This document shows, piece after piece, positions 1-64,000 of a stretch of DNA of 64,000 nt. Position numbers and translations under genes: made by a program. The DNA lies in the NCBI GenBank assembly GCA_050246315.1, contig JBFWWG010000010.1, forward strand, positions 64,001 through 128,000. The letters run 5' to 3'. Source of the DNA: Nitrospiraceae bacterium (GTDB taxonomy: Bacteria; Nitrospirota; Nitrospiria; Nitrospirales; Nitrospiraceae). Each line of letters opens with the position of its first letter. Position 1 is the stretch's first letter. The notes under the pieces are model-generated. The model searched no databases and had not been told where the DNA came from. It was given only the letters and a program-made list of their open reading frames with translations.

Positions 1-1070
1 GGGACTTCAGTGTAGGTCTTTCCCTGATAGCGATATGCTGTGCAGATGTTGATCTCGGCGCATTCATCCAAGACATCAAGCTTGGTAATGGCTTGCGAGG
101 TGAGCCCATTCACCCTCTTGGCATATCGCACCGCCACGGCGTCGAACCAGCCGCACCGTCGCGGGCGACCGGTGGTGGCGCCAAACTCCCGTCCTCGCTC
201 CTGCAGCCGCGCTCCTACCTCATCATTTAGCTCCGTCGGAAATGGTCCGCTGCCAACCCGTGTGGTATAGGCTTTCGTGATGCCCAAGACCGCATCAATC
301 ATGGTCGGCCCCACGCCGGTCCCGGTGCAGGCTCCTCCAGCGGAGGCGCTTGAGGACGTTACATACGGATAGGTGCCGAAATCCACATCAAGGTGGGTCC
401 CTTGCGCTCCCTCAAAGAGAATGGTCTTCTTCTTGGCGATGGCCCGCTCAAGCTGAAGCGAGACATCGACGATATGCTGAGCCAACCGCTCTCCGTAAGC
501 TCGGTATTGAAGAAAGACTTTTTCAAGCTCGACGCCGTTGACCTGGTACAGTCGCTCCAAGAATATGTTGATTTCCGCCACATTGACTTCAAGCTTGGCG
601 CGGAGGAGATCGGGGTTCAACAGATCACTCATGCGCACGCCGATACGAGCCATCTTGTCAGCGTAAGTCGGACCGATCCCACGACCGGTCGTGCCGATAC
701 GGTGCGGACCCTTGGATTCCTCACTCGCCTTTTCCACAACCTTGTGGTAGGGCATGATCACGTGCGCCCGATCGCTGATCAACAAGTTCCTACCGATTTT
801 CACACCGGATTTCTGCAAACTATCGATCTCCTCGATCAACGCTTCCGGATCAACTACCACCCCGTTGCCGACGAGACACAGCTTCCCTCGATACAACACA
901 CCCGATGGCAGCAAATGGAACACATAGGTGCCCTTGGTCGTTACAACCGTATGGCCCGCGTTCGATCCTCCTTGGTAACGCACGACCACGTCGGCGTCGC
1001 GGGCGAGCACGTCCACCATCTTGCCTTTCCCCTCGTCACCCCATTGTGATCCGACGATAACCAGATTCAT
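1..1070 (-). CDS. purA: Adenylosuccinate synthetase (3' end outside the window)
   Basis: Manual minus-strand translation from ATG 1070 gives MNLVIVGSQWGDEGKGKMVD...RYQGGSNAGHT and, in the same frame, LFEGAQGTHLDVDFGTYPYVTSS. Confidence 0.97.
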   Translation of the reverse strand, partial: MNLVIVGSQWGDEGKGKMVDVLARDADVVVRYQGGSNAGHTVVTTKGTYVFHLLPSGVLYRGKLCLVGNGVVVDPEALIEEIDSLQKSGVKIGRNLLISDRAHVIMPYHKVVEKASEESKGPHRIGTTGRGIGPTYADKMARIGVRMSDLLNPDLLRAKLEVNVAEINIFLERLYQVNGVELEKVFLQYRAYGERLAQHIVDVSLQLERAIAKKKTILFEGAQGTHLDVDFGTYPYVTSSSASAGGACTGTGVGPTMIDAVLGITKAYTTRVGSGPFPTELNDEVGARLQERGREFGATTGRPRRCGWFDAVAVRYAKRVNGLTSQAITKLDVLDECAEINICTAYRYQGKTYTEV

Positions 1071-1174
1071 CAGTCTTCCAATCGACTCACCAAAGCTGTT
1101 TGCCGATAGCCTTTTTGTGGCGGTTTCAAAAAAATGGCCCTGACCCAAGTATGGCCAGAGCCTCTGGCTCGCGC

Positions 1175-1203
1175 ATGCTATGCCGAGGTTACGTCATTGT
1201 CAA
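1175..1203 (-). promoter_or_regulatory. sigma70-type promoter for purA
   Basis: TTGACA-N17-TAGCAT on the minus strand. Confidence 0.7.
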
Positions 1204-1516
1204 GCAGAGGTTCCTGCCTCAGGTTCCCACGACGTGGGGGCGAAATCGTTGGATTGGGACGGCTATTTCATCGTTGGAATCATTTATTGGACGGGGCGGC
1301 GCACAGATTCTGACAGCTAGGTCTCATGCTTCGCCTCCCCCGTAATAGAACCTGCGTAGCCTAGACCGGCACGCAGCCAAACTGCATGCTCTCAGGCGCA
1401 CCCGTGGAATCGTACAGGTGGGCTAAGAGCGGAGATCGCCCAGCAATGCTCCTCCGAGACGTTCCGGAAAAAGTGTTGCGCGCAACAACCCACCGGATCG
1501 TTCGGAGTCGGCTTCC

Positions 1517-1545
1517 TTGACTGCCTGAGGTTCACATGGTAGCAT
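1517..1545 (+). promoter_or_regulatory. sigma70-type promoter for tRNA-Ala
   Basis: TTGACT-N17-TAGCAT with extended -10 TG, about 55 bp upstream of the tRNA. Confidence 0.7.
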
Positions 1546-1599
1546 GCTGAAAATTCAGCACTTTCTCACGAATTGAGGAATTTATTGATCGTGCAAAGT

Positions 1600-1675
1600 G
1601 GGGCTGTGGCGCAGTTGGGAGCGCGCGTGAATGGCATTCACGAGGTCGCCGGTTCAATCCCGGCCAGCTCCACCA
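1600..1675 (+). tRNA. tRNA-Ala(GGC)
   Basis: GGGGCTG/CAGCTCC acceptor stem with G3:U70, anticodon stem CGTGA/TCACG with loop ATGGCAT, GGTTCAATCC T-arm, encoded CCA. Confidence 0.98.
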
Positions 1676-1793
1676 CTTTGTCTCGACCTCCTCGACTCCC
1701 CACACGTTAGATCCACGTTCTCATCGCCCTCATTCAAGTTGAAACATCACGGGTTTCTGATTCTGATCACCCTGCGTAATCGCTAGCCTCGCT

Positions 1794-3638
1794 ATGCTGC
1801 AAATCGAAGAAGTGTGGAAACAATTCGCCACTCGCGTCCTGCTCAAGGAAGCGTCGGCCCACCTGCGCCCAAACACCCGCGTGGGGTTGGTAGGACCGAA
1901 CGGGTGTGGCAAGACGACATTGTTGCGTATGATCATGGGCGAACAATCTCCCGACAAGGGGACGATCCGAAAGCGTTCGCGACTGACCATGGGATATTTG
2001 GCGCAGGAACTCGAACCCCTTCTCGGAAAGAGCGTGCTGGAAGCCACCCATCGGGACCTCTATCCGGAGCACGAAGCCAAACGCATCCTGATGGGGTTGG
2101 GGTTCACGGTCCACGACTTCCCGCGCGTAGTCGATACCCTGTCCGGCGGATACCGCATGCGCGTGGCGCTGGCGCATCTGCTCTTGTCCAATCCTGATGT
2201 CTTGCTATTGGATGAGCCGACCAACCATCTGGATAAGGGGACGCAGCGTTGGTTCGAAGAGTTTCTTACTGCCTCCAAGATGACGCTACTCATCGTCAGC
2301 CACGACACGAAGTTCCTGGATCAGGTCGCCACCCATATGTGGGAAATCCGACACCAGCAAATTCGGGAGTACCGCGGCAACTACTCGCAGTTCCTTGTCC
2401 TAAAGGCTGAACAGGACGCACAGTTAGAATCCGCCGCCGTCCGTCAAGAGAAGGAAATCGCCCGGGTACAGAAGTTTGTCGATCGCTTTCGTTATCAGGC
2501 CAACAAGGCCCGCCAGGTCCAGTCCCGCATCAAACAGTTGGAGAAGGTCAAGGTCATCGAACGGCAGCGCGATCCGCGGCGGGTTCGGTTTACCTTTCCC
2601 GAACCAAGCCCGAGCGGTCGGCACGTATTGGACTTGCGGGGCGCAGCCAAAGCCTATGGGCATAAGGTAGTGTACGAGTCGTTGGACTTCATCGTAGAGC
2701 GCGGGCAGCGGATTGCCTTGGTTGGAGAAAACGGTGCGGGGAAAAGTACGCTCCTCAAAATGTTGGCGGGCGTGGCACCGCTGGATAAGGGTGCGAGGAC
2801 GGTGGGGCACGGGGTGACGTTGCATTATTTTGCCCAGCATCAGGCTGAAACGCTCAACCCAGAACATACGATCTTGGATTCGCTTCACGAGGTGGCCAAG
2901 CAGGTGGAGACGAATTTCCTCAGGGGCATCGCCGGCGCTTTTCTGTTTTCAGGGCCAGACCAGAAGAAACCCATCAAGGCCTTGAGCGGGGGGGAACGAA
3001 ACCGTGTCGCCCTAGCTCGTATGCTGGTTGAGCCTGCAAACACCCTGCTCTTGGACGAACCGACCAACCATCTCGACCCCGCCTCGGTAGACGTGCTGAC
3101 GGACGCGCTTGTCGCCTTCCCCGGGACCCTCATCTTCATTTCGCACGATCCGACCTTCCTATCGCGGATCGCGAATCGCATGGTCGAAATCGACGATGGG
3201 CAGGCGAAGGACTACCTCGGCGACTACGAATACTATCTTTGGAAGCGCAGCCAAGAGCTGGAGGAAGCGGCGAAAGATCAAGCGGACACTCGTCGAGCGG
3301 TCGGCATCGCCGACAATGATCGTGGGAACGGCCCAGATCCAGGATCCGACTCTCCCAAGGGGAAAGCAACGGAACGACGCGAGTTGATCAAGGCGGAGGC
3401 CCGTCTGGAGAAACAAGTCGCGCGGGCAGAAGCCGCGGTGATCGAGTGCGAGGCCAAGCTCAAAGCCCGCGACGGAGAACTCGCCGACCCCCAGCTCTAC
3501 GAGGACTTTGACCGATGGAAGGGGATGCAGCGAGAGCACGCGGTGTGGAAGCACGATCTTGAACGGGCCACAGCGAAGTGGGAGGAACTGTCACAGGAAC
3601 TGGAACGTGTCCGTGGTTCGCTGGCGAGTCTCGGCTAA
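1794..3638 (+). CDS. ABC-F family ATP-binding protein
   Basis: Two ABC domains (GPNGCGKT, GENGAGKS; LSGG; LLDEPTNHLD twice), no TM segments, C-terminal coiled coil. Confidence 0.95.
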   Translation: MLQIEEVWKQFATRVLLKEASAHLRPNTRVGLVGPNGCGKTTLLRMIMGEQSPDKGTIRKRSRLTMGYLAQELEPLLGKSVLEATHRDLYPEHEAKRILMGLGFTVHDFPRVVDTLSGGYRMRVALAHLLLSNPDVLLLDEPTNHLDKGTQRWFEEFLTASKMTLLIVSHDTKFLDQVATHMWEIRHQQIREYRGNYSQFLVLKAEQDAQLESAAVRQEKEIARVQKFVDRFRYQANKARQVQSRIKQLEKVKVIERQRDPRRVRFTFPEPSPSGRHVLDLRGAAKAYGHKVVYESLDFIVERGQRIALVGENGAGKSTLLKMLAGVAPLDKGARTVGHGVTLHYFAQHQAETLNPEHTILDSLHEVAKQVETNFLRGIAGAFLFSGPDQKKPIKALSGGERNRVALARMLVEPANTLLLDEPTNHLDPASVDVLTDALVAFPGTLIFISHDPTFLSRIANRMVEIDDGQAKDYLGDYEYYLWKRSQELEEAAKDQADTRRAVGIADNDRGNGPDPGSDSPKGKATERRELIKAEARLEKQVARAEAAVIECEAKLKARDGELADPQLYEDFDRWKGMQREHAVWKHDLERATAKWEELSQELERVRGSLASLG

Positions 3639-4006
3639 TTTTGAATTCTTAGGGTTTCTTCCAGGTAATAGTACAGCCAGCGATTCTTGTCGACCGTCAC
3701 AACCTCGTCCCACACCACGCCGATCAAGAATCCTTTATCCCACGCCTTGACCCAAGCCACCGTCCCCGCGAGTTTCTCCTGCTGCTCCTGCCCCTGTTGA
3801 TCCAAGAACGCCAATACCACGATGACTTCGTCTTTGGCGGCCAGTCTGGCCTTGGTATGCAGCCCCGCGCCGATGCGGTTGACGTTATCCAGCACGGCCG
3901 TCACCGAGGCGCCGCCGCTCCTCGGCTCAAGCAGCGCAGAGCCCACGAGTGTCGCCCGGACAAAGCGACGACGATCATTGGCCTGTGCGGCTGTTGGTCG
4001 AGTCAT
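3635..4006 (-). CDS. PilZ domain protein
   Basis: RRRFVR (RxxxR) followed by NVNRIG (D/NxSxxG-like); GGAGG RBS before ATG 4006. Confidence 0.8.
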   Translation of the reverse strand: MTRPTAAQANDRRRFVRATLVGSALLEPRSGGASVTAVLDNVNRIGAGLHTKARLAAKDEVIVVLAFLDQQGQEQQEKLAGTVAWVKAWDKGFLIGVVWDEVVTVDKNRWLYYYLEETLRIQN

Positions 4007-4097
4007 CCGGCCCTCCTGGCTCTGAGTATAGCGAACGGGCAAGGATTGTCCATCACGCCGCGTGGCGGAACGGGCAGACGTGCGTTTCGTCTGTGCG

Positions 4098-5390
4098 CTA
4101 GTTTTTCTTCGGCGAGTAATATCGAACCCCTTTCAGCTCGGGAGGTAGATGACACTGTTCCCGTTGCGCAGCCGGGTCGTCGTGAACATACCGGTAACCT
4201 TCTCCATAGCCCAATTTCTTCACGAGCGGCGTCACTGCATTGCGCAGATGAACGGGCACCGGCAAGTTTCCATGGGCTCGGGCATCGGTCATGGCCTTCC
4301 CAATCCCGGCGTATGACGCATTGTCCTTGGGACAGGTTGCCAGGTAGGTCGTCCCTTGCGCGAGCGTAATCTGTGCCTCGGGCATCCCGATGAATTGCAC
4401 GGCCTGCGAGACCGCCATGGCGAGGAGCAGTGCCTGGGGTTCCGCGTTTCCGATATCCTCCGAGGCAAAAATCACCATCCGCCGGGCGATGAAGAGCGGG
4501 TCCTCTCCGCCTTCCAGCATGCGAGCCATCCAATAGAGCGCCCCATCCGCATCCGAGTCCCGCAAGCTCTTTATGAAGGCTGACACGAGGTTGTAATGTT
4601 CCTCGCCTGCACGGTCGTACCGGAGCGCTTTCTTCGAGAGCGCCACCGACATCGCCTGTTCATCGAGGACCAGTTCGCCGTCAGCTTGCCGGGGCATATG
4701 CTCCACCACGTGCTCCAAGGCCGTCAGGGCCGACCGAGCATCACCATTCCCGAACGCGATCAGGCGCCGGCGTGCCAAGGGAGTCATCGTCACCGACAAG
4801 TCGCCGAATCCCCGACTGGCATCCGTCAACGCCCGATCCAGAATCTGACCCAGAGCCTCATCGGTCAGAGCTTGCAGCATCACCACCAGTGAGCGCGAGA
4901 GCAGCGGCGCGATGACCTCAAAAGACGGATTCTCGGTCGTGGCCCCCAGGAGCACAATCGTGCCCTTCTCGACATGTGGGAGAAACGCATCCTGCTGTGC
5001 CCTGTTAAATCGATGGATTTCATCGACAAACAGGATGGTGCGCTGCCCGGAGAGGTGGCGACGCTGTTCTGCCGCCTTGACGATCGCCCGCAATTCGGCA
5101 ATTCCACTGGTAACCGCGGAGAAGGGGATAAATGCGGCCTTGGTGTGCTTGGCGATGAGTTGCGCTAGCGTGGTTTTCCCCGAGCCGGGCGGCCCCCATA
5201 AGATCACCGAGGACAGGGTATCCGCCTCGATCGCACGCCGCAACGGACGATCAGGCCTGATCAACTCCTCCTGCCCAAGAAACTCGGAGAAATCACGCGG
5301 CCGCATTCGCTCGGCCAGCGGCGCACGAGGCCCTTCCAAGCCGGGCTCGGCCCGATAGAGATCAGTTTGCGCGTCCCGTTGGACGGACAT
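4098..5390 (-). CDS. rarA: Replication-associated recombination protein A (MgsA/RarA AAA+ ATPase)
   Basis: PLAERMRP, GPPGSGKT, FVDEIHRFN, GATTENPSF, ASEDIGNA motifs. Confidence 0.95.
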   Translation of the reverse strand: MSVQRDAQTDLYRAEPGLEGPRAPLAERMRPRDFSEFLGQEELIRPDRPLRRAIEADTLSSVILWGPPGSGKTTLAQLIAKHTKAAFIPFSAVTSGIAELRAIVKAAEQRRHLSGQRTILFVDEIHRFNRAQQDAFLPHVEKGTIVLLGATTENPSFEVIAPLLSRSLVVMLQALTDEALGQILDRALTDASRGFGDLSVTMTPLARRRLIAFGNGDARSALTALEHVVEHMPRQADGELVLDEQAMSVALSKKALRYDRAGEEHYNLVSAFIKSLRDSDADGALYWMARMLEGGEDPLFIARRMVIFASEDIGNAEPQALLLAMAVSQAVQFIGMPEAQITLAQGTTYLATCPKDNASYAGIGKAMTDARAHGNLPVPVHLRNAVTPLVKKLGYGEGYRYVHDDPAAQREQCHLPPELKGVRYYSPKKN

Positions 5391-5542
5391 AGGCGAGTCG
5401 AGGTGGATTGGCCCCATTCTATACGGAACCGACAGCCCCCGCAATCAGCGGCCGACCCACCTGATACGTGCTTCATTGACCGATGAGGCGGGAAGATGAT
5501 AGAGGACAGCCCCTACGGACCTAGCAGCCTGAGGTACTGTCC

Positions 5543-6337
5543 ATGCCCTCTGCGACCGTGAACGGCATCAAACTCGCCTATTCCGACCAAGGAACGGGCC
5601 TCCCCCTGGTCTTCCTGCATGGGTTTCCCCTCAATCGGGACATGTGGACACCTCAAATACAGGGGCTCGGAGATCGGGCTCGTATCATCTCGGTTGATCT
5701 GCGGGGACACGGCGAGTCCGACGCCCCCCTCTGGCAGTACACGATGGAGCAGTTCGCCGACGACGTGGCAGGCCTGCTCGATCACCTCGGCCTGCTCCAG
5801 GTGGTGTTGGTTGGACTGTCGATGGGCGGCTACGTGGCGCTCACGTTCTCCGCCAACCATTCTCATCGGTTGAAGGCGCTCGTGTTGACGGATACGCGGG
5901 CTCAGGCCGATACGGAGAATGGAAGGGAGGGTCGTTTCCAGATGGCTCAAACTGCATATCGGAAGGGGCCGCCGGCCATTCGAGACATCATGGTTCCCAA
6001 ACTGTTGTGTCCGAAGACACTCCAATCCAATCGGGCGGTAGTTGAACAGGTGGAGGCAATGATCCTGAGGATGGAGCTCAGCGGTCTAGCCGGAGACCTG
6101 ATGGCCATGGCAGGACGTCCCGACTCCGTTCCACGCCTCCCGTCGATCCGCTGTCCCACCCTCGTCATCGTCGGAGAGCAGGACCAACCGACACCGGTCC
6201 CGGACGCGCGCCTCATGGCGGACCGTATTCCCGGCGCACGGCTGGAGATCATCCCGGACGCGGGGCACTTGCCCAATCTCGAACAACCAGAGCTGTTCAA
6301 TGACGCTCTGTGGCGATTCCATTCCTCACTCGTCTGA
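5543..6337 (+). CDS. Alpha/beta fold hydrolase
   Basis: HGF oxyanion motif, GLSMGG nucleophile elbow, GEQD, AGH. Confidence 0.92.
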   Translation: MPSATVNGIKLAYSDQGTGLPLVFLHGFPLNRDMWTPQIQGLGDRARIISVDLRGHGESDAPLWQYTMEQFADDVAGLLDHLGLLQVVLVGLSMGGYVALTFSANHSHRLKALVLTDTRAQADTENGREGRFQMAQTAYRKGPPAIRDIMVPKLLCPKTLQSNRAVVEQVEAMILRMELSGLAGDLMAMAGRPDSVPRLPSIRCPTLVIVGEQDQPTPVPDARLMADRIPGARLEIIPDAGHLPNLEQPELFNDALWRFHSSLV

Positions 6338-6476
6338 TCAGAGGAAACCCGGGTAGCTCGACACAGGCCGTCCGATCCAACTACGGGCGGGCGGGAGACG
6401 ACAGCATGGCTCACCGGGTCGATTTGGCAATTGACGGCCGTGCGCGAACGGACGACTGACCGACAGTCTGAGACAA

Positions 6477-7106
6477 TCAGTCGCCGTCGCCCACACTGCC
6501 CTGCCGGATCAACTTGAGGAACTCAAGGCGTGTCTGTTCCTGCGTCCGAAAGGCGCCGAGCATATGGCTGGTCACCGCAACGGTGTTCTGTTTTTCGACT
6601 CCGCGCATCATCATGCAGAGATGGCGGGCCTCCATGACCACCCCAACGCCATGAGCATTGAGCTTGGACTGCAAGGTTTCGGCAATTTGAACAGTCAACC
6701 GCTCCTGCACTTGCAGTCGCCGGCTGAAGGCATCGACAATCCGCGGAATCTTGCTGAGCCCGACCACTTTCTTGTTGGGGATATAGCCGACATGGCATCG
6801 GCCGAAGAACGGCAGCAAGTGATGTTCGCACATGCTGAAAAAATCGATGTCCTTGACGATCACCATCTCGTCGTACTCGATCGGAAACAAGGCCTGATTG
6901 ACGAGTTGATCGATATTCTGATGATAACCGCGGGTCATGAATTGCAGGGCTTTCGCGACACGCCGCGGTGTCTCAATCAACCCGTTCCTCGTCGGGGTTT
7001 CACCGATCTCGACCAACAGGCGTCTCACCAATCCTTCCAGCTCCTCTGCCTGTCCGTCCCTGACTCGGGACCCAACACGCTTCCGGGCGGCTTTTCCTCG
7101 AGGCAT
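6477..7106 (-). CDS. folE: GTP cyclohydrolase I
   Basis: [33 protein letters not shown]. Confidence 0.97.
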
Positions 7107-7141
7107 GCCCACTCCTTTTTCAGATCAGGGAACCGGCTCGC

Positions 7142-7567
7142 TCATCGGGACGATGAGGCGCCGGCATATTCGAAATAATTGTCCCGCGTTTCAACCACGC
7201 CCACTTTGGCCAGCTTCCCGTCGGAAATCGCGTCGTGAAGAAGTTCCCAAATCAGTCGTGCCAGGTTTTCCCCCGTCGTCGTCGTGGCGGCAAATGCGGG
7301 ATCGCCGTTCAAATCCTGATGATCGAAGCGCCTGACCACCCGTTCGATCACGACGCGATCCAGTCGGTCCAGATCCAGGCTCTGCCCCGTGGCAGAGTCA
7401 ATGGGGCCACGCACCGTCACATACAAGACATAGTTATGCCCATGCCCATTGGGATTGTTGCATTTGCCGAACACCCGCCGATTCTCCTCCACAGAGAGCT
7501 GGTCCGTATGTAACCGATGCGCTGCGCTGAAACGATATCGTCGCGTCACACTGGCCACCTGTTCCAT
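7142..7567 (-). CDS. queD: 6-carboxytetrahydropterin / 6-pyruvoyl tetrahydropterin synthase
   Basis: FSAAHRL, CNNPNGHGHNY, TTGENLA; adjacent to folE. Confidence 0.88.
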   Translation of the reverse strand: MEQVASVTRRYRFSAAHRLHTDQLSVEENRRVFGKCNNPNGHGHNYVLYVTVRGPIDSATGQSLDLDRLDRVVIERVVRRFDHQDLNGDPAFAATTTTGENLARLIWELLHDAISDGKLAKVGVVETRDNYFEYAGASSSR

Positions 7568-7670
7568 GTGATGCTCCACGAGATGAAAAAGGCCGGTCCC
7601 CTCATAGAGAGTGAGACCGGCCACGAACCCCCAAACGTCAGGCACAAATCCGGCTGGCACACTCCAGCGC

Positions 7671-7991
7671 TTACGCGCTAAACGAGCTGCCGCACCCACA
7701 GGTCGTCTTCGCCTGCGGATTCTTTACGGCAAAGCCGGAGCCCTGGAGGCTGTCAACATAATCCACTTCGGCGCCGGACAAGAGCGGCGCGCTCTGAGGA
7801 TCAAGGATCACCTGAATCCCGTTCTTTTCGATCACCGTGTCGTCTTCCCCGATTTTGTTCTCGAACGCCATCCCATACTGATAGCCATGGCAGCCGCCTC
7901 CACGTACATACACCCGAAGGCCCACCACATCCTTCTCCTCCAGCATGAGCTCCTTGATCTTATCCGCGGCCACGTCCGTCACGGTAATCAT
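7671..7991 (-). CDS. erpA: A-type Fe-S cluster carrier (ErpA/IscA family)
   Basis: GGGCHGYQY and NP...TCGCGSSF. Confidence 0.88.
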   Translation of the reverse strand: MITVTDVAADKIKELMLEEKDVVGLRVYVRGGGCHGYQYGMAFENKIGEDDTVIEKNGIQVILDPQSAPLLSGAEVDYVDSLQGSGFAVKNPQAKTTCGCGSSFSA

Positions 7992-8036
7992 CTCGTTTCC
8001 TCCTTTCCAGATTGGCACGTTGTTTCACACAGGCAG

Positions 8037-8393
8037 TCAAATAAGATTACACGACTGATCGACGGTTTGCGCGCTCGCCCCGTCCGGCGAGCGCTCCCAC
8101 TTATGCAACGGCACCCGCACGACAACATCGCCCATCACACGGGCCTGACAACCCAGCCGATGCCAGGGTTCACTGAGTGCTTCGCGATCCAGCAGGTCCT
8201 GCTCGTCGAAATCGATCTCTGACAACTGGTCGCCTCCCGATCGGACTTCCACCCGACAGGTCGTACAGGAGGCGTTGCCGCCGCAATCATGGGTGAGGGG
8301 AAACCCGAGCAATTCAGCCGCCTCCAGGACGGTCACGTTGGACGGAACCTCTCCGCTTTTTCCGTCGGGGTGGAGAAAGGTGATCCGCGGCAT
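8037..8393 (-). CDS. 2Fe-2S ferredoxin (adrenodoxin/ISC type)
   Basis: CGGNASCTTC...RLGCQ. Confidence 0.92.
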   Translation of the reverse strand: MPRITFLHPDGKSGEVPSNVTVLEAAELLGFPLTHDCGGNASCTTCRVEVRSGGDQLSEIDFDEQDLLDREALSEPWHRLGCQARVMGDVVVRVPLHKWERSPDGASAQTVDQSCNLI

Positions 8394-8416
8394 CGAACTC
8401 GACCATTGACCGGCTG

Positions 8417-9721
8417 TTACGCCGATCCCGCTGTGACCGAGGTTGATTGATACGGACAACGCTGAAGTCGAATATGGGCTTCAAATTCACCTTGAAACAA
8501 CTTCAAGGCGCTTTGCACGAGCACGGCCGCGCCCGTCACGAGCGTGCAATACCCCGTCCCCTTCACAAAACCGGCAATCTGCAACAACGTCTCCAAGTCC
8601 TTTTGAGTGCCTTCACCCGTCTCGATTTTGGTCATGAGTGATGCCAGGTTGATCGTGCCCATTCGACAGGAGGGACATTGACCGCAGCTTTCTCCCTTGA
8701 AGAAATTGGAAAAGTGCAGCGTCTTCGCCACCATGCAGGTGGCGTCATCAACCACAATAACCCCGGCCGATCCCAAGCCCGTACCGGCTTTCTTCAGAGA
8801 GTCGAAATCCATCGCCAGATCCAACTGATCGGCCGTCACCATCGGAAAGGCCGGTCCTCCCGGAAACACGGCTTTGACCTTCCGACCATTGGGAACTCCG
8901 CCGCCACAGCGCTCAACCAGGTCCCGGAGGGGTGTGCCGAGGGGTAACTCATAAATCCCGGGGCGAGCGACTGCACCACTCAACGAGAACAGCATGGTCC
9001 CCGGACATTTCTCGGTTCCCACTTCATTGAACCAGCCGGCTCCTTTCCGGAGGATGAGCGGAATATTGCACAGCGTCTCCACGTTATTGACGAGCGTGGG
9101 CTTCCCATAGAGTCCGAAATCGGTCGGATAAAATGGCGGCTTCTGTCTTGGCATCGCCGGACGGCCCTGCATGGACTCCAGCATCGCAGTTTCTTCGCCG
9201 GCTACGTAGCTGCCTTGCCCGGAAAAGACCTCGAGATCAATGTCGCGTCCGGAGCCGAGCACATTCTTTCCGACATACCCCTTCTCGCGTGCCTGTGCCA
9301 AAGCATTGTGGAGGTTTTCCTGCTCCTCGTGATATTCATGGTTGACATACAGAAAAGAGGCTTTCGCCCCAACCGTGTAGGACGCAATCAGGCATCCTTC
9401 AATCAACTGGTGAGGCGCGTACTTGAGAAGATGCCGGTCCTTAAAGGTCCCCGGCTCGTGTTCGCCGGCATTGCAGACGAAATACCGCTCCTTGACCCGG
9501 TGGTTGAGTACCTTGTCCCACTTGACGCCGGTTGGGAATCCTGCCCCGCCTCGACCGCGCAAGCCCGAGCGCTTGATCTCTTCAACAATGTCCTGAGGCC
9601 TCGAGTCCGTCACGCAACGCTTCCAGGCTTCATACCCGCCAGTCTTGGCATAGGCGGACAGATCCCACGCAGGCCCATCGAGCGGCCGGAGCACTCGCCC
9701 TTCATTCTGGTTGCTGCTCAT
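8417..9721 (-). CDS. Stand-alone NuoF-like FMN/4Fe-4S NAD(P)H oxidoreductase subunit
   Basis: SGLRGRGGAGFPTG, EPGTFKDR, GEETA, NNVET, ESCGQCPSCRMG; no other nuo genes nearby. Confidence 0.9.
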   Translation of the reverse strand: MSSNQNEGRVLRPLDGPAWDLSAYAKTGGYEAWKRCVTDSRPQDIVEEIKRSGLRGRGGAGFPTGVKWDKVLNHRVKERYFVCNAGEHEPGTFKDRHLLKYAPHQLIEGCLIASYTVGAKASFLYVNHEYHEEQENLHNALAQAREKGYVGKNVLGSGRDIDLEVFSGQGSYVAGEETAMLESMQGRPAMPRQKPPFYPTDFGLYGKPTLVNNVETLCNIPLILRKGAGWFNEVGTEKCPGTMLFSLSGAVARPGIYELPLGTPLRDLVERCGGGVPNGRKVKAVFPGGPAFPMVTADQLDLAMDFDSLKKAGTGLGSAGVIVVDDATCMVAKTLHFSNFFKGESCGQCPSCRMGTINLASLMTKIETGEGTQKDLETLLQIAGFVKGTGYCTLVTGAAVLVQSALKLFQGEFEAHIRLQRCPYQSTSVTAGSA

Positions 9722-9903
9722 GGCGTTCAGTTGTGAGATTCGCCTCGGACCCGACGCGTAACTATACGGTTCTACGCGCGAAGCCGTCAAGCAACCGACT
9801 TGCTGTGGGGCTCAATTCCGGCCGAGGTGGCCCAGTCGCCCCAATAAACCGTGTGCGCACTGGGCCTTTCAGGGAACGACCCGACTGAGGGGTTATTGAA
9901 ACT

Positions 9904-10494
9904 CTACTTGATGTGACTGCCGGCTCCCATAAAGAACAACATAGGGATCGAGAGCATGAAGTTCACCCGGGAAGCGAGCAACGCCGTCCGGCCCCAGGCG
10001 GCCATCTCCGGCGGCGGTGGCGGACCACCGGCCGCAGCTTGGGACACCGCGGCAATGATCCTCTTCTGATTCGGCCAGATGATGGCGTGTACATTGGCCA
10101 TCATGATGATCCCGAGCAACCCGCCGATGCCCAGTGCGTAGGCTCCTGTCCCGCCCTTAGAGTAGAGCCAGAAGTAGAGCACCAGCCCGGCCAAGACCGT
10201 AACGGTCGCACCATGTCGAAACCAGTTCAACGCGGCTGGCATGAGCTTCGGGATCACAATGTTCTTCGTCGGTCCGTCCAGGCTCTTCAGAAATGCCGCG
10301 TTGATCAGGTTGAAAAAATACAACAGACCGATCCAGGTGATACCGGCCAGAAAATGGATCCAGCGAAACACGATGCCCAACCAATCGGCATCCCCCGCTC
10401 CCACGCCGGCCATGCCTAGGAACACGACTATGAGGACGACCGAGAGGCCGACGCCGGCCCACAGGGTCTGATAGGGATCTTCGAGAAACTTCAT
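9904..10494 (-). CDS. Integral membrane protein, PuuD (urate oxidase N-terminal)-like
   Basis: RWIHFLAGITWIG, WFRHGA, NVHAIIWPNQKR; about 5 TM helices; no CxxCH. Confidence 0.7.
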   Translation of the reverse strand: MKFLEDPYQTLWAGVGLSVVLIVVFLGMAGVGAGDADWLGIVFRWIHFLAGITWIGLLYFFNLINAAFLKSLDGPTKNIVIPKLMPAALNWFRHGATVTVLAGLVLYFWLYSKGGTGAYALGIGGLLGIIMMANVHAIIWPNQKRIIAAVSQAAAGGPPPPPEMAAWGRTALLASRVNFMLSIPMLFFMGAGSHIK

Positions 10495-10588
10495 AACGCC
10501 ACCGCCTTTCAGGTTAAGTACTTCATCGCAGTCTGTACTCCATGCTCATCAACAATGTCAAGCCGCTGCCTCCCAAGGATCGGCGGCG

Positions 10589-11521
10589 TCAGGCCATCAG
10601 GCGATCGACCGCGTCGCACAATTCGCGGACGGCACGGGCGGACGTGCTCAACGCCGCGCGCTCGTCTGGCGCAAGATCGAATTCGACGACCCGTTCGGCC
10701 CCGCCCCGGCCGAGTTGCACCGGAACCCCCACGATGTCCCGCAGCCCATATTCCCCCTCGCACTTGACCGAACAGGGCAAGATCCGCTTCTGGTCCTTCA
10801 CGATGGCTTCCACCATCTCGACGGCCGCGGCCGAAGGGGCGTAGAACGCGCTGCCGGTTTTCAGCAAATTGACGATCTCGGCGCCGCCGTCCTGCGTGCG
10901 TTTCACCAAGGCTTCAAGCCGGTCTTTCGGGAGCAATTCGGTGATCGGCCGCCCAGCCACCGTCGTATGGCGCAGGAGCGGCACCATCGTATCTCCATGC
11001 CCTCCCAACACCATGGCATGGATCTCAGCGGGCGAGACGCCCACTTCCATTGAAATGAACCGACGGAATCGGGCCGAGTCTAAGACGCCGGCCATACCCA
11101 GCACGCGTTGCCTTGGAAACCGGCTCACGTTCAAGGCCACATGAACCATCGCATCCAGTGGGTTGGTGACCATGACCAGATAGGTCTGCGGCGACCGGGC
11201 AACGATCTGCTCAACCACGCCCTTGACGATCCTGGCGTTGGTCGAAAGAAGTTCGTCCCGACTCATGCCGGGCTTCCTCGCGATGCCGGACGTGATAACG
11301 GCGACGGCCGATCCATTGGTGGCCTCATAGTTGTTCGCGCCCGTCACGACTGCATCGTGACCATACATGGCGCCGGCCTGCATCAAATCGAGCGCCTTGC
11401 CCTGCGGCATGCCCTCGACAACATCCACCAACACCACGTCGTAGGCATTCCGTTCGGCCAGCCGCTGAGCGACCGTCCCTCCGACATTCCCCGCTCCCAC
11501 TACCGTGATTTTCGGTCTCAT
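10589..11521 (-). CDS. mdh: Malate dehydrogenase (LDH-like)
   Basis: [35 protein letters not shown]. Confidence 0.95.
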
Positions 11522-11715
11522 ATGAACCTCTCTGTCAGGCATCGCCCGTCATTCAGTGAAGCTGTGGTTTACCCGGCTGACGATCGACGAGTTGACCATG
11601 GACGCGTTCGCGTGAACCCTCATGATTCACGAGCGTTCGTGACGTTTCTCCCGTTGCAGCGCAGAGCAATGGGTCGCACGACAGTTGCAGTCGAAGGAAT
11701 CGTGAATCATGCGGG

Positions 11716-12126
11716 TTAGTGCGCCTCGTGCTCCGTCCAGCCAGCCACCTTGAAATTGATGGTGCACACGAAGTTCTCACCGTCGTAGAAATTCACCTTG
11801 ATCTTTTTCTTGCCGTAGCGCTCGGCCAGAAACTCCTCCGGCGCGTCGATTAAGCCTTGATACAGGCCCGGCTCATAACTGCCCAATTCGACAAAGGTGA
11901 CGATCATCCCGCTTTTCACTTCCTGAAGAATCTTGGCCCAACAACGCGGGTAGACTTCCCAGAATTTGGCATCGATCTCTTCGCGGGTTGGCTCGCGCCG
12001 TTCTTCTCCCGGCTTCACATCGCGGTTGGCAAATTTAGCCAATCGCCTGACATAGGGATACTGCTGGCCGGTGAACAGCTTATAGATCCACTGCGGCACA
12101 TCCCGTTTGGTCGTATCAGCGGTCAT
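11716..12126 (-). CDS. Hypothetical protein
   Basis: 136-aa ORF with normal protein composition, co-oriented with both neighbours. Confidence 0.75.
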   Translation of the reverse strand: MTADTTKRDVPQWIYKLFTGQQYPYVRRLAKFANRDVKPGEERREPTREEIDAKFWEVYPRCWAKILQEVKSGMIVTFVELGSYEPGLYQGLIDAPEEFLAERYGKKKIKVNFYDGENFVCTINFKVAGWTEHEAH

Positions 12127-12227
12127 TCGATCTCCGGGCGCGTGCCGACCGTGGATTACTGATCCAATCGACTTGCCGCATGATCCGATAGAGTCGTCCT
12201 ATTACCATCTTGATGTCCACGCAGACG

Positions 12228-15200
12228 TTACGACGTCAATCGGTGATACACCCGCGGCAACCGTTCCGGCAAGCCCTGGACATCGTCAATGACCACATAC
12301 CTCACCTCTCCGTACATGCGGCGCAGATACCCCTCCGCCTCTCGGTCCACCGTGATGCAAAAGGGCACGATCCCCTTTGCGGTCGCTTCGCGGAGGGCCA
12401 TCTTGGTATCCTCAAGAGCGTACTCCTCGGCATAGTGATCGTCCAACGGGCGTCCGTCGCTGAGCAGCACGAGCAACTGCACCCGCGCCTCCGTGAGCTT
12501 GAGCTTGGCCGCCGCATGCCGAATAGCCGCTCCATCGCGATTCTGATACATCGGCTGCACCGCTCCGATGCGACCCGCGACCCGGGACCGATTCTGCTCA
12601 TCAAAGTTCTTGAGCACCACGAAATCGACGTCCTGCCGGCCCCGTCCGGAGAATCCGTACAGCGCATACTCGTCTCCGATGGCCTCCAACGCCTCACAGA
12701 GCAAGACCAGCCCGGCCTTCTCGACATCGATGACACGACGTCCATCCTCTGCGATGGTCCGCCCGGTAGACCCGCTCAGGTCCACAAGAAAGGCCACCGC
12801 CACGCTGCGATCTTGCCGATCCCGCCGGATGTACAGACGATCCGTCGGATCGGCGCCTGCAGCAAGGTCGGCGCGCACGGAAACCGCAGCATCCAGATCC
12901 ACATCGTCGCCATAGGTCTGCCCCCGAACCTGGCGAAACGCCGGCGGACGGATGCCTTCAAAATAGCGCCTGAGGACGCGAATGGCCGCGCCATGCTCAC
13001 TCAAGACCGTTTCCACGAAGTCCGCATCTTCCGAGGCCTGTCGTCGCTCGCGGAGGCAACACCAGCGCGAACGATAATCCCTGATCGTGCCGTCCCATTC
13101 GTCATAGTGATAGGTCCCGGCGTCGATTGCTCCCTGCTCCCAGCGAGGCTGTCGCTTGTCTTCGATGGCAGTTACCTCGTCGGCTGAGTGATCGGGCGCC
13201 GCATGCGAGTCAGCCAGCCCCCGCTCGGTCCGTGTCAGGTCGCGCGTCTGATGCTCGGTTGCACGTTGCCTTGAACTCGCGACCTCCTTCCCATTCGATT
13301 CACTCTTCCCCCGGTCGGGTTGGTCGCCCCCGCCCGCCTCGGCCCGCTGCTCATCTGCCCCGATGAACTCCGGTCGCATCCCTCCGCGATAGGACCAATT
13401 GTCGATCGGTTGATAGGCATCGGTGATGGTCTCCGAGGCCTGTTGCCCTCCGACCATCGGCTCTACCGCACTCTCCTGGGGACGATGGTCCGGCGCCTCC
13501 TCCGATGCTGCAGCGGCCGTCCTGAGGAGCTCGTCCATTCTCACGTAAACCTGGTCGATAATTCGTATGACATCGCCGGCCGTGACCTGCTCGGCAAGCA
13601 CCGCACGACCAAGCCCCCAACAGTCCGCCACAACCTGCCGTATCGCGTCTGAAATCGATACATCGGATATCCCGCTCGATGCGAGCAGGATGGCATCAAG
13701 CACCATCTCGCGCATCGACATCCCGTGCGTCAACGAACGCAAGGACAGCGCAGCCTTGGTCGCCGCGTCGAGATCGGCGCGCAAGCCTGGATATTCGACG
13801 CGCAGACGCCCTTCGATCCGGGCATCTTCAAGAATCGTCCACAGGTCCCGGATCACGCCCGGCTGGGGATACAGGGCGAAGAAATCGACCAGGGTGCGCG
13901 GGGTCGACTTCGCCTCCTGCGCCGAACGGCCATACCGTGCCGCAACGGTCTCGGCAAGGTCGCCCAATTCCGCCATGGCCAGATCATAGGTACCGAATTC
14001 GAGATGTCCCGCTTCATGCGCCACCATGACAAGATAGGCGCGCCGATTGGCCTCGCGATCTGACTCCCGACGCATCACGGACGGGAGGTAGATGGTTCGA
14101 CCGTCAGCACTGACGGTAGCCCGAGCACGGGGCATTGCAGGCTGCCCTCTGCCGCTGGTCCCTGCCGCACCGTCGGGCAATGGCTCAACCCTGACATTCC
14201 GTCCACAGAGCGCCTGCGCAAACAGGGTGAGCGATCGCGCCACCTGGCGAAGCGGCACTCCACTCTGCGCTTCCTCCAAGGAGGCGAGAGCCTTGCTCGT
14301 CTCCAACGCAAAATACGCCCTGGCTCCCTCCACACTGTAGGCCAACACCTCCATCCCGCTCTTGAACCAAGCTTCGAACACCTGCCATGCATGATCGTCC
14401 GTTCCAACCAGCCCCGCCATGCCGGAGCAGCGACGCAGGTAGGCCTGCGCAACGCTCGCATCCCGTTCCGCCACCAGCAGACCGTACTGCAACATACGTG
14501 GCTGCCAGCCGGCCGGAATCGGTTGCAACAATGCCGGGGCCTCGGCCAGGACCTCCAACGCCAGTTGCGGATCCTGCTCGGCCAACGTCCCGGCGATCCG
14601 GATGATCAATCGCCGTGCGGTCGCTTCCGGAAGATCTTCCAGCAGTGCGGGGGTCGTACGGAAGAACTCCAGCGTCGCCATGTAATCCGGCTTGCCGAAC
14701 TGATTGATCGTGATCAGCTTGAGGGCCAAACTGGTCCAGCTTCGCAGATCTTCCAACTCGATGACTTTGACGATTTTCGGACTCTCCCGGAAAAACTCGC
14801 CGCCGAGCACATAGTTCACGTCGCTCAGTTCCAACCCCTGATCGACCCATTGCACGAGTTGTTCGTGAGACAGAGCCCCCATCAATTCCGGCGCCACTCG
14901 TAGAAACTCCAAGGTCATCCCGGGATCTCGTTCGACCAGCTCCAGGCCCATCGTCAGGACGCGCAGGCGATCGTCTCTGGACGACATCAACCCCAAGAGT
15001 AAGGGACTCTCTTTGGCATACTTGAGTGCCGAAGCGCCTGAGGATTCCGCCATGCCGACTGCCAAGTCGAGCCAGGGGCCAAGATCGTCCAGGCCGACTC
15101 GACGGTGAAGCTCAGGCAGCGCCTCGGTCGCCGCACGGGCCACTTTCGGAGATGCGTCCTCCAATTCCTGAAGCAACGCCGTGGCGGCCGACGCCAGCCC

Positions 15201-15305
15201 CAGCCGCTCGATCTCAGCTTCCAACGTGGCGATGAGTGCTCCATCCAGGCAAACAGCCAGGGATTGCGTCAGCCGATCTCGCCATGAGCTCCCTGAAACT
15301 GCCAT
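12228..15305 (-). CDS. NorD/CbbO-type VWA domain protein
   Basis: YDEWD, DLSGST MIDAS motif, NRDGAAIRHA, LSDGRP; HEAGH motif mid-protein. Confidence 0.9.
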   Translation of the reverse strand: MAVSGSSWRDRLTQSLAVCLDGALIATLEAEIERLGLASAATALLQELEDASPKVARAATEALPELHRRVGLDDLGPWLDLAVGMAESSGASALKYAKESPLLLGLMSSRDDRLRVLTMGLELVERDPGMTLEFLRVAPELMGALSHEQLVQWVDQGLELSDVNYVLGGEFFRESPKIVKVIELEDLRSWTSLALKLITINQFGKPDYMATLEFFRTTPALLEDLPEATARRLIIRIAGTLAEQDPQLALEVLAEAPALLQPIPAGWQPRMLQYGLLVAERDASVAQAYLRRCSGMAGLVGTDDHAWQVFEAWFKSGMEVLAYSVEGARAYFALETSKALASLEEAQSGVPLRQVARSLTLFAQALCGRNVRVEPLPDGAAGTSGRGQPAMPRARATVSADGRTIYLPSVMRRESDREANRRAYLVMVAHEAGHLEFGTYDLAMAELGDLAETVAARYGRSAQEAKSTPRTLVDFFALYPQPGVIRDLWTILEDARIEGRLRVEYPGLRADLDAATKAALSLRSLTHGMSMREMVLDAILLASSGISDVSISDAIRQVVADCWGLGRAVLAEQVTAGDVIRIIDQVYVRMDELLRTAAAASEEAPDHRPQESAVEPMVGGQQASETITDAYQPIDNWSYRGGMRPEFIGADEQRAEAGGGDQPDRGKSESNGKEVASSRQRATEHQTRDLTRTERGLADSHAAPDHSADEVTAIEDKRQPRWEQGAIDAGTYHYDEWDGTIRDYRSRWCCLRERRQASEDADFVETVLSEHGAAIRVLRRYFEGIRPPAFRQVRGQTYGDDVDLDAAVSVRADLAAGADPTDRLYIRRDRQDRSVAVAFLVDLSGSTGRTIAEDGRRVIDVEKAGLVLLCEALEAIGDEYALYGFSGRGRQDVDFVVLKNFDEQNRSRVAGRIGAVQPMYQNRDGAAIRHAAAKLKLTEARVQLLVLLSDGRPLDDHYAEEYALEDTKMALREATAKGIVPFCITVDREAEGYLRRMYGEVRYVVIDDVQGLPERLPRVYHRLTS

Positions 15306-15442
15306 GTGGCCTGGGTCTCCTTACTCCTGTGGGCTTGCACCGGAAGGGGAAGGAAATGATTGTAAAGGAGGGCATTCCGCTTGTAAACTTCAAGGATCGC
15401 GTCCCACGGCGCCGTGTCGCATCAACAATGAGGCCGCAGACC

Positions 15443-15883
15443 ATGGCAGGACCGACCCAGACCAGTCTCGACAAGATGTGGAAATTCGCGAAGGGCTTCG
15501 CGGAAAAGAGCGGGACGACATTCCATCCAACGCCGGCCGTCACGGAAGCCGTCATCAAGGGCTTGGCAGCCCATGTCGATGAACTCGGCAGGCCCCTCTG
15601 TCCCTGCAACTTCTACCAGGACAAGCAGGCCGAGGTGAAGCTTCGGCGCTGGATCTGCGCCTGCGACGAAATGCAGATCTATAAATACTGCCACTGTCTG
15701 CTGTTCGTGAACGAGGAAGGCATGCCGATCACGGAGTACCTGCCGGAGGATCACGAAGGACGCCAGGTCTACGGCCTCATCCCCGATCCCGCCCCGACCA
15801 AAGGCCGCGCGCTAAAACACAAGACGCAGCAATCGACACCCATCCCAGCGGCTGTAGAACAATCAGGCGTGTTGCATTCCTAG
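15443..15883 (+). CDS. Ferredoxin-thioredoxin reductase catalytic subunit
   Basis: LCPC, CAC, CHC cysteine motifs. Confidence 0.9.
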   Translation: MAGPTQTSLDKMWKFAKGFAEKSGTTFHPTPAVTEAVIKGLAAHVDELGRPLCPCNFYQDKQAEVKLRRWICACDEMQIYKYCHCLLFVNEEGMPITEYLPEDHEGRQVYGLIPDPAPTKGRALKHKTQQSTPIPAAVEQSGVLHS

Positions 15884-16069
15884 CCACGGTCGGTGCGGCC
15901 CGTCCACATGAAAAGTACCCTGCGTCCTGCAGCGCATTGCAGGATTTTCTCGCAGGTCACATCCCAACAGTTACAATGAGGCGGAAGGGCCGGCCCAGGT
16001 ACGCGCCTGCAACGAGCAGTGCCTCACTAGGAGATTCCCACCTTATTGACGCTCAGCTCTCGAACCGAG

Positions 16070-16325
16070 ATGGTCTGAGTGGCTTCCACTGCGCGCATCG
16101 AGCCGTGCCATAAATGTTCACTCAAAGCTTGCTCGTGCTACTTCCCTGGAAGGGCACTCGTACTGGTCCTACTGCGGCCGTCACGACCCGTTGCACATAA
16201 GAGAAAACGCAACGGATCCCCCGGCGCTTTCTGAAGCGCGGCCTCCGGGAGCAAGGGATCGGTACGAGTGCCTTCCCCCTCTGATCGCGCGGGCTCCGGG
16301 AGCACCCGAGACCATCACGGGCTGA
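16070..16325. repeat. Degenerate intergenic palindromic repeat cluster
   Basis: ACTGCGCGCATCGAG and CGGGAGCA motifs shared with 31190-31330, 33838-34222 and 60970-61100. Confidence 0.55.
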
Positions 16326-16337
16326 CCCGCCTTCGAC

Positions 16338-16796
16338 TTACTGCCACCCTGACACCTCATACCCCTTCTCCGCCAAACAGCGATTGACGACGTTCACGTA
16401 GGCTTGGTTGGGCGCGGATGAGCCGAACATCCATCCGAATAATCCACTCAACAGCCCCCAGACAAACCCCGACACGGCTCCCACCGCTGCCCCGATGCCC
16501 GGGGAGCCGGAGATCGCGCCGCCTACGGCCCCGCCTGCCGCCCCGGCCCCGGCGCCGATCACCGCGCTGCCCGCCGTGCGGCCCGCCGCGCCAGTTCCTT
16601 CCTCGGCTCCAGCCTTTTCGGCGACGACGCGGCAGTCCTGAATGTCCTTTTCGGCCGTCTCTTCCCCCGCTGACTGCAAATGGGCGTTCGGATAGAGAAT
16701 CGGTCTTGGACCGGAACAACCGAGCAAGCCGTTGAGAATCGAGCAGAGGCAGAGGACACTCACAGCCTGCGACCATGGATATGTTGTATGCGTCAT
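16338..16796 (-). CDS. Glycine-zipper lipoprotein
   Basis: Lipobox LLGC, GA-rich glycine zipper, C-terminal CLAEKGY. Confidence 0.8.
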   Translation of the reverse strand: MTHTTYPWSQAVSVLCLCSILNGLLGCSGPRPILYPNAHLQSAGEETAEKDIQDCRVVAEKAGAEEGTGAAGRTAGSAVIGAGAGAAGGAVGGAISGSPGIGAAVGAVSGFVWGLLSGLFGWMFGSSAPNQAYVNVVNRCLAEKGYEVSGWQ

Positions 16797-17086
16797 AGTC
16801 GCAATTTTTCGATCAGCGAGTGAGCCGGTAACCCTTTGAGCAGGATCTGTTTTCGCCTCGCGGTAGATCCGGAGCGAATGACGATCGACCCTGATGAGAT
16901 CCCGCAAGTCTTGGCCAAAAAACGAATCAGTGCCTCGTTGGCCGCACCATCCACCGGCGGCGCCGCGACTCTTATCTTCAGCGCGTCGCCGTGAGGCCCG
17001 ACACATTCCGTACGTGATGCATTCGGCTGCACATGGACCGTCAACACCGCCCCTTGAGCGGTCTCGTGAATGAAGCCGGTGCTCAT
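16793..17086 (-). CDS. DUF167/YggU family protein
   Basis: VQPNA, APPVDGAAN, GSTARRK. Confidence 0.9.
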   Translation of the reverse strand: MSTGFIHETAQGAVLTVHVQPNASRTECVGPHGDALKIRVAAPPVDGAANEALIRFLAKTCGISSGSIVIRSGSTARRKQILLKGLPAHSLIEKLRL

Positions 17087-17101
17087 GAAAACCGGTGAAG
17101 A

Positions 17102-17436
17102 CATTCAGAGGAGCCGCACGATCTCGCGAAGTTCCTGGAGGCGCTTGACGAATACATCGAGGTGCGCGACCCACCTGCTTGAGCCGTGTCACTGCTTCCA
17201 CAGACGTTTGAAGATAGTCCAGATTTCCTGCTTCAGGGTCGTGGGGGGATCAAGAGCGGCCTTGGAACTGACCTCCAGCATGGTCGTGAAATTCTCAACC
17301 GTGTGGACGCCGATGGCCGCCTTGGCCTGGGTCAGGTACTGGATCAGATAATGGCCGGCTTCGAGATAGAGTGGGTAGTTGAACCTGGATGCTCGGCGCG
17401 AGGAGAGCGGTTGGCAGATGAATCGGTCGACGCATG
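17102..17436 (-). pseudogene. Probable degraded ORF
   Basis: Protein-like frame RFNYPLYLEAGHYLIQYL...IFKRLWKQ*HGSSRWVAHLDVFVKRLQELREIVRLL* with an internal stop; the upstream ATG is out of frame. Confidence 0.35.
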
Positions 17437-17453
17437 GCGGCCCCGATGTCAGG

Positions 17454-18272
17454 TCAGAACACCGCTTTGATCAGCTCGCCGATCGTGCGCTGCATGTCCG
17501 CATCGTCGGTGATGGGACGGGCGATCGCGACGTCGCAGGCGCGACTCGGCTCGACGCCCTGCCGGATCAACGTGCCGGCGTAGACCAGCAGCCGGGTGCT
17601 GACGCCTTCCTCAAGCCCATGATGCTTCAGGTTACGCACTTTTTCACCCAGTTTCACGAGTGCACGCGCCATCTCGCCCGTGACCCCGGCCTCTCGCTCG
17701 ATGATGCGGGCCTCGACGGCTGCCACAGGATAGGTGAATTCGATCGCGACAAACCGCTGCTTGGTGCTCTGCTTCAAATCCTTGAGGACGCTTTGATAAC
17801 CGGGATTGTAGGAGATCACCAGGTGGAAGTCGTCGACGGCTTCAACGATCTGTCCCTTCTTTTCAATCGGCAGGAGGCGCCGGTCGTCGGTCAAGGGATG
17901 AATGATAACGGTGGTATCCTTCCGCGCCTCGACAATTTCGTCGAGGTAGACGATCGCACCGTGTTTCACGCCCAAGGTCAACGGACCGTCCCTCCACACC
18001 GTTTCTTGCCCGCGCAGAAGATAGCGGCCCACAAGATCGGAGGCCGTGAGGTCTTCGTGACAGGCGACGGTGATGAGCGGCCGTCCCAAACGGTGAGCCA
18101 TGTGCTGCACGAACCGGGTCTTTCCACAGCCGGTCGGTCCCTTGAGCATAACCGGCATGTGGTTCTGTGCCGCCGTCGCAAAGAGCCCCACCTCACCCTG
18201 CGACTCAAGATAGAAGGGCTCCTGCTCGATGCGGTATCGCTCGATCTCGAACTCGTGGCCTTTGTCGGTCAT
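17454..18272 (-). CDS. CbbQ/NirQ/NorQ family AAA+ ATPase
   Basis: [41 protein letters not shown]. Confidence 0.95.
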
Positions 18273-18402
18273 GTCGTCATCAATCGACTATGGATCGCGA
18301 GAAATCAGGCTGCCGATGGTCAGCACCTTAAACGGAAGACAGCGTGAAGATCAAGGGAGCGGCGGCGGCGCGGCCAACAAGCGGATGGGAATACGCCGGC
18401 GC

Positions 18403-21400
18403 TCAGGCGATGGCCTTGGCGGCGGGAGCGGGTCGGTCCAGCACCTCTCGGACCTTCTGCGCAAGTTCCTGAGGGGAGAACGGTTTTTGGAGCAGCGCGG
18501 CGTTCACGCGGATGCCTCCCTTGGCGAACACCGGATGGTCGGGATAGCCGGACATATAGAGGACCTTCAGTTCCGGTCGAGCCAGACAGAGTTTCTCTGC
18601 GACTTCGGGACCACTCATCTGCGGCATGACGACATCGGTCAGCAGCAAGTGAATCGGCCCGAGATGCTTGGCGCCCGTCAGCAGGGCCTCGATGCCGTGC
18701 CGTGCCAACAAGACCGAATAGCCGTGCATCCGCAACGTCTCCTGGACGAGGTAGCGGACGGCCGGTTCGTCCTCGACGACCAACACCGTTTCCTTGCCGC
18801 GCACCTCAGATTGCATGCCGCCGTTTGATTCGGCGACAAGATCCGCCTCTTCCACGCATGGAAAATAGATTCTGAAGGTTGCGCCCTCACCGGGCATGCT
18901 GTCCACCTCGATATGCCCCCCGGTCTGTTTCACGATGCCGTACACGGTGGAGAGGCCAAGCCCGGTGCCTTTCCCCTTTTCCTTGGTCGTAAAGAAGGGC
19001 TCAAAGATATGCGACCGGATCTCAGGGTCCATGCCGCATCCGGTGTCCTGGATGGTCAAGAGCACATAGGCGCCCGGCTCCAGCATCACGGGCGCGAGCC
19101 GGTGCCGCTTGTCGATCATCACATTGGCGGTGGAAACGGTCAGTTTGCCTCCGTCCGGCATGGCGTCATGTGAGTTGACCGCCAGGTTCATAATGACCTG
19201 TTCGATCTGCGTCGGATCAGCCTTGATCTTGCCCAGCGAAGGAGCGAGCACGGTACCTAGTTCGACGAGGTCCTCTCCGATCAAGCGGCGCAACATGCCG
19301 TCCATGCCGGAGATCACTTCGTTCAGGTCCAGAGTCTTGGTGGAGACAAATTGGCGCCGGCTGAAGGCCAGCAACTGATTCGTCAATCCGGCGGCTCGAT
19401 CTCCGGCCTTTTTTACCTCCTCGACCTCTTTTCTCATCGGATCGTCCGACCGCAAACGCCCCATGATCAGTTCGCAGTATCCCCGGATGACCGTCAGCAG
19501 GTTGTTGAAGTCATGGGCGATGCCTCCCGCGAGCCGGCCCACCGCTTCCATCTTCTGGCTCTGCCGCAATTGCTCTTCCGTTTGTCGGAGCGCCTCCTCC
19601 GCGCGCAGCCGTTCAATCAATTGCCCGATGCGGAATCCGAAGTCCGCCGCCATTTTCAACAGCTCCTCGTCCGGCTCGCGTACCTCCATAACATAGAGCT
19701 CGATGACGCCGTGCACCTCCTGGCCGACCCGGATAGGAAACCCGAAGGCGCCGTGCAGACCGGCCTGAAAGGCCGAGGAGCGGCGTGGGAAATTGGGGTC
19801 CGTGGTGACGTCGGAGATCCACGCGGGCTTGCCGGCAGCCCAAATCCTTCCCGGAAGTCCGTTGCCCACCGTGAAACACAGTCGCCACGTCTCCCCGACA
19901 AATTCCTCCGCCACACCCGGCGCGGAGACCCGAATGTCGAAACAATTGAGTCGCTGGTGCGGCTTATCCAACATCCACCACACTCCGACCGACCACCCCA
20001 GGTGATCGCAGATCGCTTGAAGAATTTTCGGACAAATATCCTGGATCGACTTGGATTCCGCCAGAATCTGCGTGATGGCAAACTGCGCGGCCAGTCGTTG
20101 TTCGGTTCGCCGGCGCTCGGTGATGTCGCGCACAAACACGCTGAAGATGTGCGTATGTCCGATCAGGGACGGAGAGACCGTCAGCTCGACGGGCAACTCC
20201 CGTCCGTCCTTGCGACAGGCCGTGGTTTCCACGCGCTTGTTCAAAAACGCGCCCTCTCCTGTCGTGAGAAAGCGATGGAGGCCCTGTTGATACAACTCTC
20301 GATACTGCTGAGGGATGATCGTCTCGGCGAGCTGGCGTCCTATCGCCTCGGCTCGAGTCCAACCGAATAGGCGGACTGCCTGGGTATTCCACTCCGTCAC
20401 CAGGCCGTCGGCGTCCATGCTGATGACGGCATCCAACGACGTGTCCACGACGGCTTTGACGCGCTGTTGGCCCTGCAGGAGGGCGGACTCGGCCGCGCGG
20501 GCACATTGACTCTCGTACCGCGCCTGGACACACTCCCGCTGAAGGCGACGGGCGGACCAGAAGAGCAGGCCGAGCGCCGGCAATCCGACCGCCGCGCTCG
20601 CCAAACCCAGCCTCCATAGCATGCCGTGAATCGGCGTCAAAATGTCGCTGCGATCTCTGCGCAACAGAATGGACCAGCCGTAGTCATTGAATTCTCCGAA
20701 CCCCTGGGTCTGCGCATAGCCGGTCACAACCGGCACATGCCGTCGTAGGTGCTCCTCCTCGACATAGCCAGGCTTTCCCATCAGGCTCAGGAGCGCAGAA
20801 GGGAGTCCCCTCTCCAGGAGATTGATGGGGGCATGGTGGGTCGCCGCATCGATGAACACGTCCCCGGAACGGGACATGAATTGATATTCAAGCGTCCCGG
20901 AGAAATCCTCGCTCGCCTCCATGGTTCGAAGCGTGCGGGTCAGCAGGTTATCCAACGTGCTGATCCCGATTCGGCCGGTTGTGACCCCTAGAAACTCCCC
21001 TTTAGGGCTGATGATGGGTGCGGTGAAGGAGATCGCTTCCTGTCCACCGGCCTCCCGATGGACCGACGCCTCCGTGATGTGAAAGGCCTTTCGCTCCCGG
21101 CTGATCCGGAACCAGTCCGCCTGCTCATACTCCAACCCGACCATCTTGGGATCGGTGGCGACAATGACCCGTCCATGCGCATCGGTCACGCCCAGCCACG
21201 TATAGACCGGGCCGTAGCTTTTCCTGATCCATTCGAGATAGTCATTCATATAGGCACGATCCGCCATTTTCGTGCTGAACACTCGCGCCGTAATGCCGAC
21301 ATCGGCGTATCGCTCGGACAACAGACGATCCAGTTTTTCAGTGATCTCAGAGGCTGCCAAGGCAAGGCTTTCCCCCGCGGTCTCGACCAACCGTACCTCC

Positions 21401-21519
21401 ACATAACGGAGTCCCAACATGACGGTCGTAAAGGCCACGACGGTCAACGCGATGATGAGGAACAGGAGCCACTGGTAGGGCTTGGGCGGAGCGGCGTCTG
21501 ATCGTTTGGGCGGCGACAT
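18403..21519 (-). CDS. Hybrid sensor kinase (Cache-PAS-GAF-HisKA-HATPase-REC)
   Basis: Two TM helices, AHDFNNLL H-box, FTTK/GTGLGL, receiver LLTDVVMP. Confidence 0.95.
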
Positions 21520-23061
21520 TTACGGTTCTTGCGCAACGTAGGTTCGAACCTGATGCACCGGATGATAGGCCTGCTTGGATTGCGCGAGGCTCGGCAGACC
21601 AAAGGCGTCCATCGTATTGATGAATCGATAGCCCCAAGCGAGGGCCGAGCGGACGCCCTCCCGGAACACATATTCCGCCAATCCGGACATGGATCGGTCG
21701 GTGATTTCAGCCAGCATGCACCAGACTTCTCTGGTCAGGGCGCCGCCGAAGGTATAGGCCCGGATACGGCCATCGACCCGCACAACCTGCCCGGCCAGAC
21801 CGAGCGGTTCCGCATTGGCCAGTAACTCCAGATGAAACGAGCGACTGTCCTCGAGGCAATAGCGGGCCGCTTCATTTTGGTCTTGGCGCAACTTGCGGTC
21901 CTGCCACTCTTCATAAAGTGCCGCGCAGGCCGGCGCGTCAGCGGACTGGTAGCGAGTGATCGTGGCCCGATGCGTACGGCAGAAGTGGTTATAGGACGCG
22001 CGCTGCGACTTGTAGTCGTCGCCACGGAGCTCCGCTAGATCGTTGGCTCGATAGAGATACTCCGGCTCTTTCGGGACGACTCGATAGCCCCAAGCCTCCA
22101 GCTCAGCCTTCCAGGTCGCCGGAACCGATTCGATGCGCGCCGCCAAGGAGCGACCGTTGCGCCGATTCATCCAGGCGAAAAGGCTCGCGATCCGCGCTTC
22201 GGTCGGAACGGAGCCCGGTCCAAGCGGCGGCACCGGCATGAAGATCCCGTCGGGCGATTCGGCGAACAGACAGAGGTATCCGTCCAGGTCCGCCCAGGAA
22301 TAGGACAACACCTGGCGCCAGAGGTAATGGTTCGCAAACGACCAGGCGGAGGGCACGATCTCGGGCAACAGCGGGCTTGCCGCGGCCGCAGTTTCGAACC
22401 GAACACGATCGGCCAATTCCAAGGGCCTGGGCAACAGATCACTCCACGGACCGGTCACCCCGGTCGTCAATCGGACCGTCAAGGCCGGCAGCGATTGCAG
22501 CACGACCACGTCCTCTTGAAACCGCGTCACTAGGGACGGATGCCGCTCGACCAGTGTCAGCACCGAATCCTGTTCAAGGTAGCGGGCGGTCTCGGCTACG
22601 TACTCGCGGAACGCCGATTGGTTCGACAGACCCGTTTGATTGTCGAAGAGAAAGGGACACTTCATGTCCCAACCCAACAGAACTTCCCGATGAGTTCGGT
22701 CCCACATCACGGCCAGCGGATACAGCCGGCAATCCAGCGGCCGGACGTCATAGATCCGACAATGGTGCGTCTCGACATCGAACGCCGGACAGAGGTAGCC
22801 CTGACCGGCCGCATGGGGTTGCACCTCGATCTGGCACCCGGCGGGATCACGGAAGGATGAGGACGAGAGGCCCCGACTGAGAGCAACCTGAATCTCTTCG
22901 CCGGTGAAATAGGGCCTCAGGAAACTATCGGCGTCCGGGAAGCGGCAGCAGACCTCGCAGGCCAGACAGGTCTCGCTCGGCACATAGTGGCCGACCCGTT
23001 CAATCTGAATCAGCTCGCCGGCCCGTGGTTCCACGCTGGATGAGGCAACCATCAGAAGCAT
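21520..23061 (-). CDS. YkgJ-like cysteine-cluster domain fused to a DUF2156 (aminoacyl-tRNA-dependent transferase-like) domain
   Basis: CLACEVCC, CPAF...CRIYDVRPLDCRLYP; C-terminal EYLY, INTMDAFGLPSLAQSKQAYHP; start uncertain. Confidence 0.75.
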   Translation of the reverse strand: MLLMVASSSVEPRAGELIQIERVGHYVPSETCLACEVCCRFPDADSFLRPYFTGEEIQVALSRGLSSSSFRDPAGCQIEVQPHAAGQGYLCPAFDVETHHCRIYDVRPLDCRLYPLAVMWDRTHREVLLGWDMKCPFLFDNQTGLSNQSAFREYVAETARYLEQDSVLTLVERHPSLVTRFQEDVVVLQSLPALTVRLTTGVTGPWSDLLPRPLELADRVRFETAAAASPLLPEIVPSAWSFANHYLWRQVLSYSWADLDGYLCLFAESPDGIFMPVPPLGPGSVPTEARIASLFAWMNRRNGRSLAARIESVPATWKAELEAWGYRVVPKEPEYLYRANDLAELRGDDYKSQRASYNHFCRTHRATITRYQSADAPACAALYEEWQDRKLRQDQNEAARYCLEDSRSFHLELLANAEPLGLAGQVVRVDGRIRAYTFGGALTREVWCMLAEITDRSMSGLAEYVFREGVRSALAWGYRFINTMDAFGLPSLAQSKQAYHPVHQVRTYVAQEP

Positions 23062-23937
23062 CCCTGAAGCGGAGGCCAATTGTAACACCGTTTCCAAGAA
23101 GCTCCTAATGTTTCGCGCAACCGCTTGAACTCCACTCTCAACGGGGGTTCCCTTGACCGCGGGGTTGACGGCCCAACTCCTGCTGTCAGCGACGGCCCCC
23201 TCAGAAGAATGGGCATGGACGGCCGCCAATCACCTAGGCATCAGTACGATCATGGCGGTCTATTCGATCCCCATCCGACCATCATCTCTGTGATCGCCCC
23301 GACCTCGTATCAGCTCATATTCCAGAACAGGTTCTTCCGGCTTTCGTGTGGGGAGCGAGGATAGCCCTTATCGCCTCGGCTGACGAAGGCCGGGCGTCTC
23401 CGGGCCTTGCCCTGATGCGATGGTGTCGCCGCCCTCTTCTCATGTCGTCCTGGTGGTCGCCGCGCCTCTGAGGCCGCGCCGGAGCGCGAAGCCGGCGCGA
23501 CGACACCCGAGCCCGGCACCTGACTGGCTTGCGCCCGCCCGGGCCGCGGCCCTCCGCGCGCCGCCCTTCCAGCCTCGCCTCACGCCTGTCCCGGGGAGCA
23601 GAGCGAGGGAGGCCCGCTCGCATTGCCGGAGGATCGGGGCCCCACCGAGGGCACGGCAGGAAGGAAAGCTGGACCTGGCCGATGCCCCACGGTCGCCAGA
23701 CCGTGGCGGAGCGAATTCCAGAAGGGTTCCGCCTGCGGAGCCCCGGAAGGGTCGATCCGGGAGGCGCGAGAGCGGGCATCCCCTCGCCCGCGCCGAGGGT
23801 GTGGGTTTTACAAGCAACCCACCCGATTTCCGGAAGAGCCCCAGAACAAGACCGCCTGAAACAAATTCGCTGACCGCTGCGCGCGCACCTGTGACGAATC
23901 GATCGCCAACTGCGCGGCTCCTTGCTCGTTCCGCCCA

Positions 23938-24042
23938 ATGCCCGAAGCCGTCGCCACCGCGCCGATCCATGCGATCTGCACCGGCGATTTATTGGCGGCG
24001 GACGCGGCCGTCTACGAGGCGAAATCGGCCGGGAAGAATTGA
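23938..24042 (+). pseudogene. Remnant of a GGDEF domain C-terminus
   Basis: Translates VATAPIHAICTGDLLAADAAVYEAKSAGKN*, matching the AD-A-Y-AK-G-N end of diguanylate cyclases. Confidence 0.6.
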
Positions 24043-24182
24043 GTCCGTGTCACAGAGAAGCGTCAGCTTGCCCACCAACATGAGAGGTAGCGGAACGATG
24101 GACCACGCGCCGGCGGCGGTCCTCCGCTTCGGAAACCTCGCGCCCAGCTACGTTGTGTTGCACCACTTCTCTGCCCGTCCCC

Positions 24183-24211
24183 TTGAGTGCCCATCGGTGC
24201 CATGCTACGAT
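24183..24211 (+). promoter_or_regulatory. Putative sigma70 promoter of the ATP-grasp operon
   Basis: TTGAGT-N17-TACGAT with extended -10 TG. Confidence 0.5.
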
Positions 24212-24232
24212 GACTTTCGAATCGGCTTCTCA

Positions 24233-25774
24233 GTGCGGCAGGTTGATTCGTATGATTCGCCGGGACCTCAGAACCCGAACCCAACGGGAGACTCCGCGGG
24301 AGACCTCGCATTGGCACTCGTGCACCATTGGCAGGAGCAGCCAGCCACAGACGCTGCCTCTCATCGCTGCTCCACAATTCGCCGCCAACTGATCCGCGCA
24401 GGTTTGTGGTCCGTCTCATCCTCGAACGGAGAGGCGACGGGTTTCACCTCGCACTGGAGAATTGCGACGACGCCGTTTTGGCTGACCCCGGACGACCTGG
24501 CGTTTTTCTCCGATCTCGGCGGACGCCTGCTGTCGTTCTATCGAGCCCTCAACCGTCTGTACCTCGAGAGCGTGAAGGGTTCGCAGCCTCCGTGGGCGGC
24601 ATCCTATCTGGATCAGGGCAAGCCTGAATCCCTGCTGACCTACAGCCGGATGAATCGGTTCCGACAAGCCCTGCCCGCCGTCATCAGGCCGGATGTGTTG
24701 CCGACCGACCACGGCATGGTCATTACGGAACTCGACTCGGTCCCCGGCGGCATCGGCGTGACCGCAGCGCTCACGCATTTCTATGAGGAGGCGAGGTCGT
24801 GCGAGTGGAATTGGATCGGCGGCGCATCCGGCATGATGGGGCGGTTCGGCGAGATGCTGCGGCATCAGATCGGATCGCGAACCGGGATCGTCGCCATCGT
24901 CGTCTCGGACGAAGCGAAAGAGTACCGCCCGGAAATGGAGTGGGCGGCCGATCGGCTGCGCGCGGGAGGATTGGACACAGCCTGTATCCATCCGCGCGAC
25001 CTTCGCTTTACCGAGGAGGGGTTTCGCGCGCAGGTCGGGACGGAGGAGCGCCCGGTGGCCGCCGTCTATCGCTTCTTTGAATTGTTCGATCTGAAAAACA
25101 TCCCCAAGGTCGAACTGCTCATGTACGGCGCGAAGAAGGACCTGGTGGAGGTGACGCCTCCGTTCAAACCGGCCTTGGAGGAAAAACTGGCCTTCGCGCT
25201 GTTGCACCACCCTCTGCTGACTCCATTCTGGGAGCGGGAACTGGGGGAAGACCTGTATGAATCGCTGAAATCGCTGATGCCCCAGACCTGGGTTCTGGAC
25301 CCCAGTCCGATCCCACCGACCGCCGTGATTCCCAACCTCACGCTCGGTGGAAGGCCGGTGTCCGATTGGCGATCGCTCGCCAAGGCAGGCCAAAAGGAAC
25401 GCCGGTATGTCCTGAAGCCTTCGGGATTTTCCGAACAGGCGTGGGGCAGCCGCGGTGTCTCAGTGGGGCATGATCTGCCGTCGGCCGAATGGGAAGCGGC
25501 GCTCGATCGCGCCCTGGCCTCGTTTCCACAGACTCCCCACGTCCTTCAGGTGTTTCACAAGAGTCGGTCCGGACACGTCACGTATCACGACCCCGACAGC
25601 GGTGAGATCCGATCCATGACGGGACGGGCTCGCCTGTGCCCCTACTACTTCGTGGTGGAGGGGCGCGCCGAGCTGGGCGGAATCCTCGCGACCGTCACCC
25701 CGGTGGAGAAAAAGGTCATTCACGGGATGCAGGATGCCGTCATGGTACCCTGCGCCGTCGCCCCCGTTACGTGA
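24233..25774 (+). CDS. ATP-grasp / glutathionylspermidine-synthase-like ligase
   Basis: IRPD...ITELDSVPGG, EEK, VLKPSGFSEQAWGSRGV, RLCPYY; start uncertain. Confidence 0.65.
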   Translation: MRQVDSYDSPGPQNPNPTGDSAGDLALALVHHWQEQPATDAASHRCSTIRRQLIRAGLWSVSSSNGEATGFTSHWRIATTPFWLTPDDLAFFSDLGGRLLSFYRALNRLYLESVKGSQPPWAASYLDQGKPESLLTYSRMNRFRQALPAVIRPDVLPTDHGMVITELDSVPGGIGVTAALTHFYEEARSCEWNWIGGASGMMGRFGEMLRHQIGSRTGIVAIVVSDEAKEYRPEMEWAADRLRAGGLDTACIHPRDLRFTEEGFRAQVGTEERPVAAVYRFFELFDLKNIPKVELLMYGAKKDLVEVTPPFKPALEEKLAFALLHHPLLTPFWERELGEDLYESLKSLMPQTWVLDPSPIPPTAVIPNLTLGGRPVSDWRSLAKAGQKERRYVLKPSGFSEQAWGSRGVSVGHDLPSAEWEAALDRALASFPQTPHVLQVFHKSRSGHVTYHDPDSGEIRSMTGRARLCPYYFVVEGRAELGGILATVTPVEKKVIHGMQDAVMVPCAVAPVT

Positions 25775-25787
25775 GAGAGGATATTCG

Positions 25788-26036
25788 ATGGCTCTGACGC
25801 TCTATCACGTCCACTGGTGTCCGGACTGTATCGAGGTTCGGGACAAACTCGACTCCCTGGGGCTGCCCTACGAGAGCGTCGTGGTGCCGGATTTCCGGCC
25901 GATGCGAAAGCAGGTGTTCGAGGTCTCCGGACAGTATTTCGTGCCCGTCCTTCAGGATGGGGAGACCGTGTTGACCGAGACGGATGAGATTGTGGCCCAC
26001 CTGGATCGGCTGCGCACGGCGACCGGGATCGAATAG
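25788..26036 (+). CDS. Glutaredoxin-like protein
   Basis: WCPDC, SGQYFVPVL. Confidence 0.88.
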   Translation: MALTLYHVHWCPDCIEVRDKLDSLGLPYESVVVPDFRPMRKQVFEVSGQYFVPVLQDGETVLTETDEIVAHLDRLRTATGIE

Positions 26037-26149
26037 GCCTGATGATGTTCAAGAAGACCGACGCAAAAACAAGGCCGGCGGGCCTTGTCGGTATCCTGCT
26101 TGCTGCCCCCTGCGCAAGCACGCGATGCATCTGAACCAAAGGAGCCGTC

Positions 26150-27346
26150 GTGGAAGAGTGGAGACGCATTCTCGCTGACAGCCTGGTCAAGCCGAAGCAG
26201 CTTGCCGAACGATTCGGTCTGGATGCCGAGGAGCTCGAAGCCGTGGTTGGCCCCTACCCGATGCGGATCACACCGACGGTCCTGGCCACGATGAAGGAGA
26301 AAGGGGACGCGATCTGGAAACAAGTCGTCCCCCAGGCGGACGAGCTGGCCGACGCGGACGCGGAGGACGATCCCCTCGAAGAAGATCTGATGAGTCCCGT
26401 GCCGCACTTGGTCCACCGGTATCCGGACCGTGTGCTCCTGATGGTGACCAATCAGTGCCCGATCTATTGCCGCTTCTGCACACGCAAGCGGCTCGTGGGC
26501 AAACCCGGATTTCTGAAAAAAGGCGAGCTGGACCGAGCCATCGCCTACCTGCGGGATCACACGGAAGTGCGGGACGTCATTCTCTCAGGCGGCGACCCGC
26601 TCCTGCTGCCGGACCATCTGCTGGAGCGTATCCTCAAGGCGCTACGAACGATTCCGCATTTGGAGCTGATCCGGATCGGCTCGCGCGTCCCTGGCACCTT
26701 ACCGGAACGGATCACGACGAAACTCTGCGAGATGCTCAAGAGGTATCATCCGTTTTACATGAACCTCCACTTTAACCACCCGGACGAGTTGACCCCCGAG
26801 GTCAAACACGCCTGCGGGATGTTGGCGGATGCCGGGATTCCCCTGGGCTCCCAAACGGTGTTGCTCAAAGGGGTGAATGACGATCCCGAGGTCATGAAAC
26901 GACTCATGCATCAATTGCTGCTCGCCCGAGTGAAACCCTATTACCTCTATCAGGCCGACCTGACCAAGGGGACCAATCATTTCAGGACCACGGTGGAAAC
27001 CGGTATGCAGATCATCAAGGCCCTGCAGGGACATACGAGCGGTATGGGGGTTCCGCACTTCGTCATCGACGCGCCGGGCGGCGGCGGCAAGATTCCCGTG
27101 CTCCCACCCGACTATCTCGTACACATGGACGAGGAGGCGGTCGTCTTGCAGAACTACGAGCAGAAGACCTTCCGTTACCCGCAACCCTCTGTCGGGGGGA
27201 AGCGAGAGCTTCCAATGGCCGGCGTCTATGCCGCCTCCTCGCCCGCACGAGACGGCTACGCCGTCTGCGGAGACAGCTTTGCCGGCAAGCTCGACGGTTT
27301 TGCCGCCTGGGGGAACAGTTGCGGGGGGGATTACGACGACCTGTGA
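26150..27346 (+). CDS. KamA family radical SAM protein (lysine 2,3-aminomutase-like)
   Basis: HRYPDRV, CPIYCRFC, SGGDPL, HFNHP, PGGGGKIP. Confidence 0.93.
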   Translation: MEEWRRILADSLVKPKQLAERFGLDAEELEAVVGPYPMRITPTVLATMKEKGDAIWKQVVPQADELADADAEDDPLEEDLMSPVPHLVHRYPDRVLLMVTNQCPIYCRFCTRKRLVGKPGFLKKGELDRAIAYLRDHTEVRDVILSGGDPLLLPDHLLERILKALRTIPHLELIRIGSRVPGTLPERITTKLCEMLKRYHPFYMNLHFNHPDELTPEVKHACGMLADAGIPLGSQTVLLKGVNDDPEVMKRLMHQLLLARVKPYYLYQADLTKGTNHFRTTVETGMQIIKALQGHTSGMGVPHFVIDAPGGGGKIPVLPPDYLVHMDEEAVVLQNYEQKTFRYPQPSVGGKRELPMAGVYAASSPARDGYAVCGDSFAGKLDGFAAWGNSCGGDYDDL

Positions 27347-28500
27347 CGACACGAGCACGCCAGTCCGGGATTTTTCCCTACCAGCAGCTCAGGCAGCTTA
27401 TGGCGAAGGGCGCCATCACCGCCGCCCAGCCGATCGAGGACCGGCAGATCCAGCCGGCGAGTTTGGACCTTCGCTTGGGCACCAAGGCCTACCGCCTGCT
27501 GGCCAGCTTTCTTCCCGAGCAAACGGAAATCACCAGCCGTTTGAACGTGCTGGACTTCTACCAATCCGACCTCGTGATGTACGAGATGGACCTCACGGAG
27601 GGCGCAATCCTGGAGAAGGGGCACGTGTATCTCGTTCCGCTGCTGGAGCGACTCAACCTGCCGTCCACCTTGCGGGCCAGGGCCAACCCGAAGAGCACGA
27701 CCGGCCGTCTCGATATTTTCACCCGAGTCGTCACCGACCTGAATACCGGATACGACGAGATCCGCGCCGGCTATCGCGGCCCACTGTACCTCGAAGTCGT
27801 GCCGCGCTCGTTCACGATCAAGGTCAAGACCGGCCAATCACTCAATCAAATCCGTTTCGTACAAGGGCAGGTCGCGATGTCCGACGCGAGGCTGTTGGCC
27901 CAGCACCGGAACGACCCGCTGGTCTACCACAACCTGGCGACTGCCAAACCGCTGGGCTCGCGCGAGCTGCGGCTGGACCGTGGATTGTTTCTGCGGATCG
28001 ACTTGAAAGGCGTGGAGCGGGACGAGCAGCCCATCATCGGCTATCGCGCCAAGAAAAACAGCCACGTGATCGACCTCTCCAAGGTCGGCCACTACCGCGC
28101 AATCGATTTTTGGGAGCCGATCAAGCGGCGGCGGGAAGGCAGCCTGTTGCTGGAACCGGAGGAATTTTACATCCTGGCCTCAAAAGAACGAGTCCGAGTC
28201 CCCCCCGGCTACGCGGCGGAGATGGTCGCTTATGAAGCTGCCTGCGGAGAACTCCGAACACATTACGCCGGGTTCTTCGACCCGGGATTCGGCTACGGCG
28301 GCAAGGGTGAGGTGCACGGCACCCAGGTGGTGCTCGAAGTCCGGCCCCACGACGTGCCCTTCCTGATCTACGATGGACAAACCTTTTTCAAGGTTGTATA
28401 TGACAGGATGCTCGATGCCCCCAGTCACGTCTACGGCATGGCCTTGGGCTCTTCCTATCAACGCCAATCCCTGACCCTGAGCAAACATTTCAAAGTTTAG
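27343..28500 (+). CDS. dcd: dCTP deaminase (long, two-domain type)
   Basis: IQPASLDLRL, NPKSTTGRLD, HYAGFFDPGFG, LSKHF. Confidence 0.88.
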   Translation: MTTRARQSGIFPYQQLRQLMAKGAITAAQPIEDRQIQPASLDLRLGTKAYRLLASFLPEQTEITSRLNVLDFYQSDLVMYEMDLTEGAILEKGHVYLVPLLERLNLPSTLRARANPKSTTGRLDIFTRVVTDLNTGYDEIRAGYRGPLYLEVVPRSFTIKVKTGQSLNQIRFVQGQVAMSDARLLAQHRNDPLVYHNLATAKPLGSRELRLDRGLFLRIDLKGVERDEQPIIGYRAKKNSHVIDLSKVGHYRAIDFWEPIKRRREGSLLLEPEEFYILASKERVRVPPGYAAEMVAYEAACGELRTHYAGFFDPGFGYGGKGEVHGTQVVLEVRPHDVPFLIYDGQTFFKVVYDRMLDAPSHVYGMALGSSYQRQSLTLSKHFKV

Positions 28501-28508
28501 TGAACCCG

Positions 28509-28898
28509 ATGAGCGACGATTCACCACCGGATGACGGGCAGCAGACTGCCAGCCCCAGAAAACCACGGCGCGTGCCCGAGCACCAACACGTGATCGGGCT
28601 GATGATCGGCACGGCCTTGATGTTTCTCGGCTTCCTGACCGTCCTGCTCTCCATCAGCGGTGGATTCGAAATCGATGTGAAACCCATCCTGCTCTATTTT
28701 GGCGGGCTGGCGATTTGGGCCAACGCCACCGTCGAGAACGTCACCGTGCGCTACCTGGTCATGGGCGGCTCCATCATCGCCGGCCTGGCCTTCTTCCACT
28801 TCGGCGAGGTGCTGTTCTGGCACAAACAGGTCATCTTCTGGGGGACCGTCATCCTCGTCTCGTATTTCATGTTCAAGACGAGCGCGCCGGGAGAATAG
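28509..28898 (+). CDS. Small membrane protein (about 4 TM)
   Basis: Hydrophobic ORF inside the operon. Confidence 0.75.
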   Translation: MSDDSPPDDGQQTASPRKPRRVPEHQHVIGLMIGTALMFLGFLTVLLSISGGFEIDVKPILLYFGGLAIWANATVENVTVRYLVMGGSIIAGLAFFHFGEVLFWHKQVIFWGTVILVSYFMFKTSAPGE

Positions 28899-28911
28899 CC
28901 CGCCTCACCCC

Positions 28912-29622
28912 ATGACCATCTCCGTGGTTATGCCCGTACTGAACGAATCGCGGGCATTGGCTGTCACCCTCCCCCACACCCTTTCGCTCGGCTTCGACCA
29001 ACTGATCATCGTAGACGGCGGCAGCGCCGACGGCACCGTGGAGCAGGCCCGAGCGGCTGCCGGGCAGCGCTCGCCCCACCAGGATGTGTCTTCTGTGGCG
29101 CTCATCACCGCGCCGGCCGGCCGTGCGACTCAGATGAACGCCGGTGCCACTGTGGCCCAGGGCGAGGTCCTACTGTTTCTGCACGCAGACACGCTCCTTC
29201 CTAGCGACGCCCGGCTACAGATCACGAAGACCCTCGACGATCCTGCCGTCGTCGCCGGGCGGTTCGACGTCCGGTTCGATCGCGATACGCCGCTCAGCCG
29301 CATCATCGCTCAGTTGATGAATGTACGTTCCCGCCAGACCGGCATGATAACGGGCGATCAGGCGCTCTTCGTCCGAACCAGTACCTTCCGGGCCCTCGGC
29401 GGATTTGCATCCATCCCGCTCATGGAGGATCTTCAACTCAGCCGCCGTTTGAAACAAGAAGGAGAGGTGACGGCCCTCCGCGCCCAGGTCGTGACCTCCT
29501 ATCGTCGCTGGGCCCATTGCGGTCCGATCAGGACTATTGTAAGGATGTGGAGCATACGCTTCCTGTACTGGCTCGGCGTGAGTCCGGAGCGGCTCGCCCG
29601 CTATTACCGGCCGATTCGTTAA
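28912..29622 (+). CDS. GT2 glycosyltransferase, TIGR04283-like
   Basis: VDGGSADGT, GRATQMNAGA, FLHADT, GDQALF, LMED. Confidence 0.9.
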   Translation: MTISVVMPVLNESRALAVTLPHTLSLGFDQLIIVDGGSADGTVEQARAAAGQRSPHQDVSSVALITAPAGRATQMNAGATVAQGEVLLFLHADTLLPSDARLQITKTLDDPAVVAGRFDVRFDRDTPLSRIIAQLMNVRSRQTGMITGDQALFVRTSTFRALGGFASIPLMEDLQLSRRLKQEGEVTALRAQVVTSYRRWAHCGPIRTIVRMWSIRFLYWLGVSPERLARYYRPIR

Positions 29623-29634
29623 CCCGCACATTCG

Positions 29635-30414
29635 ATGACACCATCTCCACCCGCATCAACGCCCAGGTCATCGCGCCCAGTCGCTCCATCGCGCCGCGCG
29701 GAGGCGGCGTTGGTCCTCTTCGCCAAAGCGCCCATCCCCGGGCAGGTCAAAACGAGGCTCTGTCCGCCCCTCACCCCGGACGAGGCAGCGAGCTTGCACG
29801 GCAGTTTTGTCCTCGACAGTCTGGAGCGGAGCAAGGCGGCTACCCTCCAACAGAAACTCGCCCTCGATCGCATCCTGGCCTGTGCGCCCGCCGCAGACCA
29901 TGTGTTTTTCAAAATTCTCGGCGAGCGGCACGGCGTTCGATTGATCGATCAGATCGGGGACGATCTCGGAGCCAAGATGCACCAAGCCGCGTCAACCCTG
30001 TTCGGCGAAGGATATCGCCGCCTGTTGATTGTCGGTACGGACCTCCCGTCACTGCCGCTTTCGATCTACCGCGATGCCTTGGCGCAACTGGACCGCCATC
30101 CGGTCGTGATCGGCCCGGCCCTGGACGGAGGGTACTATCTGCTGGGCCTCACGCGGGCAGTACCTGAAATGTTCGATCAGATCCCTTGGTCTACCGGCGA
30201 GGTGCTGACGGCCACGATCGCCCGTGCCGACGCAGCCGGTCTCTCGGTAGGGCAGCTTCAACCCTGGCGAGACGTCGATACGATCGAGGATCTTCGATCC
30301 ATCATCCAAGAAGCCAAGCAAGATGAGCGACAGCCCAAACCGCAACGTCGGTTTTCGGCACGGACGGCCGGCACGTTGCAGTTGATCGACCAACGGCTGC
30401 AGACCCGCATTTAA
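29635..30414 (+). CDS. DUF2064 / TIGR04282-like nucleotidyltransferase-fold protein
   Basis: FAKAPIPGQVKTRL, GTDLP, GPALDGGYYLLG, DVDTIEDL. Confidence 0.9.
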   Translation: MTPSPPASTPRSSRPVAPSRRAEAALVLFAKAPIPGQVKTRLCPPLTPDEAASLHGSFVLDSLERSKAATLQQKLALDRILACAPAADHVFFKILGERHGVRLIDQIGDDLGAKMHQAASTLFGEGYRRLLIVGTDLPSLPLSIYRDALAQLDRHPVVIGPALDGGYYLLGLTRAVPEMFDQIPWSTGEVLTATIARADAAGLSVGQLQPWRDVDTIEDLRSIIQEAKQDERQPKPQRRFSARTAGTLQLIDQRLQTRI

Positions 30415-30434
30415 CGAATCCGCGAGGAATGGTT

Positions 30435-31169
30435 ATGCCTGCTAAAGTCGCAGCGATTCCGGGAGGAGCCAAGGGCATCGGGAAAGACATCGCACTGGAG
30501 CTGGCCTCACAGGGCTGGCAGGTGGCCATCTGCTATCGCACGAACGAGGGAGCGGCACAGCGCACGTGCGAGGAGATCGTCAAGTGCGGCGGGCAAGCCT
30601 TCGCGCTCCAAGCCGATGTGGCCCAGGTCGAAGCGGCGCGGAAGTTCGTGCAAGAGGTGGAGCGCCGGTGGGGACACATCGATGCATTGATTCACTGCGC
30701 CGGGCCTTACCACCGGATTAAATTGTTCGACGAAACACCGGAGGGGTGGGAAGAGATGTTCGCCGGCAACCTCCACTCCCTATTCTACATGGCGCAGGCA
30801 GCGGCCCCCGGCATGATCCAGCGCAAGACCGGGCGGATCGTCACCTTCGGCATGGCCAACGCCGATCAGATGGTGTCGCAGCCGGACGTGACGGCCCACT
30901 ATATCGCCAAAGCCGGCGTGCTGGTCCTCACCCGCACTCTTGCCAAGCTGCTGGCGCCGCATGGCATCACCGTCAACGCCATCTCGCCGGGCTTCATCGA
31001 CTCCGGCAGCGCCCCGCCGGAGGAATTGGCCGGCATGACCAAGCGGATTCCCGCCGGCTACATCGGCCAAGTCGGCGACATCACGAGCGCCGTGCGCTAC
31101 CTCCTCTCAGATGAAGCCCGCTACGTGAACGGGGCGAATATTCAGATCAGTGGGGCATGGGGAATATAG
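30435..31169 (+). CDS. SDR family oxidoreductase
   Basis: GGAKGIG, VNAISPGFI, YVNGANI. Confidence 0.9.
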   Translation: MPAKVAAIPGGAKGIGKDIALELASQGWQVAICYRTNEGAAQRTCEEIVKCGGQAFALQADVAQVEAARKFVQEVERRWGHIDALIHCAGPYHRIKLFDETPEGWEEMFAGNLHSLFYMAQAAAPGMIQRKTGRIVTFGMANADQMVSQPDVTAHYIAKAGVLVLTRTLAKLLAPHGITVNAISPGFIDSGSAPPEELAGMTKRIPAGYIGQVGDITSAVRYLLSDEARYVNGANIQISGAWGI

Positions 31170-31397
31170 GAGGGAGAACGGTATCCCCTCGTGGTCCTGT
31201 GCTCCCGAAGCGCGCGCCCTCGGAAGGGCCTCGCTCGACGGCCGCAGTTGGACCACGAGGGAGGCCCGTTCTTTAAATTGATACCGTGGGGAAGCGGCCC
31301 ATGCGCGCAGTCGAGACAGCCCTACGCACCCTGCCTGAGAAGACCTTTGAAAGAAGCAGCTTGACCGGCAGGCCCGAACAGAAGACCGGTACCCCTT

Positions 31398-31533
31398 GCA
31401 GGCTGCGGAAAAACTCGATTTGTGCGCTTCGACAGGTCTCAGCATGATCGGAAAACACCGGTATATCCAACGACTGCTCCGTTCGTCCTGAGGCTCTCGA
31501 AGGATGAACGGAGGAGTTTTCCGCACCCTGCTA
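31398..31533. mobile_element. MITE-like element within a repeat cluster
   Basis: Ends GCAGGCTGCGGAAAA / TTTTCCGCACCCTGC(TAG); internal TTCGACAGG.CTCAG repeat. Confidence 0.6.
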
Positions 31534-31791
31534 GCGGTCCTGTGCTCCCGAATGTTTGCGCGAGACCGACAGAACGATCGCCCAATGGTCGGCCGTGGGG
31601 AGACGGCGGAGTGGCTCCGTCTGAGACTGCTCGGCAACATTCACGGCGCAGACGATCTCGCGGAAGCGCGCCGCGTGTCTTGAAGTCCCGCTTCTCTGAC
31701 GGGCGGCATCACGAACGAAGGGGTGTCGGCCGACTCCGGTCTCAGCAACGTCGTCGTGCAGGAGCGCGCATCATGCCTGCCGTAAACGCCC

Positions 31792-33792
31792 TCATGGATA
31801 GTATCTCCAATCCAGGATGATCCGCAGACCGACCGACCAGATTGGATGGAGATCCGGCTCGGGTGCGCCCGCGGGCAGGACGACACTCGCGGAATAGGGA
31901 ACAGTCACCCCGGTGAAAAGCTGCATCAGTAACGTCGCGCTCTGGTTGGTGGAGAACGACCGGAAGGGGCGATATTCCAGGACCGGCATATCGAAATACA
32001 AGGACCTATAGGAGACCACTCGAGACACGCCGTCCGGGGTCGCGCTCGGCGTGAGCAGGCGATCCGCTCCGTCAATGCCAAAGAGGGTCACACCGAGCTC
32101 CCGGCCGAGCACGAACTGAAAGCGTCCGATCGGGGTCGCCCATCCGGACTGCCAAGGGATAAGACCCCCATTACCCGCAATCACAGCCATTTGCTTATAC
32201 CGGTCCGGCGCGAAGAGGTATAACGGCGAAAGCAAGAGGAGGTCTCCTGGGACGAGGAAGAAGGGCATCCGTACGCGCGTGGAAATCCCAGCATGCGAGG
32301 GAATCGCCGCGCCCAAGCTGCCGCCTTGCTGCGCGAGAGCGCTCTCGGAGTACTGATTGGTTGACGACGTATCGGCGCGCAATCCGACCGCAAGGAAGAT
32401 CAGGCCATCACCCGATTCGTCGAGCACGCCCTCCAACCCCATGCCGACTCGGATGGAAAGATCGAGTCCTCCCATGAACCCGCTGCCTTCTGAGCCGGTG
32501 AATCCGCTGCTGATACTTCGGCCATCAACCATACCTGCAAGCCCCACGAAGCGTCCGAGTTCGCTCCGGAACCGTGGCATCGCACCGAACCCTGGCCCCA
32601 GGCCCGGCATGGGAGTCCACCTCAGAACTTCAAGAACCAATTGAGAGGCCTGGGGTGGCGGTCGCAACCCTTCCGGCTGTTCTTCCAGAGTGTTGTGGTG
32701 ACACACATCGAACGCTTCGGCCTCGATCGGCGCAGCCGGTGTGTACAGCATGGCGGTAGGACCGGAGGAGCCGGCGGCTGCATCAAGCACCTGCTCAAGG
32801 CTGGTGCGTATCGCGACAGCCGCACGCTCGGCATCCTCCGGACGCATGTGGGCGTCTCCCATCACCACCACCGACTTCCGATCGGCCAGCCAGAGAAAGA
32901 CCTCGAGGCCGGCCCCGTTGTAAAGATCGTGAGTGCCCTGACGCTGAGCGGAATTGCCCCAGGCACCCGCAATATGCCCGGCGGCGAAAATATCCTCCAA
33001 GAAATGTAGCGCGAAGGCTTCATCGAACAGCATGGAACGCGCGAGCGCCTGCCGTTCCTCTTGTGCCAGTTTCTCCTTCGCAAGGCGGGTCGCCTTCTGC
33101 AGAGCCCTCAGGTGATACCATTCCCACACTCCCATCGCGTTGATCTCTGACCCAGCGCGCAATGTCAGCTCCCCATACTCCTTCGGGGAAATATCAGTCC
33201 GCGGACGAGCCAGCATAAAGTGCGCATTGTTAGACCCCGCCCTGGTGGCATAGTCACGATCAGCACGTTGCAGCCCCACATCGGCGGCACGCAGCGAGTT
33301 GATGCGGGCGGCCCGCGCGGTCTCGCTCTCCATCCGAAGGCGTAATTCAGCGATCGGGTCCTGATCGCTGGAGACCTGGCTCGCCGGCGGAAGGATCTCG
33401 ATTTGTGAGAGATCGACCTTCAGTTGTGCCGCAACGGCGGCAACCGCAAAGATCCAGTTTGAGTTGAGCACAATATCGGTCAGTTCCCGACTCGAACAGG
33501 AATGATCTCCGGCAATCGCTGCCAGGGCGGCCCAGTCGATGCAGGCTGGCTTCAGACCTTGCTCGACATCCGCACCCTGCTCGCAGAGCCGGGATTCGTG
33601 CGTCCTCCGAGCCTCTCGCCATAAGCGGTCGAATATAGCTCTGCGCGGCGGATCGAGGTTCTGCACCGCCAGGAGCGAGATATCTCGGTGCTCCGGGTAG
33701 ACCCACCCGAAGGCTGGACCGGTCGCAAGGCAGTCAACCGCCCATGCGATGATCAATGCCGCGAAGGTCAGTGGTAGGCGTGTTGTGATCAT
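31792..33792 (-). CDS. Secreted protein: phospholipase C/P1-nuclease-like Zn domain plus beta-rich C-terminus
   Basis: Signal peptide ending AFG then WVYPEH; HF; HFLEDIFAAGH; HDLYN; alternating hydrophobic beta strands ending DWRYYP. Confidence 0.6.
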   Translation of the reverse strand: MITTRLPLTFAALIIAWAVDCLATGPAFGWVYPEHRDISLLAVQNLDPPRRAIFDRLWREARRTHESRLCEQGADVEQGLKPACIDWAALAAIAGDHSCSSRELTDIVLNSNWIFAVAAVAAQLKVDLSQIEILPPASQVSSDQDPIAELRLRMESETARAARINSLRAADVGLQRADRDYATRAGSNNAHFMLARPRTDISPKEYGELTLRAGSEINAMGVWEWYHLRALQKATRLAKEKLAQEERQALARSMLFDEAFALHFLEDIFAAGHIAGAWGNSAQRQGTHDLYNGAGLEVFLWLADRKSVVVMGDAHMRPEDAERAAVAIRTSLEQVLDAAAGSSGPTAMLYTPAAPIEAEAFDVCHHNTLEEQPEGLRPPPQASQLVLEVLRWTPMPGLGPGFGAMPRFRSELGRFVGLAGMVDGRSISSGFTGSEGSGFMGGLDLSIRVGMGLEGVLDESGDGLIFLAVGLRADTSSTNQYSESALAQQGGSLGAAIPSHAGISTRVRMPFFLVPGDLLLLSPLYLFAPDRYKQMAVIAGNGGLIPWQSGWATPIGRFQFVLGRELGVTLFGIDGADRLLTPSATPDGVSRVVSYRSLYFDMPVLEYRPFRSFSTNQSATLLMQLFTGVTVPYSASVVLPAGAPEPDLHPIWSVGLRIILDWRYYP

Positions 33793-33837
33793 ATCGTCTA
33801 CAACTCTCCAATGTGGCCGCTGTGGGGTGTGACACAC

Positions 33838-33926
33838 CAAGGGCGCCTGTCGTGTTCTGACTGCGCGCATCGATCGAGCGCTTTCTGAAGCGCAGGATCT
33901 GCGAGCACAAGAACACGGCAGGCCCC
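33838..33926. repeat. About 90-bp palindromic repeat, copy 1
   Basis: CAAGGGCGCCTGTCGTGTTCT...AGAACACGGCAGGC, near-identical to 34130-34222. Confidence 0.85.
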
Positions 33927-34129
33927 AACGTCCTCATCCCCAAGATCGATGCGCCGGATAAATAAGGAGGGCGTCTGCCGAACTCTCGATTGCGCGCGTC
34001 TAACGAGACAAGAGCCTCGCTTCGTTCTCAAGTCTCGCACGCGACAATCATGACGGGGCTGTGAGCTTCGAGCGCTCACAGCCCCGCCGTTGTCCTCACC
34101 CGATCGAGCCGCTGGCTGTCTCCATAAAA

Positions 34130-34222
34130 CAAGGGCGCCTGTTGTGTTCTCACTGCGCGCATCGATCGAGCGCTCTCTGAAGCGCGGGATCTGCGAGCAC
34201 GAGAACACGGCAGGCGCCCTTG
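34130..34222. repeat. About 90-bp palindromic repeat, copy 2
   Basis: Terminal inverted repeat CAAGGGCGCCTG / CAGGCGCCCTTG. Confidence 0.85.
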
Positions 34223-34239
34223 GTCCGATCCGCGATCGT

Positions 34240-34563
34240 TTATTTGCCGAATGCCTTCTTCAGCAGCGGCTCGATCTCGCCCTTCTTGGCCATCGGATCC
34301 AAAATATCCGTATCCCCATAGAACTGCCCGTCGATGAACACCTTAGGGAGCGTCGGCCAATTGGTCATCTTGTTCAGGGCCTCTCGCTTGGCGGGATTTT
34401 GCAGCACATCGACCACTTCATAGGGGTAGCCATACTTATCAAAGAACTGCATCGTCTCCCGCGTGAACCCGCACATGGGAAACTGCTTGGTGCCCTTCCC
34501 GTACACCAAGATTTTATGGGCTTTGATCTCGCGATCGATCTCGTCTTGAATGGGGTCTGGCAT
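34240..34563 (-). CDS. grxD: Monothiol glutaredoxin (Grx4/GrxD)
   Basis: KGT...PMCGFT, WPTLP; adjacent to bolA. Confidence 0.9.
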   Translation of the reverse strand: MPDPIQDEIDREIKAHKILVYGKGTKQFPMCGFTRETMQFFDKYGYPYEVVDVLQNPAKREALNKMTNWPTLPKVFIDGQFYGDTDILDPMAKKGEIEPLLKKAFGK

Positions 34564-34661
34564 CATCTATCCTCCTGGCTGCTAGTGGGCTGGTACAACC
34601 TCTCTTCGGAGTGCTTCGAAGCGCAGTAGCTCAACAGTGCGAAATGAGAGAAGGCGACCTC

Positions 34662-34890
34662 GCAGAGCGTTTAAAATGGCAGTCCAGCGAGGCCGCAGCA
34701 AGGGAAAAGGCGAGGAGGTACATACCCCACTTCGTGTGAACCAGCGGCTCATCGGGTGAAGCCCCTCCGTATTAACGCCGCTGGAGAAGCCCCTTCAGGG
34801 TTGAGCCTCTTCGCGTTTGACCCACCGCACCAAGAACGGGCCGCAATGGGTGCCCCAACAAAGCTGGCGGACATTTTCAACATCCTGCTA
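34662..34890. mobile_element. MITE-like repeat
   Basis: GTCCAGCGAGGCCGCAGCAAG...AACAAAGCTGGCGG..TTTTCAACAT.CTGCTA, same family as 42613-42743. Confidence 0.7.
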
Positions 34891-35127
34891 AACCTCATCC
34901 GGTGTAGTGGCGCTCAATTCCAGTGCATGGATACGGCCGTCCTTGAGCGGCGCATCCAGCGCCTGATAGATCATCCGGTGCCGATCCAACAAATTCTTCC
35001 CAGAAAAATGCCGGGAGACGATGCGCACGATCAGGTGGTCCATCGTACCGGTCTTATCCGTGACCGTCACGGTCGCGTCCGGCATCGTCTTCCTCACGTA
35101 CTCGGTCAGGGTCTGTGTCGTAATCAT
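34888..35127 (-). CDS. bolA: BolA/IbaG family protein
   Basis: DH, FSGKNLLDRHRMIY, IHAL. Confidence 0.9.
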   Translation of the reverse strand: MITTQTLTEYVRKTMPDATVTVTDKTGTMDHLIVRIVSRHFSGKNLLDRHRMIYQALDAPLKDGRIHALELSATTPDEV

Positions 35128-35271
35128 CTGGTTCCTTCAACGTTCCCACAGAGTTGCAGCACTGACCTTACCGTAACCAGTCCCTGAATCTCAACGCCTC
35201 CACCGAGATGCTCCATCGGCGTTCCGGCCGTCTGATGTTTATCCCATCGGTTTATCCATTCGTCCCAGCAC

Positions 35272-35289
35272 TGTATCGAAGTCGATACA
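35272..35289. promoter_or_regulatory. Palindromic operator / upstream activator site
   Basis: TGTATC-gaagtc-GATACA, about 120 bp upstream of a sigma54 motif. Confidence 0.55.
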
Positions 35290-35407
35290 CTCTAGAATCC
35301 TTCGAATCCCTCCCGCCTTGAATCATAGGATGCATCGATCTTATATGTCATTGAGACATCAATCGTTCCGGCGAAATGGAACCATTGTTCTGCTGGCAGC
35401 GCACCTC

Positions 35408-35422
35408 TGGCATGCAGCTTGC
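35408..35422 (+). promoter_or_regulatory. sigma54 (-24/-12) promoter
   Basis: TGGCATGCAGCTTGC with exact GG-N10-GC spacing. Confidence 0.7.
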
Positions 35423-35503
35423 GCCTCCGACGCCACTATTGGGAGATCGTATCGAAAAGGGGCGATTATGTTGCTGTTGACACTAATCACCCGAAAGGAT
35501 ACG

Positions 35504-36394
35504 ATGATTCAATATCCGGCAGTTAATGATCTGTACTCTCTGTCCGAGCACTTAGGCAAGGCTATTTGGCTTAACAATTGGCGGCAAGGCTTCATGGCTG
35601 CATTCACGGCATACTTTGATGCGAGCGGGCACCAGGAAGACCCTCAAATGCCGTTAGTTTCTGTAGCCGGTTTTATTGCTCCACCGGATGTCTGGAACGA
35701 CTTTGAAGTTAAGTGGAAGGACCGCTTAGCCAAAGATGGCTTAACAGTCTTTCACATGTCTGAATGCGCCAATTGTGAATACGACTTCCAACAGTGGCGA
35801 GCGAGAGAACCCGACCGCCAGAGACTACTTCGAGACCTGCTTGAAATAATTAAGCCGCTAAGTAGAAAGTTCGGCTGCACGGTCCCACTCAAGACATACA
35901 GAGAAAGGCTGGATCTAGAACTGGTAGAGCAATTCAAATTTAAGGCCTACGTTTTGGCCGGTAGAGCCTGTGCCGCCAAAGTCCGTCAATGGTGCGAGCG
36001 TGATGGGGCACCACCACTCTCTCGCATTCAATTTTTCTTTGAACGTGGCGATAACTGGCAGCCAGAACTAAGGGAGAGATTAATGGATGATGGTTTCGGA
36101 GAACCAATATTCAAGCCGAAACGTGACCTATACAGGAACGGAACCCTAGTAGAGCATGGGCTTATCCCGTTTCAAGCCGCAGATGTTCTCGCCTACATCA
36201 CATTTCTGGCACAGAAGTTTTTAATCCAAGGCAGAGATGATTGGGGCGATAAGGAAAGCATTCGATGGGTCTTGGAAGAACTCGAAGAACATAGTGTGCC
36301 TGGATCATTGAACAATTTCACGCCACAAAATCTAGATGGGATTAACTCACTGATGCGTGTGTGCAGTATTGATTTATTGGGTTGGAACGGCTAA
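35504..36394 (+). CDS. DUF3800-like (RNase H-fold) passenger protein
   Basis: AYFDASG, FHM, QAADVLAY; start either 35504 or 35594. Confidence 0.8.
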   Translation: MIQYPAVNDLYSLSEHLGKAIWLNNWRQGFMAAFTAYFDASGHQEDPQMPLVSVAGFIAPPDVWNDFEVKWKDRLAKDGLTVFHMSECANCEYDFQQWRAREPDRQRLLRDLLEIIKPLSRKFGCTVPLKTYRERLDLELVEQFKFKAYVLAGRACAAKVRQWCERDGAPPLSRIQFFFERGDNWQPELRERLMDDGFGEPIFKPKRDLYRNGTLVEHGLIPFQAADVLAYITFLAQKFLIQGRDDWGDKESIRWVLEELEEHSVPGSLNNFTPQNLDGINSLMRVCSIDLLGWNG

Positions 36395-36414
36395 GGCTTC
36401 GAGGATAAAGCTTT

Positions 36415-36549
36415 TTATTTTTTCCTGGCAGGTTGTTGCGAGGGAGCTAGAACACGCTTCACGGCCTTTTTGAATTTCTCAATGTCGGCGTGTTCTAGCT
36501 CTTTTCTGAGTTTGTCGTCGGCGTCTTTTGTAGCGCGGGTGATAGCCAC
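36415..36549 (-). CDS. 44-aa basic ORF downstream of the transposase
   Basis: GTG start, MAITRATKDADDKLRKELEHADIEKFKKAVKRVLAPSQQPARKK*; below the ORF-track cutoff. Confidence 0.55.
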   Translation of the reverse strand: MAITRATKDADDKLRKELEHADIEKFKKAVKRVLAPSQQPARKK

Positions 36550-36581
36550 CCAAGTATTTTAGCGATTCTACCCGAACGTGT

Positions 36582-37484
36582 CTACTTGCCGCTCGTCGTT
36601 AAAAGTTCCATGAAGGCATTCGGGTTCTTACGCATGTTGTGGCGATAGGAAAATTCATTGATATATAAAGGCAAATAATCTTTGGATACATGATGGAACG
36701 ACCCCATAATCCCACGCTTAAACAGGGACCAAAAGCTATCGAGATTGGCAGTATGGACACGCCCTCTGACGTATTCCCCTTTAAAATGGGACACCGATTC
36801 ATGTGGAATCCCTTGCCTCTTCAATCCACGATATCCGGAATAGTCGTCGGTCGCCACCAACGATACGTCCTCCGCTACAGTTTCACGGACAAAGCGTTGG
36901 AGGGTCGCTGCATCAGTCCGTTCAATGGCCTGAGCCACGACCATGCCTTTTCGGGCAATGGCGCCAATGACCGCCACCTTCCCCCATCCCCCAGATACTC
37001 CAAATCTCTTCGACCGATGCCGATTTTTGTCTTTGCCGCCGACATAGGTTTCATCCACTTCGACTTCCCCAGACAATGGCGAGACATCGCCCTTCATGGC
37101 CGAACGCCAACGATGGCACATATACCAAGTGGTGCGGTAATCGGAGCCAGAGTCTTCACCGAAGATAACGCGATGCAACTGCAAGGCGCTAACGCCCTTT
37201 TTCGCAGTGAGCATGAGATAGCCCACCTTAAACCATAGCTTTAAGGGGGTCTTAGTATCTTGAAAAATGGTGCGAGTCAGTATGGAGAAGCGATACCCGC
37301 TCTTCCCGCCACAGTCTATGTTCTTGCAGACCCAATGAAATGACTTTGATTTCAGTCGATAGATTTTCTCAAGTCTCTGACAGCGTGGACAGGTGACGCC
37401 ATTAGGCCATCTTGCTTCGACCAGAAAGGCTTTGCAGGCTTCTTCAGTGGTGAATTGCTTGTCAAAGGCGTCGAGTGTTTGCAT
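36582..37484 (-). CDS. IS1595 family (ISXO2-like) transposase
   Basis: Zn ribbon CPRC...CKNIDC, EVDETYVGG, TDD, HTANLDSFW, YINEFSYRHN. Confidence 0.95.
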   Translation of the reverse strand: MQTLDAFDKQFTTEEACKAFLVEARWPNGVTCPRCQRLEKIYRLKSKSFHWVCKNIDCGGKSGYRFSILTRTIFQDTKTPLKLWFKVGYLMLTAKKGVSALQLHRVIFGEDSGSDYRTTWYMCHRWRSAMKGDVSPLSGEVEVDETYVGGKDKNRHRSKRFGVSGGWGKVAVIGAIARKGMVVAQAIERTDAATLQRFVRETVAEDVSLVATDDYSGYRGLKRQGIPHESVSHFKGEYVRGRVHTANLDSFWSLFKRGIMGSFHHVSKDYLPLYINEFSYRHNMRKNPNAFMELLTTSGK

Positions 37485-37572
37485 GGTCTGTTCTCCTCTA
37501 CGAATAGGAGCAACATACCAAAATCAGTAGAAGGTGTCAATACCAACATAATCACCCGAAAAGGATACGCCG

Positions 37573-37656
37573 ATGATGCTCATGACCTACACAGTGCCGA
37601 TGACCGCCATGTTAATCGGACTCGCGACCTACTGGGTCGTCACCAAACTCTGGTAA
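37573..37656 (+). CDS. 27-aa hydrophobic small protein
   Basis: AAGGA RBS, MMLMTYTVPMTAMLIGLATYWVVTKLW*. Confidence 0.45.
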   Translation: MMLMTYTVPMTAMLIGLATYWVVTKLW

Positions 37657-37921
37657 CCGCGTCCATGATATGGGAGGCGACTCCACGCACACCAAGTTGG
37701 TGGTGGATCTCAACTCCTTTTGGTGGATTTCAACCATGCGACGAAACATGGGGGCCAGCGCGCTTTATAACTCCAATGGATTTCAAGCACGTCGCGCTGA
37801 ACTGGACTCGGCACTGATGTTGCTCAAGGAACTGGTCTTGAAGCCTCGGCGCAGACGAGCCGAAGACAACAACGCTCGAGGGCAGGATGCCATTGATGTC
37901 ACTCACACAAGGAGGGGAACC

Positions 37922-38347
37922 ATGTCAGATGCATTGTTCGGAGCGTCAACAGGAAATGGTCGCGTATTGATCGTCGACGATGAGCCGGACATCAGAAAGG
38001 TCGTCCGGATGACCTTGCAGAAAGCCGGCTACGACGTGCTCGAAGCCGAGAACGGCGAGAAGGCCATCGAGGTCATCAACACGGGCGAGAACCGTCTCAT
38101 GCTCGATGTCCTGGTCTGCGACATCCGCATGCCGAAGATCAACGGCGTGGAGGCCATCGCCTATTTCCGGAAGAACTATACCCGCGTCCCGATCATCGTC
38201 CTGACCGGGTTCCCGGACACCGAGATGGCCGCGACCTTCCTACGCGACGGCGGGATCGTGGACTACCTCGTGAAACCGGTAGAAGGCGAAAAACTCAAAG
38301 CCGCCGTGGCGCGTGCGATGGAGCAACGCGAAGTCGCTTCACTGTAA
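37922..38347 (+). CDS. Single-domain response regulator
   Basis: LIVDDE, CDIRMP, LTG, KP; AGGAGG RBS. Confidence 0.93.
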   Translation: MSDALFGASTGNGRVLIVDDEPDIRKVVRMTLQKAGYDVLEAENGEKAIEVINTGENRLMLDVLVCDIRMPKINGVEAIAYFRKNYTRVPIIVLTGFPDTEMAATFLRDGGIVDYLVKPVEGEKLKAAVARAMEQREVASL

Positions 38348-38459
38348 TGTGGGCACTCCCTCTTCGGATTCCCCTCCTGCGAGGAGCGTATGACGCTCCT
38401 CGCACGGGGCGGACCCCGTCCCGGACTTTTTGAACATCGGGCGGTCACAGGGGGTGTCT

Positions 38460-39503
38460 ATGGGTAGCCTGAACTACGAACAGATGAAGATCGCCATTCT
38501 CGGCGCAGGGAAGGGTGGATCGCGGCTGCTGGAGGTACTGAGCCAGCTTCCAGGGGTAGAGATCTGCGGCGTAGCGGACAAGAACCCGAGCGCACCGGGG
38601 CTGCGTCGGGCGCTCGATCTGAACATTCCCGTCAGCCAGCACATCACGGACTTCATCGGCAACCACGGTATCAACTTGATCATCGACGTGACAGGCGACC
38701 CGGCCCTGCCGCGGATCATCGCTCAACACAAATCACCGGAAGCGGAAACGCTGACGGGGGCCGCCTCCAAGCTGCTCTGGCACCTGATGCAGCACGAGTC
38801 GCAGCTCCAAGCCGAGGTGTCGCACACCGACAAGCTCGCGGCCATCGGCTCATTTGCCGCCGGCATCGCCCACGACATCAACAATCCGCTCTACCTCATC
38901 TTGGGGCTTGCGGAAGACCTGATGGAGCAAACCGACCCGACGATCATTCAGCACCATGCCCGGGACATCATCGACGCCGTCAAACGCACCAGCCGCATCT
39001 GTTCGGACCTCACGCGCTACGCGCGGCGGGCGGATGACCATGGTGTGGTCGGCGTGGACGTGCATGCCAAGCTCGACGACGCGGTCAAGATCGGCCGTTA
39101 CGCCCTGCTTTTCCAGGACATCGTCGTGCAGAAAGCCTACGGAGCCGTCCACGCCACCGTCCAGGGCAACCCCGACGACCTCCTGCACATGTTCGTCAAT
39201 CTCATCACCAACGCCATTCAGGCAATGGACGGTCGGGGCACCCTGACCCTCCAAACCAGCGAGCGCGACGCCTGGCTGGAAGTCAGAGTGACCGACACCG
39301 GCTGCGGCATCCCTCGCGACGTGCTGGAGCGGATTTTCGAGCCGTTCTATACGACCAAGGCGCCTGGGAAAGGAACCGGCCTTGGCTTGTACAATGTCAA
39401 GGCCATACTCATGAAGCTGGAAGGCACGATCGCGGTCGAAAGCGAAGTCGGAAAGGGCACGACCTTCCTACTCCGGCTGCCGATCGCCAAACCAGTCGGC
39501 TAG
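38460..39503 (+). CDS. Cytoplasmic histidine kinase with N-terminal Rossmann-like domain
   Basis: KIAILGAGKGG...VAD; AHDINNPL; GTGLGL. Confidence 0.9.
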   Translation: MGSLNYEQMKIAILGAGKGGSRLLEVLSQLPGVEICGVADKNPSAPGLRRALDLNIPVSQHITDFIGNHGINLIIDVTGDPALPRIIAQHKSPEAETLTGAASKLLWHLMQHESQLQAEVSHTDKLAAIGSFAAGIAHDINNPLYLILGLAEDLMEQTDPTIIQHHARDIIDAVKRTSRICSDLTRYARRADDHGVVGVDVHAKLDDAVKIGRYALLFQDIVVQKAYGAVHATVQGNPDDLLHMFVNLITNAIQAMDGRGTLTLQTSERDAWLEVRVTDTGCGIPRDVLERIFEPFYTTKAPGKGTGLGLYNVKAILMKLEGTIAVESEVGKGTTFLLRLPIAKPVG

Positions 39504-39509
39504 CGCCCC

Positions 39510-41972
39510 ATGACGACCGCCGGCTCCCCGCCTGTTCGCCCCGCTCGGTGGGGGTTGAAGGGCAAGCTCATCGTCTCCATGTTGTTGGTGGGCGTGGTCC
39601 CACTGCTCACCGGCCTGCTGTTGGCTTTTTTCCAGGGCTCGCGGGAAATCCGCGAAGTCAGCGGCGAAAGCTTCAAGGCCCTGGCCATTGAAGCGGCGAG
39701 AAAACTCGATCTGCTCGTGGGTGAAGAGGTCGCACGCACGTCCCGGATCGCCGTCGATCCGCTCATCGTCCTCGAAATGGAGCGGCAGCGCGACGAGCGG
39801 CAAGACCTGTCCGAAGAGGAACGCCTGCGCCGCACGGCTCAGAAGCGCGAGAAGTGGGAAGCGCAAGACCCGGCCACCGTCAAAGCCATCACCGACAGTC
39901 CGATCGCACGCCTGTTACGGGATTACTACAGCGGCTCCAGCACCGAACTGGATCAGATGTTGCCACACGTCGTCCGAGCCGCGACCCAGATGCTCTACAT
40001 CACCGACCTCGACGGACAGTTGGTCGCCGCCCTCACCGTCAAACCGCCTTTTGACAACGGGACCTTCGCCTGGTGGAAGGGCGCGTACAACAACGGGGCC
40101 GGTCTGCTCTTCATCCAGGATCTCTACTTCGACGAGCGATCCGACACCTATGTGTTCAGCATTTCGATTCCCATCATGGACAGCCTCCGGTACGAGACCG
40201 TGGGTGTGCTCCATCGGGTGATCGACGCCAAAGCCTTCTTTTCCCCCTCCACCCATCCGATTCGGTTCGGCAAGACCGGTCATGTCATGCTTATCGACAG
40301 CCGAGGCATCGTGATGAGCTGCCCGATTCTTCCGACCGGCGTACGGATCGCCGATCTCGACCTGATCCCCCTCGTCACCCCGCATGAGCCCGGCTGGGTG
40401 CAGGCCTCGAGCGACGGGCACGGCGGCACATCCAAATCGATCATCGGCTTCTCTCCGCTGCCCGAGACGAGCCGGGCGACCAACGGCACCACCGACGAAG
40501 GCGCCTGGCACACCTTCGTCTGGCAGTCCTCGGAGGAACTGTTCGCGCCGATCCAGCATCTCCTCACCTGGATGTCCGTCTTTGGGTCCTTGGCCGTGGT
40601 CCTGCTCGCCGCGCTCGGCTCGTTCGCCGCAGGCCGTATCGTCACTCCCGTCCGCAAGCTGCAATTGGCCGCCCGTGCGATCGGCCACGGCGAGTTGCGG
40701 GAACCGATTGCCGTCAAGACCGGAGACGAGTTGGAGGAGTTGGCCGAGGAAATCAACCGCATGAACAGTCAACTCGAACGGGCCTTTGCCGGCCTCACCA
40801 GCCAGGTCGAACTCAAGAGTCAGGAAGTCCGTATTCTGGAACAATCCACCGACCGGATCCTGGACGCCGTCCCCTCGCCGATTTTCATGGTGGACCACGA
40901 AGCCGCGGTTCACTACATGAACCGCGCCTCCCGCGAGGCCTTCGATCTCCAGGAAGCCAATCCGGAGGCCGGTACTCTCTACGACCTGTTGCACCTCCCG
41001 ACCGGCGCGCGCGACCGATTGCAGCGAGAACTCGCGATCCTCGGCAACGGTCATGGCCGCGAACGCCTGACATCGGCGACTCGGACGGCATTGGCGCGAG
41101 ACCCGCTTGCCCCCGGCGGCGGCGAGGAGGAGGCGGACCGCCGGGAACTCCAGGTCGGAAACGCCGTCTACCGCTACGAATGGTTCTCTTTACCGGCCAG
41201 GCCCGGGGAAGCAGACCGGCTGGGCCTGGTCTTGAGAAACGCCACCGACGAAAGCCGCCTACAGGAACAGCTTATCGAGGCGGAGAAAAAGGGCAGCCTG
41301 GGCGTGCTGACGGCCGGCATCGGACATGAATTGAACAATCCGCTCTTCGGCATTCTCGGGTTGGGGGAAGCGATCCAACACGAGCCCAACTCGGAACAGG
41401 TCAAGCAATATGCCAAGGACATCGTCCAACACGGCAAGCGGATGGCCGGCATCATTCGCGATTTTGCCGGAGTGACGCGGGCGGACACAGGGGACCGGCG
41501 TGGGCTGGTCGATCTGACTCGACTGCTCGAAAGCGCGCTCCGGCTCGTTCAGCAATCCATGGGAGAGTGGGAGATCGAGGTCGAAAAGCGGTACGGATCG
41601 CTCCCGCCTATCAACGCGGTGGGCGAAGAGCTGTTACAAGCCTTCGTCAACGTCATCCTGAACGCCGCCCAAGCCATGAAAGGCACGGGGCGCCTGACGA
41701 TCATCGCCGAGCAGGGGCCGGTTCTCATCCAGGTCACGATCCAGGACTCGGGACCGGGCATTTCGAAACCGCACCTCTTGAAGATTTTCGATCCTTTCTT
41801 CACGACCAAACAACAGGGACAGGGCAGCGGACTGGGGCTCACGATCGCGCGCCGGTTGCTCATGAAGAACGGCGGCCACATCCGGATGGAGAGCACGCCC
41901 GGACAGGGCGCGTCCTGCATGATCACCTTTCCGATCCCCCAGGACACGGCTCAAACGGAGGGAACAGGATGA
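39510..41972 (+). CDS. Membrane sensor histidine kinase (Cache-HAMP-PAS-like)
   Basis: Two TM helices, TGDELEELA HAMP, GHELNNPL, GSGLGL. Confidence 0.93.
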   Translation: MTTAGSPPVRPARWGLKGKLIVSMLLVGVVPLLTGLLLAFFQGSREIREVSGESFKALAIEAARKLDLLVGEEVARTSRIAVDPLIVLEMERQRDERQDLSEEERLRRTAQKREKWEAQDPATVKAITDSPIARLLRDYYSGSSTELDQMLPHVVRAATQMLYITDLDGQLVAALTVKPPFDNGTFAWWKGAYNNGAGLLFIQDLYFDERSDTYVFSISIPIMDSLRYETVGVLHRVIDAKAFFSPSTHPIRFGKTGHVMLIDSRGIVMSCPILPTGVRIADLDLIPLVTPHEPGWVQASSDGHGGTSKSIIGFSPLPETSRATNGTTDEGAWHTFVWQSSEELFAPIQHLLTWMSVFGSLAVVLLAALGSFAAGRIVTPVRKLQLAARAIGHGELREPIAVKTGDELEELAEEINRMNSQLERAFAGLTSQVELKSQEVRILEQSTDRILDAVPSPIFMVDHEAAVHYMNRASREAFDLQEANPEAGTLYDLLHLPTGARDRLQRELAILGNGHGRERLTSATRTALARDPLAPGGGEEEADRRELQVGNAVYRYEWFSLPARPGEADRLGLVLRNATDESRLQEQLIEAEKKGSLGVLTAGIGHELNNPLFGILGLGEAIQHEPNSEQVKQYAKDIVQHGKRMAGIIRDFAGVTRADTGDRRGLVDLTRLLESALRLVQQSMGEWEIEVEKRYGSLPPINAVGEELLQAFVNVILNAAQAMKGTGRLTIIAEQGPVLIQVTIQDSGPGISKPHLLKIFDPFFTTKQQGQGSGLGLTIARRLLMKNGGHIRMESTPGQGASCMITFPIPQDTAQTEGTG

Positions 41973-42565
41973 CGAAGATCACCATATTCACGCTAGGGGG
42001 TTGCCTGGCGCTGCTCGGAGTCTTCGCTGCCGGTGCAACGTCGGCCCCTCCCAAGAACAGAGACGAATCGCCTCCGCCTCTACTCTCTCACGAGAAAGTC
42101 GCCGGCTACATCCACGCGATCATCGAGGCGGATCGCAAATTCTATTCGGCGCAGGTGGTCAACCGGATGCAGGAGCGCGGCATCGTCAAGGCGACCGAGC
42201 ATTGGGAAAACGAAGGCACGCTCCCGCTTCCGGCTCAGTTCCTCAAATATTCCGGGCAGGTCGTCGCCGAAAACGGCAGCGGCATCCGGTACAGGCTGAT
42301 CAGCCTCTGGCCCATCAACCAACAAAACAGTCCCGCTACCCCATTCGAACGCAAGGCGCTCGAAACGTTGGCGGAGAACCCGGCGGAACCCTATCGCGGC
42401 TTCGTCGCCAGCGGGAAGAAACGGTATTTCCAAGCCATCTATGCCGATCGAGCGGTCTCAGCGGCCTGCGTCAGTTGTCACAATCAGCATCCCTTGAGCC
42501 CCAAGCGGGATTTCAGGATGAGCGACATCATGGGGGGGATCGCCATCACCATCCCGGTCGAGTGA
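41969..42565 (+). CDS. DUF3365 family periplasmic heme c protein
   Basis: Signal peptide, LPLPAQF, CVSCH, GGIAITIP. Confidence 0.85.
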   Translation: MTKITIFTLGGCLALLGVFAAGATSAPPKNRDESPPPLLSHEKVAGYIHAIIEADRKFYSAQVVNRMQERGIVKATEHWENEGTLPLPAQFLKYSGQVVAENGSGIRYRLISLWPINQQNSPATPFERKALETLAENPAEPYRGFVASGKKRYFQAIYADRAVSAACVSCHNQHPLSPKRDFRMSDIMGGIAITIPVE

Positions 42566-42612
42566 GGCCGTCCACTGGCACTTAGCAGGATGGGCGGAGA
42601 GAAACTGTTACC

Positions 42613-42743
42613 CGCAGAATGATCAAAAAGGCCGTCCAGCGAGGCCGCAGCAAGCGAGAGGGGTGAGGCCGTACTTTCTTCGGTACGTGGAGCGCTTGAG
42701 TGCCGCGAGAACAAAGCTGGCGGGCTTTTTCAACATTCTGCTA
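42613..42743. mobile_element. MITE-like repeat
   Basis: Imperfect TIR GCAGAATGATCAAAAAG / CTTTTTCAACATTCTGC. Confidence 0.7.
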
Positions 42744-43847
42744 CGGCGAGTGGACGGCGGGGGCCGTCGGCTGATGATACTCCTCGCGGTAGATTTGCAG
42801 AGCCGTTAACAAGAGCGCGACCACGATCGGCCCCACGAAGATCCCGATCACGCCATAGACCGAGAGCCCGCCCAGCACGCTGAATATCAGGAGAAACACG
42901 GGAATCTGAGCGCCCTGCCCGATCAGGAGCGGACGGAGCACCTGATCGACCGTGGACACGACGCCGCCCCCCCAGACCAGTAGAGCCACGCCTTTCCACG
43001 CCGGCCCGGCCCAGAGCAACCACAGGGCGACCGGCACCCAGACGAGGGCGGTCCCGCCGAACGGGATCGGCGCGAGGATCGTCGTCACCGCCATCAACAC
43101 GACTGGAACCGGTACGCCGAGCACCGCATAGGCCACCCCGGCCAACAGTCCCTGCACGATCGCCGTCACCACCACGCCCTTGACGACGGCCCGCATGGTC
43201 AAATCCAGCCGGGAAAAGATTTTCGACTTGTGCGACGAGTCGAGCGGGATCAGCTCATACAGTTTGGCAACCAAGTCGCGCCCGTCCCGAAAGAAAAAGA
43301 ACAACGTTACGATCATGACCAGCGCGTTGGCAAAAAACGCGAAAACGTTCTTGACGAACCCGGTCAACCCGCCGACCAGAAACTGGCTGAGCGACTTGGC
43401 GCTCGAAATGAGGATCTCCTCGAGGTTGTCGGGTCCGGCCTCCAGGCGATCGTACCAGCCACGCAGATACTCGCCCCCCAGGGGCAACTGCGACAACTGC
43501 TCGGGCAGCCGTGCGAGCCCTCCCTCCGCCACCCAGATCCGGATCGCCTTTTCCAACACCACCGCTTCTCGCACGATCACCCCGCCCATCCAGATCAGGG
43601 GCAGAACGCCCAGCAACATGATGCCGACGGTGAGAATACCGGCCGCCAATGACCTTCTCCCTCCCAGCCGGCCCGTCAAACGGCTGTGGAGAGGATAGAG
43701 CAGATGGGCGAGCACTGTGGCCCAGACCATCGCCAGCAGAAAAGGCTGGAACATCAACGCGAGTTGATACACGAGGAACAGCAGGATCGCGAAGAACGCG
43801 AGCCCAAAGACTTGCTGGCGTGTGAGGAACGACAGGGGCTTGTCCAA
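42741..43847 (-). CDS. AI-2E family transporter
   Basis: Multi-TM; FFFFRDG, IPFGGTALVWVP, DQVLRP, GIFVGP; start uncertain. Confidence 0.9.
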   Translation of the reverse strand: MDKPLSFLTRQQVFGLAFFAILLFLVYQLALMFQPFLLAMVWATVLAHLLYPLHSRLTGRLGGRRSLAAGILTVGIMLLGVLPLIWMGGVIVREAVVLEKAIRIWVAEGGLARLPEQLSQLPLGGEYLRGWYDRLEAGPDNLEEILISSAKSLSQFLVGGLTGFVKNVFAFFANALVMIVTLFFFFRDGRDLVAKLYELIPLDSSHKSKIFSRLDLTMRAVVKGVVVTAIVQGLLAGVAYAVLGVPVPVVLMAVTTILAPIPFGGTALVWVPVALWLLWAGPAWKGVALLVWGGGVVSTVDQVLRPLLIGQGAQIPVFLLIFSVLGGLSVYGVIGIFVGPIVVALLLTALQIYREEYHQPTAPAVHSP

Positions 43848-44120
43848 GGCGTCATGTAGATAGCAGAGTACCGCACGTGTTGTCACGCAAGAGACAGATT
43901 CCCCGTCCAGCCGACGCCGCGGCGGGCGGACGCGACGGCAAGGAGGAAGGCGACAGCGGGCAGGACGTAGGATTTCCGTCACTCGTCATTGGTCAATCGT
44001 ACTGGAGTGTCGCGTCCTGGTGGCCTGACTTGTTCAGCTTTGACCGAATGACGATCGGCGGTTGACGCATCGCGGTCAAGCCCATCGGCAAGCACAAAGC
44101 CGGCGGTCTTCAGCGTCGCG

Positions 44121-44876
44121 TTAAGACAGGCGGGTGTAGATCAGATCGTCGAAGTAGGTGACCGCATCCGATCTGGTCCAGAGGCCGATGCGGCCGGATT
44201 GAAACGTGCGGTCGCAGAGATGCAGCAACTCGCGGCCGTCGTACGAGATCGCGATTTCGCAGCCCTCTGTCCGCACGCGGAGCCGATGCCAACTCTTGAG
44301 CGAGATCGTCTGGCTCCGGCTCTCCACTAATTGCTGCACCCCCTTCACTACCCGGTAGAGGCGGATGTTCTGTTCGACCGCGCTGGCACGCAAAAGGTAA
44401 TAGTTTCGGTCGTCGGCCGCGCGCCAGATCACCCCGGCCCCCAGCTCCGCCTTGCCGCCGACCGGGAGAAACGCTACCTCCACCTCCACGTTCGCCGCTT
44501 CGGTATCGTTAATCAGCAACATCTTGTAGGCATGGTCGGCGCCTTTGGATTGGACCTGCGCCAGCACCTGCATTGAGCTTCTAGCCCGTTCGCTGTGAAA
44601 GACTTTCCATTCGCCGGCCGGGCGTCCATCGAACAACGTTCCCAGCGTGAATCCGGACGGCAGCCGTCCCGGCACATCGTCGTCGAAATTCCAGCTCTTG
44701 GTTGGACCGGCACGCCGGTTCTCTTTTCTCTCCGCCGGCTCATCGGCCAGACCGGCGGATCGGAAGAGGATCACCAAGAGGGGGAACCACAGCACGACAC
44801 GGAGCCATCGCGCCCGAACCAGAGCCGGTAACCAGACTTCCTGACGACCAGCCGGTCGATGAGTCGCGGTTGTCAT
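44121..44876 (-). CDS. Secreted DUF1080/LamG-like beta-sandwich protein
   Basis: GVIWRAAD..NYY, WHRLRV, GRIGLW, FDD. Confidence 0.7.
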   Translation of the reverse strand: MTTATHRPAGRQEVWLPALVRARWLRVVLWFPLLVILFRSAGLADEPAERKENRRAGPTKSWNFDDDVPGRLPSGFTLGTLFDGRPAGEWKVFHSERARSSMQVLAQVQSKGADHAYKMLLINDTEAANVEVEVAFLPVGGKAELGAGVIWRAADDRNYYLLRASAVEQNIRLYRVVKGVQQLVESRSQTISLKSWHRLRVRTEGCEIAISYDGRELLHLCDRTFQSGRIGLWTRSDAVTYFDDLIYTRLS

Positions 44877-47164
44877 ATGCCGAAGATCCGTTTGAAACGA
44901 TCCCAGAACCCTTCGCCGTGCAATTCACAGTACAGGGTTGGCTCGGTTCCTTCAATAAAGACTTCGCTCACGGATTCCGGGCATCGAGACGTAGCCAACT
45001 GCCCGGTCTGAGGATCGATCGCCTTGGTCACGATCCCGGATGGCACGAGGAAATCAGGCGAGTCGGCAGGAAGCACGTCTTTCATGAAGTCCGTCCAGAT
45101 CGGGAGCGCGGCTTGGGCTCCGCTGAGCTTGACCTCTCGTCCGTCGTCAAACCCGACCCAGACGCCGACCACCAGTTCCGGCGTATAGCCGATGAACCAG
45201 GCATCCCGAAACCCGTCCGTGGTGCCGGTCTTGCCGGCTGCTGGATGCGTGAGTCCGAGGGACTTGGCCCGGGCGGCGGTGCCCCGCTCGACCACCCCCT
45301 TCAGCAGCGAGGTGACCAGATAGGCGGCCTGAGGCGAGACGGCCTGTCGGCGGTCCGTGACCGGCTGCCACAGGGGATCGCCGTCCTGTGCGATCACCTG
45401 CCGGAGCCCCGTTGGCCCCATCACGATTCCATCATGGGCCAAGGCGCCGTAACTGCCGGTCATTTCCAACAGCGAGACGGCGGAGCCGCCCAACGCCAGT
45501 GTCAGGTTCTCGTCCAGCGGGCTCTTGACGCCGAGCCCGCGCGCCACTTGCGCGATGCGCCTTACCCCGACAGCTTGGGCCACCCGCACCACCGGCACAT
45601 TCAATGAGTGTTCAATGGCCGCCCGGACTGTGACCTTGCCCCGAAACTGCTTATCGTAATTCTGCGGCGACCAGGTTCCTGCCGGCGATTCGAAAGAGAC
45701 CGGTTCATCGAGCAACAGACTGGCCGCCGTGATGGGTTGACCACCGTCCGTTTGCCTGGACTCGAACGCGGTCAGATAAACCAGCGGCTTAAACAGCGAG
45801 CCAGGCTGCCGCTTGGCCTGGACCGCACGATTGAACTGGCTCGCCCGGTAGTCGCGCCCGCCGACCATCGCGAGGATCTCTCCGCTGCGGGGATCAAGTG
45901 CGACCAGGGCGCCTTGCAGAGGTTCGCCGTGTTTCGTCAAATGCGCATGCGCCTGCTCCAAACGCCCAAGCCCACGCGAGAGGGCCTCGGCCGCTGTCCG
46001 CTGCAAGATCGGGTCGAGCGTCGTGTAGATCCTGGCCCCCGGCGGCAAGGGTTGACCGCTCAATTCTTCGATGCGTCCCATGACATAGTCCACGAAATAG
46101 GGCGCGTCGGCGACCATGTCCTGGGGCGGATGGACCGACAGCGGACGGTTCACGGCCTGCGTCCATTCCGCCTCGGAGAGTTTTCCTTCCTCCCGCAACC
46201 GGCGCAACACAATATCCCGTCGTTGCCGGGCCAGGTCCCGATCCCTGAGCGGTGAGTAGGTATTGGGACCCTTGATCAGGCCGGCGATCAGGGCCATTTC
46301 ATCGATCGACAAATCCTGCAGGGTCTTGCTGAAATAGCTGTTCGCGGCCGCCTCCACCCCGTAGATGCCGACCGATCCAGCCTGCCCCAAGTAGATTTCG
46401 TTCAGGTAGCTCTCCAGGATTTCGTCCTTTTGATACTTGGCCTCCAGGACCAGCGCCGCCATCGCTTCCTGGACCTTGCGCCCGAACGTGCGCTTCGGAC
46501 TGTAGAAGAGGTTCTTGGCCAATTGTTGGGTGATCGTGCTCCCGCCCTGGACGACTCCACCTTTCAGCAGATTGCGCCACAGTGCGCGCCCCACCGCGAT
46601 GGGATCGATGCCCGGATGCCAATAGAACCGGTGGTCTTCCACTGCGAGGACCGTCTCGATCAAGCGCGGCGGCATGTCACGGATGGGAACCCACGAGCGC
46701 ACCTGGCGGGATTCGCCGCGCAGACCGCTGATCAGTTGCGGCTCGAGCGCCACAGGAAAAGAGGGCACGTCCTGCGGCATGAGCCGCACGTCGCTGATGC
46801 GAGTCTGATCGAGCACCAGACGAACCAGCGTCGGACTGACGTGCAGGTCCGGCTGCTCGCGCAGAAAGACATCCAACGCGGCGGGAGTCGGGCGAAATTC
46901 GCCGGGCTGGCGCGGTTCATGCGCGACCACATGGTAGCCGAGGCGCCCCAGTCGCTCGATCACGCGAGCCTCCCGAATATCCCGATCCACCCGGAGCGGG
47001 AAGGCCGCCCCGTAAATCAACAGTGGCGGTCGTTCTTCTCCCTTTGGTAAGGTCAGGGTGGTGGCGAGATAGCCGCCGGACAACAGGAGCATCGAAGTCA
47101 CCAATGCGATCCCATAGAGGACGGCCGTAAGGCTGCGTGTCGTCCAGCGTGCGAGTCGGGGCAT
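44873..47164 (-). CDS. Class A penicillin-binding protein (PBP1b-like)
   Basis: EDHRF, GGSTITQQLAKN, SLFK (SxxK), SLN, KTGT. Confidence 0.95.
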   Translation of the reverse strand: MPRLARWTTRSLTAVLYGIALVTSMLLLSGGYLATTLTLPKGEERPPLLIYGAAFPLRVDRDIREARVIERLGRLGYHVVAHEPRQPGEFRPTPAALDVFLREQPDLHVSPTLVRLVLDQTRISDVRLMPQDVPSFPVALEPQLISGLRGESRQVRSWVPIRDMPPRLIETVLAVEDHRFYWHPGIDPIAVGRALWRNLLKGGVVQGGSTITQQLAKNLFYSPKRTFGRKVQEAMAALVLEAKYQKDEILESYLNEIYLGQAGSVGIYGVEAAANSYFSKTLQDLSIDEMALIAGLIKGPNTYSPLRDRDLARQRRDIVLRRLREEGKLSEAEWTQAVNRPLSVHPPQDMVADAPYFVDYVMGRIEELSGQPLPPGARIYTTLDPILQRTAAEALSRGLGRLEQAHAHLTKHGEPLQGALVALDPRSGEILAMVGGRDYRASQFNRAVQAKRQPGSLFKPLVYLTAFESRQTDGGQPITAASLLLDEPVSFESPAGTWSPQNYDKQFRGKVTVRAAIEHSLNVPVVRVAQAVGVRRIAQVARGLGVKSPLDENLTLALGGSAVSLLEMTGSYGALAHDGIVMGPTGLRQVIAQDGDPLWQPVTDRRQAVSPQAAYLVTSLLKGVVERGTAARAKSLGLTHPAAGKTGTTDGFRDAWFIGYTPELVVGVWVGFDDGREVKLSGAQAALPIWTDFMKDVLPADSPDFLVPSGIVTKAIDPQTGQLATSRCPESVSEVFIEGTEPTLYCELHGEGFWDRFKRIFGI

Positions 47165-47485
47165 CAGGTATCGCGAACGGAGGATTACCGGTTAGGAGCC
47201 TGTCCGACATGACCGTTCGTAGCGAGACAACGGAGGCATGAGCAGATCTGCGGCCACAGGCCTTGAAAATCCGGAGGCGTCTTCACTGGAATCGAGAACC
47301 ATTGCTCCGCAGAATGCAATGGGTGACCCGGATTTTTCGAGACCGAGAACAAAGCCGATGCTCGTGGATCGTTCGCCATAGCAGAATGCGTCCTGTCGGA
47401 CAGGCTCCTAGAATACGGGAACGCCCGGGCGGAAAAAAGAGCGTGCGGCTCCACGGGCAACCTGCCTGTCATCGCCACGTTTCTC

Positions 47486-47513
47486 TTGACAGTCCTGAAG
47501 AGTGTTTTACATT
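47486..47513 (+). promoter_or_regulatory. Putative promoter for the DegP-type protease
   Basis: TTGACA-N16-TACATT. Confidence 0.5.
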
Positions 47514-47640
47514 ACTCTCACCATACCAATGGAAGGACCGGGCCACTAGCGAATTGTGCATCGTTTGGTGGTTGTCTTGTGCGTCTCGATCAAGAAAGGC
47601 AGGGACCCCCTGATCAAGGTGAGGAGAATTGGCACACACG

Positions 47641-49152
47641 ATGACTTCTATCATCCTTCGAACCGCCGGCCTGCTGGCGATCGGCGTCCTCATCGGAGCC
47701 GGCTGCACTGAATCCCCGCCTCCCTCGAACGCGAATCAGCAATCGGACATCGTCGCAGCCCAGGTCTCGCAGGCGGGGACGATTCCGGTGTCGGTGGCGA
47801 CCACGGGAGCCGGGACGTTGCCGGCCAATGAAACGTTCATCAACATCGCCAAAGCGGCCCGCGCCTCGGTCGTCAATATTTCCTCTTCGCGCAAGATCAA
47901 GCAGGACACTCAACCGTTCGGGAGCCCGTTCGACGATCCGTTCTTCCGCCGGTTCTTCGGGGACGAGTTCGAAAAACGCTTCAAGGCTCCGCGCGAACGC
48001 GAGCGTCAGGAGCAGGGCCTCGGGTCCGGCGTGATCGTGAGCACGGACGGGTACATCGTCACGAACAACCACGTCGTCGAGCAGGCGGAGGAAATCAAGG
48101 TGTTGTTGGGCGACAAGCGCAGCTTCAAGGGTAAGGTCGTCGGCACCGACCCCAAGACCGATCTGGCGGTGATCAAGATCGATGCAGCCGACCTGCCGAC
48201 GCTCAAGTGGGCCGATTCGGGGCAGTTGCAGGTCGGGGAATTGGTCCTGGCGGTCGGCAATCCCTTCGGACTCAATCAAACCGTGACCATGGGCATCATC
48301 AGTGCCGTCGGCCGGGCCAACATGGGCATCGTCGATTACGAAGACTTCATCCAGACCGACGCCGCGATCAATCCCGGCAATTCGGGCGGTGCGTTGGTCA
48401 ACCTGAGGGGCGAGTTGATCGGCATCAACACGGCCATTTTCTCACGGAGCGGCGGGTACATGGGGATCGGGTTCGCCATCCCCAGCAACATGGTCCGGAA
48501 CGTGATGAACAGTCTCGTCAAACACGGGAAGGTCGTGCGCGGCTGGCTCGGCGTGTCCATCCAGGAACTGACGCCGGATCTAGCCAAGGAGTTCGGCGTC
48601 GCCGATGGGCAAGGGGCCCTGGTGGCCGATGTGCTCGACGACAGTCCCGCCGCCAAGGCCAAGCTGCAACGCGGGGACGTCATCATCGCGTTCAACGGAG
48701 TTCCGGTCAAGGACCCGTCTCACCTGCGCAGCATGGTGGCGGAGGCCTCGCCGGACTCGACCAGTACGGTTACGGTCCTGCGCGACAAGGACAAGAGAGA
48801 CGTCAAGGTGACCATCACGGAGCTACCCAAGGACCTGGCCAAGGCCTCCCAAGAAGGGCCGGACAGCTCCAAGGGCGAGCATGCGCTGGCCGGCATCACC
48901 GTGGAGGAGAATAAGGATCGGTCGGGAAAGAGCCGCCATCGCGGCGGCGTCGTGATCACGGACGTGGAGTCGGAAAGCGCCGCCGAACGGGCCGGGGTCC
49001 GACCCGGCGACGTGATCATGGAGATCAACAGAAAGCCGGTACGAACGGTTGCGGATTTTGATAAACTCACCGGCCAACTGAGCGCCAAGACGCCGGTGCT
49101 CCTGCTGCTCAATCGAGGGAACGCCACCATCTTCCTCTCGATCGCGCCGTAG
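47641..49152 (+). CDS. DegP/DegQ (HtrA) serine protease with two PDZ domains, lipoprotein signal
   Basis: TNNHV, TDLAV, INPGNSGG, RGWLGV; AGC lipobox. Confidence 0.96.
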   Translation: MTSIILRTAGLLAIGVLIGAGCTESPPPSNANQQSDIVAAQVSQAGTIPVSVATTGAGTLPANETFINIAKAARASVVNISSSRKIKQDTQPFGSPFDDPFFRRFFGDEFEKRFKAPRERERQEQGLGSGVIVSTDGYIVTNNHVVEQAEEIKVLLGDKRSFKGKVVGTDPKTDLAVIKIDAADLPTLKWADSGQLQVGELVLAVGNPFGLNQTVTMGIISAVGRANMGIVDYEDFIQTDAAINPGNSGGALVNLRGELIGINTAIFSRSGGYMGIGFAIPSNMVRNVMNSLVKHGKVVRGWLGVSIQELTPDLAKEFGVADGQGALVADVLDDSPAAKAKLQRGDVIIAFNGVPVKDPSHLRSMVAEASPDSTSTVTVLRDKDKRDVKVTITELPKDLAKASQEGPDSSKGEHALAGITVEENKDRSGKSRHRGGVVITDVESESAAERAGVRPGDVIMEINRKPVRTVADFDKLTGQLSAKTPVLLLLNRGNATIFLSIAP

Positions 49153-49207
49153 CCCACGCGACTGAGAGGACTGGGGTCCATCTTTCATACGGAGGACAGA
49201 GAACGCC

Positions 49208-49297
49208 ATGCTTGAACTGGTTGCGTACGGGTTCATGGGCGGCACCCTGTTGGTGTGCGCCATTGCCATCTTTTCATTCCTCAAGGCGATCGAATAG
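49208..49297 (+). CDS. 29-aa single-TM small protein
   Basis: GGAGG upstream; MLELVAYGFMGGTLLVCAIAIFSFLKAIE*. Confidence 0.5.
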   Translation: MLELVAYGFMGGTLLVCAIAIFSFLKAIE

Positions 49298-49331
49298 GTC
49301 GCGCTGATCTGGACGGCGCCCGCCCGGGTTC

Positions 49332-49964
49332 TTGCGGGCATTGCGGACCTTGTCACCGGTGATTCCGCCTGTCGCCACCCAGTCGCACAGCCTGTCCCGA
49401 TGGGCGACGATCCTCTCGTTGCTCTCGGCTCTTGCAGGGCCGGCAATCGCCGACGACAATTCGACGGCCAAGACTCAGGGCACGGAGGCCCCGGCGGAAG
49501 CAGAGGGAACGGGGCAAGTCTTCCGGGCGCGCGACCTCAAGGGAGCGTCGGACGTCGGGTTGGAGGGCTGCGCGGCCAATTCGGGGGAATACACGCTCTG
49601 GGTCTATGCCACCGCGGCCGCTTGCGGAGTGCCACGCGAACAAGCCGAGCAAGTCGTGCTGGTGCGCCAACCGCTTCCTGGCGTCGCGCCCCTTCGGGCC
49701 AGAGTCGAGATCTCCGGCGGCACCTATCACCTCTGGGTCTTCGGGTCCGGCGATCCCGGCCACCCTTGGCTTCACATCTGTGGAAAGACCTGTGTCATTG
49801 GAGAGCTCCCGGGCAAGCCCGAATGGGTCTCGTTCGGACCGATCGAAGTCCGGGATCTTCAGATGATCTTCATCCGCACCAAGGAAGTGCCCTATGGGCA
49901 CACGCTTCGCCTCCATGCGATGGTGTTGTCCGCCCACGAAGGTCCACCCGAGTGGGTACCCTAG
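49332..49964 (+). CDS. Hypothetical exported protein
   Basis: Signal-like LSLLSALAGPAIA; start uncertain. Confidence 0.65.
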   Translation: MRALRTLSPVIPPVATQSHSLSRWATILSLLSALAGPAIADDNSTAKTQGTEAPAEAEGTGQVFRARDLKGASDVGLEGCAANSGEYTLWVYATAAACGVPREQAEQVVLVRQPLPGVAPLRARVEISGGTYHLWVFGSGDPGHPWLHICGKTCVIGELPGKPEWVSFGPIEVRDLQMIFIRTKEVPYGHTLRLHAMVLSAHEGPPEWVP

Positions 49965-50208
49965 CCCACATTATTCATGACGGTTCGTGACGAAACCGAC
50001 AAGACGCCACGCGTCGGACCCATTGCATGGAGAAGCGCAATGGGTACCCCCACGCGGAGCCCCGAGGGGGCGAAGCATACTTGAAACAGTATGTTGAGAC
50101 CATGAGGGGCGAGCCTACCCGTCAGCATGCGTTCCAAGCCGCATGCTGGCTCGTCGCAGCGGCGTATCGGCGGTTGCAGTAGAAGCGTTCATGAATAATG
50201 TGGGCTAG
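49961..50208. mobile_element. MITE, intact copy
   Basis: Perfect 20-bp inverted ends CTAGCCCACATTATTCATGA / TCATGAATAATGTGGGCTAG. Confidence 0.85.
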
Positions 50209-50336
50209 TGTTGTGTCCCGTAAGTTCCGGTAATTATCCGTTCGCACTGAGCGTGTCGAAGGGCGCCCACTTTCAAGGAGTTCCGTTCATGGTTCGACAG
50301 GCTCACCACGAACGAACTTCTGGGACGCAACACTAG
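50205..50336. mobile_element. Second MITE sharing the CTAG site
   Basis: CTAGTGTTGTGTCCC / GGGACGCAACACTAG ends, internal TTCGACAGGCTCACCACGAACG repeat. Confidence 0.8.
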
Positions 50337-50362
50337 GAGGGTGTTGAAAAAGACCGCCGAGG

Positions 50363-51058
50363 TCATTCCCGTTCGAAGAGATCCTTGAGCACTTTCCGCG
50401 CCGCCGCTATCAGTTGCTGCCGATCCTCCTGATGCTGCGACAACAGCTCGCGCAACCGGTGGGCCTCCGCGCCATCCGGTTTCAGCCGGATGGCGCGGTC
50501 CAGCGCCGTGCGAGCCTCGTCCGCATCGCCTTGCACCATGCGCAGCAAGCCTAGATCGGCGTAGGCCTCCGCGTCGTCCGGCCGAAGCTGGACTGCCGTT
50601 TCCATGGCTCGCGCGGCGTCCGGCCATCGGCCGACTCCCATCCATGCCCGTCCCAGCCAATAGTAGACCTCTCCGTCATTCCGGTGCAGACGGACCGCCG
50701 CTTCCAACGCCTCCGCTGCCCCGACATAGTCGTGGTAATCCAGAAGCACCTGCCCAAGCCCGCGGTAGGCTTCGCCAAATTCCGGATCGAGCCCGATGGC
50801 GGCGCGATATTCCTCCGCCGCCCCGTTCATGTCGCCGCGGCGCGCCAATTCCTCGGCCAGCCGATACCGAGTCTGCGCATCGGTTCCGCTGAACGCGGGG
50901 GACGCGCGAAGCAGGTCGCGGGTTCGGCGGAATTCCGCCTCCAGGTCGGCCTCCGTCGGACCTTCGAGAACCGCCGCAGTCCTCTTGGAAACCTCGGCAA
51001 GAGACGTGCTGGAGAACAGGAAGACCACGGACAAGAGGGTGGATAAAGAGAGACCCAA
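50363..51058 (-). CDS. Exported TPR protein
   Basis: Signal peptide; repeated A-Y-x-x-L-G TPR units. Confidence 0.88.
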   Translation of the reverse strand: MGLSLSTLLSVVFLFSSTSLAEVSKRTAAVLEGPTEADLEAEFRRTRDLLRASPAFSGTDAQTRYRLAEELARRGDMNGAAEEYRAAIGLDPEFGEAYRGLGQVLLDYHDYVGAAEALEAAVRLHRNDGEVYYWLGRAWMGVGRWPDAARAMETAVQLRPDDAEAYADLGLLRMVQGDADEARTALDRAIRLKPDGAEAHRLRELLSQHQEDRQQLIAAARKVLKDLFERE

Positions 51059-51070
51059 AACAATCTACCG

Positions 51071-52021
51071 TTAGGCGATTGGGATGCGGGACTTGTGCTG
51101 TTCCAACCATTGATCAAACGTCCGGAGCGACGGATTCAAGGCTCGCGAGACTTCCAGGCTGCGGGCGCTGCGGAAGACGTCGTTGAAATCATGCTTGAAC
51201 TGGAACATGTTGCCGATATCGTCGGCGCCGGGGAACCCGAAGGACCGGTAGACGTCAAAGGGCACCGACTGATAGATCACCGGCTGGCCCAGCGCTCGGC
51301 TCAATGAGGCGGCCATCTGAGCGCCGGTGAGATGCTCGCCGGCGATGCCGACGGTCTTGCCGATGGACTCCCGGCCTTTCCGATACAGACCCATCGCGCA
51401 TTTGCCGATATCCTCGGCGGCAATGCCGGGCAGCTTCTTCTCGCCCATCGGCAGCGTGAACACGAGCTTGCCGTCCGGTCCTTTCTTCGGCCCCATGCCA
51501 AAATAGATCAGGTTGTCCCAATAAAATGAGGTCAGCAGAAACGTCGTCGGCACGTCGAGCTTCGTAAATTCACCATCGGCCTCTCCCTTGGCGTCGAAGT
51601 GCGGCACCTTGTACTTCCCCATCAGCGTCGGCATCCGGTTGTCGCCCAACGGCACCCACCGGCGCGTGTCTTCCAAAGTGGACCAGATGACATGTTGAAG
51701 GCCGGCTTGTTTCGCCGCCTTCGCCAGGCTCGCTGCCTCGGCATATTCCTTCTCCGGCGACATATGCGCCCAGAAGAAGGTGACGCAAAAGGCCCCGTAG
51801 GCGCCTCGGAAGGCTCGTTGGATGCTGTCCGGATCATGCACATCGGCCTGAACGACCTCGGCCCCCATTCGAGCGAGCTCCTTGGCCTTTTCTCCATTGA
51901 CGTCCCGCGTGAGGGCGCGAACCGTGAAGCCGCTTTTCGGCTCGCTCATGATCGCGCGGACCAGTCCGCCGCCTTGAGCACCAGTCGCCCCGACAACCGC
52001 AATGATTTTTCTCTCTGTCAT
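51071..52021 (-). CDS. NmrA/HSCARG family protein
   Basis: GATGAQGG, VPHFDAK. Confidence 0.93.
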   Translation of the reverse strand: MTERKIIAVVGATGAQGGGLVRAIMSEPKSGFTVRALTRDVNGEKAKELARMGAEVVQADVHDPDSIQRAFRGAYGAFCVTFFWAHMSPEKEYAEAASLAKAAKQAGLQHVIWSTLEDTRRWVPLGDNRMPTLMGKYKVPHFDAKGEADGEFTKLDVPTTFLLTSFYWDNLIYFGMGPKKGPDGKLVFTLPMGEKKLPGIAAEDIGKCAMGLYRKGRESIGKTVGIAGEHLTGAQMAASLSRALGQPVIYQSVPFDVYRSFGFPGADDIGNMFQFKHDFNDVFRSARSLEVSRALNPSLRTFDQWLEQHKSRIPIA

Positions 52022-52256
52022 GTTCATTCCTTTCCGTGACAATGGCTGGCAGGACGTGGCACGCGTCTGCCATCCTGGCATCCGCCCGGCGGAAGATCGC
52101 CACGTTCAGAAACTCGATATCTTGATAGGTTTGCCGACACGTCTCCCTGTCATACTGCCGATGCCTCGACTCACACGACCGATGGGTGATGATTGTGTCA
52201 CGCAGGCGTATCGGCTGCAAGGCGAGTCAGTCGGGAAGATGGCGCCTGAACGCCCG

Positions 52257-53063
52257 TCATCTCGCTTTCCGGCCGCTCGCCGCCACCGTGGCGTAGTAGA
52301 TGGCCCAGGTCTCCGGATCATCCGCAAATCGGCCGTACCGATCGAGATCCGATTCGGTGACGACGCCGGTCGCCAGATATTTTTCCCGCAGTTGCACCGC
52401 GGACAATTTCATGATCGTCGCCATACCGGACCCGCCGGCGGACAACGGCGCATCGTGCTCCACCGTCAAGGATTGTAGTCCGCGACGCTGCACCAGCGAT
52501 GGCAGTTTCACCCCCAGCATGAAATCCATCCCGAGGCCGTTGTACATCCGCTCGATCGCCTGGTTGACCTTTTCTACGGAGCGCAATGCGTCTTCCGTTC
52601 CCGTAATTCCGCGCGACGCCGAGAAGTCCGGCTCCTCAAGGACAATCCAGCCGCCCGGTTTCAGGCAATCCACCATTCGACCGAAGACGGTTTCGTAGTC
52701 CGGCAGATGGATCAACACATAGCGCGCATGAACCAAGTCGAACGACTCCTGCGGCAGGGCAGCCGTGCGAATATCGTCCTGCCGAATCTCCACGTTCGCG
52801 CCATGCTGATCCGCCAGAAACTTGGTCGAGAGATCCACGGCTACGACCTGTCCTGTCGGACCGACCACCTGACTCATCCAGGTCATGATCGACCCGGCTC
52901 CGGGACCGACTTCCAAACAACGCCAGCCGGCGCTCAGCCCCGTGTCCGAGAGCCGCCGTCGGCTCGCCGGATCAATCACCTGCTCGATGACGCGGAGTCG
53001 CTCCAGCTCCCTCTGATCCTTCGCCTGTAGAAAGACGTACTCCGATCGTCCTCTGCTCATCAT
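52257..53063 (-). CDS. Class I SAM-dependent methyltransferase
   Basis: LEVGPGAG, FDLVHAR, LKPGG. Confidence 0.92.
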   Translation of the reverse strand: MMSRGRSEYVFLQAKDQRELERLRVIEQVIDPASRRRLSDTGLSAGWRCLEVGPGAGSIMTWMSQVVGPTGQVVAVDLSTKFLADQHGANVEIRQDDIRTAALPQESFDLVHARYVLIHLPDYETVFGRMVDCLKPGGWIVLEEPDFSASRGITGTEDALRSVEKVNQAIERMYNGLGMDFMLGVKLPSLVQRRGLQSLTVEHDAPLSAGGSGMATIMKLSAVQLREKYLATGVVTESDLDRYGRFADDPETWAIYYATVAASGRKAR

Positions 53064-53868
53064 CCTCCGTTCTCCTCCATCCGGACAACACGCAACGTTG
53101 GGCGATCAAAGGGGCAAAGCTGGATAAATCGTCGGATACCGGCTTCATCACCGCCTCTGCCAGTCGCGCATCCTCGAAACATTCGTAGACATCGTCGAGA
53201 AAGCCACCGCGCAGCAATGGATGATGGAGGAACGCTGGACCCGAGCCGGTGGGGACTTCAAGCGGCCACTCGGCCACAGTGATGCGTTCAAGCTTCGCCG
53301 CCTCCAGCCACTTCCGCCCCTCCTGTGCGGAGGGTCGCTCCGCGACATAGTCCGCCAGCCGTTGCCGCTCGGCCTTCAATCCCCTCTCGGTCATTTCCCG
53401 ATCGATCCGGCGCCAGAGTGAATCGAACGTGCCGAGCGAGGGAAAGGTCAACACCAGTTGGCCACCCGGCTTGAGATGGGAAACCAGACCGGAGACGACC
53501 GCAGGGCGGTCCGGACGAAAGAACATCACCGAGAGGTTGCCGGTAATGCGATCGAATGCGGGCAGGTCTCTGGGCAAGGCTCGCATATCCAGACACTCGA
53601 AGCGGAGCCAGGGCAGATGCGACCGTTGAATTGCCCGTGCGCCCGCGACTTGCCGCTCGCTCAAATCGATGCCGAGAACGGCTCCCGTCGGACCGACCTG
53701 CTCGGCCACATGGAAGGCCGGAATTCCATCACCGGAGGCAATGTCGAGGACCGTCGCGCCAGGGAAGAGATCCAGATGGTAGAGCAACAGCTCGGCGAAT
53801 GGAGTGGACCAGTAGTCGTCGGGCGGAAGCGCCCATCGTGATCCGACATCATGCACCGGCTTGCGCAT
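52972..53868 (-). CDS. Class I SAM-dependent methyltransferase
   Basis: LDIASGDG, GIDLS, LKPGG; tail overlaps the next gene. Confidence 0.88.
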   Translation of the reverse strand: MRKPVHDVGSRWALPPDDYWSTPFAELLLYHLDLFPGATVLDIASGDGIPAFHVAEQVGPTGAVLGIDLSERQVAGARAIQRSHLPWLRFECLDMRALPRDLPAFDRITGNLSVMFFRPDRPAVVSGLVSHLKPGGQLVLTFPSLGTFDSLWRRIDREMTERGLKAERQRLADYVAERPSAQEGRKWLEAAKLERITVAEWPLEVPTGSGPAFLHHPLLRGGFLDDVYECFEDARLAEAVMKPVSDDLSSFAPLIAQRCVLSGWRRTEDDEQRTIGVRLSTGEGSEGAGATPRHRAGD

Positions 53869-53991
53869 GGTTCGACTTCCCTTCAGAAGGACTTAGCCTG
53901 CATTATTCACGAGGATTCGTGACGAAACCGCCAAGACGCCACGCGAGACGGGCACGCGGAGCCGTGAGAACCCGAGCACCTGTCTTGATTG

Positions 53992-54941
<950 letters not shown>

Positions 54942-54954
54942 CGCCGCCTCCTTG

Positions 54955-55104
54955 GTGAAGCCCGTCCTTGTCCTGATGCGGGCTCGATGGCCCAGGCAAC
55001 TGTTCGGGCTTGTGGTAGGAGGAACGTGACGACCCGGCTCGGCCACGGTCTCTGCGGACCGGAGGCATATCGATCTATCACGTTCCGTGGGTCTCATGTA
55101 TCAC
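54955..55104 (-). ncRNA. Predicted IS110 bridge RNA
   Basis: Two stem-loops with internal loops: GGAACGTGA/TCACGTTCC (55086-55021) and AAGCCCG/CGGGCTT (55011-54958); loop sequences match target and donor. Confidence 0.85.
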
Positions 55105-55367
55105 ACTTTCAAGATACAAGGCATACGTGAAACAGCATGTTGACCGACCGAGCAGCGAGCCCTCCCGCCTGGCCGTGTGAAAACCACGGCCAGGCTTGTC
55201 GTAGCGGCGAATGCACGGTTGCAGTAGAAGTCATCGTGAATAATGCGGATTAGGAGCATACCGCATCGTCGCGCGGACACCATGCGAACTGTTGAGCCGA
55301 CCTGTTGGGATGGAACGATGAATGAACCTTCCGTTGATTTCTTCATCCGAGCCAACGAGCGCGTTTC

Positions 55368-55431
55368 TTCGTATCTGATCCGATACGAGGCCGTATCGGA
55401 TCAGATACGAACGTGTATTGCATCCGATACG
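55368..55431. promoter_or_regulatory. Three tandem YGTATY-N6-GATACG sites; the first two form a perfect 20-bp inverted repeat
   Basis: CGTATCtgatccGATACG (55370), CGTATCggatcaGATACG (55392), TGTATTgcatccGATACG (55414). Confidence 0.65.
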
Positions 55432-55561
55432 GTTACGCATTGCAGAGGTGTGCCGAGGTGTACTCACTCCCCTTCACACGGTTTCCCAAGTCTCGACAAA
55501 TCAGTCAGTTCCATATGTATGCATTTCGCGATTTCTGATTGCCATATTAGAGGATCGACAA

Positions 55562-55577
55562 TGGCAAGATGCTTGCT
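55562..55577 (+). promoter_or_regulatory. sigma54 (-24/-12) promoter of the protease operon
   Basis: TGGCAAGATGCTTGCT, GG-N10-GC. Confidence 0.65.
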
Positions 55578-55830
55578 CACTCCAGCAGCACGCGCATCTC
55601 ACTCACTGGTGCACCGATGGCTCGCAGATGATCTGGTGTGTCCCATCTCGTATTTGTCACATCGCTCAGATACGCATGCTCCTTCACCCTTCGCTAAATA
55701 CGGTGGGAGAGGAAGAATCGGTGATGTGTTCTCGATCACGGTGCCCACCATTGCGCCTGATGTTGCGAGAACAAGCCGGCAAGAGCGCCAAGTTGCGACG
55801 TAGCCGAATCACGAGAAGGAGGTGGTGATA

Positions 55831-56103
55831 GTGCAAGTGATCATTCAGGTTTCCACGGATGTGGCGCTTAAACTTCACCAACGCGCGCCGCCTGCTTCAG
55901 AAACAGAGTCGCTCCTGCGGGTGATCGTGGCATTGGGTCTCACCCTGCAACCAATGCACCCTCATACGAATGATCCTAATCTCCAGCGCTATTTCATTGT
56001 GGAGGTGCTGGACCATGCAACCGCCCAGCAAGTGATGGACCGTCTCAGGCAAGTGCAAGCGGTCGAAGCGGCATATGTTAAGCCGCAAGATGAGTCCCCT
56101 TAA
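55831..56103 (+). CDS. Free-standing subtilisin propeptide-like (inhibitor I9-like) protein
   Basis: AAGGAGGT RBS; LTLQPM...YFIVEV...VEAAYVKP aligns with the prodomain of the next gene. Confidence 0.8.
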   Translation: MQVIIQVSTDVALKLHQRAPPASETESLLRVIVALGLTLQPMHPHTNDPNLQRYFIVEVLDHATAQQVMDRLRQVQAVEAAYVKPQDESP

Positions 56104-56136
56104 CGAGTAGTCGATTAATCAAAAGGAGTGCTGACT

Positions 56137-57948
56137 ATGGCTAAGTCCCCAAGGACAGGAAATCCCGTATCAGCCGGGACTTCACCGCCCCCTGAAGACC
56201 TGATGGGAAAACGTGAACTCGTGATCGTGGGAAAGCGTGAACTCGGCCTGCATGCAAGTAGGGAGGCTGTGGCTTCCGTTACCGGAGCGGATGTTAGTCG
56301 CCTAGCAGAATTACTGACATCCGAAGGAGTCACCTTGGAGCCGTTGTTTGGGATGAGCGAGGAGCGGCTTCAAGCCCAGGCCGCCGCGCTGGCCGCAGAA
56401 ACGGGAGCGGATGTACCCGATCTATCGGTTTACTACCATGTTGAAGCCCCCGATGACCGTCTCGATGCCCTCGCAGAGCGATTTCAGCGGCTAGAGGGGA
56501 TCGAGGCCGCATATGTGAAGCCGGCGGCGGAACCGGCGGAGTTTAGATTCAATGATATGGCTCCACAAACGGGAGAGCCGCCGACACACTCTCCTGATTT
56601 CACAGCACGTCAGGGTTATCTTGGCGCGAGTCCGGTGGGGATCGAAGCCCAGTATGCTTGGACCGTGCCTGGTGGACGTGGCCCTGGGGTCAATATCATC
56701 GACATTGAGTGGGGCTGGCGGTTTACCCACGAAGATTTGACCCAAAATCAAGGGGGCGTGGTCTCAGGAACCAACTCACCTGATGACAACCATGGAACTG
56801 CCGTACTCGGTGAATTCAGCGGCGACCGCAACGCATTCGGCATCACGGGTATCGCCCCGGACGCCCACGCAAGCGCGGTGTCCCTGGTTACGCACAGCAC
56901 AGCGCAAGCCATTCGCATTGCGGCTGACCGGTTGCGGCCGGGAGACATCATCCTGCTGGAAGTACACCGACCAGGCCCTCGGGCGCCGAGTGGGAGCGGC
57001 CAATTCGGTTTCATCGCTATCGAATGGTGGCCCGATGACTTCGATGCGATTCGCTACGCGGTGAGTAAGGGCATCATTGTCGTCGAGGCGGCTGGTAATG
57101 GCGGCCAAAACCTCGACGACCCCGTTTACAACACTCGTCCAGCTGGATTCCCTGCCACTTGGAGAAACCCTTTCAACCCGGCCAATCCCAGTTCCGGAGC
57201 CGTGGTCGCTGGAGCGGGCATGCCTCCTACTGGTACACATGGTAGGAATCGCCACCCCGGTTGGGGAGACGTTTACGCTGACCGGGGGCGCTGCTTCTTT
57301 TCCAACCATGGTGCGAGGGTTGACGCCCAGGGGTGGGGATGGGAGGTGACGACAACTGGTTATGGCGACCTTCAAGGAGGATCTAATCGGAACGAATGGT
57401 ACACTGATCAGTTCAGCGGCACCTCCAGCGCCTCACCTATCGTGGTGGGGACGTTGGCTTCTGTGCAAGGGGTCCTGCGAACCCATGGCAGAATTCCCCT
57501 GAGTCCTGCCAGAGCCATCGAATTACTGCGGGCTACCGGCTCACCTCAACAGGACGGTCCGGCATTTACTTTCATCCCCAACATGACGGGCACTGGATAT
57601 CCACAGAACCATCCGGTCCGTCCAAACACCCAGCGCATCGGCAATCGTCCCAACCTGCGACAACTGATCGCCCGCGCCTTGGATACAAGGATGTGGGTCG
57701 GCGTTCAGTTCACCGGCACGATCCCGGCTAATCAAACTCAGCGTTGGTTCACCTTCAACTGGCCAGCGCATTGGCACGTGGTGTGGACAGTTGTCCCAAC
57801 TAGCCCGCGACTTGGCGCACCACAAATTGAGTGGAAAGTGCAGGTCGAGCGTGCGTCCGATCCGTTCATCACTTACTGGATCAGTATTACAAACCTGACA
57901 CCGGTTCCGGTCACCATCGAAGCACGTTTCGCCGTGCTCGGCTGGTAG
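56137..57948 (+). CDS. S8 subtilisin-like serine protease with C-terminal Trp-rich beta domain
   Basis: IIDIE (Asp), NHGTAV (His), AAGNG, FSGTSSASP (Ser); no signal peptide evident. Confidence 0.93.
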   Translation: MAKSPRTGNPVSAGTSPPPEDLMGKRELVIVGKRELGLHASREAVASVTGADVSRLAELLTSEGVTLEPLFGMSEERLQAQAAALAAETGADVPDLSVYYHVEAPDDRLDALAERFQRLEGIEAAYVKPAAEPAEFRFNDMAPQTGEPPTHSPDFTARQGYLGASPVGIEAQYAWTVPGGRGPGVNIIDIEWGWRFTHEDLTQNQGGVVSGTNSPDDNHGTAVLGEFSGDRNAFGITGIAPDAHASAVSLVTHSTAQAIRIAADRLRPGDIILLEVHRPGPRAPSGSGQFGFIAIEWWPDDFDAIRYAVSKGIIVVEAAGNGGQNLDDPVYNTRPAGFPATWRNPFNPANPSSGAVVAGAGMPPTGTHGRNRHPGWGDVYADRGRCFFSNHGARVDAQGWGWEVTTTGYGDLQGGSNRNEWYTDQFSGTSSASPIVVGTLASVQGVLRTHGRIPLSPARAIELLRATGSPQQDGPAFTFIPNMTGTGYPQNHPVRPNTQRIGNRPNLRQLIARALDTRMWVGVQFTGTIPANQTQRWFTFNWPAHWHVVWTVVPTSPRLGAPQIEWKVQVERASDPFITYWISITNLTPVPVTIEARFAVLGW

Positions 57949-57985
57949 CGCAGCGTGCGATCAATCTTTTGAAAGGAGCACTGTC

Positions 57986-58240
57986 ATGAGAGTCGGAGTG
58001 CAATTTACGGGAACCATTCCAGCAGGAGCTACTAGCCGCTGGTTCACCCACAGCTGGCCGCAGGCATGGCATGTTGCGTGGTACGTCGTGCCCACCTCGC
58101 CGAGGGTCGGCGCACCGCAGATCGAATGGAGCACGGCGGTGGAGCGGGCTTCCAGCACCCATATCACATACTGGATCACGATTAAGAACCTCACCTCGAC
58201 ACCCGTCAATATCGAAGCCCGTTATGCCATATTCAATTGA
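57986..58240 (+). CDS. Free-standing copy of the S8 C-terminal domain
   Basis: VGVQFTGTIPA, RWFT, WP, VVPTSPR.GAPQIEW, VERAS, ITYWI, NLT, IEAR shared with the S8 tail. Confidence 0.9.
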   Translation: MRVGVQFTGTIPAGATSRWFTHSWPQAWHVAWYVVPTSPRVGAPQIEWSTAVERASSTHITYWITIKNLTSTPVNIEARYAIFN

Positions 58241-58252
58241 AAGGAGGCCTCG

Positions 58253-58537
58253 ATGCGCATCATTATTGAACCCGCCGAGCAAGGACGCACGGCAACTCCC
58301 TCATACGAGCCGACACACCCCGTCCATGTGGAAACAGTCGATGGCGGGGCTCCATCTCATACGCTTACACAAACCGTCGAGGAGACACTACCTCTACCAA
58401 TGGCAATGGAGAGAGAAGGAATGAGTGCTGGCTCCCCGCCTGAATGGTTGTTGAAAGCTATCCAGGGCTCAGCGCAACCTTCCACGGCGGGTTCGGGCAT
58501 GGACACCGATGCGGGGAGTGCACCCAACGAGCGATAG
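58253..58537 (+). CDS. 94-aa low-complexity protein with repeated motifs
   Basis: AAGGAGG RBS; DGGAP, SAGSPP, DAGSAP. Confidence 0.8.
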   Translation: MRIIIEPAEQGRTATPSYEPTHPVHVETVDGGAPSHTLTQTVEETLPLPMAMEREGMSAGSPPEWLLKAIQGSAQPSTAGSGMDTDAGSAPNER

Positions 58538-58806
58538 AGAGAGGGACGCATCGAGATAAGGATGGGAGGGCCATCTGCACCGCCAGGAAGACACGGCGAA
58601 TGGGGCCCCGTCATTCCGAATTGATCGGGTGAGGACGACCCGCTGCAGAAGCAGCACGTTCGGGCCTCCAGCGTCTGAGCCGTATGGAAGAGCAGTGAGC
58701 CAGCGTTTCATCCACGGGAGAGGATGGAGAACACACCGTGAAGAAACCAATTACGAAGAAAGCATCGATAATCAGGACACCTCCACAGAAGAAAGGAGCA
58801 AATGCC

Positions 58807-59859
58807 ATGAAGCTAGATGAGACGAAGATGGTGTTGTCGGAGTCGGCCAACGCGGAGGCAAAAAAAGCACAGAGGGCCGCCGAAACCGAGTTCCTGGACC
58901 CCGAGAGGGCTCGGGGCAATGTCGTTGGCATGGGAGTGGGCGTCAAGTGGAAAAATGGGCAGCCCACAGGAGAGCCCGCCCTTGTGGTACTGGTAACCCA
59001 GAAGTTGGAAAAGAGTCAGGTGAGAGCCGCTGACCTCGTGCCAGCCAAATTGGCAGAGATGCAAACCGATGTGCTCACCGTCGGATACCCCTTCGCTGGC
59101 GGCGGGAACGACTCGCTGGAGGTCGGTGCCCAGACGCTGGCTAAACGCATCCGACCGGCGGAAGGCGGCTACAGTGTGGGACATTTTAAGATCACGGCGG
59201 GGACGATCGCCACTTGTGTTTACGATATCTTGCCAGGAGGCTCCATCAGCCCACCAGCGCATGGGATTGGCGTCCCACACCACTACTACATTCTCAGCAA
59301 CAACCATGTTCTGGCGAACAGCAATGCGGCTTCTATTGGCGACCCCATCCTGCAGCCCGGCCCCTTCGACGGCGGCACATTCCCGGCGGATCTCATCGCC
59401 CGCCTAAGCCGGTTCATTCCCATCGACCTAACTCCTGCGGTCCCCCTCGCTCACCACAACAACCTGGTCGATGCCGCTGTGGCCGCAGGGGAGTTCCACG
59501 ATCTGGACAGGGAAATCTATTGGACCGGTTATGTCCGAGGTTGGCGACCGAAAGCACACGTGACGGTCGGGACGATTGTGCAAAAGACTGGGCGTACCAC
59601 GAACTACACAACCGGGCGCATCACAGCAATCAACGCCACTGTCGATGTCAACTATGGTGGTGGGAGGATCGGGCGGTTCAAAGACCAGATCGTGACGACT
59701 AACATCTCAGCTGGCGGTGACTCGGGGTCGTTGGTAACCACACTGGACGATGTGGCAGTGGGGTTACTATATGCGGGTTCTACGGCAGCAACCATCCTCA
59801 ACCAGATTGAAAACGTGCGCGCGCTGCTGCGGGTGGAGGTGGCAGAAACAATAGCGTGA
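58807..59859 (+). CDS. Trypsin-like (Nal1-like) serine protease
   Basis: SNNHVL (His), VDAA (Asp), GDSGS (Ser), KTGRTT; N-terminal NVVGMGVG domain. Confidence 0.9.
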   Translation: MKLDETKMVLSESANAEAKKAQRAAETEFLDPERARGNVVGMGVGVKWKNGQPTGEPALVVLVTQKLEKSQVRAADLVPAKLAEMQTDVLTVGYPFAGGGNDSLEVGAQTLAKRIRPAEGGYSVGHFKITAGTIATCVYDILPGGSISPPAHGIGVPHHYYILSNNHVLANSNAASIGDPILQPGPFDGGTFPADLIARLSRFIPIDLTPAVPLAHHNNLVDAAVAAGEFHDLDREIYWTGYVRGWRPKAHVTVGTIVQKTGRTTNYTTGRITAINATVDVNYGGGRIGRFKDQIVTTNISAGGDSGSLVTTLDDVAVGLLYAGSTAATILNQIENVRALLRVEVAETIA

Positions 59860-60432
59860 GAACTCGAGCAGACAGAGCGGTTGCCTAGGAGCCTGTCTGA
59901 CATTGCCGTTCGTGACGAGGCGAGGGAGGTGCGGTCAGATGCAAGGCCGCAGGCCCGGAAAAACCGGAGGCGTATTCGCTGGAATACGTTGAGGAGTTTT
60001 CCGGGCCGAGAACGACGCAGATGGTTGCACATCGTTCGCCGCAGTAGAAAGGTCAAGGTCAGGCAGACTCCTAGTAAATGAGGCGAGCTGCGGTACGTTC
60101 CGTGCCGGGGGAGATACAAGGTCGTGCAGGTGAGTGGCCTGCCTGAATGGACTCGGTCGGGCTGATGTTTGCCTGACAAGGCGGCATGGCATTGCACATC
60201 GCATGATCAGGACCCTGGCGGCCCTAGGAATGAGAGTGGTAGGATACAAGAGAGTTGATCGAGGCTTGGGGGACTGGCCTGATGCTGTCCTCCAAGCGTC
60301 GAATTCTTGTTGATGGAATCTACCATGGGATGTGCATGGGTTCGCGCAGCGTTCCTTACGCTCCTCGCCTCTCTCGGGCTGACAGAGGGAATTGCGTCGG
60401 AGGGAGGAGAGCCATCCAAGGAGGAAACCGCG

Positions 60433-60678
60433 ATGCCGGATCAGTCACAGGAAGTCGGCCGTCCCAAAGCCACGATCGAGGCCGTCCGAGCTCGCAACGA
60501 AGGTAGTCTGATGGCCATTGAAGGAGTTGTTGGAATTGGGATTGGCCGGACTGCCAGCGGGGACGACGCCGTAGTAATCTACCTGCGTGATGAATCGGTG
60601 CGCCAGCGTGTGCCTGCCGCGATAGAAGGATATCCCCTGGAAATCGTTGTCACTGGCGGGATTGACGCGCAGCGCTGA
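60433..60678 (+). CDS. Free-standing homolog of the trypsin-like protease N-terminal domain
   Basis: GVVGIGIG...AVVIYL...VPAAIEGYPLEIV; AAGGAGG RBS; an upstream start near 60325 would add a signal-like segment. Confidence 0.75.
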   Translation: MPDQSQEVGRPKATIEAVRARNEGSLMAIEGVVGIGIGRTASGDDAVVIYLRDESVRQRVPAAIEGYPLEIVVTGGIDAQR

Positions 60679-60969
60679 GCCGAAAACCCGGAGGCTCCTT
60701 GGCTTTTCACGGGTTGGAGGGTATGGTTTGCCGAAAATCCAGATCGCCAGCAACCGCTCAGGGATGGGTCTTGTGCGCGACGCTCGTTGAGATATCCAGT
60801 GCACACAGGCCCATCATTCCTCCGAACCAGAAAGAGGAAGTCAGAACTAGGCTAGGAGGTCGTCCTTCAATCTGCACAGCACAGTCGAGAAGCCTGATCG
60901 TTCGGACTCCTCAACGAGGTAACCCGCGGTTACTCTCACGACCATCCACCCGGTGGCTAATTCCAAAGA

Positions 60970-61100
60970 TGCCTCCTGCCCCGTTTCTCCGTATCTCATT
61001 CTTGGGGAGCGGCCTGGTTGGTGCCCCATTGCGCGCATCCAACGAGGGCCTTCTCAGGCCGCGCGTTGTGCGAGCACAGGACACCAACCAGGCCGCTCCT
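60970..61100. repeat. Palindromic intergenic repeat
   Basis: GAGCGGCCTGGTTGGTG...TGCGCGCATC...GCGAGCAC...CACCAACCAGGCCGCTC. Confidence 0.7.
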
Positions 61101-61106
61101 CTCCCC

Positions 61107-61466
61107 TTACGTCTCCATCATCTCCAGCCTCGCATCGAACTCATGGCCGCAGGCGGTGCAGCGGATGCAGTCCGACTCGACCGTAAACTCATCGGACCTG
61201 ATGCCCATCCCGCCGCAATCCGAACAGCGGGCCAGGTGGACCTTGCGACCGTCCACCGTCTCATATTGAACACCCCGGAGACAGTAGATCGGTGTTCCAT
61301 CGAGCAGCCACGGCCGGCCCGCATTATCGACGACGGGCAACGCGAGATAGTGATGATTCACATAGTCCTGGATGTCGCGCTGGCTCGTGAACCCGTCACG
61401 GATGAGCTTCCCTCCCACCGCCTCGTAAAGCGCCTGTCCCTTCACGATCGTCTTGGTCGGCCCCAT
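61107..61466 (-). CDS. Hypothetical protein with C-terminal Zn ribbon
   Basis: CSDC...CTAC; GGAGGT RBS. Confidence 0.8.
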   Translation of the reverse strand: MGPTKTIVKGQALYEAVGGKLIRDGFTSQRDIQDYVNHHYLALPVVDNAGRPWLLDGTPIYCLRGVQYETVDGRKVHLARCSDCGGMGIRSDEFTVESDCIRCTACGHEFDARLEMMET

Positions 61467-61799
61467 ATTCCACCTCCCAATCTCGAATAGGGCGTTGATG
61501 CGTGAGTGCGATACGTCTCGAACGAGCGCCAGTGGCCGTCTGCCAGAGGACCGAGCCTCGTTTCGCGGACGATCCAGATTCCGCCTAGCGGTTGGATGTG
61601 ACAATCGAGGGGGACTTGAGACACACAGAGGATCGGTGCACCTCATGGCCCTGGCACCTCCTGCTGTCTTAAGTGGCGAGGAGGCCGATCTTACCCCTGC
61701 TGTATCATAGAGGCAAGATGCCGTTTATGGAGCCGGTTGATCGAGCGCGTGATAACGAGATGACGACTGGACAAGGCATCGAGTAGGCCGACGGAGACC

Positions 61800-62483
61800 T
61801 TAATCGAAGAGGCGAAATCGGATGATGGTGTAGATGGCAGCCAAGCCATCTTTCCAGGTGATCTTCTTGCCTTCTTGATACGTGCGGCCTCGATAACTGA
61901 CGGGCACTTCATAGATCCTATAGCCTCGTTTCGCGACCTTCATCGTAAACTCCGGCTCGAATCCGAATCGATTGGACCTGAGCGGCAGCCCCTTCAACAC
62001 CTCCCGCTTGAACACTTTGTAGCAGACTTCCATATCGGACAAGTTCAGGTTACTGAGCGCGTTAGAGAGCAACGTCAGCATCTTATTTCCAACGTAATGC
62101 CAGAAGAACAACACCCGGTGAGGCCCACCGAGAAATCGCGACCCATAGACGACATCGGCATGACCATCTTGAATGGGCCGCAGGAGGATCGGATAGTCCG
62201 CGGGATCATACTCCAGATCGGCATCTTGGACGATGACCACATCCCCGCTGGCGGCTTCAAATCCGGTACGCAAGGCCGCCCCCTTCCCTCGATTGCATTC
62301 GTGCAAGAGGACACGGACTTCCGAGCGCCGCTTGAGCACCTCAAGATGCGCTCTCGTGCCATCGGTGGATCCGTCATCGACGATGATGATTTCCTTCTCA
62401 AAGGGCACTTGCTGCACGCGCGAGACAATCTCGTCGATAGTGGCGAGTTCGTTAAACACAGGGATCACAACCGAAATCTTCAT
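61800..62483 (-). CDS. GT2 glycosyltransferase (DPM1-like)
   Basis: VDDGSTDGT, NRGKG, QDADLEYDP, VYGSRF. Confidence 0.95.
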   Translation of the reverse strand: MKISVVIPVFNELATIDEIVSRVQQVPFEKEIIIVDDGSTDGTRAHLEVLKRRSEVRVLLHECNRGKGAALRTGFEAASGDVVIVQDADLEYDPADYPILLRPIQDGHADVVYGSRFLGGPHRVLFFWHYVGNKMLTLLSNALSNLNLSDMEVCYKVFKREVLKGLPLRSNRFGFEPEFTMKVAKRGYRIYEVPVSYRGRTYQEGKKITWKDGLAAIYTIIRFRLFD

Positions 62484-62574
62484 CTCATCCCGTCCTGACC
62501 GCTCCGCCCAAAAACCGGGGCTCGCCGCCGTCACCCTCGGCCCATGGCGACGTCCAGCCGCATTGGAGAAGACC

Positions 62575-62603
62575 AGGCTAGAACACGGGCAAACTTGTGT
62601 CAA
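62575..62603 (-). promoter_or_regulatory. Putative sigma70 promoter for the GT2 gene
   Basis: TTGACA-N17-TAGCCT. Confidence 0.55.
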
Positions 62604-62974
62604 GGCTAGGGCGCCCTATATATACGTATTTCACCCGCCACTTTACGCATGCGCCACTGCTTCACCGAAGGACCTTCGCGGGCTCATGGATCAGATCGCC
62701 GCTGATTGCAATCTGCAAGACCAGAGACGTCTGAACAGCTCCACGCATCCTCAATAGAGTTCGAGTCCAGACGTTGACTCGACTCCCGTTCCTATGCTCT
62801 GCTCCCGCATGGTGGCACATCCTTTTGTAGCCGGGCCTTGGCTCGGTGGGTTTGATCACCCGAAATTTGCCGCCGCCTTATTCCTCTTTCCACATCTTTT
62901 GATCCTGCCTCCGATGCACAGACAGGCCGCGAATAACCACGTGCATGAGATACCCAGAGAGTGAGGAGACAACG

Positions 62975-63364
62975 ATGCCGAGACAGACTTTTTCGTCCGG
63001 CACCCCATGGGAACCCATCGTGGGATATTCCCGGGCGGTGCGGGTCGGTCCGTACATTCACGTGTCGGGCACAACGGCCACCGATGAGAACGGCGAGATT
63101 GCCGCCCCGCATGATCCCTATGGTCAAACCGTTCAGTGTCTCCGCAATATCAAGGCCGCTCTAGAAAAGGCAGGCGTCGGGCTCTCCCATGTCGTGAGGA
63201 CGAGAATCTATGTGGTCCATATCGACGACTGGGAGACAATCGGTCGCGCCCATGGCGAAGTGTTTCGCGATATCCGACCGGCCACGAGCATGATCGAGGT
63301 GCGTCGCCTCATCTCCCCCAAGATGCTGGTCGAGATCGAGGCCGACGCGTATGTCGGGGATTGA
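62975..63364 (+). CDS. RidA/YjgF family protein
   Basis: [24 protein letters not shown]. Confidence 0.93.
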
Positions 63365-63795
63365 TTGTTCAGAACTCTTCGATCTGAACCCACGGGATAC
63401 GGGGAAAGTCCTTGTGATCGTAGGTGAGAGTCTGCGAGAGCCCCTGCTCGATTATTTCACACGCGAACGGGCTAGCCATGCCCGGCCACCTTCTTGGCAA
63501 CGGAGCGCTTGACCACATGACGAATCCTGTGAAAATCTTCGAGATGCGCCGATGGAGAAACCGAGTCTCTAAGATCGGAGACTCTTAAGGGCGCGCCCCT
63601 TTGTTTCAGCAGAGTAGGCGAAGATAATCGCCCACCGGTTGGTCACAGCAGTTGAGGAGACATGCCGGATATGTTAGTGGAATGAATGGCTGTAGTAATT
63701 CCTATCTACTAGCTGTACCATCGCAAGACACGATTTCAATAGCGTAAGTGCGTGGCCCAAGATTGGCCATTAGTTCATACTGATGGAGGGACAAC

Positions 63796-64000
63796 ATGAA
63801 CCTTAATCTTGCGCTGATTCTGGCGATAGCGCTCTCTGTAGGTGGATGCACCTCGACCATTCACAAGACATTCACCATCGACAACCGGCCGGCCGGTAGC
63901 GTCAGTCTCGACGCGAAGCAGCGAGTCATTCTTGTTACTGACAAAGGCGGCCCTCGGCATGATGAGCGCATTGTCTGCGCGGAGCCCAGCCCGGATGCGG
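63796..64000 (+). CDS. Hypothetical lipoprotein (runs off the window)
   Basis: GGAGG RBS; MNLNLALILAIALSVGGC lipobox; DAKQR...CAEPSPDA. Confidence 0.7.
   Translation, partial: MNLNLALILAIALSVGGCTSTIHKTFTIDNRPAGSVSLDAKQRVILVTDKGGPRHDERIVCAEPSPDA

Follow-up and report, generated by a model that had tools for sequence, protein, structure and literature searches.

The window analysed here, a single stretch of 64,000 nucleotides, contains an insertion sequence of the IS1595 family at positions 35461-37556. The element is 2096 bp long, has inverted ends of 23 and 24 bp and is flanked by an 8-bp target site duplication (TSD), CGAAAAGG. The left terminal inverted repeat (TIR), on the cargo side, is found at 35461..35483 on the plus strand and includes a TTGACA motif (35477-35482); the right TIR, on the transposase side, was located from the sequence and from a comparison of the TIRs at 37533..37556 on the minus strand. 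Compared with the right TIR in reverse complement, the left one agrees at 20 of 23 positions, with three mismatches. The left TSD lies at 35453..35460. The right TSD (37557-37564) and the adjoining host flank ATACG (37565-37569) together cover 37557..37569.

The transposase (300 aa, minus strand, 36582..37484) exhibits an IS1595 zinc ribbon (PF12760, E = 5.8e-12) and a DDE_Tnp_IS1595 domain (PF12762, E = 6.3e-37, profile positions 1-153 of 153). Some groups of the IS1595 family reportedly carry passenger genes, as noted in ISfinder and by Siguier et al. in 2009. The element possesses a DDE_Tnp_IS1595 domain, a zinc ribbon in N-terminal position, the 8-bp TSD, TIRs starting with GG and a cargo gene lying between the transposase gene and one of the TIRs, and in all these respects it resembles the family. 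In the excerpt of PMC8101967 that describes the family, the N-terminal zinc ribbon is absent only in the IS1016 group, the TSD is 8 bp and the TIRs begin with GG. A promoter-like TTGACA-17-TATGTT pair faces the transposase gene (37512..37540, minus strand; promoter scan), with its -35 box within the right TIR, and this layout is also found at the ends of relatives. A small ORF of 44 aa (36415..36549, minus strand), downstream of the transposase gene, is kept by all close relatives in an alignment of eight elements and delimits the conserved core on its inner side.

The cargo gene (35504..36394, plus strand) encodes 296 aa and belongs to no Pfam or PADLOC family, searches of both having returned nothing. 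Gene callers start it at an ATG within the TIR (35468), giving 308 aa. The cargo start is the ATG at 35504; the homologues of G373 and G235 as well as P0002-P0014 keep the N-terminal extension, and the homologues P0008, P0011 and P0012 likewise begin with MI. Amino acid identity is 62% to a paralogue in the same genome, 50-51% to the G373 and G235 proteins and 31% to the cargo of G056, the transposase of which is, in contrast, 82% identical. Among 5.8 billion proteins no relative above 61% was found, and the protein cluster has a single member. Homology among relatives begins only at about position 36440 of the window. Judging from these sequence comparisons, the cargo is a module with its own history. 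A Foldseek search of the PDB with the predicted fold returned weak matches to RNase HII/HIII (best E = 3e-3, TM 0.36-0.46), and the predicted structure thus weakly resembles RNase H.

Upstream of the element, on the plus strand of the host DNA, the motif TGGCAT-N5-TTGC was read from the sequence at 35408..35422. It resembles the sigma-54-type consensus and is a putative promoter; the same motif is found at the empty sites of the sister genomes G001, G002 and G003. Downstream, a 27-aa host ORF (37573-37656) is followed by a response-regulator gene (37670-38347). The element therefore lies between a sigma-54-type promoter-like motif and an operon of a small ORF and a response regulator. In the empty site, the target stretch is the ribosome-binding region of the 27-aa ORF.

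Empty sites, with one TSD copy only and no element, are present in these three sister genomes and in contigs from three of the four metagenome runs compared (X17, X18 and X20). In the empty allele, 35452 is connected to 37557, 8 letters being common to both sides, and 2104 bases are skipped, i.e. 2096 + 8; in G002 the matches of the left and right flanks overlap by 8 bp. Since empty sites are found in sister genomes as well as alongside the occupied allele, with which they share their flanks, within the same populations, the insertion must be recent, and the 20-mer described below is part of the mobile unit. The genome holds one copy of the element, and no second copy was found there, in 61 relatives or in five related genomes, where nothing was closer than 74% at the nucleotide level. 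Among the stretches with the TIR pattern, 10 from the genome collection and 31 from metagenomes, the best likewise reached 74%, over the transposase half only.

The junction-like 20-mer

Immediately inside the left TIR, positions 35484..35503 of the plus strand read TAATCACC + CGAAAGG + ATACG, a composition derived from the sequence, the alignment and the comparison with relatives. The final 8 bp of the right TIR recur unchanged in the first part; CGAAAGG is the TSD minus one A, and ATACG equals the first 5 bp of the right flank. The earlier note had claimed an internal near-copy of the opposite junction, and this was borne out: 35484-35503 and 37549-37569 agree at 20 of 21 positions, the difference being one A of the A-run. 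When one more gap of 3 nt is allowed, the alignment continues through ATGAT. The occurrence of ATGAT after both stretches, also part of the original description, is therefore alignable, but the internal ATGAT is the cargo gene's own start.

Misassembly, named at the outset as one circumstance that would overturn the observation, was rejected because metagenome contigs of four independent runs carry the same sequence. At the left junction and the 20-mer, contigs of X17 and X20 read across with 0 differences; the right junction is spanned by contigs of X17, X18 and X20, and a single contig of X1, possibly the source sample itself, covers the whole region. No allele with a different inner sequence was seen among the compared contigs. 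A chance match was also rejected. When the 29-nt junction was compared with both strands of the 64-kb window, the 20-mer scored 36 and the runner-up 24. None of 5000 double shuffles reached 36 (maximum 33), while 1 of 2000 single shuffles tied at 36, a tie that is unexplained. When 5000 real host 13-mers were set after the tip in place of the true flank, none scored as well, and the best internal match to the junction requires 1 edit here as against 5-8 edits for 31 junctions of 15 related elements.

The 20-mer is also placed where it could serve expression of the cargo. The 12 bases following the tip copy are the ribosome-binding site of the cargo gene. The TTGACA-17-TACGAT pair facing the cargo, already pointed out from the letters alone, was recovered by the promoter scan (35477-35505), in a region of 2.6 kb with 5 such promoter-like sites versus 2.8 +/- 1.8 in shuffles; the 20-mer supplies most of its -10-like box TACGAT (35500-35505), 17 bp after the TTGACA of the TIR. 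Such a placement could suggest mere convergence, in which a complement of the tip that hairpins with the TIR happens to adjoin an ordinary ribosome-binding site, with no history in common with the host target. Both stretches lie 4-7 nt ahead of a start codon, and a tip complement directly follows the TIR at some other ends: L061 (6/8), the transposase-side end of L028 (6/8) and, by eye, G056 (TTGCGCC). An inverted tip after the TIR as a family-wide trait was nevertheless rejected, since only 3 of 41 ends reach 6/8 where about 1 is expected from 2624 control windows, so that the tip complement is not enriched. Moreover, the identity extends 12 nt past the tip in exact register, is equalled by 0 of 5000 host 13-mers and far exceeds the likeness of two ribosome-binding sites. 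We consider convergence alone very improbable.

The predicted pairing of the 20-mer with the left flank stood up as well: energy minimization of the RNA predicts the fold-back as the most stable structure (-24.7 kcal/mol, z = -4.17, 1 of 200 shuffles equal). It arises on the left flank because the target is a palindrome, and the pairing is limited to the palindromic target arms and the tips. Among relatives, the same fold reaches z = -4.70 in L061 and lies between -1.39 and +0.97 in four others; a search of Rfam gave one sub-threshold chance match only. If transcription reads through, bases of the terminus and of the left flank are predicted to pair with the region of the cargo start codon. 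Fold-back inhibition in IS10 and other IS elements, described by Davis, Simons and Kleckner in 1985, is reported to protect such elements against activation by outside promoters. The present arrangement is similar in that terminal bases and left flank would pair around a start codon in a read-through transcript. Here, however, the cargo gene rather than the transposase would be masked, the pairing depends partly on the host flank, and covariation offers no support. Copying of the left junction through a hairpin (a quasi-palindrome) was rejected as the origin of the 20-mer, the TSD part of the copy being a direct repeat of the left TSD rather than its complement.

Inner sequence and flank in related elements

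Whether the inner sequence tracks the flank differs between relatives. G307 carries two identical copies of a related element with the same inner sequence and unrelated flanks, and its insertion sites do not resemble that inner sequence. A fixed inner sequence with unrelated flanks argues against an obligatory step of copying or guiding. L089, on the other hand, exhibits an 11-nt exact copy of its present tip and TSD near the same end, equalled in score by 0 of 5000 host 13-mers, and L042 a weaker junction-like copy near the same end (68 of 5000 equal). These copies, weaker than that of the window element, speak for some link between inner sequence and flank. The empty site of L089 was not found: the locus is variable, with about 326 nt between the homologous flanks in G373, and the missing left TSD at L089 looks like an adjacent deletion. 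When the 16 junctions were ranked for each of 16 elements, 4 elements had their own at the top, compared with 1 in the mirror control, and the own-flank signal is absent from 10, in which the own junction ranks 6th or lower.

These observations bear on templated copying at this locus, by which the right junction would have served as template during or after insertion (repair synthesis, template switching or gene conversion) and the product would have replaced the original leader between TIR and ATG. Such an event would account for a match of 20/21 with no substitutions that includes the variant of the right-TIR tip. The host sequence is ancestral, since three sister genomes have it at their empty sites, and the insertion is young, with empty and occupied alleles sharing their flanks. 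In L089 and L042, too, there is a match to the present junction, and all three copies are 1 to 5 nt shorter than the junction, as slippage would give. Against this, only the consensus part of the target is matched, and copying must yield, by luck or by selection, a correctly spaced ribosome-binding site and a TAnnAT 17 bp after TTGACA. Similar boxes occur at the same offset in L030 (9/12; 2 of 166 control offsets equal) and L028 (8/12; 1 of 166), two indels, including a missing CCG, are needed in a very young copy, and nothing of the kind is seen in the two G307 copies. The uniform inner allele of the compared contigs and the single-member cargo cluster likewise count against it, and no known DDE transposition step copies a flank into the opposite end. 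An allele with the module only (31 bp plus TSD) was absent among the joints listed from contigs, which drop rare variants.

A precedent for copying is the filler DNA of internally deleted P, Ac and Mu elements, which is made by interrupted gap repair. As there, short stretches would be copied from nearby, in many cases from the opposite end, and a few bases would be lost where they are joined; but filler DNA is known from eukaryotic cut-and-paste elements, and gap repair is only conjectural here. To our knowledge, there is no bacterial IS example. On balance, templated copying at this locus is possible but unlikely.

The target palindrome

The element and its relatives L031 and L033, at unrelated loci, have a palindromic target in common, (G/T)TAT|C-N-AAA-R-R-G|ATA(C/A). 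The element's own palindrome is gtatCGAAAAGGatac and that of L031, the transposase of which is 78% identical at the amino acid level, is gtatCTAAAGAGatac; L033 has ttatCCAAAGAG on the transposase-side flank, where ataac adjoins the TSD when the junction is read outward. The motif tat|C is present at 5 of 25 tabulated ends, all five from the window element, L031 or L033, and at 0 of 20 elsewhere. The consensus comes from three insertions only, and closer transposase relatives use other targets (CCAATTAG in G056, GGAATTCT in L032); the transposase tree leaves the order of the window element, L032, the L024+G056 pair and the L031+L033 pair unresolved. This consensus qualifies the statement in the earlier note that the copy includes host flank. 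About three positions are indeed site-specific, but the C..AAA..G ATAC bases are those of the consensus with L031 and L033, and the host match ends one base past the consensus end.

In IS10/Tn10, insertion hot spots likewise illustrate that DDE elements can have a symmetric target consensus. As in those elements, the palindrome found here has the duplicated bases at its centre, which is expected of a two-fold symmetric transposition complex. The difference is that the present consensus, from three insertions only, reaches past the TSD by 4 bp on either side and that a half-target adjoins a copy of the element's own tip. A literature search found no report of an IS1595 target preference or of internal junction copies. 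The 20-mer inside the cargo-side TIR and the long palindromic consensus thus set the element apart from described IS1595 members, and no description of either was found for the family in that search.

The 20-mer could also be a functional mimic of the target or product junction, used by the transposase or through nucleic-acid pairing for target bias or self-regulation. Inner sequence and target co-vary by lineage: GATAC in the window element goes with GTATC...GATAC, and TTTG/GGGG in L042 with ccccTTTGTCAAagggg. In L061, the inner GAAGGGGG pairs with the left flank ccccTTTC, in the fold with z = -4.70 mentioned above, and the right flank of L031 has TATTCCT, which recurs four times within L031. 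Target use does not simply track the transposase tree, and imperfect matches are expected of a guide. Nevertheless, the transposase is an ordinary IS1595 DDE enzyme with an 8-bp TSD, and a palindromic target fits a two-fold symmetric protein complex rather than a one-sided guide. The genome contains two perfect copies of the 12-mer (C1:384776 and C7:106377), both unoccupied, whereas the occupied site has an extra A. The G307 sites are unlike the inner sequence there, and 10 of 16 elements are without an own-flank signal. We regard a mimic as improbable. Quite improbable, too, is the specific notion of an IS1595/Merlin-type DDE transposon that bears a DNA or RNA image of its own product junction and uses it to help choose or hold the target, with specificity residing partly in the element's DNA.

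Subterminal guides in IS200/IS605 and the bridge RNA of IS110 are known cases in which sequence inside an element matches its target; the enzymes of those families are of the HUH or DEDD type, and no 8-bp TSD arises. The present element shares the internal match, but it has a DDE enzyme, neither HUH nor DEDD, and an 8-bp TSD, and its internal copy includes its own tip.

Origin of the 20-mer

Guiding, copying and a scar of cargo capture were the three options offered when the stretch was first read. Obligatory guiding or copying is opposed by G307, copying at this locus keeps the modest standing given above, and we prefer the scar. The 20 bp are part of the mobile element and were most likely already inside it on arrival. 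Our leading explanation, held tentatively and just short of probable, is that the 20-mer is an older junction of the consensus type, which the element has kept as a scar from the capture of its cargo. The shared target consensus, the native look of the cargo side, the cargo's own history and the fixed inner sequence in G307 speak for it. At one time an IS end would have occupied a target of this kind immediately upstream of the cargo gene; the joint would then have been retained when the cargo gene joined the element. Located between the left TIR and the cargo ATG, the retained joint would now act as ribosome-binding site and -10-like box. The 20-mer would resemble the present host junction because the IS lineage inserts into one narrow, palindromic, Shine-Dalgarno-like target, so that any right junction of this element reads almost alike. 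The boundaries of the cargo differ in this regard: the outer one is marked by 8 bp identical to the opposite tip, and at the inner one (about 36395-36460) no TIR remnant is visible in the alignment of eight elements.

Several observations weigh against the preferred scar reading. The consensus on which it builds comes from three insertions only, with closer transposase relatives at other targets. The copy is perfect but for one indel, which looks recent rather than ancient, and it has the A specific to the right-TIR tip although the TIRs differ at 3 of 23 positions. Agreement further extends to the site-specific positions, namely the N, one R and the G that follows ATAC, which is estimated to arise by chance about once in 32. 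The pattern of L089 and L042 is that expected from copying of the present flank, unless those targets are consensus sites too. The internal target is 7 bp rather than 8. Finally, no simple transposition step places the last 8 bp of the other end after TIR positions 1-23, and to bring TIR position 23 next to the final 8 bp of an opposite-type end would require an internal deletion or repair event. An IS-circle junction, a nested insertion in the right TIR tip, a tandem dimer and unequal exchange of tips were considered on paper and rejected, none of them yielding TIR 1-23, tip 8, TSD and flank.

If the 20-mer is a scar, it would show how IS1595 elements pick up cargo, namely through an end that had landed in the captured gene's ribosome-binding site, which would also account for the start of the cargo 42-46 bp from the tip in five elements (counted by eye). 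Were it instead a fresh copy, DDE insertion or its repair could write flanking DNA into an element, a new route of sequence capture. A mimic would mean that target choice is partly DNA-encoded in a family related to the eukaryotic Merlin transposons, and if the element bears an image of its junction, lineages with different inner sequences would use different palindromic targets. Whatever the origin of the 20-mer, a long, palindromic, Shine-Dalgarno-like target means that such elements land between promoters and start codons.

The inserted element and its internal junction-like sequence

The insertion sequence spans 2096 bp (35461-37556) and fits the IS1595 family as far as that family is described in the lines quoted in PMC8101967. 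Its inverted terminal repeats (TIRs; 35461-35483 and 37533-37556) measure 23 and 24 bp with three mismatches, and both ends are flanked by the direct 8-bp target duplication (TSD) CGAAAAGG (35453-35460 and 37557-37564). A plus-strand cargo gene of 296 aa starts at 35504, and a 44-aa lysine-rich ORF lies behind the transposase gene (36415-36549). This ORF is kept in all seven relatives aligned and was assigned to no family; the distant element L067 has, as read by eye, a similar small ORF beside its cargo start.

Of 24 public runs listed, 20, drawn from six studies, contain at least 0.91 of the words of the stretch. Contigs, which cannot show rare alleles, were examined from four of these (X1, X17, X18 and X20). 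A single contig covers the whole region in X1, which may be the source sample. The left junction, 20-mer included, is crossed by contigs of X17 and X20 with no differences, which speaks against misassembly, and the right junction by contigs of X17, X18 and X20. The latter three runs also contain an empty allele, in which 35452 is joined to 37557 with 2104 bases skipped and 8 letters shared, at a depth of 9-26 compared with 3-9 along most of the element. As the site is also empty in the sister genomes G001, G002 and G003, the host sequence is ancestral and the 20-mer moves with the element. We conclude that the element exists as assembled and was inserted recently.

The earlier note had reported a near-copy of the right junction just inside the left TIR, and this was borne out. 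The 20-mer (35484-35503) reads TAATCACC CGAAAGG ATACG, and the right junction (37549-37569; last 8 bp of the TIR, TSD and 5 bp of host flank) reads TAATCACC CGAAAAGG ATACG. A single indel separates the two, and ATGAT stands close behind both. A motif scan likewise recovered the promoter-like pair TTGACA-17-TACGAT, and RNA folding prediction recovered the fold-back between the 20-mer region and the left flank. The alignment scores 36, compared with 24 for the runner-up anywhere in the window. None of 5000 double shuffles reached this score (maximum 33), and one of 2000 single shuffles tied with it, an unexplained event whose probability per trial, by a Gumbel fit to these shuffles, is a few in a million. 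When real host 13-mers were placed behind the tip, 0 of 5000 scored as well as the true flank. Fifteen related complete elements provided 31 further junctions, whose closest internal matches were 5-8 edits off, versus one here. Pure convergence does not account for 12 nt of identity in exact register and is highly improbable.

Target consensus and composition of the 20-mer

The target of the window element is the palindrome gtatCGAAAAGGatac. Among related elements, L031, at an unrelated locus, has the target gtatCTAAAGAGatac and L033 has ttatCCAAAGAG, with ataac adjoining the TSD in the outward reading of the junction. The boundary tat|C occurs at 5 of 25 tabulated ends, all five from these three elements (0 of 20 others). 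The bases of the copy previously ascribed to host flank do match the host; however, C, AAA, G and ATAC are common to the three targets and therefore represent a target consensus, albeit one built on three insertions. Only about three positions in the match are site-specific, and the match to the host stops one base past the consensus. The right tip and TAATCACC are identical, including the right-tip-specific A. A tip complement after the TIR was rejected as a family trait, since 3 of 41 ends reach 6/8 versus about one expected.

The transposase-side flank of L031 (element 3501-6055) carries the inverted pair TATTCCTA...TCAGGAATA, to which four 9-11 nt matches lie inside the element (positions 52, 164, 1760 and 2517; about 0.3 expected by chance on our estimate). 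L066 and L067, distant IS1595 elements from different genomes, have nearly the same left flank (atccacagaagatgggga...) and different TSDs, which may point to a hot spot used by both or to a conserved element of the host.

The host part of the match serves a 27-aa host ORF as its ribosome-binding region and reads CGGAAAGGATACGCCGATGATG or a close variant in the sister genomes. On the cargo side, ATG 35504 is the native start, as judged from an N-terminal extension (YSL.EHL..W) conserved among homologues, three of which likewise begin with MI. CGAAAGGATACG is consequently the cargo ribosome-binding site, and the trailing ATGAT is no part of the copy. TACGAT occupies the position of the relatives' TAnnAT box, 17 bp past the TIR TTGACA, at both ends; a comparable stretch stands at this offset in the related elements L030 and L028 (9/12 and 8/12 bases), a level that 2 and 1 of 166 control offsets, respectively, equal. 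A transcript from TTGACA-17-TACGAT would begin past ATG 35504, so the two signals presumably cannot serve the same mRNA. An ATG inside the left TIR also reads in frame through the 20-mer (35468-35503) into the cargo gene; the collection's protein call, P0001 (308 aa), starts there, and in the inserted state the left copy of the TSD precedes it by 7 bp, like a ribosome-binding site.

Copying of the right junction into the left end at the present locus would account for the perfection of the match. It would also require luck or selection to yield a ribosome-binding site and a -10 box, as well as two indels in a young copy, and we regard it as possible but doubtful.

About 40 bp upstream of the insertion lies a sigma-54-type promoter-like motif, TGGCAT-N5-TTGC (35408-35422), which the empty sites of G001-G003 retain. 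The element parts it from the 27-aa ORF and a response-regulator gene (37573-38347), and the cargo gene is oriented in its direction. The insertion probably has a polar effect on the host operon, and the cargo is probably expressed by read-through.

Junction matches among related elements

The genome itself holds a single copy of the element. A degenerate TIR pattern matched 10 genome-collection and 31 metagenome stretches, none with a closer copy (best non-self 74% nt, transposase half only, element ~980-2096); the cargo protein search gave no relative above 61%. Five genomes with related elements hold one close copy each. None of the conclusions draws on the unpublished genome G009. An own-flank test compared the cargo-side end (+24 to +85) with the tip of the same element extended by its 13 adjoining flank bases, and also with the flanks of 15 other elements. 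The own flank ranked first in 4 of 16 elements (1 of 16 in the mirror control), namely the window element, L089, L042 and L102, for which 0, 0, 68 and 855 per 5000 host 13-mers, respectively, scored as well. L089 carries CGCC+CTCTTCT (11 nt exact, at +49), and L042 carries CGCC+TTTG, a 5-nt gap and GGGG; like the copy in the window element, both fall short of the length of their junction. The feature does recur among relatives in a weaker form. L089 (genome G420) has no TSD on its left. In genome G373 (L104) the homologous flanks lie ~326 nt apart, and by comparison L089 has apparently undergone a deletion next to the element; the region is variable and also contains a repeated ~76-nt segment.

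Genome G307 contains two identical IS copies, L093 and L101, which share their inner sequence and have unrelated flanks; the closest match to their junctions differs by 7-8 edits, and neither copy has an intact TSD. It follows that neither copying nor guiding is obligatory. The two copies lie ~60 kb apart on opposite strands with no matching TSDs, which inversion by recombination between them would account for. That the 20-mer mimics the target or guides insertion would explain covariation between lineages, but it conflicts with a DDE enzyme, with the two-sided palindrome and with the G307 copies, and perfect 12-mers elsewhere in the genome are unoccupied; we consider it unlikely.

Cargo history and origin of the 20-mer

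The cargo protein shares 62% aa identity with a paralogue on contig C19 and 50-51% with genes in G373 and G235. These two genes also reside in IS1595 elements, whose TIR is different and whose transposases reach only 34-36% identity. With the cargo of genome G056 the identity is no more than 31%, although the G056 transposase is 82% identical, and the relatives' homology to the window begins only at ~36440. Cargo modules are accordingly swapped or captured independently of the core. They are bounded on the outside by the inner TIR edge, the exact position of the 20-mer.

The cargo protein (35504-36394; also in L066, L067, L072, L061 and L030) represents an unnamed family that recurs within IS1595 elements whose TIRs fall into at least two types; its invariant residues include D39, S41, G42, H84, E180 and D227. 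Its predicted model is confident (pLDDT 87.7) and bears a weak likeness to RNase HII/HIII (E = 3e-3, TM 0.36-0.46). The chromosomal paralogue in the same genome, G000 (C19; locus L002, 1492-2277), is without the N-terminal extension and without a transposase in the 3.6 kb examined, and is followed by a 258-aa ORF of no family. Judged by eye, the stretch immediately before its start may resemble the TIR (14 of 23 bases agree).

Our preferred, tentative reading of the 20-mer is a consensus-type junction already carried by the element, a scar of cargo acquisition. The near-perfection of the copy, a consensus from so few insertions and the matches of L089 and L042 to their present flanks count against this, and we have no simple route to 'TIR 1-23 plus tip 8'. 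In its favour are the restriction of the match to consensus bases, the native cargo start, the separate history of the cargo module and the fixed inner sequence in G307. An IS end would have inserted in the ribosome-binding site of the cargo gene, and the cargo would have been acquired next to that end with the junction retained; the 20-mer now acts as the cargo ribosome-binding site.

Follow-up and report, generated by a model that had tools for sequence, protein, structure and literature searches.

A compact, horizontally mobile four-gene S8 subtilase cassette with free-standing paralogues of the protease's terminal domains

Yeast PBI2 and Pleurotus POIA1 are free propeptide-like inhibitors of MEROPS family I9. 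A free propeptide-like inhibitor of a subtilisin is described for Plasmodium SUB1 as well (PMC6993865). Defence proteases of the Pepco/Trypco1-2 and EACC1 types have small associated effectors (bioRxiv 10.1101/2025.11.14.688446; eLife PMC7159879), and effector-associated domains (EADs) are homotypic adaptors linking effectors to NTPase cores (PMC7159879). NARROW LEAF 1 (NAL1) is a cage-forming plant serine protease, whose ATP-binding domain (aa 89–172) builds the trimer interface (PMC12012508).

The window is a stretch of 64,000 nucleotides from a Nitrospiraceae bacterium. Its ORF list contains six ORFs at 55831–60678, designated g1–g6, and their common orientation on the + strand, reported in a preliminary description of the locus, was confirmed. 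A strong Shine–Dalgarno sequence, AAAGGAG(G), is located 6–9 nt 5' of the start in each gene, and the starts were refined by it: 55831 for g1 (GTG, with GAAGGAGG 8 nt upstream; the length remains 90 aa), 56137 for g2 (ATG), 57986 for g3, 58253 for g4, 58807 for g5 and 60433 for g6 (ATG, with AAGGAGG 8 nt upstream). S8 residue numbers refer to the 606-aa ORF starting at 56128. The features are as follows.

53992..55097, − strand: IS110-family transposase, broken into ORFs of 257 aa and 126 aa, genomic context about 730 nt upstream of g1
55831..56103, + strand: g1, free-standing protein of 90 aa, paralogous to the prodomain-like N-terminal domain of S8 (hhalign, AF2, linkage)
56137..57948, + strand: g2, S8 subtilase, 603 aa (Pfam, catalytic residues)
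56278..56541, + strand: S8 N-terminal domain, residues 51–138, homologous to g1 (BLASTP, hhalign, alignment)
57694..57945, + strand: S8 C-terminal beta-sandwich, residues 523–606, paralogue of g3 (alignment; 62 of 80 loci)
57986..58240, + strand: g3, separately encoded copy of the C-terminal domain of S8, 84 aa, six-stranded beta-sandwich (BLAST identity, AF2)
58253..58537, + strand: g4, 94-aa protein predicted to be disordered (iterated HMM, Atlas model)
58807..59859, + strand: g5, S1 protease of the trypsin fold, 350 aa, also carrying a NAL1_N-like module; lies 269 nt beyond g4 as a unit of its own
60433..60678, + strand: g6, 81-aa small beta-rich protein with the motif GVxGVGxG...VYL

The intergenic gaps within g1–g4 are only 12–37 nt, whereas 269 nt precede g5 and 573 nt precede g6, which speaks for three separate transcription units instead of a single one. 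One transposase ORF matches NCBIfam transpos_IS110 with 155.7 bits (cutoff 140), residues 5–247 aligning to profile positions 63–342.

Eighty related loci were surveyed, spread over two domains and at least 11 phyla; an S8 protease with the C-terminal beta-sandwich is encoded in 62 of them and one without it in 18. Archaeal carriers include Halobacteriales, Haloferax and a Methanotrichaceae archaeon. The conserved unit is the four-gene S8 cassette g1–g2–g3–g4 and not a dual-protease locus: linkage with the S8 gene is conserved for g1 and g3, while a trypsin-like neighbour was found in four of the 80 loci and a g6-like gene in one. The cassette is compact and horizontally mobile. S8 proteins of Thiomonas, Methanotrichaceae and Lunatibacter are 76–78% identical across domains and phyla, and copies are located on megaplasmids (Haloferax mediterranei pHME505; Nostoc), which together indicate horizontal transfer. 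A peptidase domain is present in 13 of the 141 immediate cassette neighbours: astacin/M10 (three cases), a second S8 (four), caspase, CHAT, M4, S51, A24 and trypsin-like. One M4 neighbour carries an FTP propeptide. The patchy cross-domain spread, the plasmid copies and the frequent protease neighbours suggest a possible role of the cassette in conflict or stress.

The preliminary description presented the region as one self-contained system with two proteases. In such an integrated system, for example an activation cascade, the S8 cassette would work with the trypsin/NAL1-like protease and g6. Indeed, the window and another Nitrospira MAG (L003) both have the two modules side by side in one orientation, L003 in a different order (g6'-g5'-g1'-g2'-g3'-g4'), a difference that plain inheritance of a single ancestral arrangement would not predict. 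In Halobacteriales (L034), Catellatospora (L037) and Gemmataceae (L080), the strand of the cassette also bears divergent NAL1-like trypsin genes about 0.3–2.7 kb away from it; four independent lineages seem more than one would expect by chance, and the peptidase neighbours counted above point the same way. However, a trypsin-like neighbour is lacking in 76 of the 80 loci and a g6-like gene in 79, the long gaps set g5 and g6 apart from the packed g1–g4, and both belong to large families whose members mostly stand without this S8 cassette in the loci seen: 6972 g5 relatives, mostly of about 349 aa, were found among 8000 candidates, and g6 has 788 representatives, mostly of 75–160 aa, some with tandem repeats. 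Several g6 relatives have signal or lipoprotein-like N-termini, unlike g5; in the window, an alternative upstream start of g6 (60307/60313) would add a signal-peptide-like N-terminus. An integrated dual-protease system is thus quite unlikely, and g5 and g6 are separate units adjoining the cassette in this lineage.

The g5 protein scores just below the Pfam cutoffs for Trypsin_2 (27.0 bits, cutoff 27.6) and NAL1_N (25.8 bits, cutoff 27); in the PDB, it matches a Glu-specific protease (E 2e-6) and NAL1 (E 2e-3). The likeness between g6 and the N-domain of this protease, claimed earlier, faded on closer comparison: BLASTP of g6 against the g5 N-domain found nothing, hhalign of the two families gave 15% probability (E 0.0017, although aligned at the expected g5 positions 56–109), Pfam NAL1_N was touched by one of 34 g6-family members (E 1.5e-4), and a g6-like gene stands beside a g5-like gene only in L003. 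The earlier title, according to which every accessory domain also exists as a small gene, therefore holds for the N- and C-terminal domains of the S8 protease and is weak for g6.

The S8 protease comprises three parts: a ferredoxin-like domain at the N-terminus, a subtilase core with its catalytic residues intact and, at the C-terminus, a small beta-sandwich. Its match to Pfam Peptidase_S8 is 44 bits (cutoff 21.8), 5707 relatives were found among 8000 candidates scored, and dN/dS is 0.06–0.09. The catalytic residues D192/H222/S433 and N324 are invariant in 12 of 12 sequences, as are H190/D245/S329 of g5 in 16 of 16, so both triads are intact, as had been stated. The absence of a signal peptide from both proteases was likewise borne out by a hydropathy screen, a crude test rather than a true signal-peptide predictor: a hydrophobic 10-mer (Kyte–Doolittle ≥ 2.0) in the first 45 residues was found in 0/12 S8, 0/16 g5 and 0/30 g3 proteins, and five signal-bearing g6-family proteins reach 2.3–2.9. 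We infer that the S8 enzyme is probably a latent, cytoplasmic protease.

Homology of g1 to the S8 prodomain region, noted in the preliminary description, is supported by hhalign of the two families (98.6% probability, E 1.1e-15, S8 residues 51–138) and by BLASTP (24% identity over 84 columns, E 3e-6). The AF2 model of g1 (pLDDT 90) has a beta-alpha-alpha-beta-beta-alpha-beta topology. The protein ends with ...AAYVKPQDESP-stop, and the S8 N-domain has AAYVKPAAEPA at the matching position; among 30 aligned g1 relatives, 23 end directly past the conserved Pro of AYxKPxxExP, and A128, Y129, V130, K131, P132 and E135 of S8 are invariant at the aligned place. A free g1 upstream of S8 was detected in 56 loci by HMM and additionally in L001, i.e., in about 57 of the 77 loci having upstream DNA; it is missing from about a quarter of the loci, including the haloarchaeal ones. 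ORFs holding a few g1 relatives (L036, L044, L050, L017) have lipoprotein-like N-terminal extensions. The earlier appeal to I9 propeptide-type inhibitors found no support in the membership tests that were made: Pfam Inhibitor_I9 matched none of the 30 g1 relatives at E ≤ 1, and no subtilase propeptide is among the 50 Foldseek matches listed from the PDB, which include ribosomal protein S6, ACT domains and NapD (E about 7e-3). Sub-threshold ACT_4 matches were obtained for seven of the 30 relatives (best E 5e-5). Given these matches and the lack of I9 matches, the domain could alternatively be an ACT-like ligand sensor, with the S8 N-domain pairing with g1.

The g3 protein is identical to S8 residues 524–605 at 57 of 82 positions (70%, E 1e-37), in agreement with its earlier description as a close copy of the last ~84 aa of the protease. 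Its AF2 model has a pLDDT of 92, and no PDB fold matched it with E below 0.1. Free-standing relatives form 2093 clusters, nearly all of exactly 84 aa, none with a Pfam family or a name. Directly downstream of S8, g3 occurs in 49 of the 62 loci with the C-domain and in none of the 18 without it. Neither g1 nor g3 is therefore indispensable, g1 being absent as described above and g3 from 13 of the 62 loci. The C-domain of the same locus is closer to g3 than every other g3 in only one of 50 loci, and for 108 of 113 sequences the nearest neighbour belongs to the same class (g3 or C-domain), which points to old paralogy rather than recent duplication; in a crude identity-based NJ tree the two classes are not cleanly separated (best bipartition F 0.69).

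The small genes are under purifying selection, with dN/dS of 0.14–0.35 for g1, 0.03–0.10 for g3 and 0.25–0.37 for g4. None of the three matches a Pfam, NCBIfam or PADLOC family, which accords with the earlier view that the system has no name. A trans-acting regulatory or adaptor role can reasonably be inferred for the free copies of the S8 domains from their conservation under this selection.

In some relatives the C-domain is replaced by DUF5648, DUF346, BTRD1 or CarboxypepD_reg modules, while the N-domain is kept. DUF5648, tectonin-like DUF346 and CarboxypepD_reg are common in extracellular proteins, so these swap partners speak for secretion of the enzyme more than for a cytoplasmic location. 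The protein could alternatively be an ordinary secreted or surface degradative subtilase that its C-module anchors to a polymer; g1 would then serve in the cytoplasm as a safety inhibitor or foldase, while g3 and g4 would be accessory factors for export or anchoring. The swap partners are binding repeats, H-type lectins are the named Atlas clusters closest to g3 (0.85 and 0.83, both under 0.9, which is the tool's level for a lead only), proteases of secreted type, for example the M4 enzyme with FTP, are among the neighbours, and the lipoprotein-like extensions of a few g1 relatives would also suit export. However, the crude screen showed a signal peptide in none of 12 S8 and 30 g3 proteins and not in the window g4, no conserved exporter gene was found near the cassette in the loci scanned, and the signal-less architecture is common to archaea, diderm and monoderm bacteria. 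We consider this explanation rather unlikely.

The preliminary description passed over g4, the gene that accompanies S8 most faithfully. A g4-like ORF was detected by the iterated HMM in 58 of the 62 loci with the C-domain and in none of the 18 without it, always on the same strand and mostly 5–30 nt after g3 or after S8; in the control, 0 of 13776 reversed ORFs matched. Thus, g4 goes with the beta-sandwich rather than with the protease core: it is nearly always present with the former and only there. The protein has an N-terminal MRIxIE motif and three copies of DAGx(A/P)P, of which the middle one reads DAGxPPxWLxxAI, and these short conserved motifs lie between hypervariable low-complexity A/S/T/G/P segments. 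The pLDDT of its Atlas model is 0.27, and no amphipathic or membrane segment was found (maximum hydropathy 0.27).

S8 proteases mature cyanobactin precursors bearing repeated recognition sequences. By this precedent, g4 could be a RiPP-like or pheromone-like precursor peptide cut by S8 at several sites, with the beta-sandwich as the recognition element. The DAGxPP motifs flanking hypervariable segments, the tight translational coupling and the strict co-occurrence with the docking domain are consistent with it. On the other side, no modifying enzyme or exporter is kept in the cassette or near it among the loci scanned, the NCBIfam PatA/PatG score is 9.9 bits against a cutoff of 421, and the variable segments are of low complexity, which makes a precursor function highly improbable.

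We give about even weight for and against the following mechanism taken as a whole. The S8 protease would be made latent in the cytoplasm, with its N-domain as a prodomain-type lid or folding aid. The g1 protein ends exactly at the N-domain/linker junction and may mimic the released prodomain and hold or re-inhibit S8 in trans. The C-terminal beta-sandwich would be a docking (exosite) module for g4, which may be a dedicated S8 substrate or pseudosubstrate regulator; this docking is proposed from co-occurrence, g3 and g4 both being gone in relatives that have DUF5648, DUF346 or BTRD1 repeats in place of the beta-sandwich. As a free docking domain, g3 would bind the same g4 motifs and either titrate g4 or co-assemble with S8 on the multi-motif g4 chain.

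Possibly, the same parts form an immune or conflict module resembling Pepco/EACC1 protease–effector pairs, in which the variable S8 C-module would be the sensor, g4 or g3 an effector or signal that stays latent until a site-specific cut sets it free, and g1 a safety catch. The patchy spread with high cross-domain identity, the plasmid copies and the IS110 remnant near the window cassette agree with this, and the fusion of the S8 core to swappable binding modules parallels proteases placed on diverse sensors. Cleavage-activated effectors are known among small unnamed proteins beside defence proteases (bioRxiv 10.1101/2025.11.14.688446), and some loci have caspase, CHAT or trypsin neighbours. 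Nevertheless, PADLOC gave no match beyond noise for the six window proteins, no conserved STAND, NTPase or other known sensor was found near the cassette in the loci scanned, and the neighbours are mostly metabolic or regulatory genes. Distant S8 matches occur in only four phage records, and in none of these is 80% of the query covered; the absence of g4 from all 18 variants without the beta-sandwich is odd for a universal effector, and g4 has no amphipathic or membrane segment. This interpretation is unlikely.

Compared with the described systems, the bacterial g5 shares with NAL1 (PDB 7y77, 8pme) a trypsin-fold core and a NAL1_N module, the region of the NAL1 ATP-binding domain; unlike NAL1, its Pfam scores fall just under the cutoffs, its PDB match to NAL1 is weak, and at about 350 aa it has no plant N- and C-terminal extensions. 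As in Pepco/EACC1 systems, where dedicated cleavage of a small neighbour is the working logic, small unnamed genes accompany a protease with swappable fused modules. In contrast to them, g3, g4 and g6 have no Pfam or PADLOC match, the cassette has no NTPase or STAND partner, and two of its small proteins are paralogues of protease domains, an arrangement that is not known from those modules. Unlike inhibitors of the SUB1 type, g1 and the S8 N-domain match neither Inhibitor_I9 nor, among the PDB matches listed, a solved propeptide; g1 is prokaryotic and shares the operon of an enzyme that keeps its own N-domain. Like those inhibitors, g1 is a small separate protein homologous to the N-domain of the protease and, by this homology, a candidate inhibitor or chaperone in trans. 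The second copy in the cassette is a bare domain with nothing attached, unlike in EADs; as with EADs, one small domain is found twice in the locus, once as part of the enzyme and once in a protein of its own, and this sharing suggests homotypic pairing.

The preliminary description had read six co-oriented genes between 55831 and 60678, and six plus-strand ORFs are indeed located there. All six have a strong AAAGGAG(G) ribosome-binding site 6–9 nt ahead of the start codon, and the likely starts of the genes, designated g1–g6, were set by these sites. Together with the mobile element upstream, the features are as follows:

53992–55097, minus strand: split IS110-family transposase, with overlapping ORFs of 257 aa and 126 aa
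start 55831 (GTG), plus strand: g1, 90 aa, similar to the N-terminal domain of the S8 protease
start 56137, plus strand: g2, the S8 subtilase, 603 aa (residues are numbered on a longer, 606-aa ORF that starts at 56128)
start 57986, plus strand: g3, 84 aa, free copy of the C-terminal domain of S8
start 58253, plus strand: g4, 94 aa, predicted disordered protein
start 58807, plus strand: g5, 350 aa, probable trypsin-fold/NAL1-like protease
start 60433, plus strand: g6, 81 aa, small protein

Genes g1–g4, referred to here as the cassette, are separated by gaps of 12–37 nt; 269 nt lie ahead of g5 and 573 nt ahead of g6. The IS110-family transposase, located ~730 nt upstream of g1, is probably frameshifted or decayed. 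Rfam and tRNA scans found no RNA gene in the g1–g6 locus, and the sole RNA gene that they detected across the window is a tRNA-Ala (GGC) at 1600–1675 (plus strand). A consensus scan of 55100–61000 revealed promoter and terminator sites no more numerous than in shuffled sequence, and so gives no information on where operons end. Elsewhere in the window, the GC content is 0.49–0.54 at 34001–38000 against ~0.61 in the flanks, and this stretch may be a foreign island.

The g2 protein exceeds the Pfam PF00082 cutoff (44 vs. 21.8 bits, residues 216–448), which places it in peptidase family S8, and a PDB search with a profile of 12 S8 relatives matched solved subtilisins with E-values no better than 7e-10. 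Its catalytic triad, previously read as intact, is so: D192 (in IIDIEWG), H222 (NHGTAV), and S433 (SGTSSASP), assigned by inspection in the order Asp-His-Ser, are invariant, together with the oxyanion N324 (AAGNGG), in 12/12 sequences (the window S8 and 11 relatives). The model of cyanobactin-type PatA/PatG maturation proteases, TIGR03895, gave only 9.9 bits against a cutoff of 421. That the proteases lack a signal peptide was also borne out by a crude hydropathy test, which found no N-terminal hydrophobic stretch in S8, g3, g4, and g5; signal-bearing members of the g6 family differ in this respect.

The S8 C-domain is a beta-sandwich, and g3 is the close copy of it that had been recognized from the sequence, with 70% identity to residues 524–605 (E 1e-37). 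The g3 model (pLDDT 92) is a six-stranded beta-sandwich. Naming the fold was dropped, as the PDB matches are generic beta-sandwiches with a best E of 0.11; the GOLD domain and YPM are among the fold matches (TM 0.67–0.68), and the named Atlas clusters nearest to g3 are H-type lectins, whose scores of 0.85 and 0.83 do not reach the level counted as more than a lead. Free-standing relatives of g3 form 2093 clusters at 90% identity, nearly all exactly 84 aa in length, and none of these clusters carries a Pfam domain or a name beyond “hypothetical protein”. A complex prediction for S8 residues 140–606 with g3 scored 0.06 (mark 0.32), a value that says nothing either way on binding.

When g3 proteins and C-domains are compared between loci, most sequences sort with their own class. 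The nearest neighbour is of the same class for 108/113 sequences, and the C-domain of the same locus is closer than all other g3 proteins in just 1/50 loci. Of 2450 ordered locus pairs, 1802 show a higher identity between the two g3 proteins than between g3 and C-domain, and 2286 a higher identity between the two C-domains than between C-domain and g3. The class-wise neighbours and these identity comparisons argue for an old duplication of which both copies were retained. In a crude NJ tree built from the identity matrices, the separation of the two classes is not clean (F 0.69); neither the matrices nor the tree resolve a single versus a multiple origin of g3.

Searched against species-representative genomes, a profile of S8 revealed at least 549 relatives; the 80 best loci, anchored on S8, were taken as the locus set. 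These loci belong to Nitrospirota, Pseudomonadota, Bacteroidota, Acidobacteriota, Actinomycetota, Chloroflexota, Cyanobacteriota, Planctomycetota, Armatimonadota, and Methylomirabilota, and, among Archaea, to Halobacteriales, Haloferax, and one Methanotrichaceae MAG. The window S8 shares 76–78% identity with its counterparts in Thiomonas, Lunatibacter, and the Methanotrichaceae MAG; such identity across distant lineages points to horizontal transfer. Neighbouring ORFs came from a reduced greedy set in which antisense ORFs of GC-rich loci are mis-called, and for this reason the counts for g1, g3, and g4 were taken from tblastn and HMM searches. The C-domain is present in 62 and absent in 18 of the 80 loci. 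A free g3 gene lies 15–405 nt past the S8 alignment in 49 of the 62 loci with a C-domain. The window g1 found a relative upstream by tblastn in 50 of the 77 loci with upstream DNA, at 39/60 with the C-domain and 11/17 without it, and an HMM of the g1 family detected a free-standing copy in 56 loci, plus one (L001) in which the match lies within a long stop-to-stop ORF. No further neighbour family was common to more than nine loci, the larger shared sets being antisense artefacts or housekeeping genes.

The fourth gene, overlooked in the preliminary description, follows the C-domain of S8 almost perfectly. By tblastn, the single window g4 protein found only five relatives in the 80 loci, a bad undercount, and the family was recovered only by an iterated profile, seeded from seven sequences. 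With this profile, a g4-like ORF was found in 58 of the 62 loci with a C-domain; both g3 and g4 are missing from all 18 loci without it. The strand is that of S8 in 58/58 cases, and the ORFs mostly start 5–30 nt past g3, or past S8 if g3 is missing. A reversed-ORF control of the profile gave 0/13776 matches. Of the 13 loci that have a C-domain but no g3, 12 carry g4, which therefore tracks the C-domain and not g3. Proteins of the g4 family begin with M(R/K)IxIE and carry three DAGx(A/P)P motifs, the middle one being DAGxPPxWLxxAI; the spacers between the motifs are hypervariable and rich in A/S/T/G/P. The window g4 is disordered in its Atlas model (pLDDT 0.27).

In S8 relatives at 70–83% identity, the N-domain and the catalytic core are kept and the beta-sandwich is swapped for DUF5648 repeats, DUF346 repeats, BTRD1 repeats, or a CarboxypepD_reg domain. 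Given these swaps and the accompanying loss of g3 and g4, the C-terminal position of S8 thus acts like a slot for interchangeable binding modules, to one of which in particular g3 and g4 belong.

Purifying selection on the small ORFs, on which the functional reading of the preliminary description depended, was found for g1, g3, and g4. Nei–Gojobori dN/dS values are 0.03–0.10 for g3, 0.14–0.35 for g1, 0.25–0.37 for g4, and 0.06–0.09 for S8, with many dS values saturated; the least saturated pairs give 0.04 (L016/L025) and 0.10 (L040/L041) for g3 and 0.30 (L066/L070) for g1, the L numbers denoting related loci found via S8. The S8 family is also found on megaplasmids: on the Haloferax mediterranei megaplasmid pHME505 (59.7% identity), on a Nostoc plasmid, and, at ~46% identity and without the C-domain, on many plasmids of the Bacillus cereus group. 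The pHME505 record lists an “S8 family peptidase” followed by an 84-aa “hypothetical protein”. In this region (L081:7023–7679), the g3 homologue is followed by a g4-like ORF (HMM E 1.7e-13), of which the gene table gives just a 50-aa 3′ piece; the PLSDB table has known gaps, and the g4 gene of this plasmid is probably mis-annotated or missing there. Phage records yielded only four distant S8 matches.

At the other end of S8, the similarity of g1 to the N-domain is weak in BLASTP (24% identity to residues ~53–135, E 3e-6) and clear when family is aligned with family by hhalign (98.6%, E 1.1e-15, onto residues 51–138), so that the relationship proposed earlier holds. The implied kinship with I9 propeptides found no support in sequence: PF05922 matches neither g1 nor S8, nor any of 30 g1 relatives (E ≤ 1), and a PDB profile search found no propeptide. 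Modelled with a pLDDT of 90, g1 folds into an alpha+beta sandwich of ferredoxin-like type, and its C-terminal tail is flexible. In Foldseek it resembles ribosomal protein S6, ACT domains, and NapD (E ~7e-3, TM ~0.5), and none of the 50 matches listed is a subtilase propeptide. On these grounds, g1 was not filed as an I9 member.

Two readings of the N-terminal side can be weighed here. As an alternative, g1 and the S8 N-domain might be an ACT-like ligand-sensing pair, given that seven of the 30 g1 relatives have sub-threshold ACT_4 matches (best E 5e-5); g1 itself stays below the ACT_4 cutoff (18.4 vs. 27 bits), and its ACT matches in Foldseek reach TM 0.39–0.59. The prodomain reading draws on the location of the domain ahead of the catalytic core and on the chain ends of the family: 23 of 30 g1 relatives end directly after the conserved Pro of AYxKPxxExP. 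The end of g1 aligns with the invariant AYVKP..E of S8, where a variable linker starts. We keep to the prodomain reading below.

Two further details of the termini can be noted. Lipoprotein- or signal-peptide-like segments, for example MRRGLASFAWLLLASMFVACA, occur upstream in the g1 stop-to-stop ORFs of five loci (L036, L044, L050, L017, and L029), their inclusion hinging on the start codon. The tails of g1 (...KPQDESP, 56080–56100) and g4 (...TDAGSAPNER, 58510–58534) both have an acidic-x-x-Pro type motif within a few residues of the end, conserved in both families; that they address the same protease site is pure conjecture.

The second protease, g5, falls just under the Pfam cutoffs for Trypsin_2 (27.0 vs. 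27.6) and NAL1_N (25.8 vs. 27), and many of its close relatives have precomputed PF13365 and/or PF25608 assignments. Its PDB matches are streptogrisin-type proteases (E 2e-6) and NAL1 (E 2e-3), and its triad H190/D245/S329, likewise called intact before, is invariant in 16/16 sequences. In plant NAL1, the region matched by NAL1_N is part of an ATP-binding domain through which the trimers of a hexameric cage are held together at their interface (PMC12012508); by analogy, g5 may oligomerise like NAL1. The supposed resemblance of g6 to the N-terminal domain of g5 is weak: BLASTP gave no match, and hhalign gave 15% (E 0.0017), though at the expected place. NAL1_N is matched by one of 34 g6-family members (E 1.5e-4). 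The g6 family has 788 representatives, mostly of 75–160 aa, some with tandem repeats and several with signal or lipoprotein-like N-termini.

Alternative upstream starts of g6 exist at TTG 60307 or ATG 60313; the stretch so gained (60307–60432), MGCAWVRAAFLTLLASLGL..., would be signal-peptide-like (hydropathy 2.19). Against this longer form, the Shine–Dalgarno sequence favours ATG 60433, and the homologue in the Nitrospira locus L003 is devoid of the extension. Long tandem arrays of the g6-type module were found in the family proteins P0241 (2889 aa, 11 stretches), P0284 (583 aa, 10 stretches; it matches Pfam DUF5650 repeats), and P0309 (493 aa, 4 stretches; it bears a signal peptide).

The conserved linkage expected of a dual-protease system is found in part. 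S8 and g3 stay together in 49/62 loci with the C-domain; a trypsin/NAL1-like gene is located near the cassette in only 4/80 (L003, Nitrospira; L034, Halobacteriales; L037, Catellatospora; L080, Gemmataceae) and a g6-like gene in 1/80. The latter is L003, with the gene order g6′-g5′-g1′-g2′-g3′-g4′. A peptidase domain is present on 13 of 141 immediate cassette neighbours (raw count), which suggests a loose tendency of the cassette to adjoin other proteases.

Several of the neighbours are worth recording. Those with a peptidase domain include zinc proteases of the astacin/matrixin type (HExxHxxxxxH) and one caspase-domain protein that also has zinc ribbons (L004:11079–12221, L012:1329–2210, L069:6635–7600, and L002:4674–5807); a signal peptide is not obvious in any of these. 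In L073:6395–7984 (Chloroflexota) and L080:5966–7516 (Gemmataceae), the gene directly upstream of the cassette encodes a tyrosinase with PPO1_DWL and DUF7868 domains, and on a B. thuringiensis plasmid a “tyrosinase family protein” lies close to three clustered S8 genes (L082:12513–13362). Latent tyrosinases are activated when proteolysis removes their C-terminal domain, and S8 might, by analogy, be the activator of the adjoining tyrosinase in those loci. Located 3′ of the cassette in L003 are three consecutive ORFs of 161–176 aa (11102–12644), paralogous by eye with a shared ...SLLxxGLxPTFYxFxEATxEVTMD....

The architecture of the cassette, the paralogy of its parts, their co-occurrence rules, and purifying selection are direct observations, upon which a mechanism can be proposed. 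S8 would be a latent and probably cytoplasmic enzyme. Its N-domain would act as a lid or folding aid in cis and free g1 as the same in trans; the beta-sandwich is a putative docking site for g4, which may be a substrate or a pseudosubstrate, and g3 would compete for the three-motif g4 chain or co-assemble on it. Its patchy occurrence across two domains of life, its presence on plasmids, the IS remnant nearby, and its analogy to protease–effector defence modules (bioRxiv 10.1101/2025.11.14.688446; PMC7159879) suggest that the cassette may have a role in conflict or stress. A search of PADLOC-DB 2.0 matched no defence model and gave nothing at all for g1 and g3–g6, its sole hits being TniQ_V for S8 (E 0.04) and PDC-S64 for the ORF at 61107–61646 (E 0.014). 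No NTPase or known sensor was linked to the cassette in the loci surveyed.

Taken as a whole, the most far-reaching reading, to which we assign a low probability, is that g1–g4 are an undescribed, widespread prokaryotic “self-paralogue” protease switch and a new class of proteolysis-gated conflict module. The lid (N-domain) and the docking or sensor domain (C-domain) of a latent cytoplasmic subtilase would have been duplicated as free proteins, and these copies would compete with the enzyme for the enzyme itself and for the dedicated disordered g4. If these copies were lost or captured, e.g., upon infection or stress, cleavage of g4 would be set free, with consequences for cell fate. Such a module would have spread horizontally over Bacteria and Archaea and would sometimes recruit a second protease, such as the NAL1-like g5.

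The cassette deserves attention because a prokaryotic subtilase is here accompanied by separate and strongly conserved genes for each of its end domains, and it would be a clean natural case of an enzyme regulated by paralogues of parts of itself. All three families of small proteins are large, unnamed, and without Pfam entries; even the reference megaplasmid of a haloarchaeon has its g4 annotated only in part. As the cassette is compact, self-contained, and found in tractable hosts (Haloferax and Streptomyces), the latency and the purpose of a cytoplasmic subtilase are directly testable.

Subtilases with prodomains in cis are textbook knowledge; a few eukaryotes are also known to have free propeptide-like inhibitors, yeast PBI2 being one that acts on a subtilase. 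The nearest logic is that of the free propeptide-like subtilase inhibitor of Plasmodium SUB1 (PMC6993865). Small cleavage-activated partners of defence proteases are also close (bioRxiv 10.1101/2025.11.14.688446; PMC7159879). No description of the cassette was found in the literature searched or in the supplements of PMC7159879, where the terms subtilisin, Peptidase_S8, and subtilase have zero occurrences. Unlike those systems, the cassette is prokaryotic, its g1 fails the I9 sequence test, both end domains of its S8 protease are also free genes, and it includes a g4 partner.
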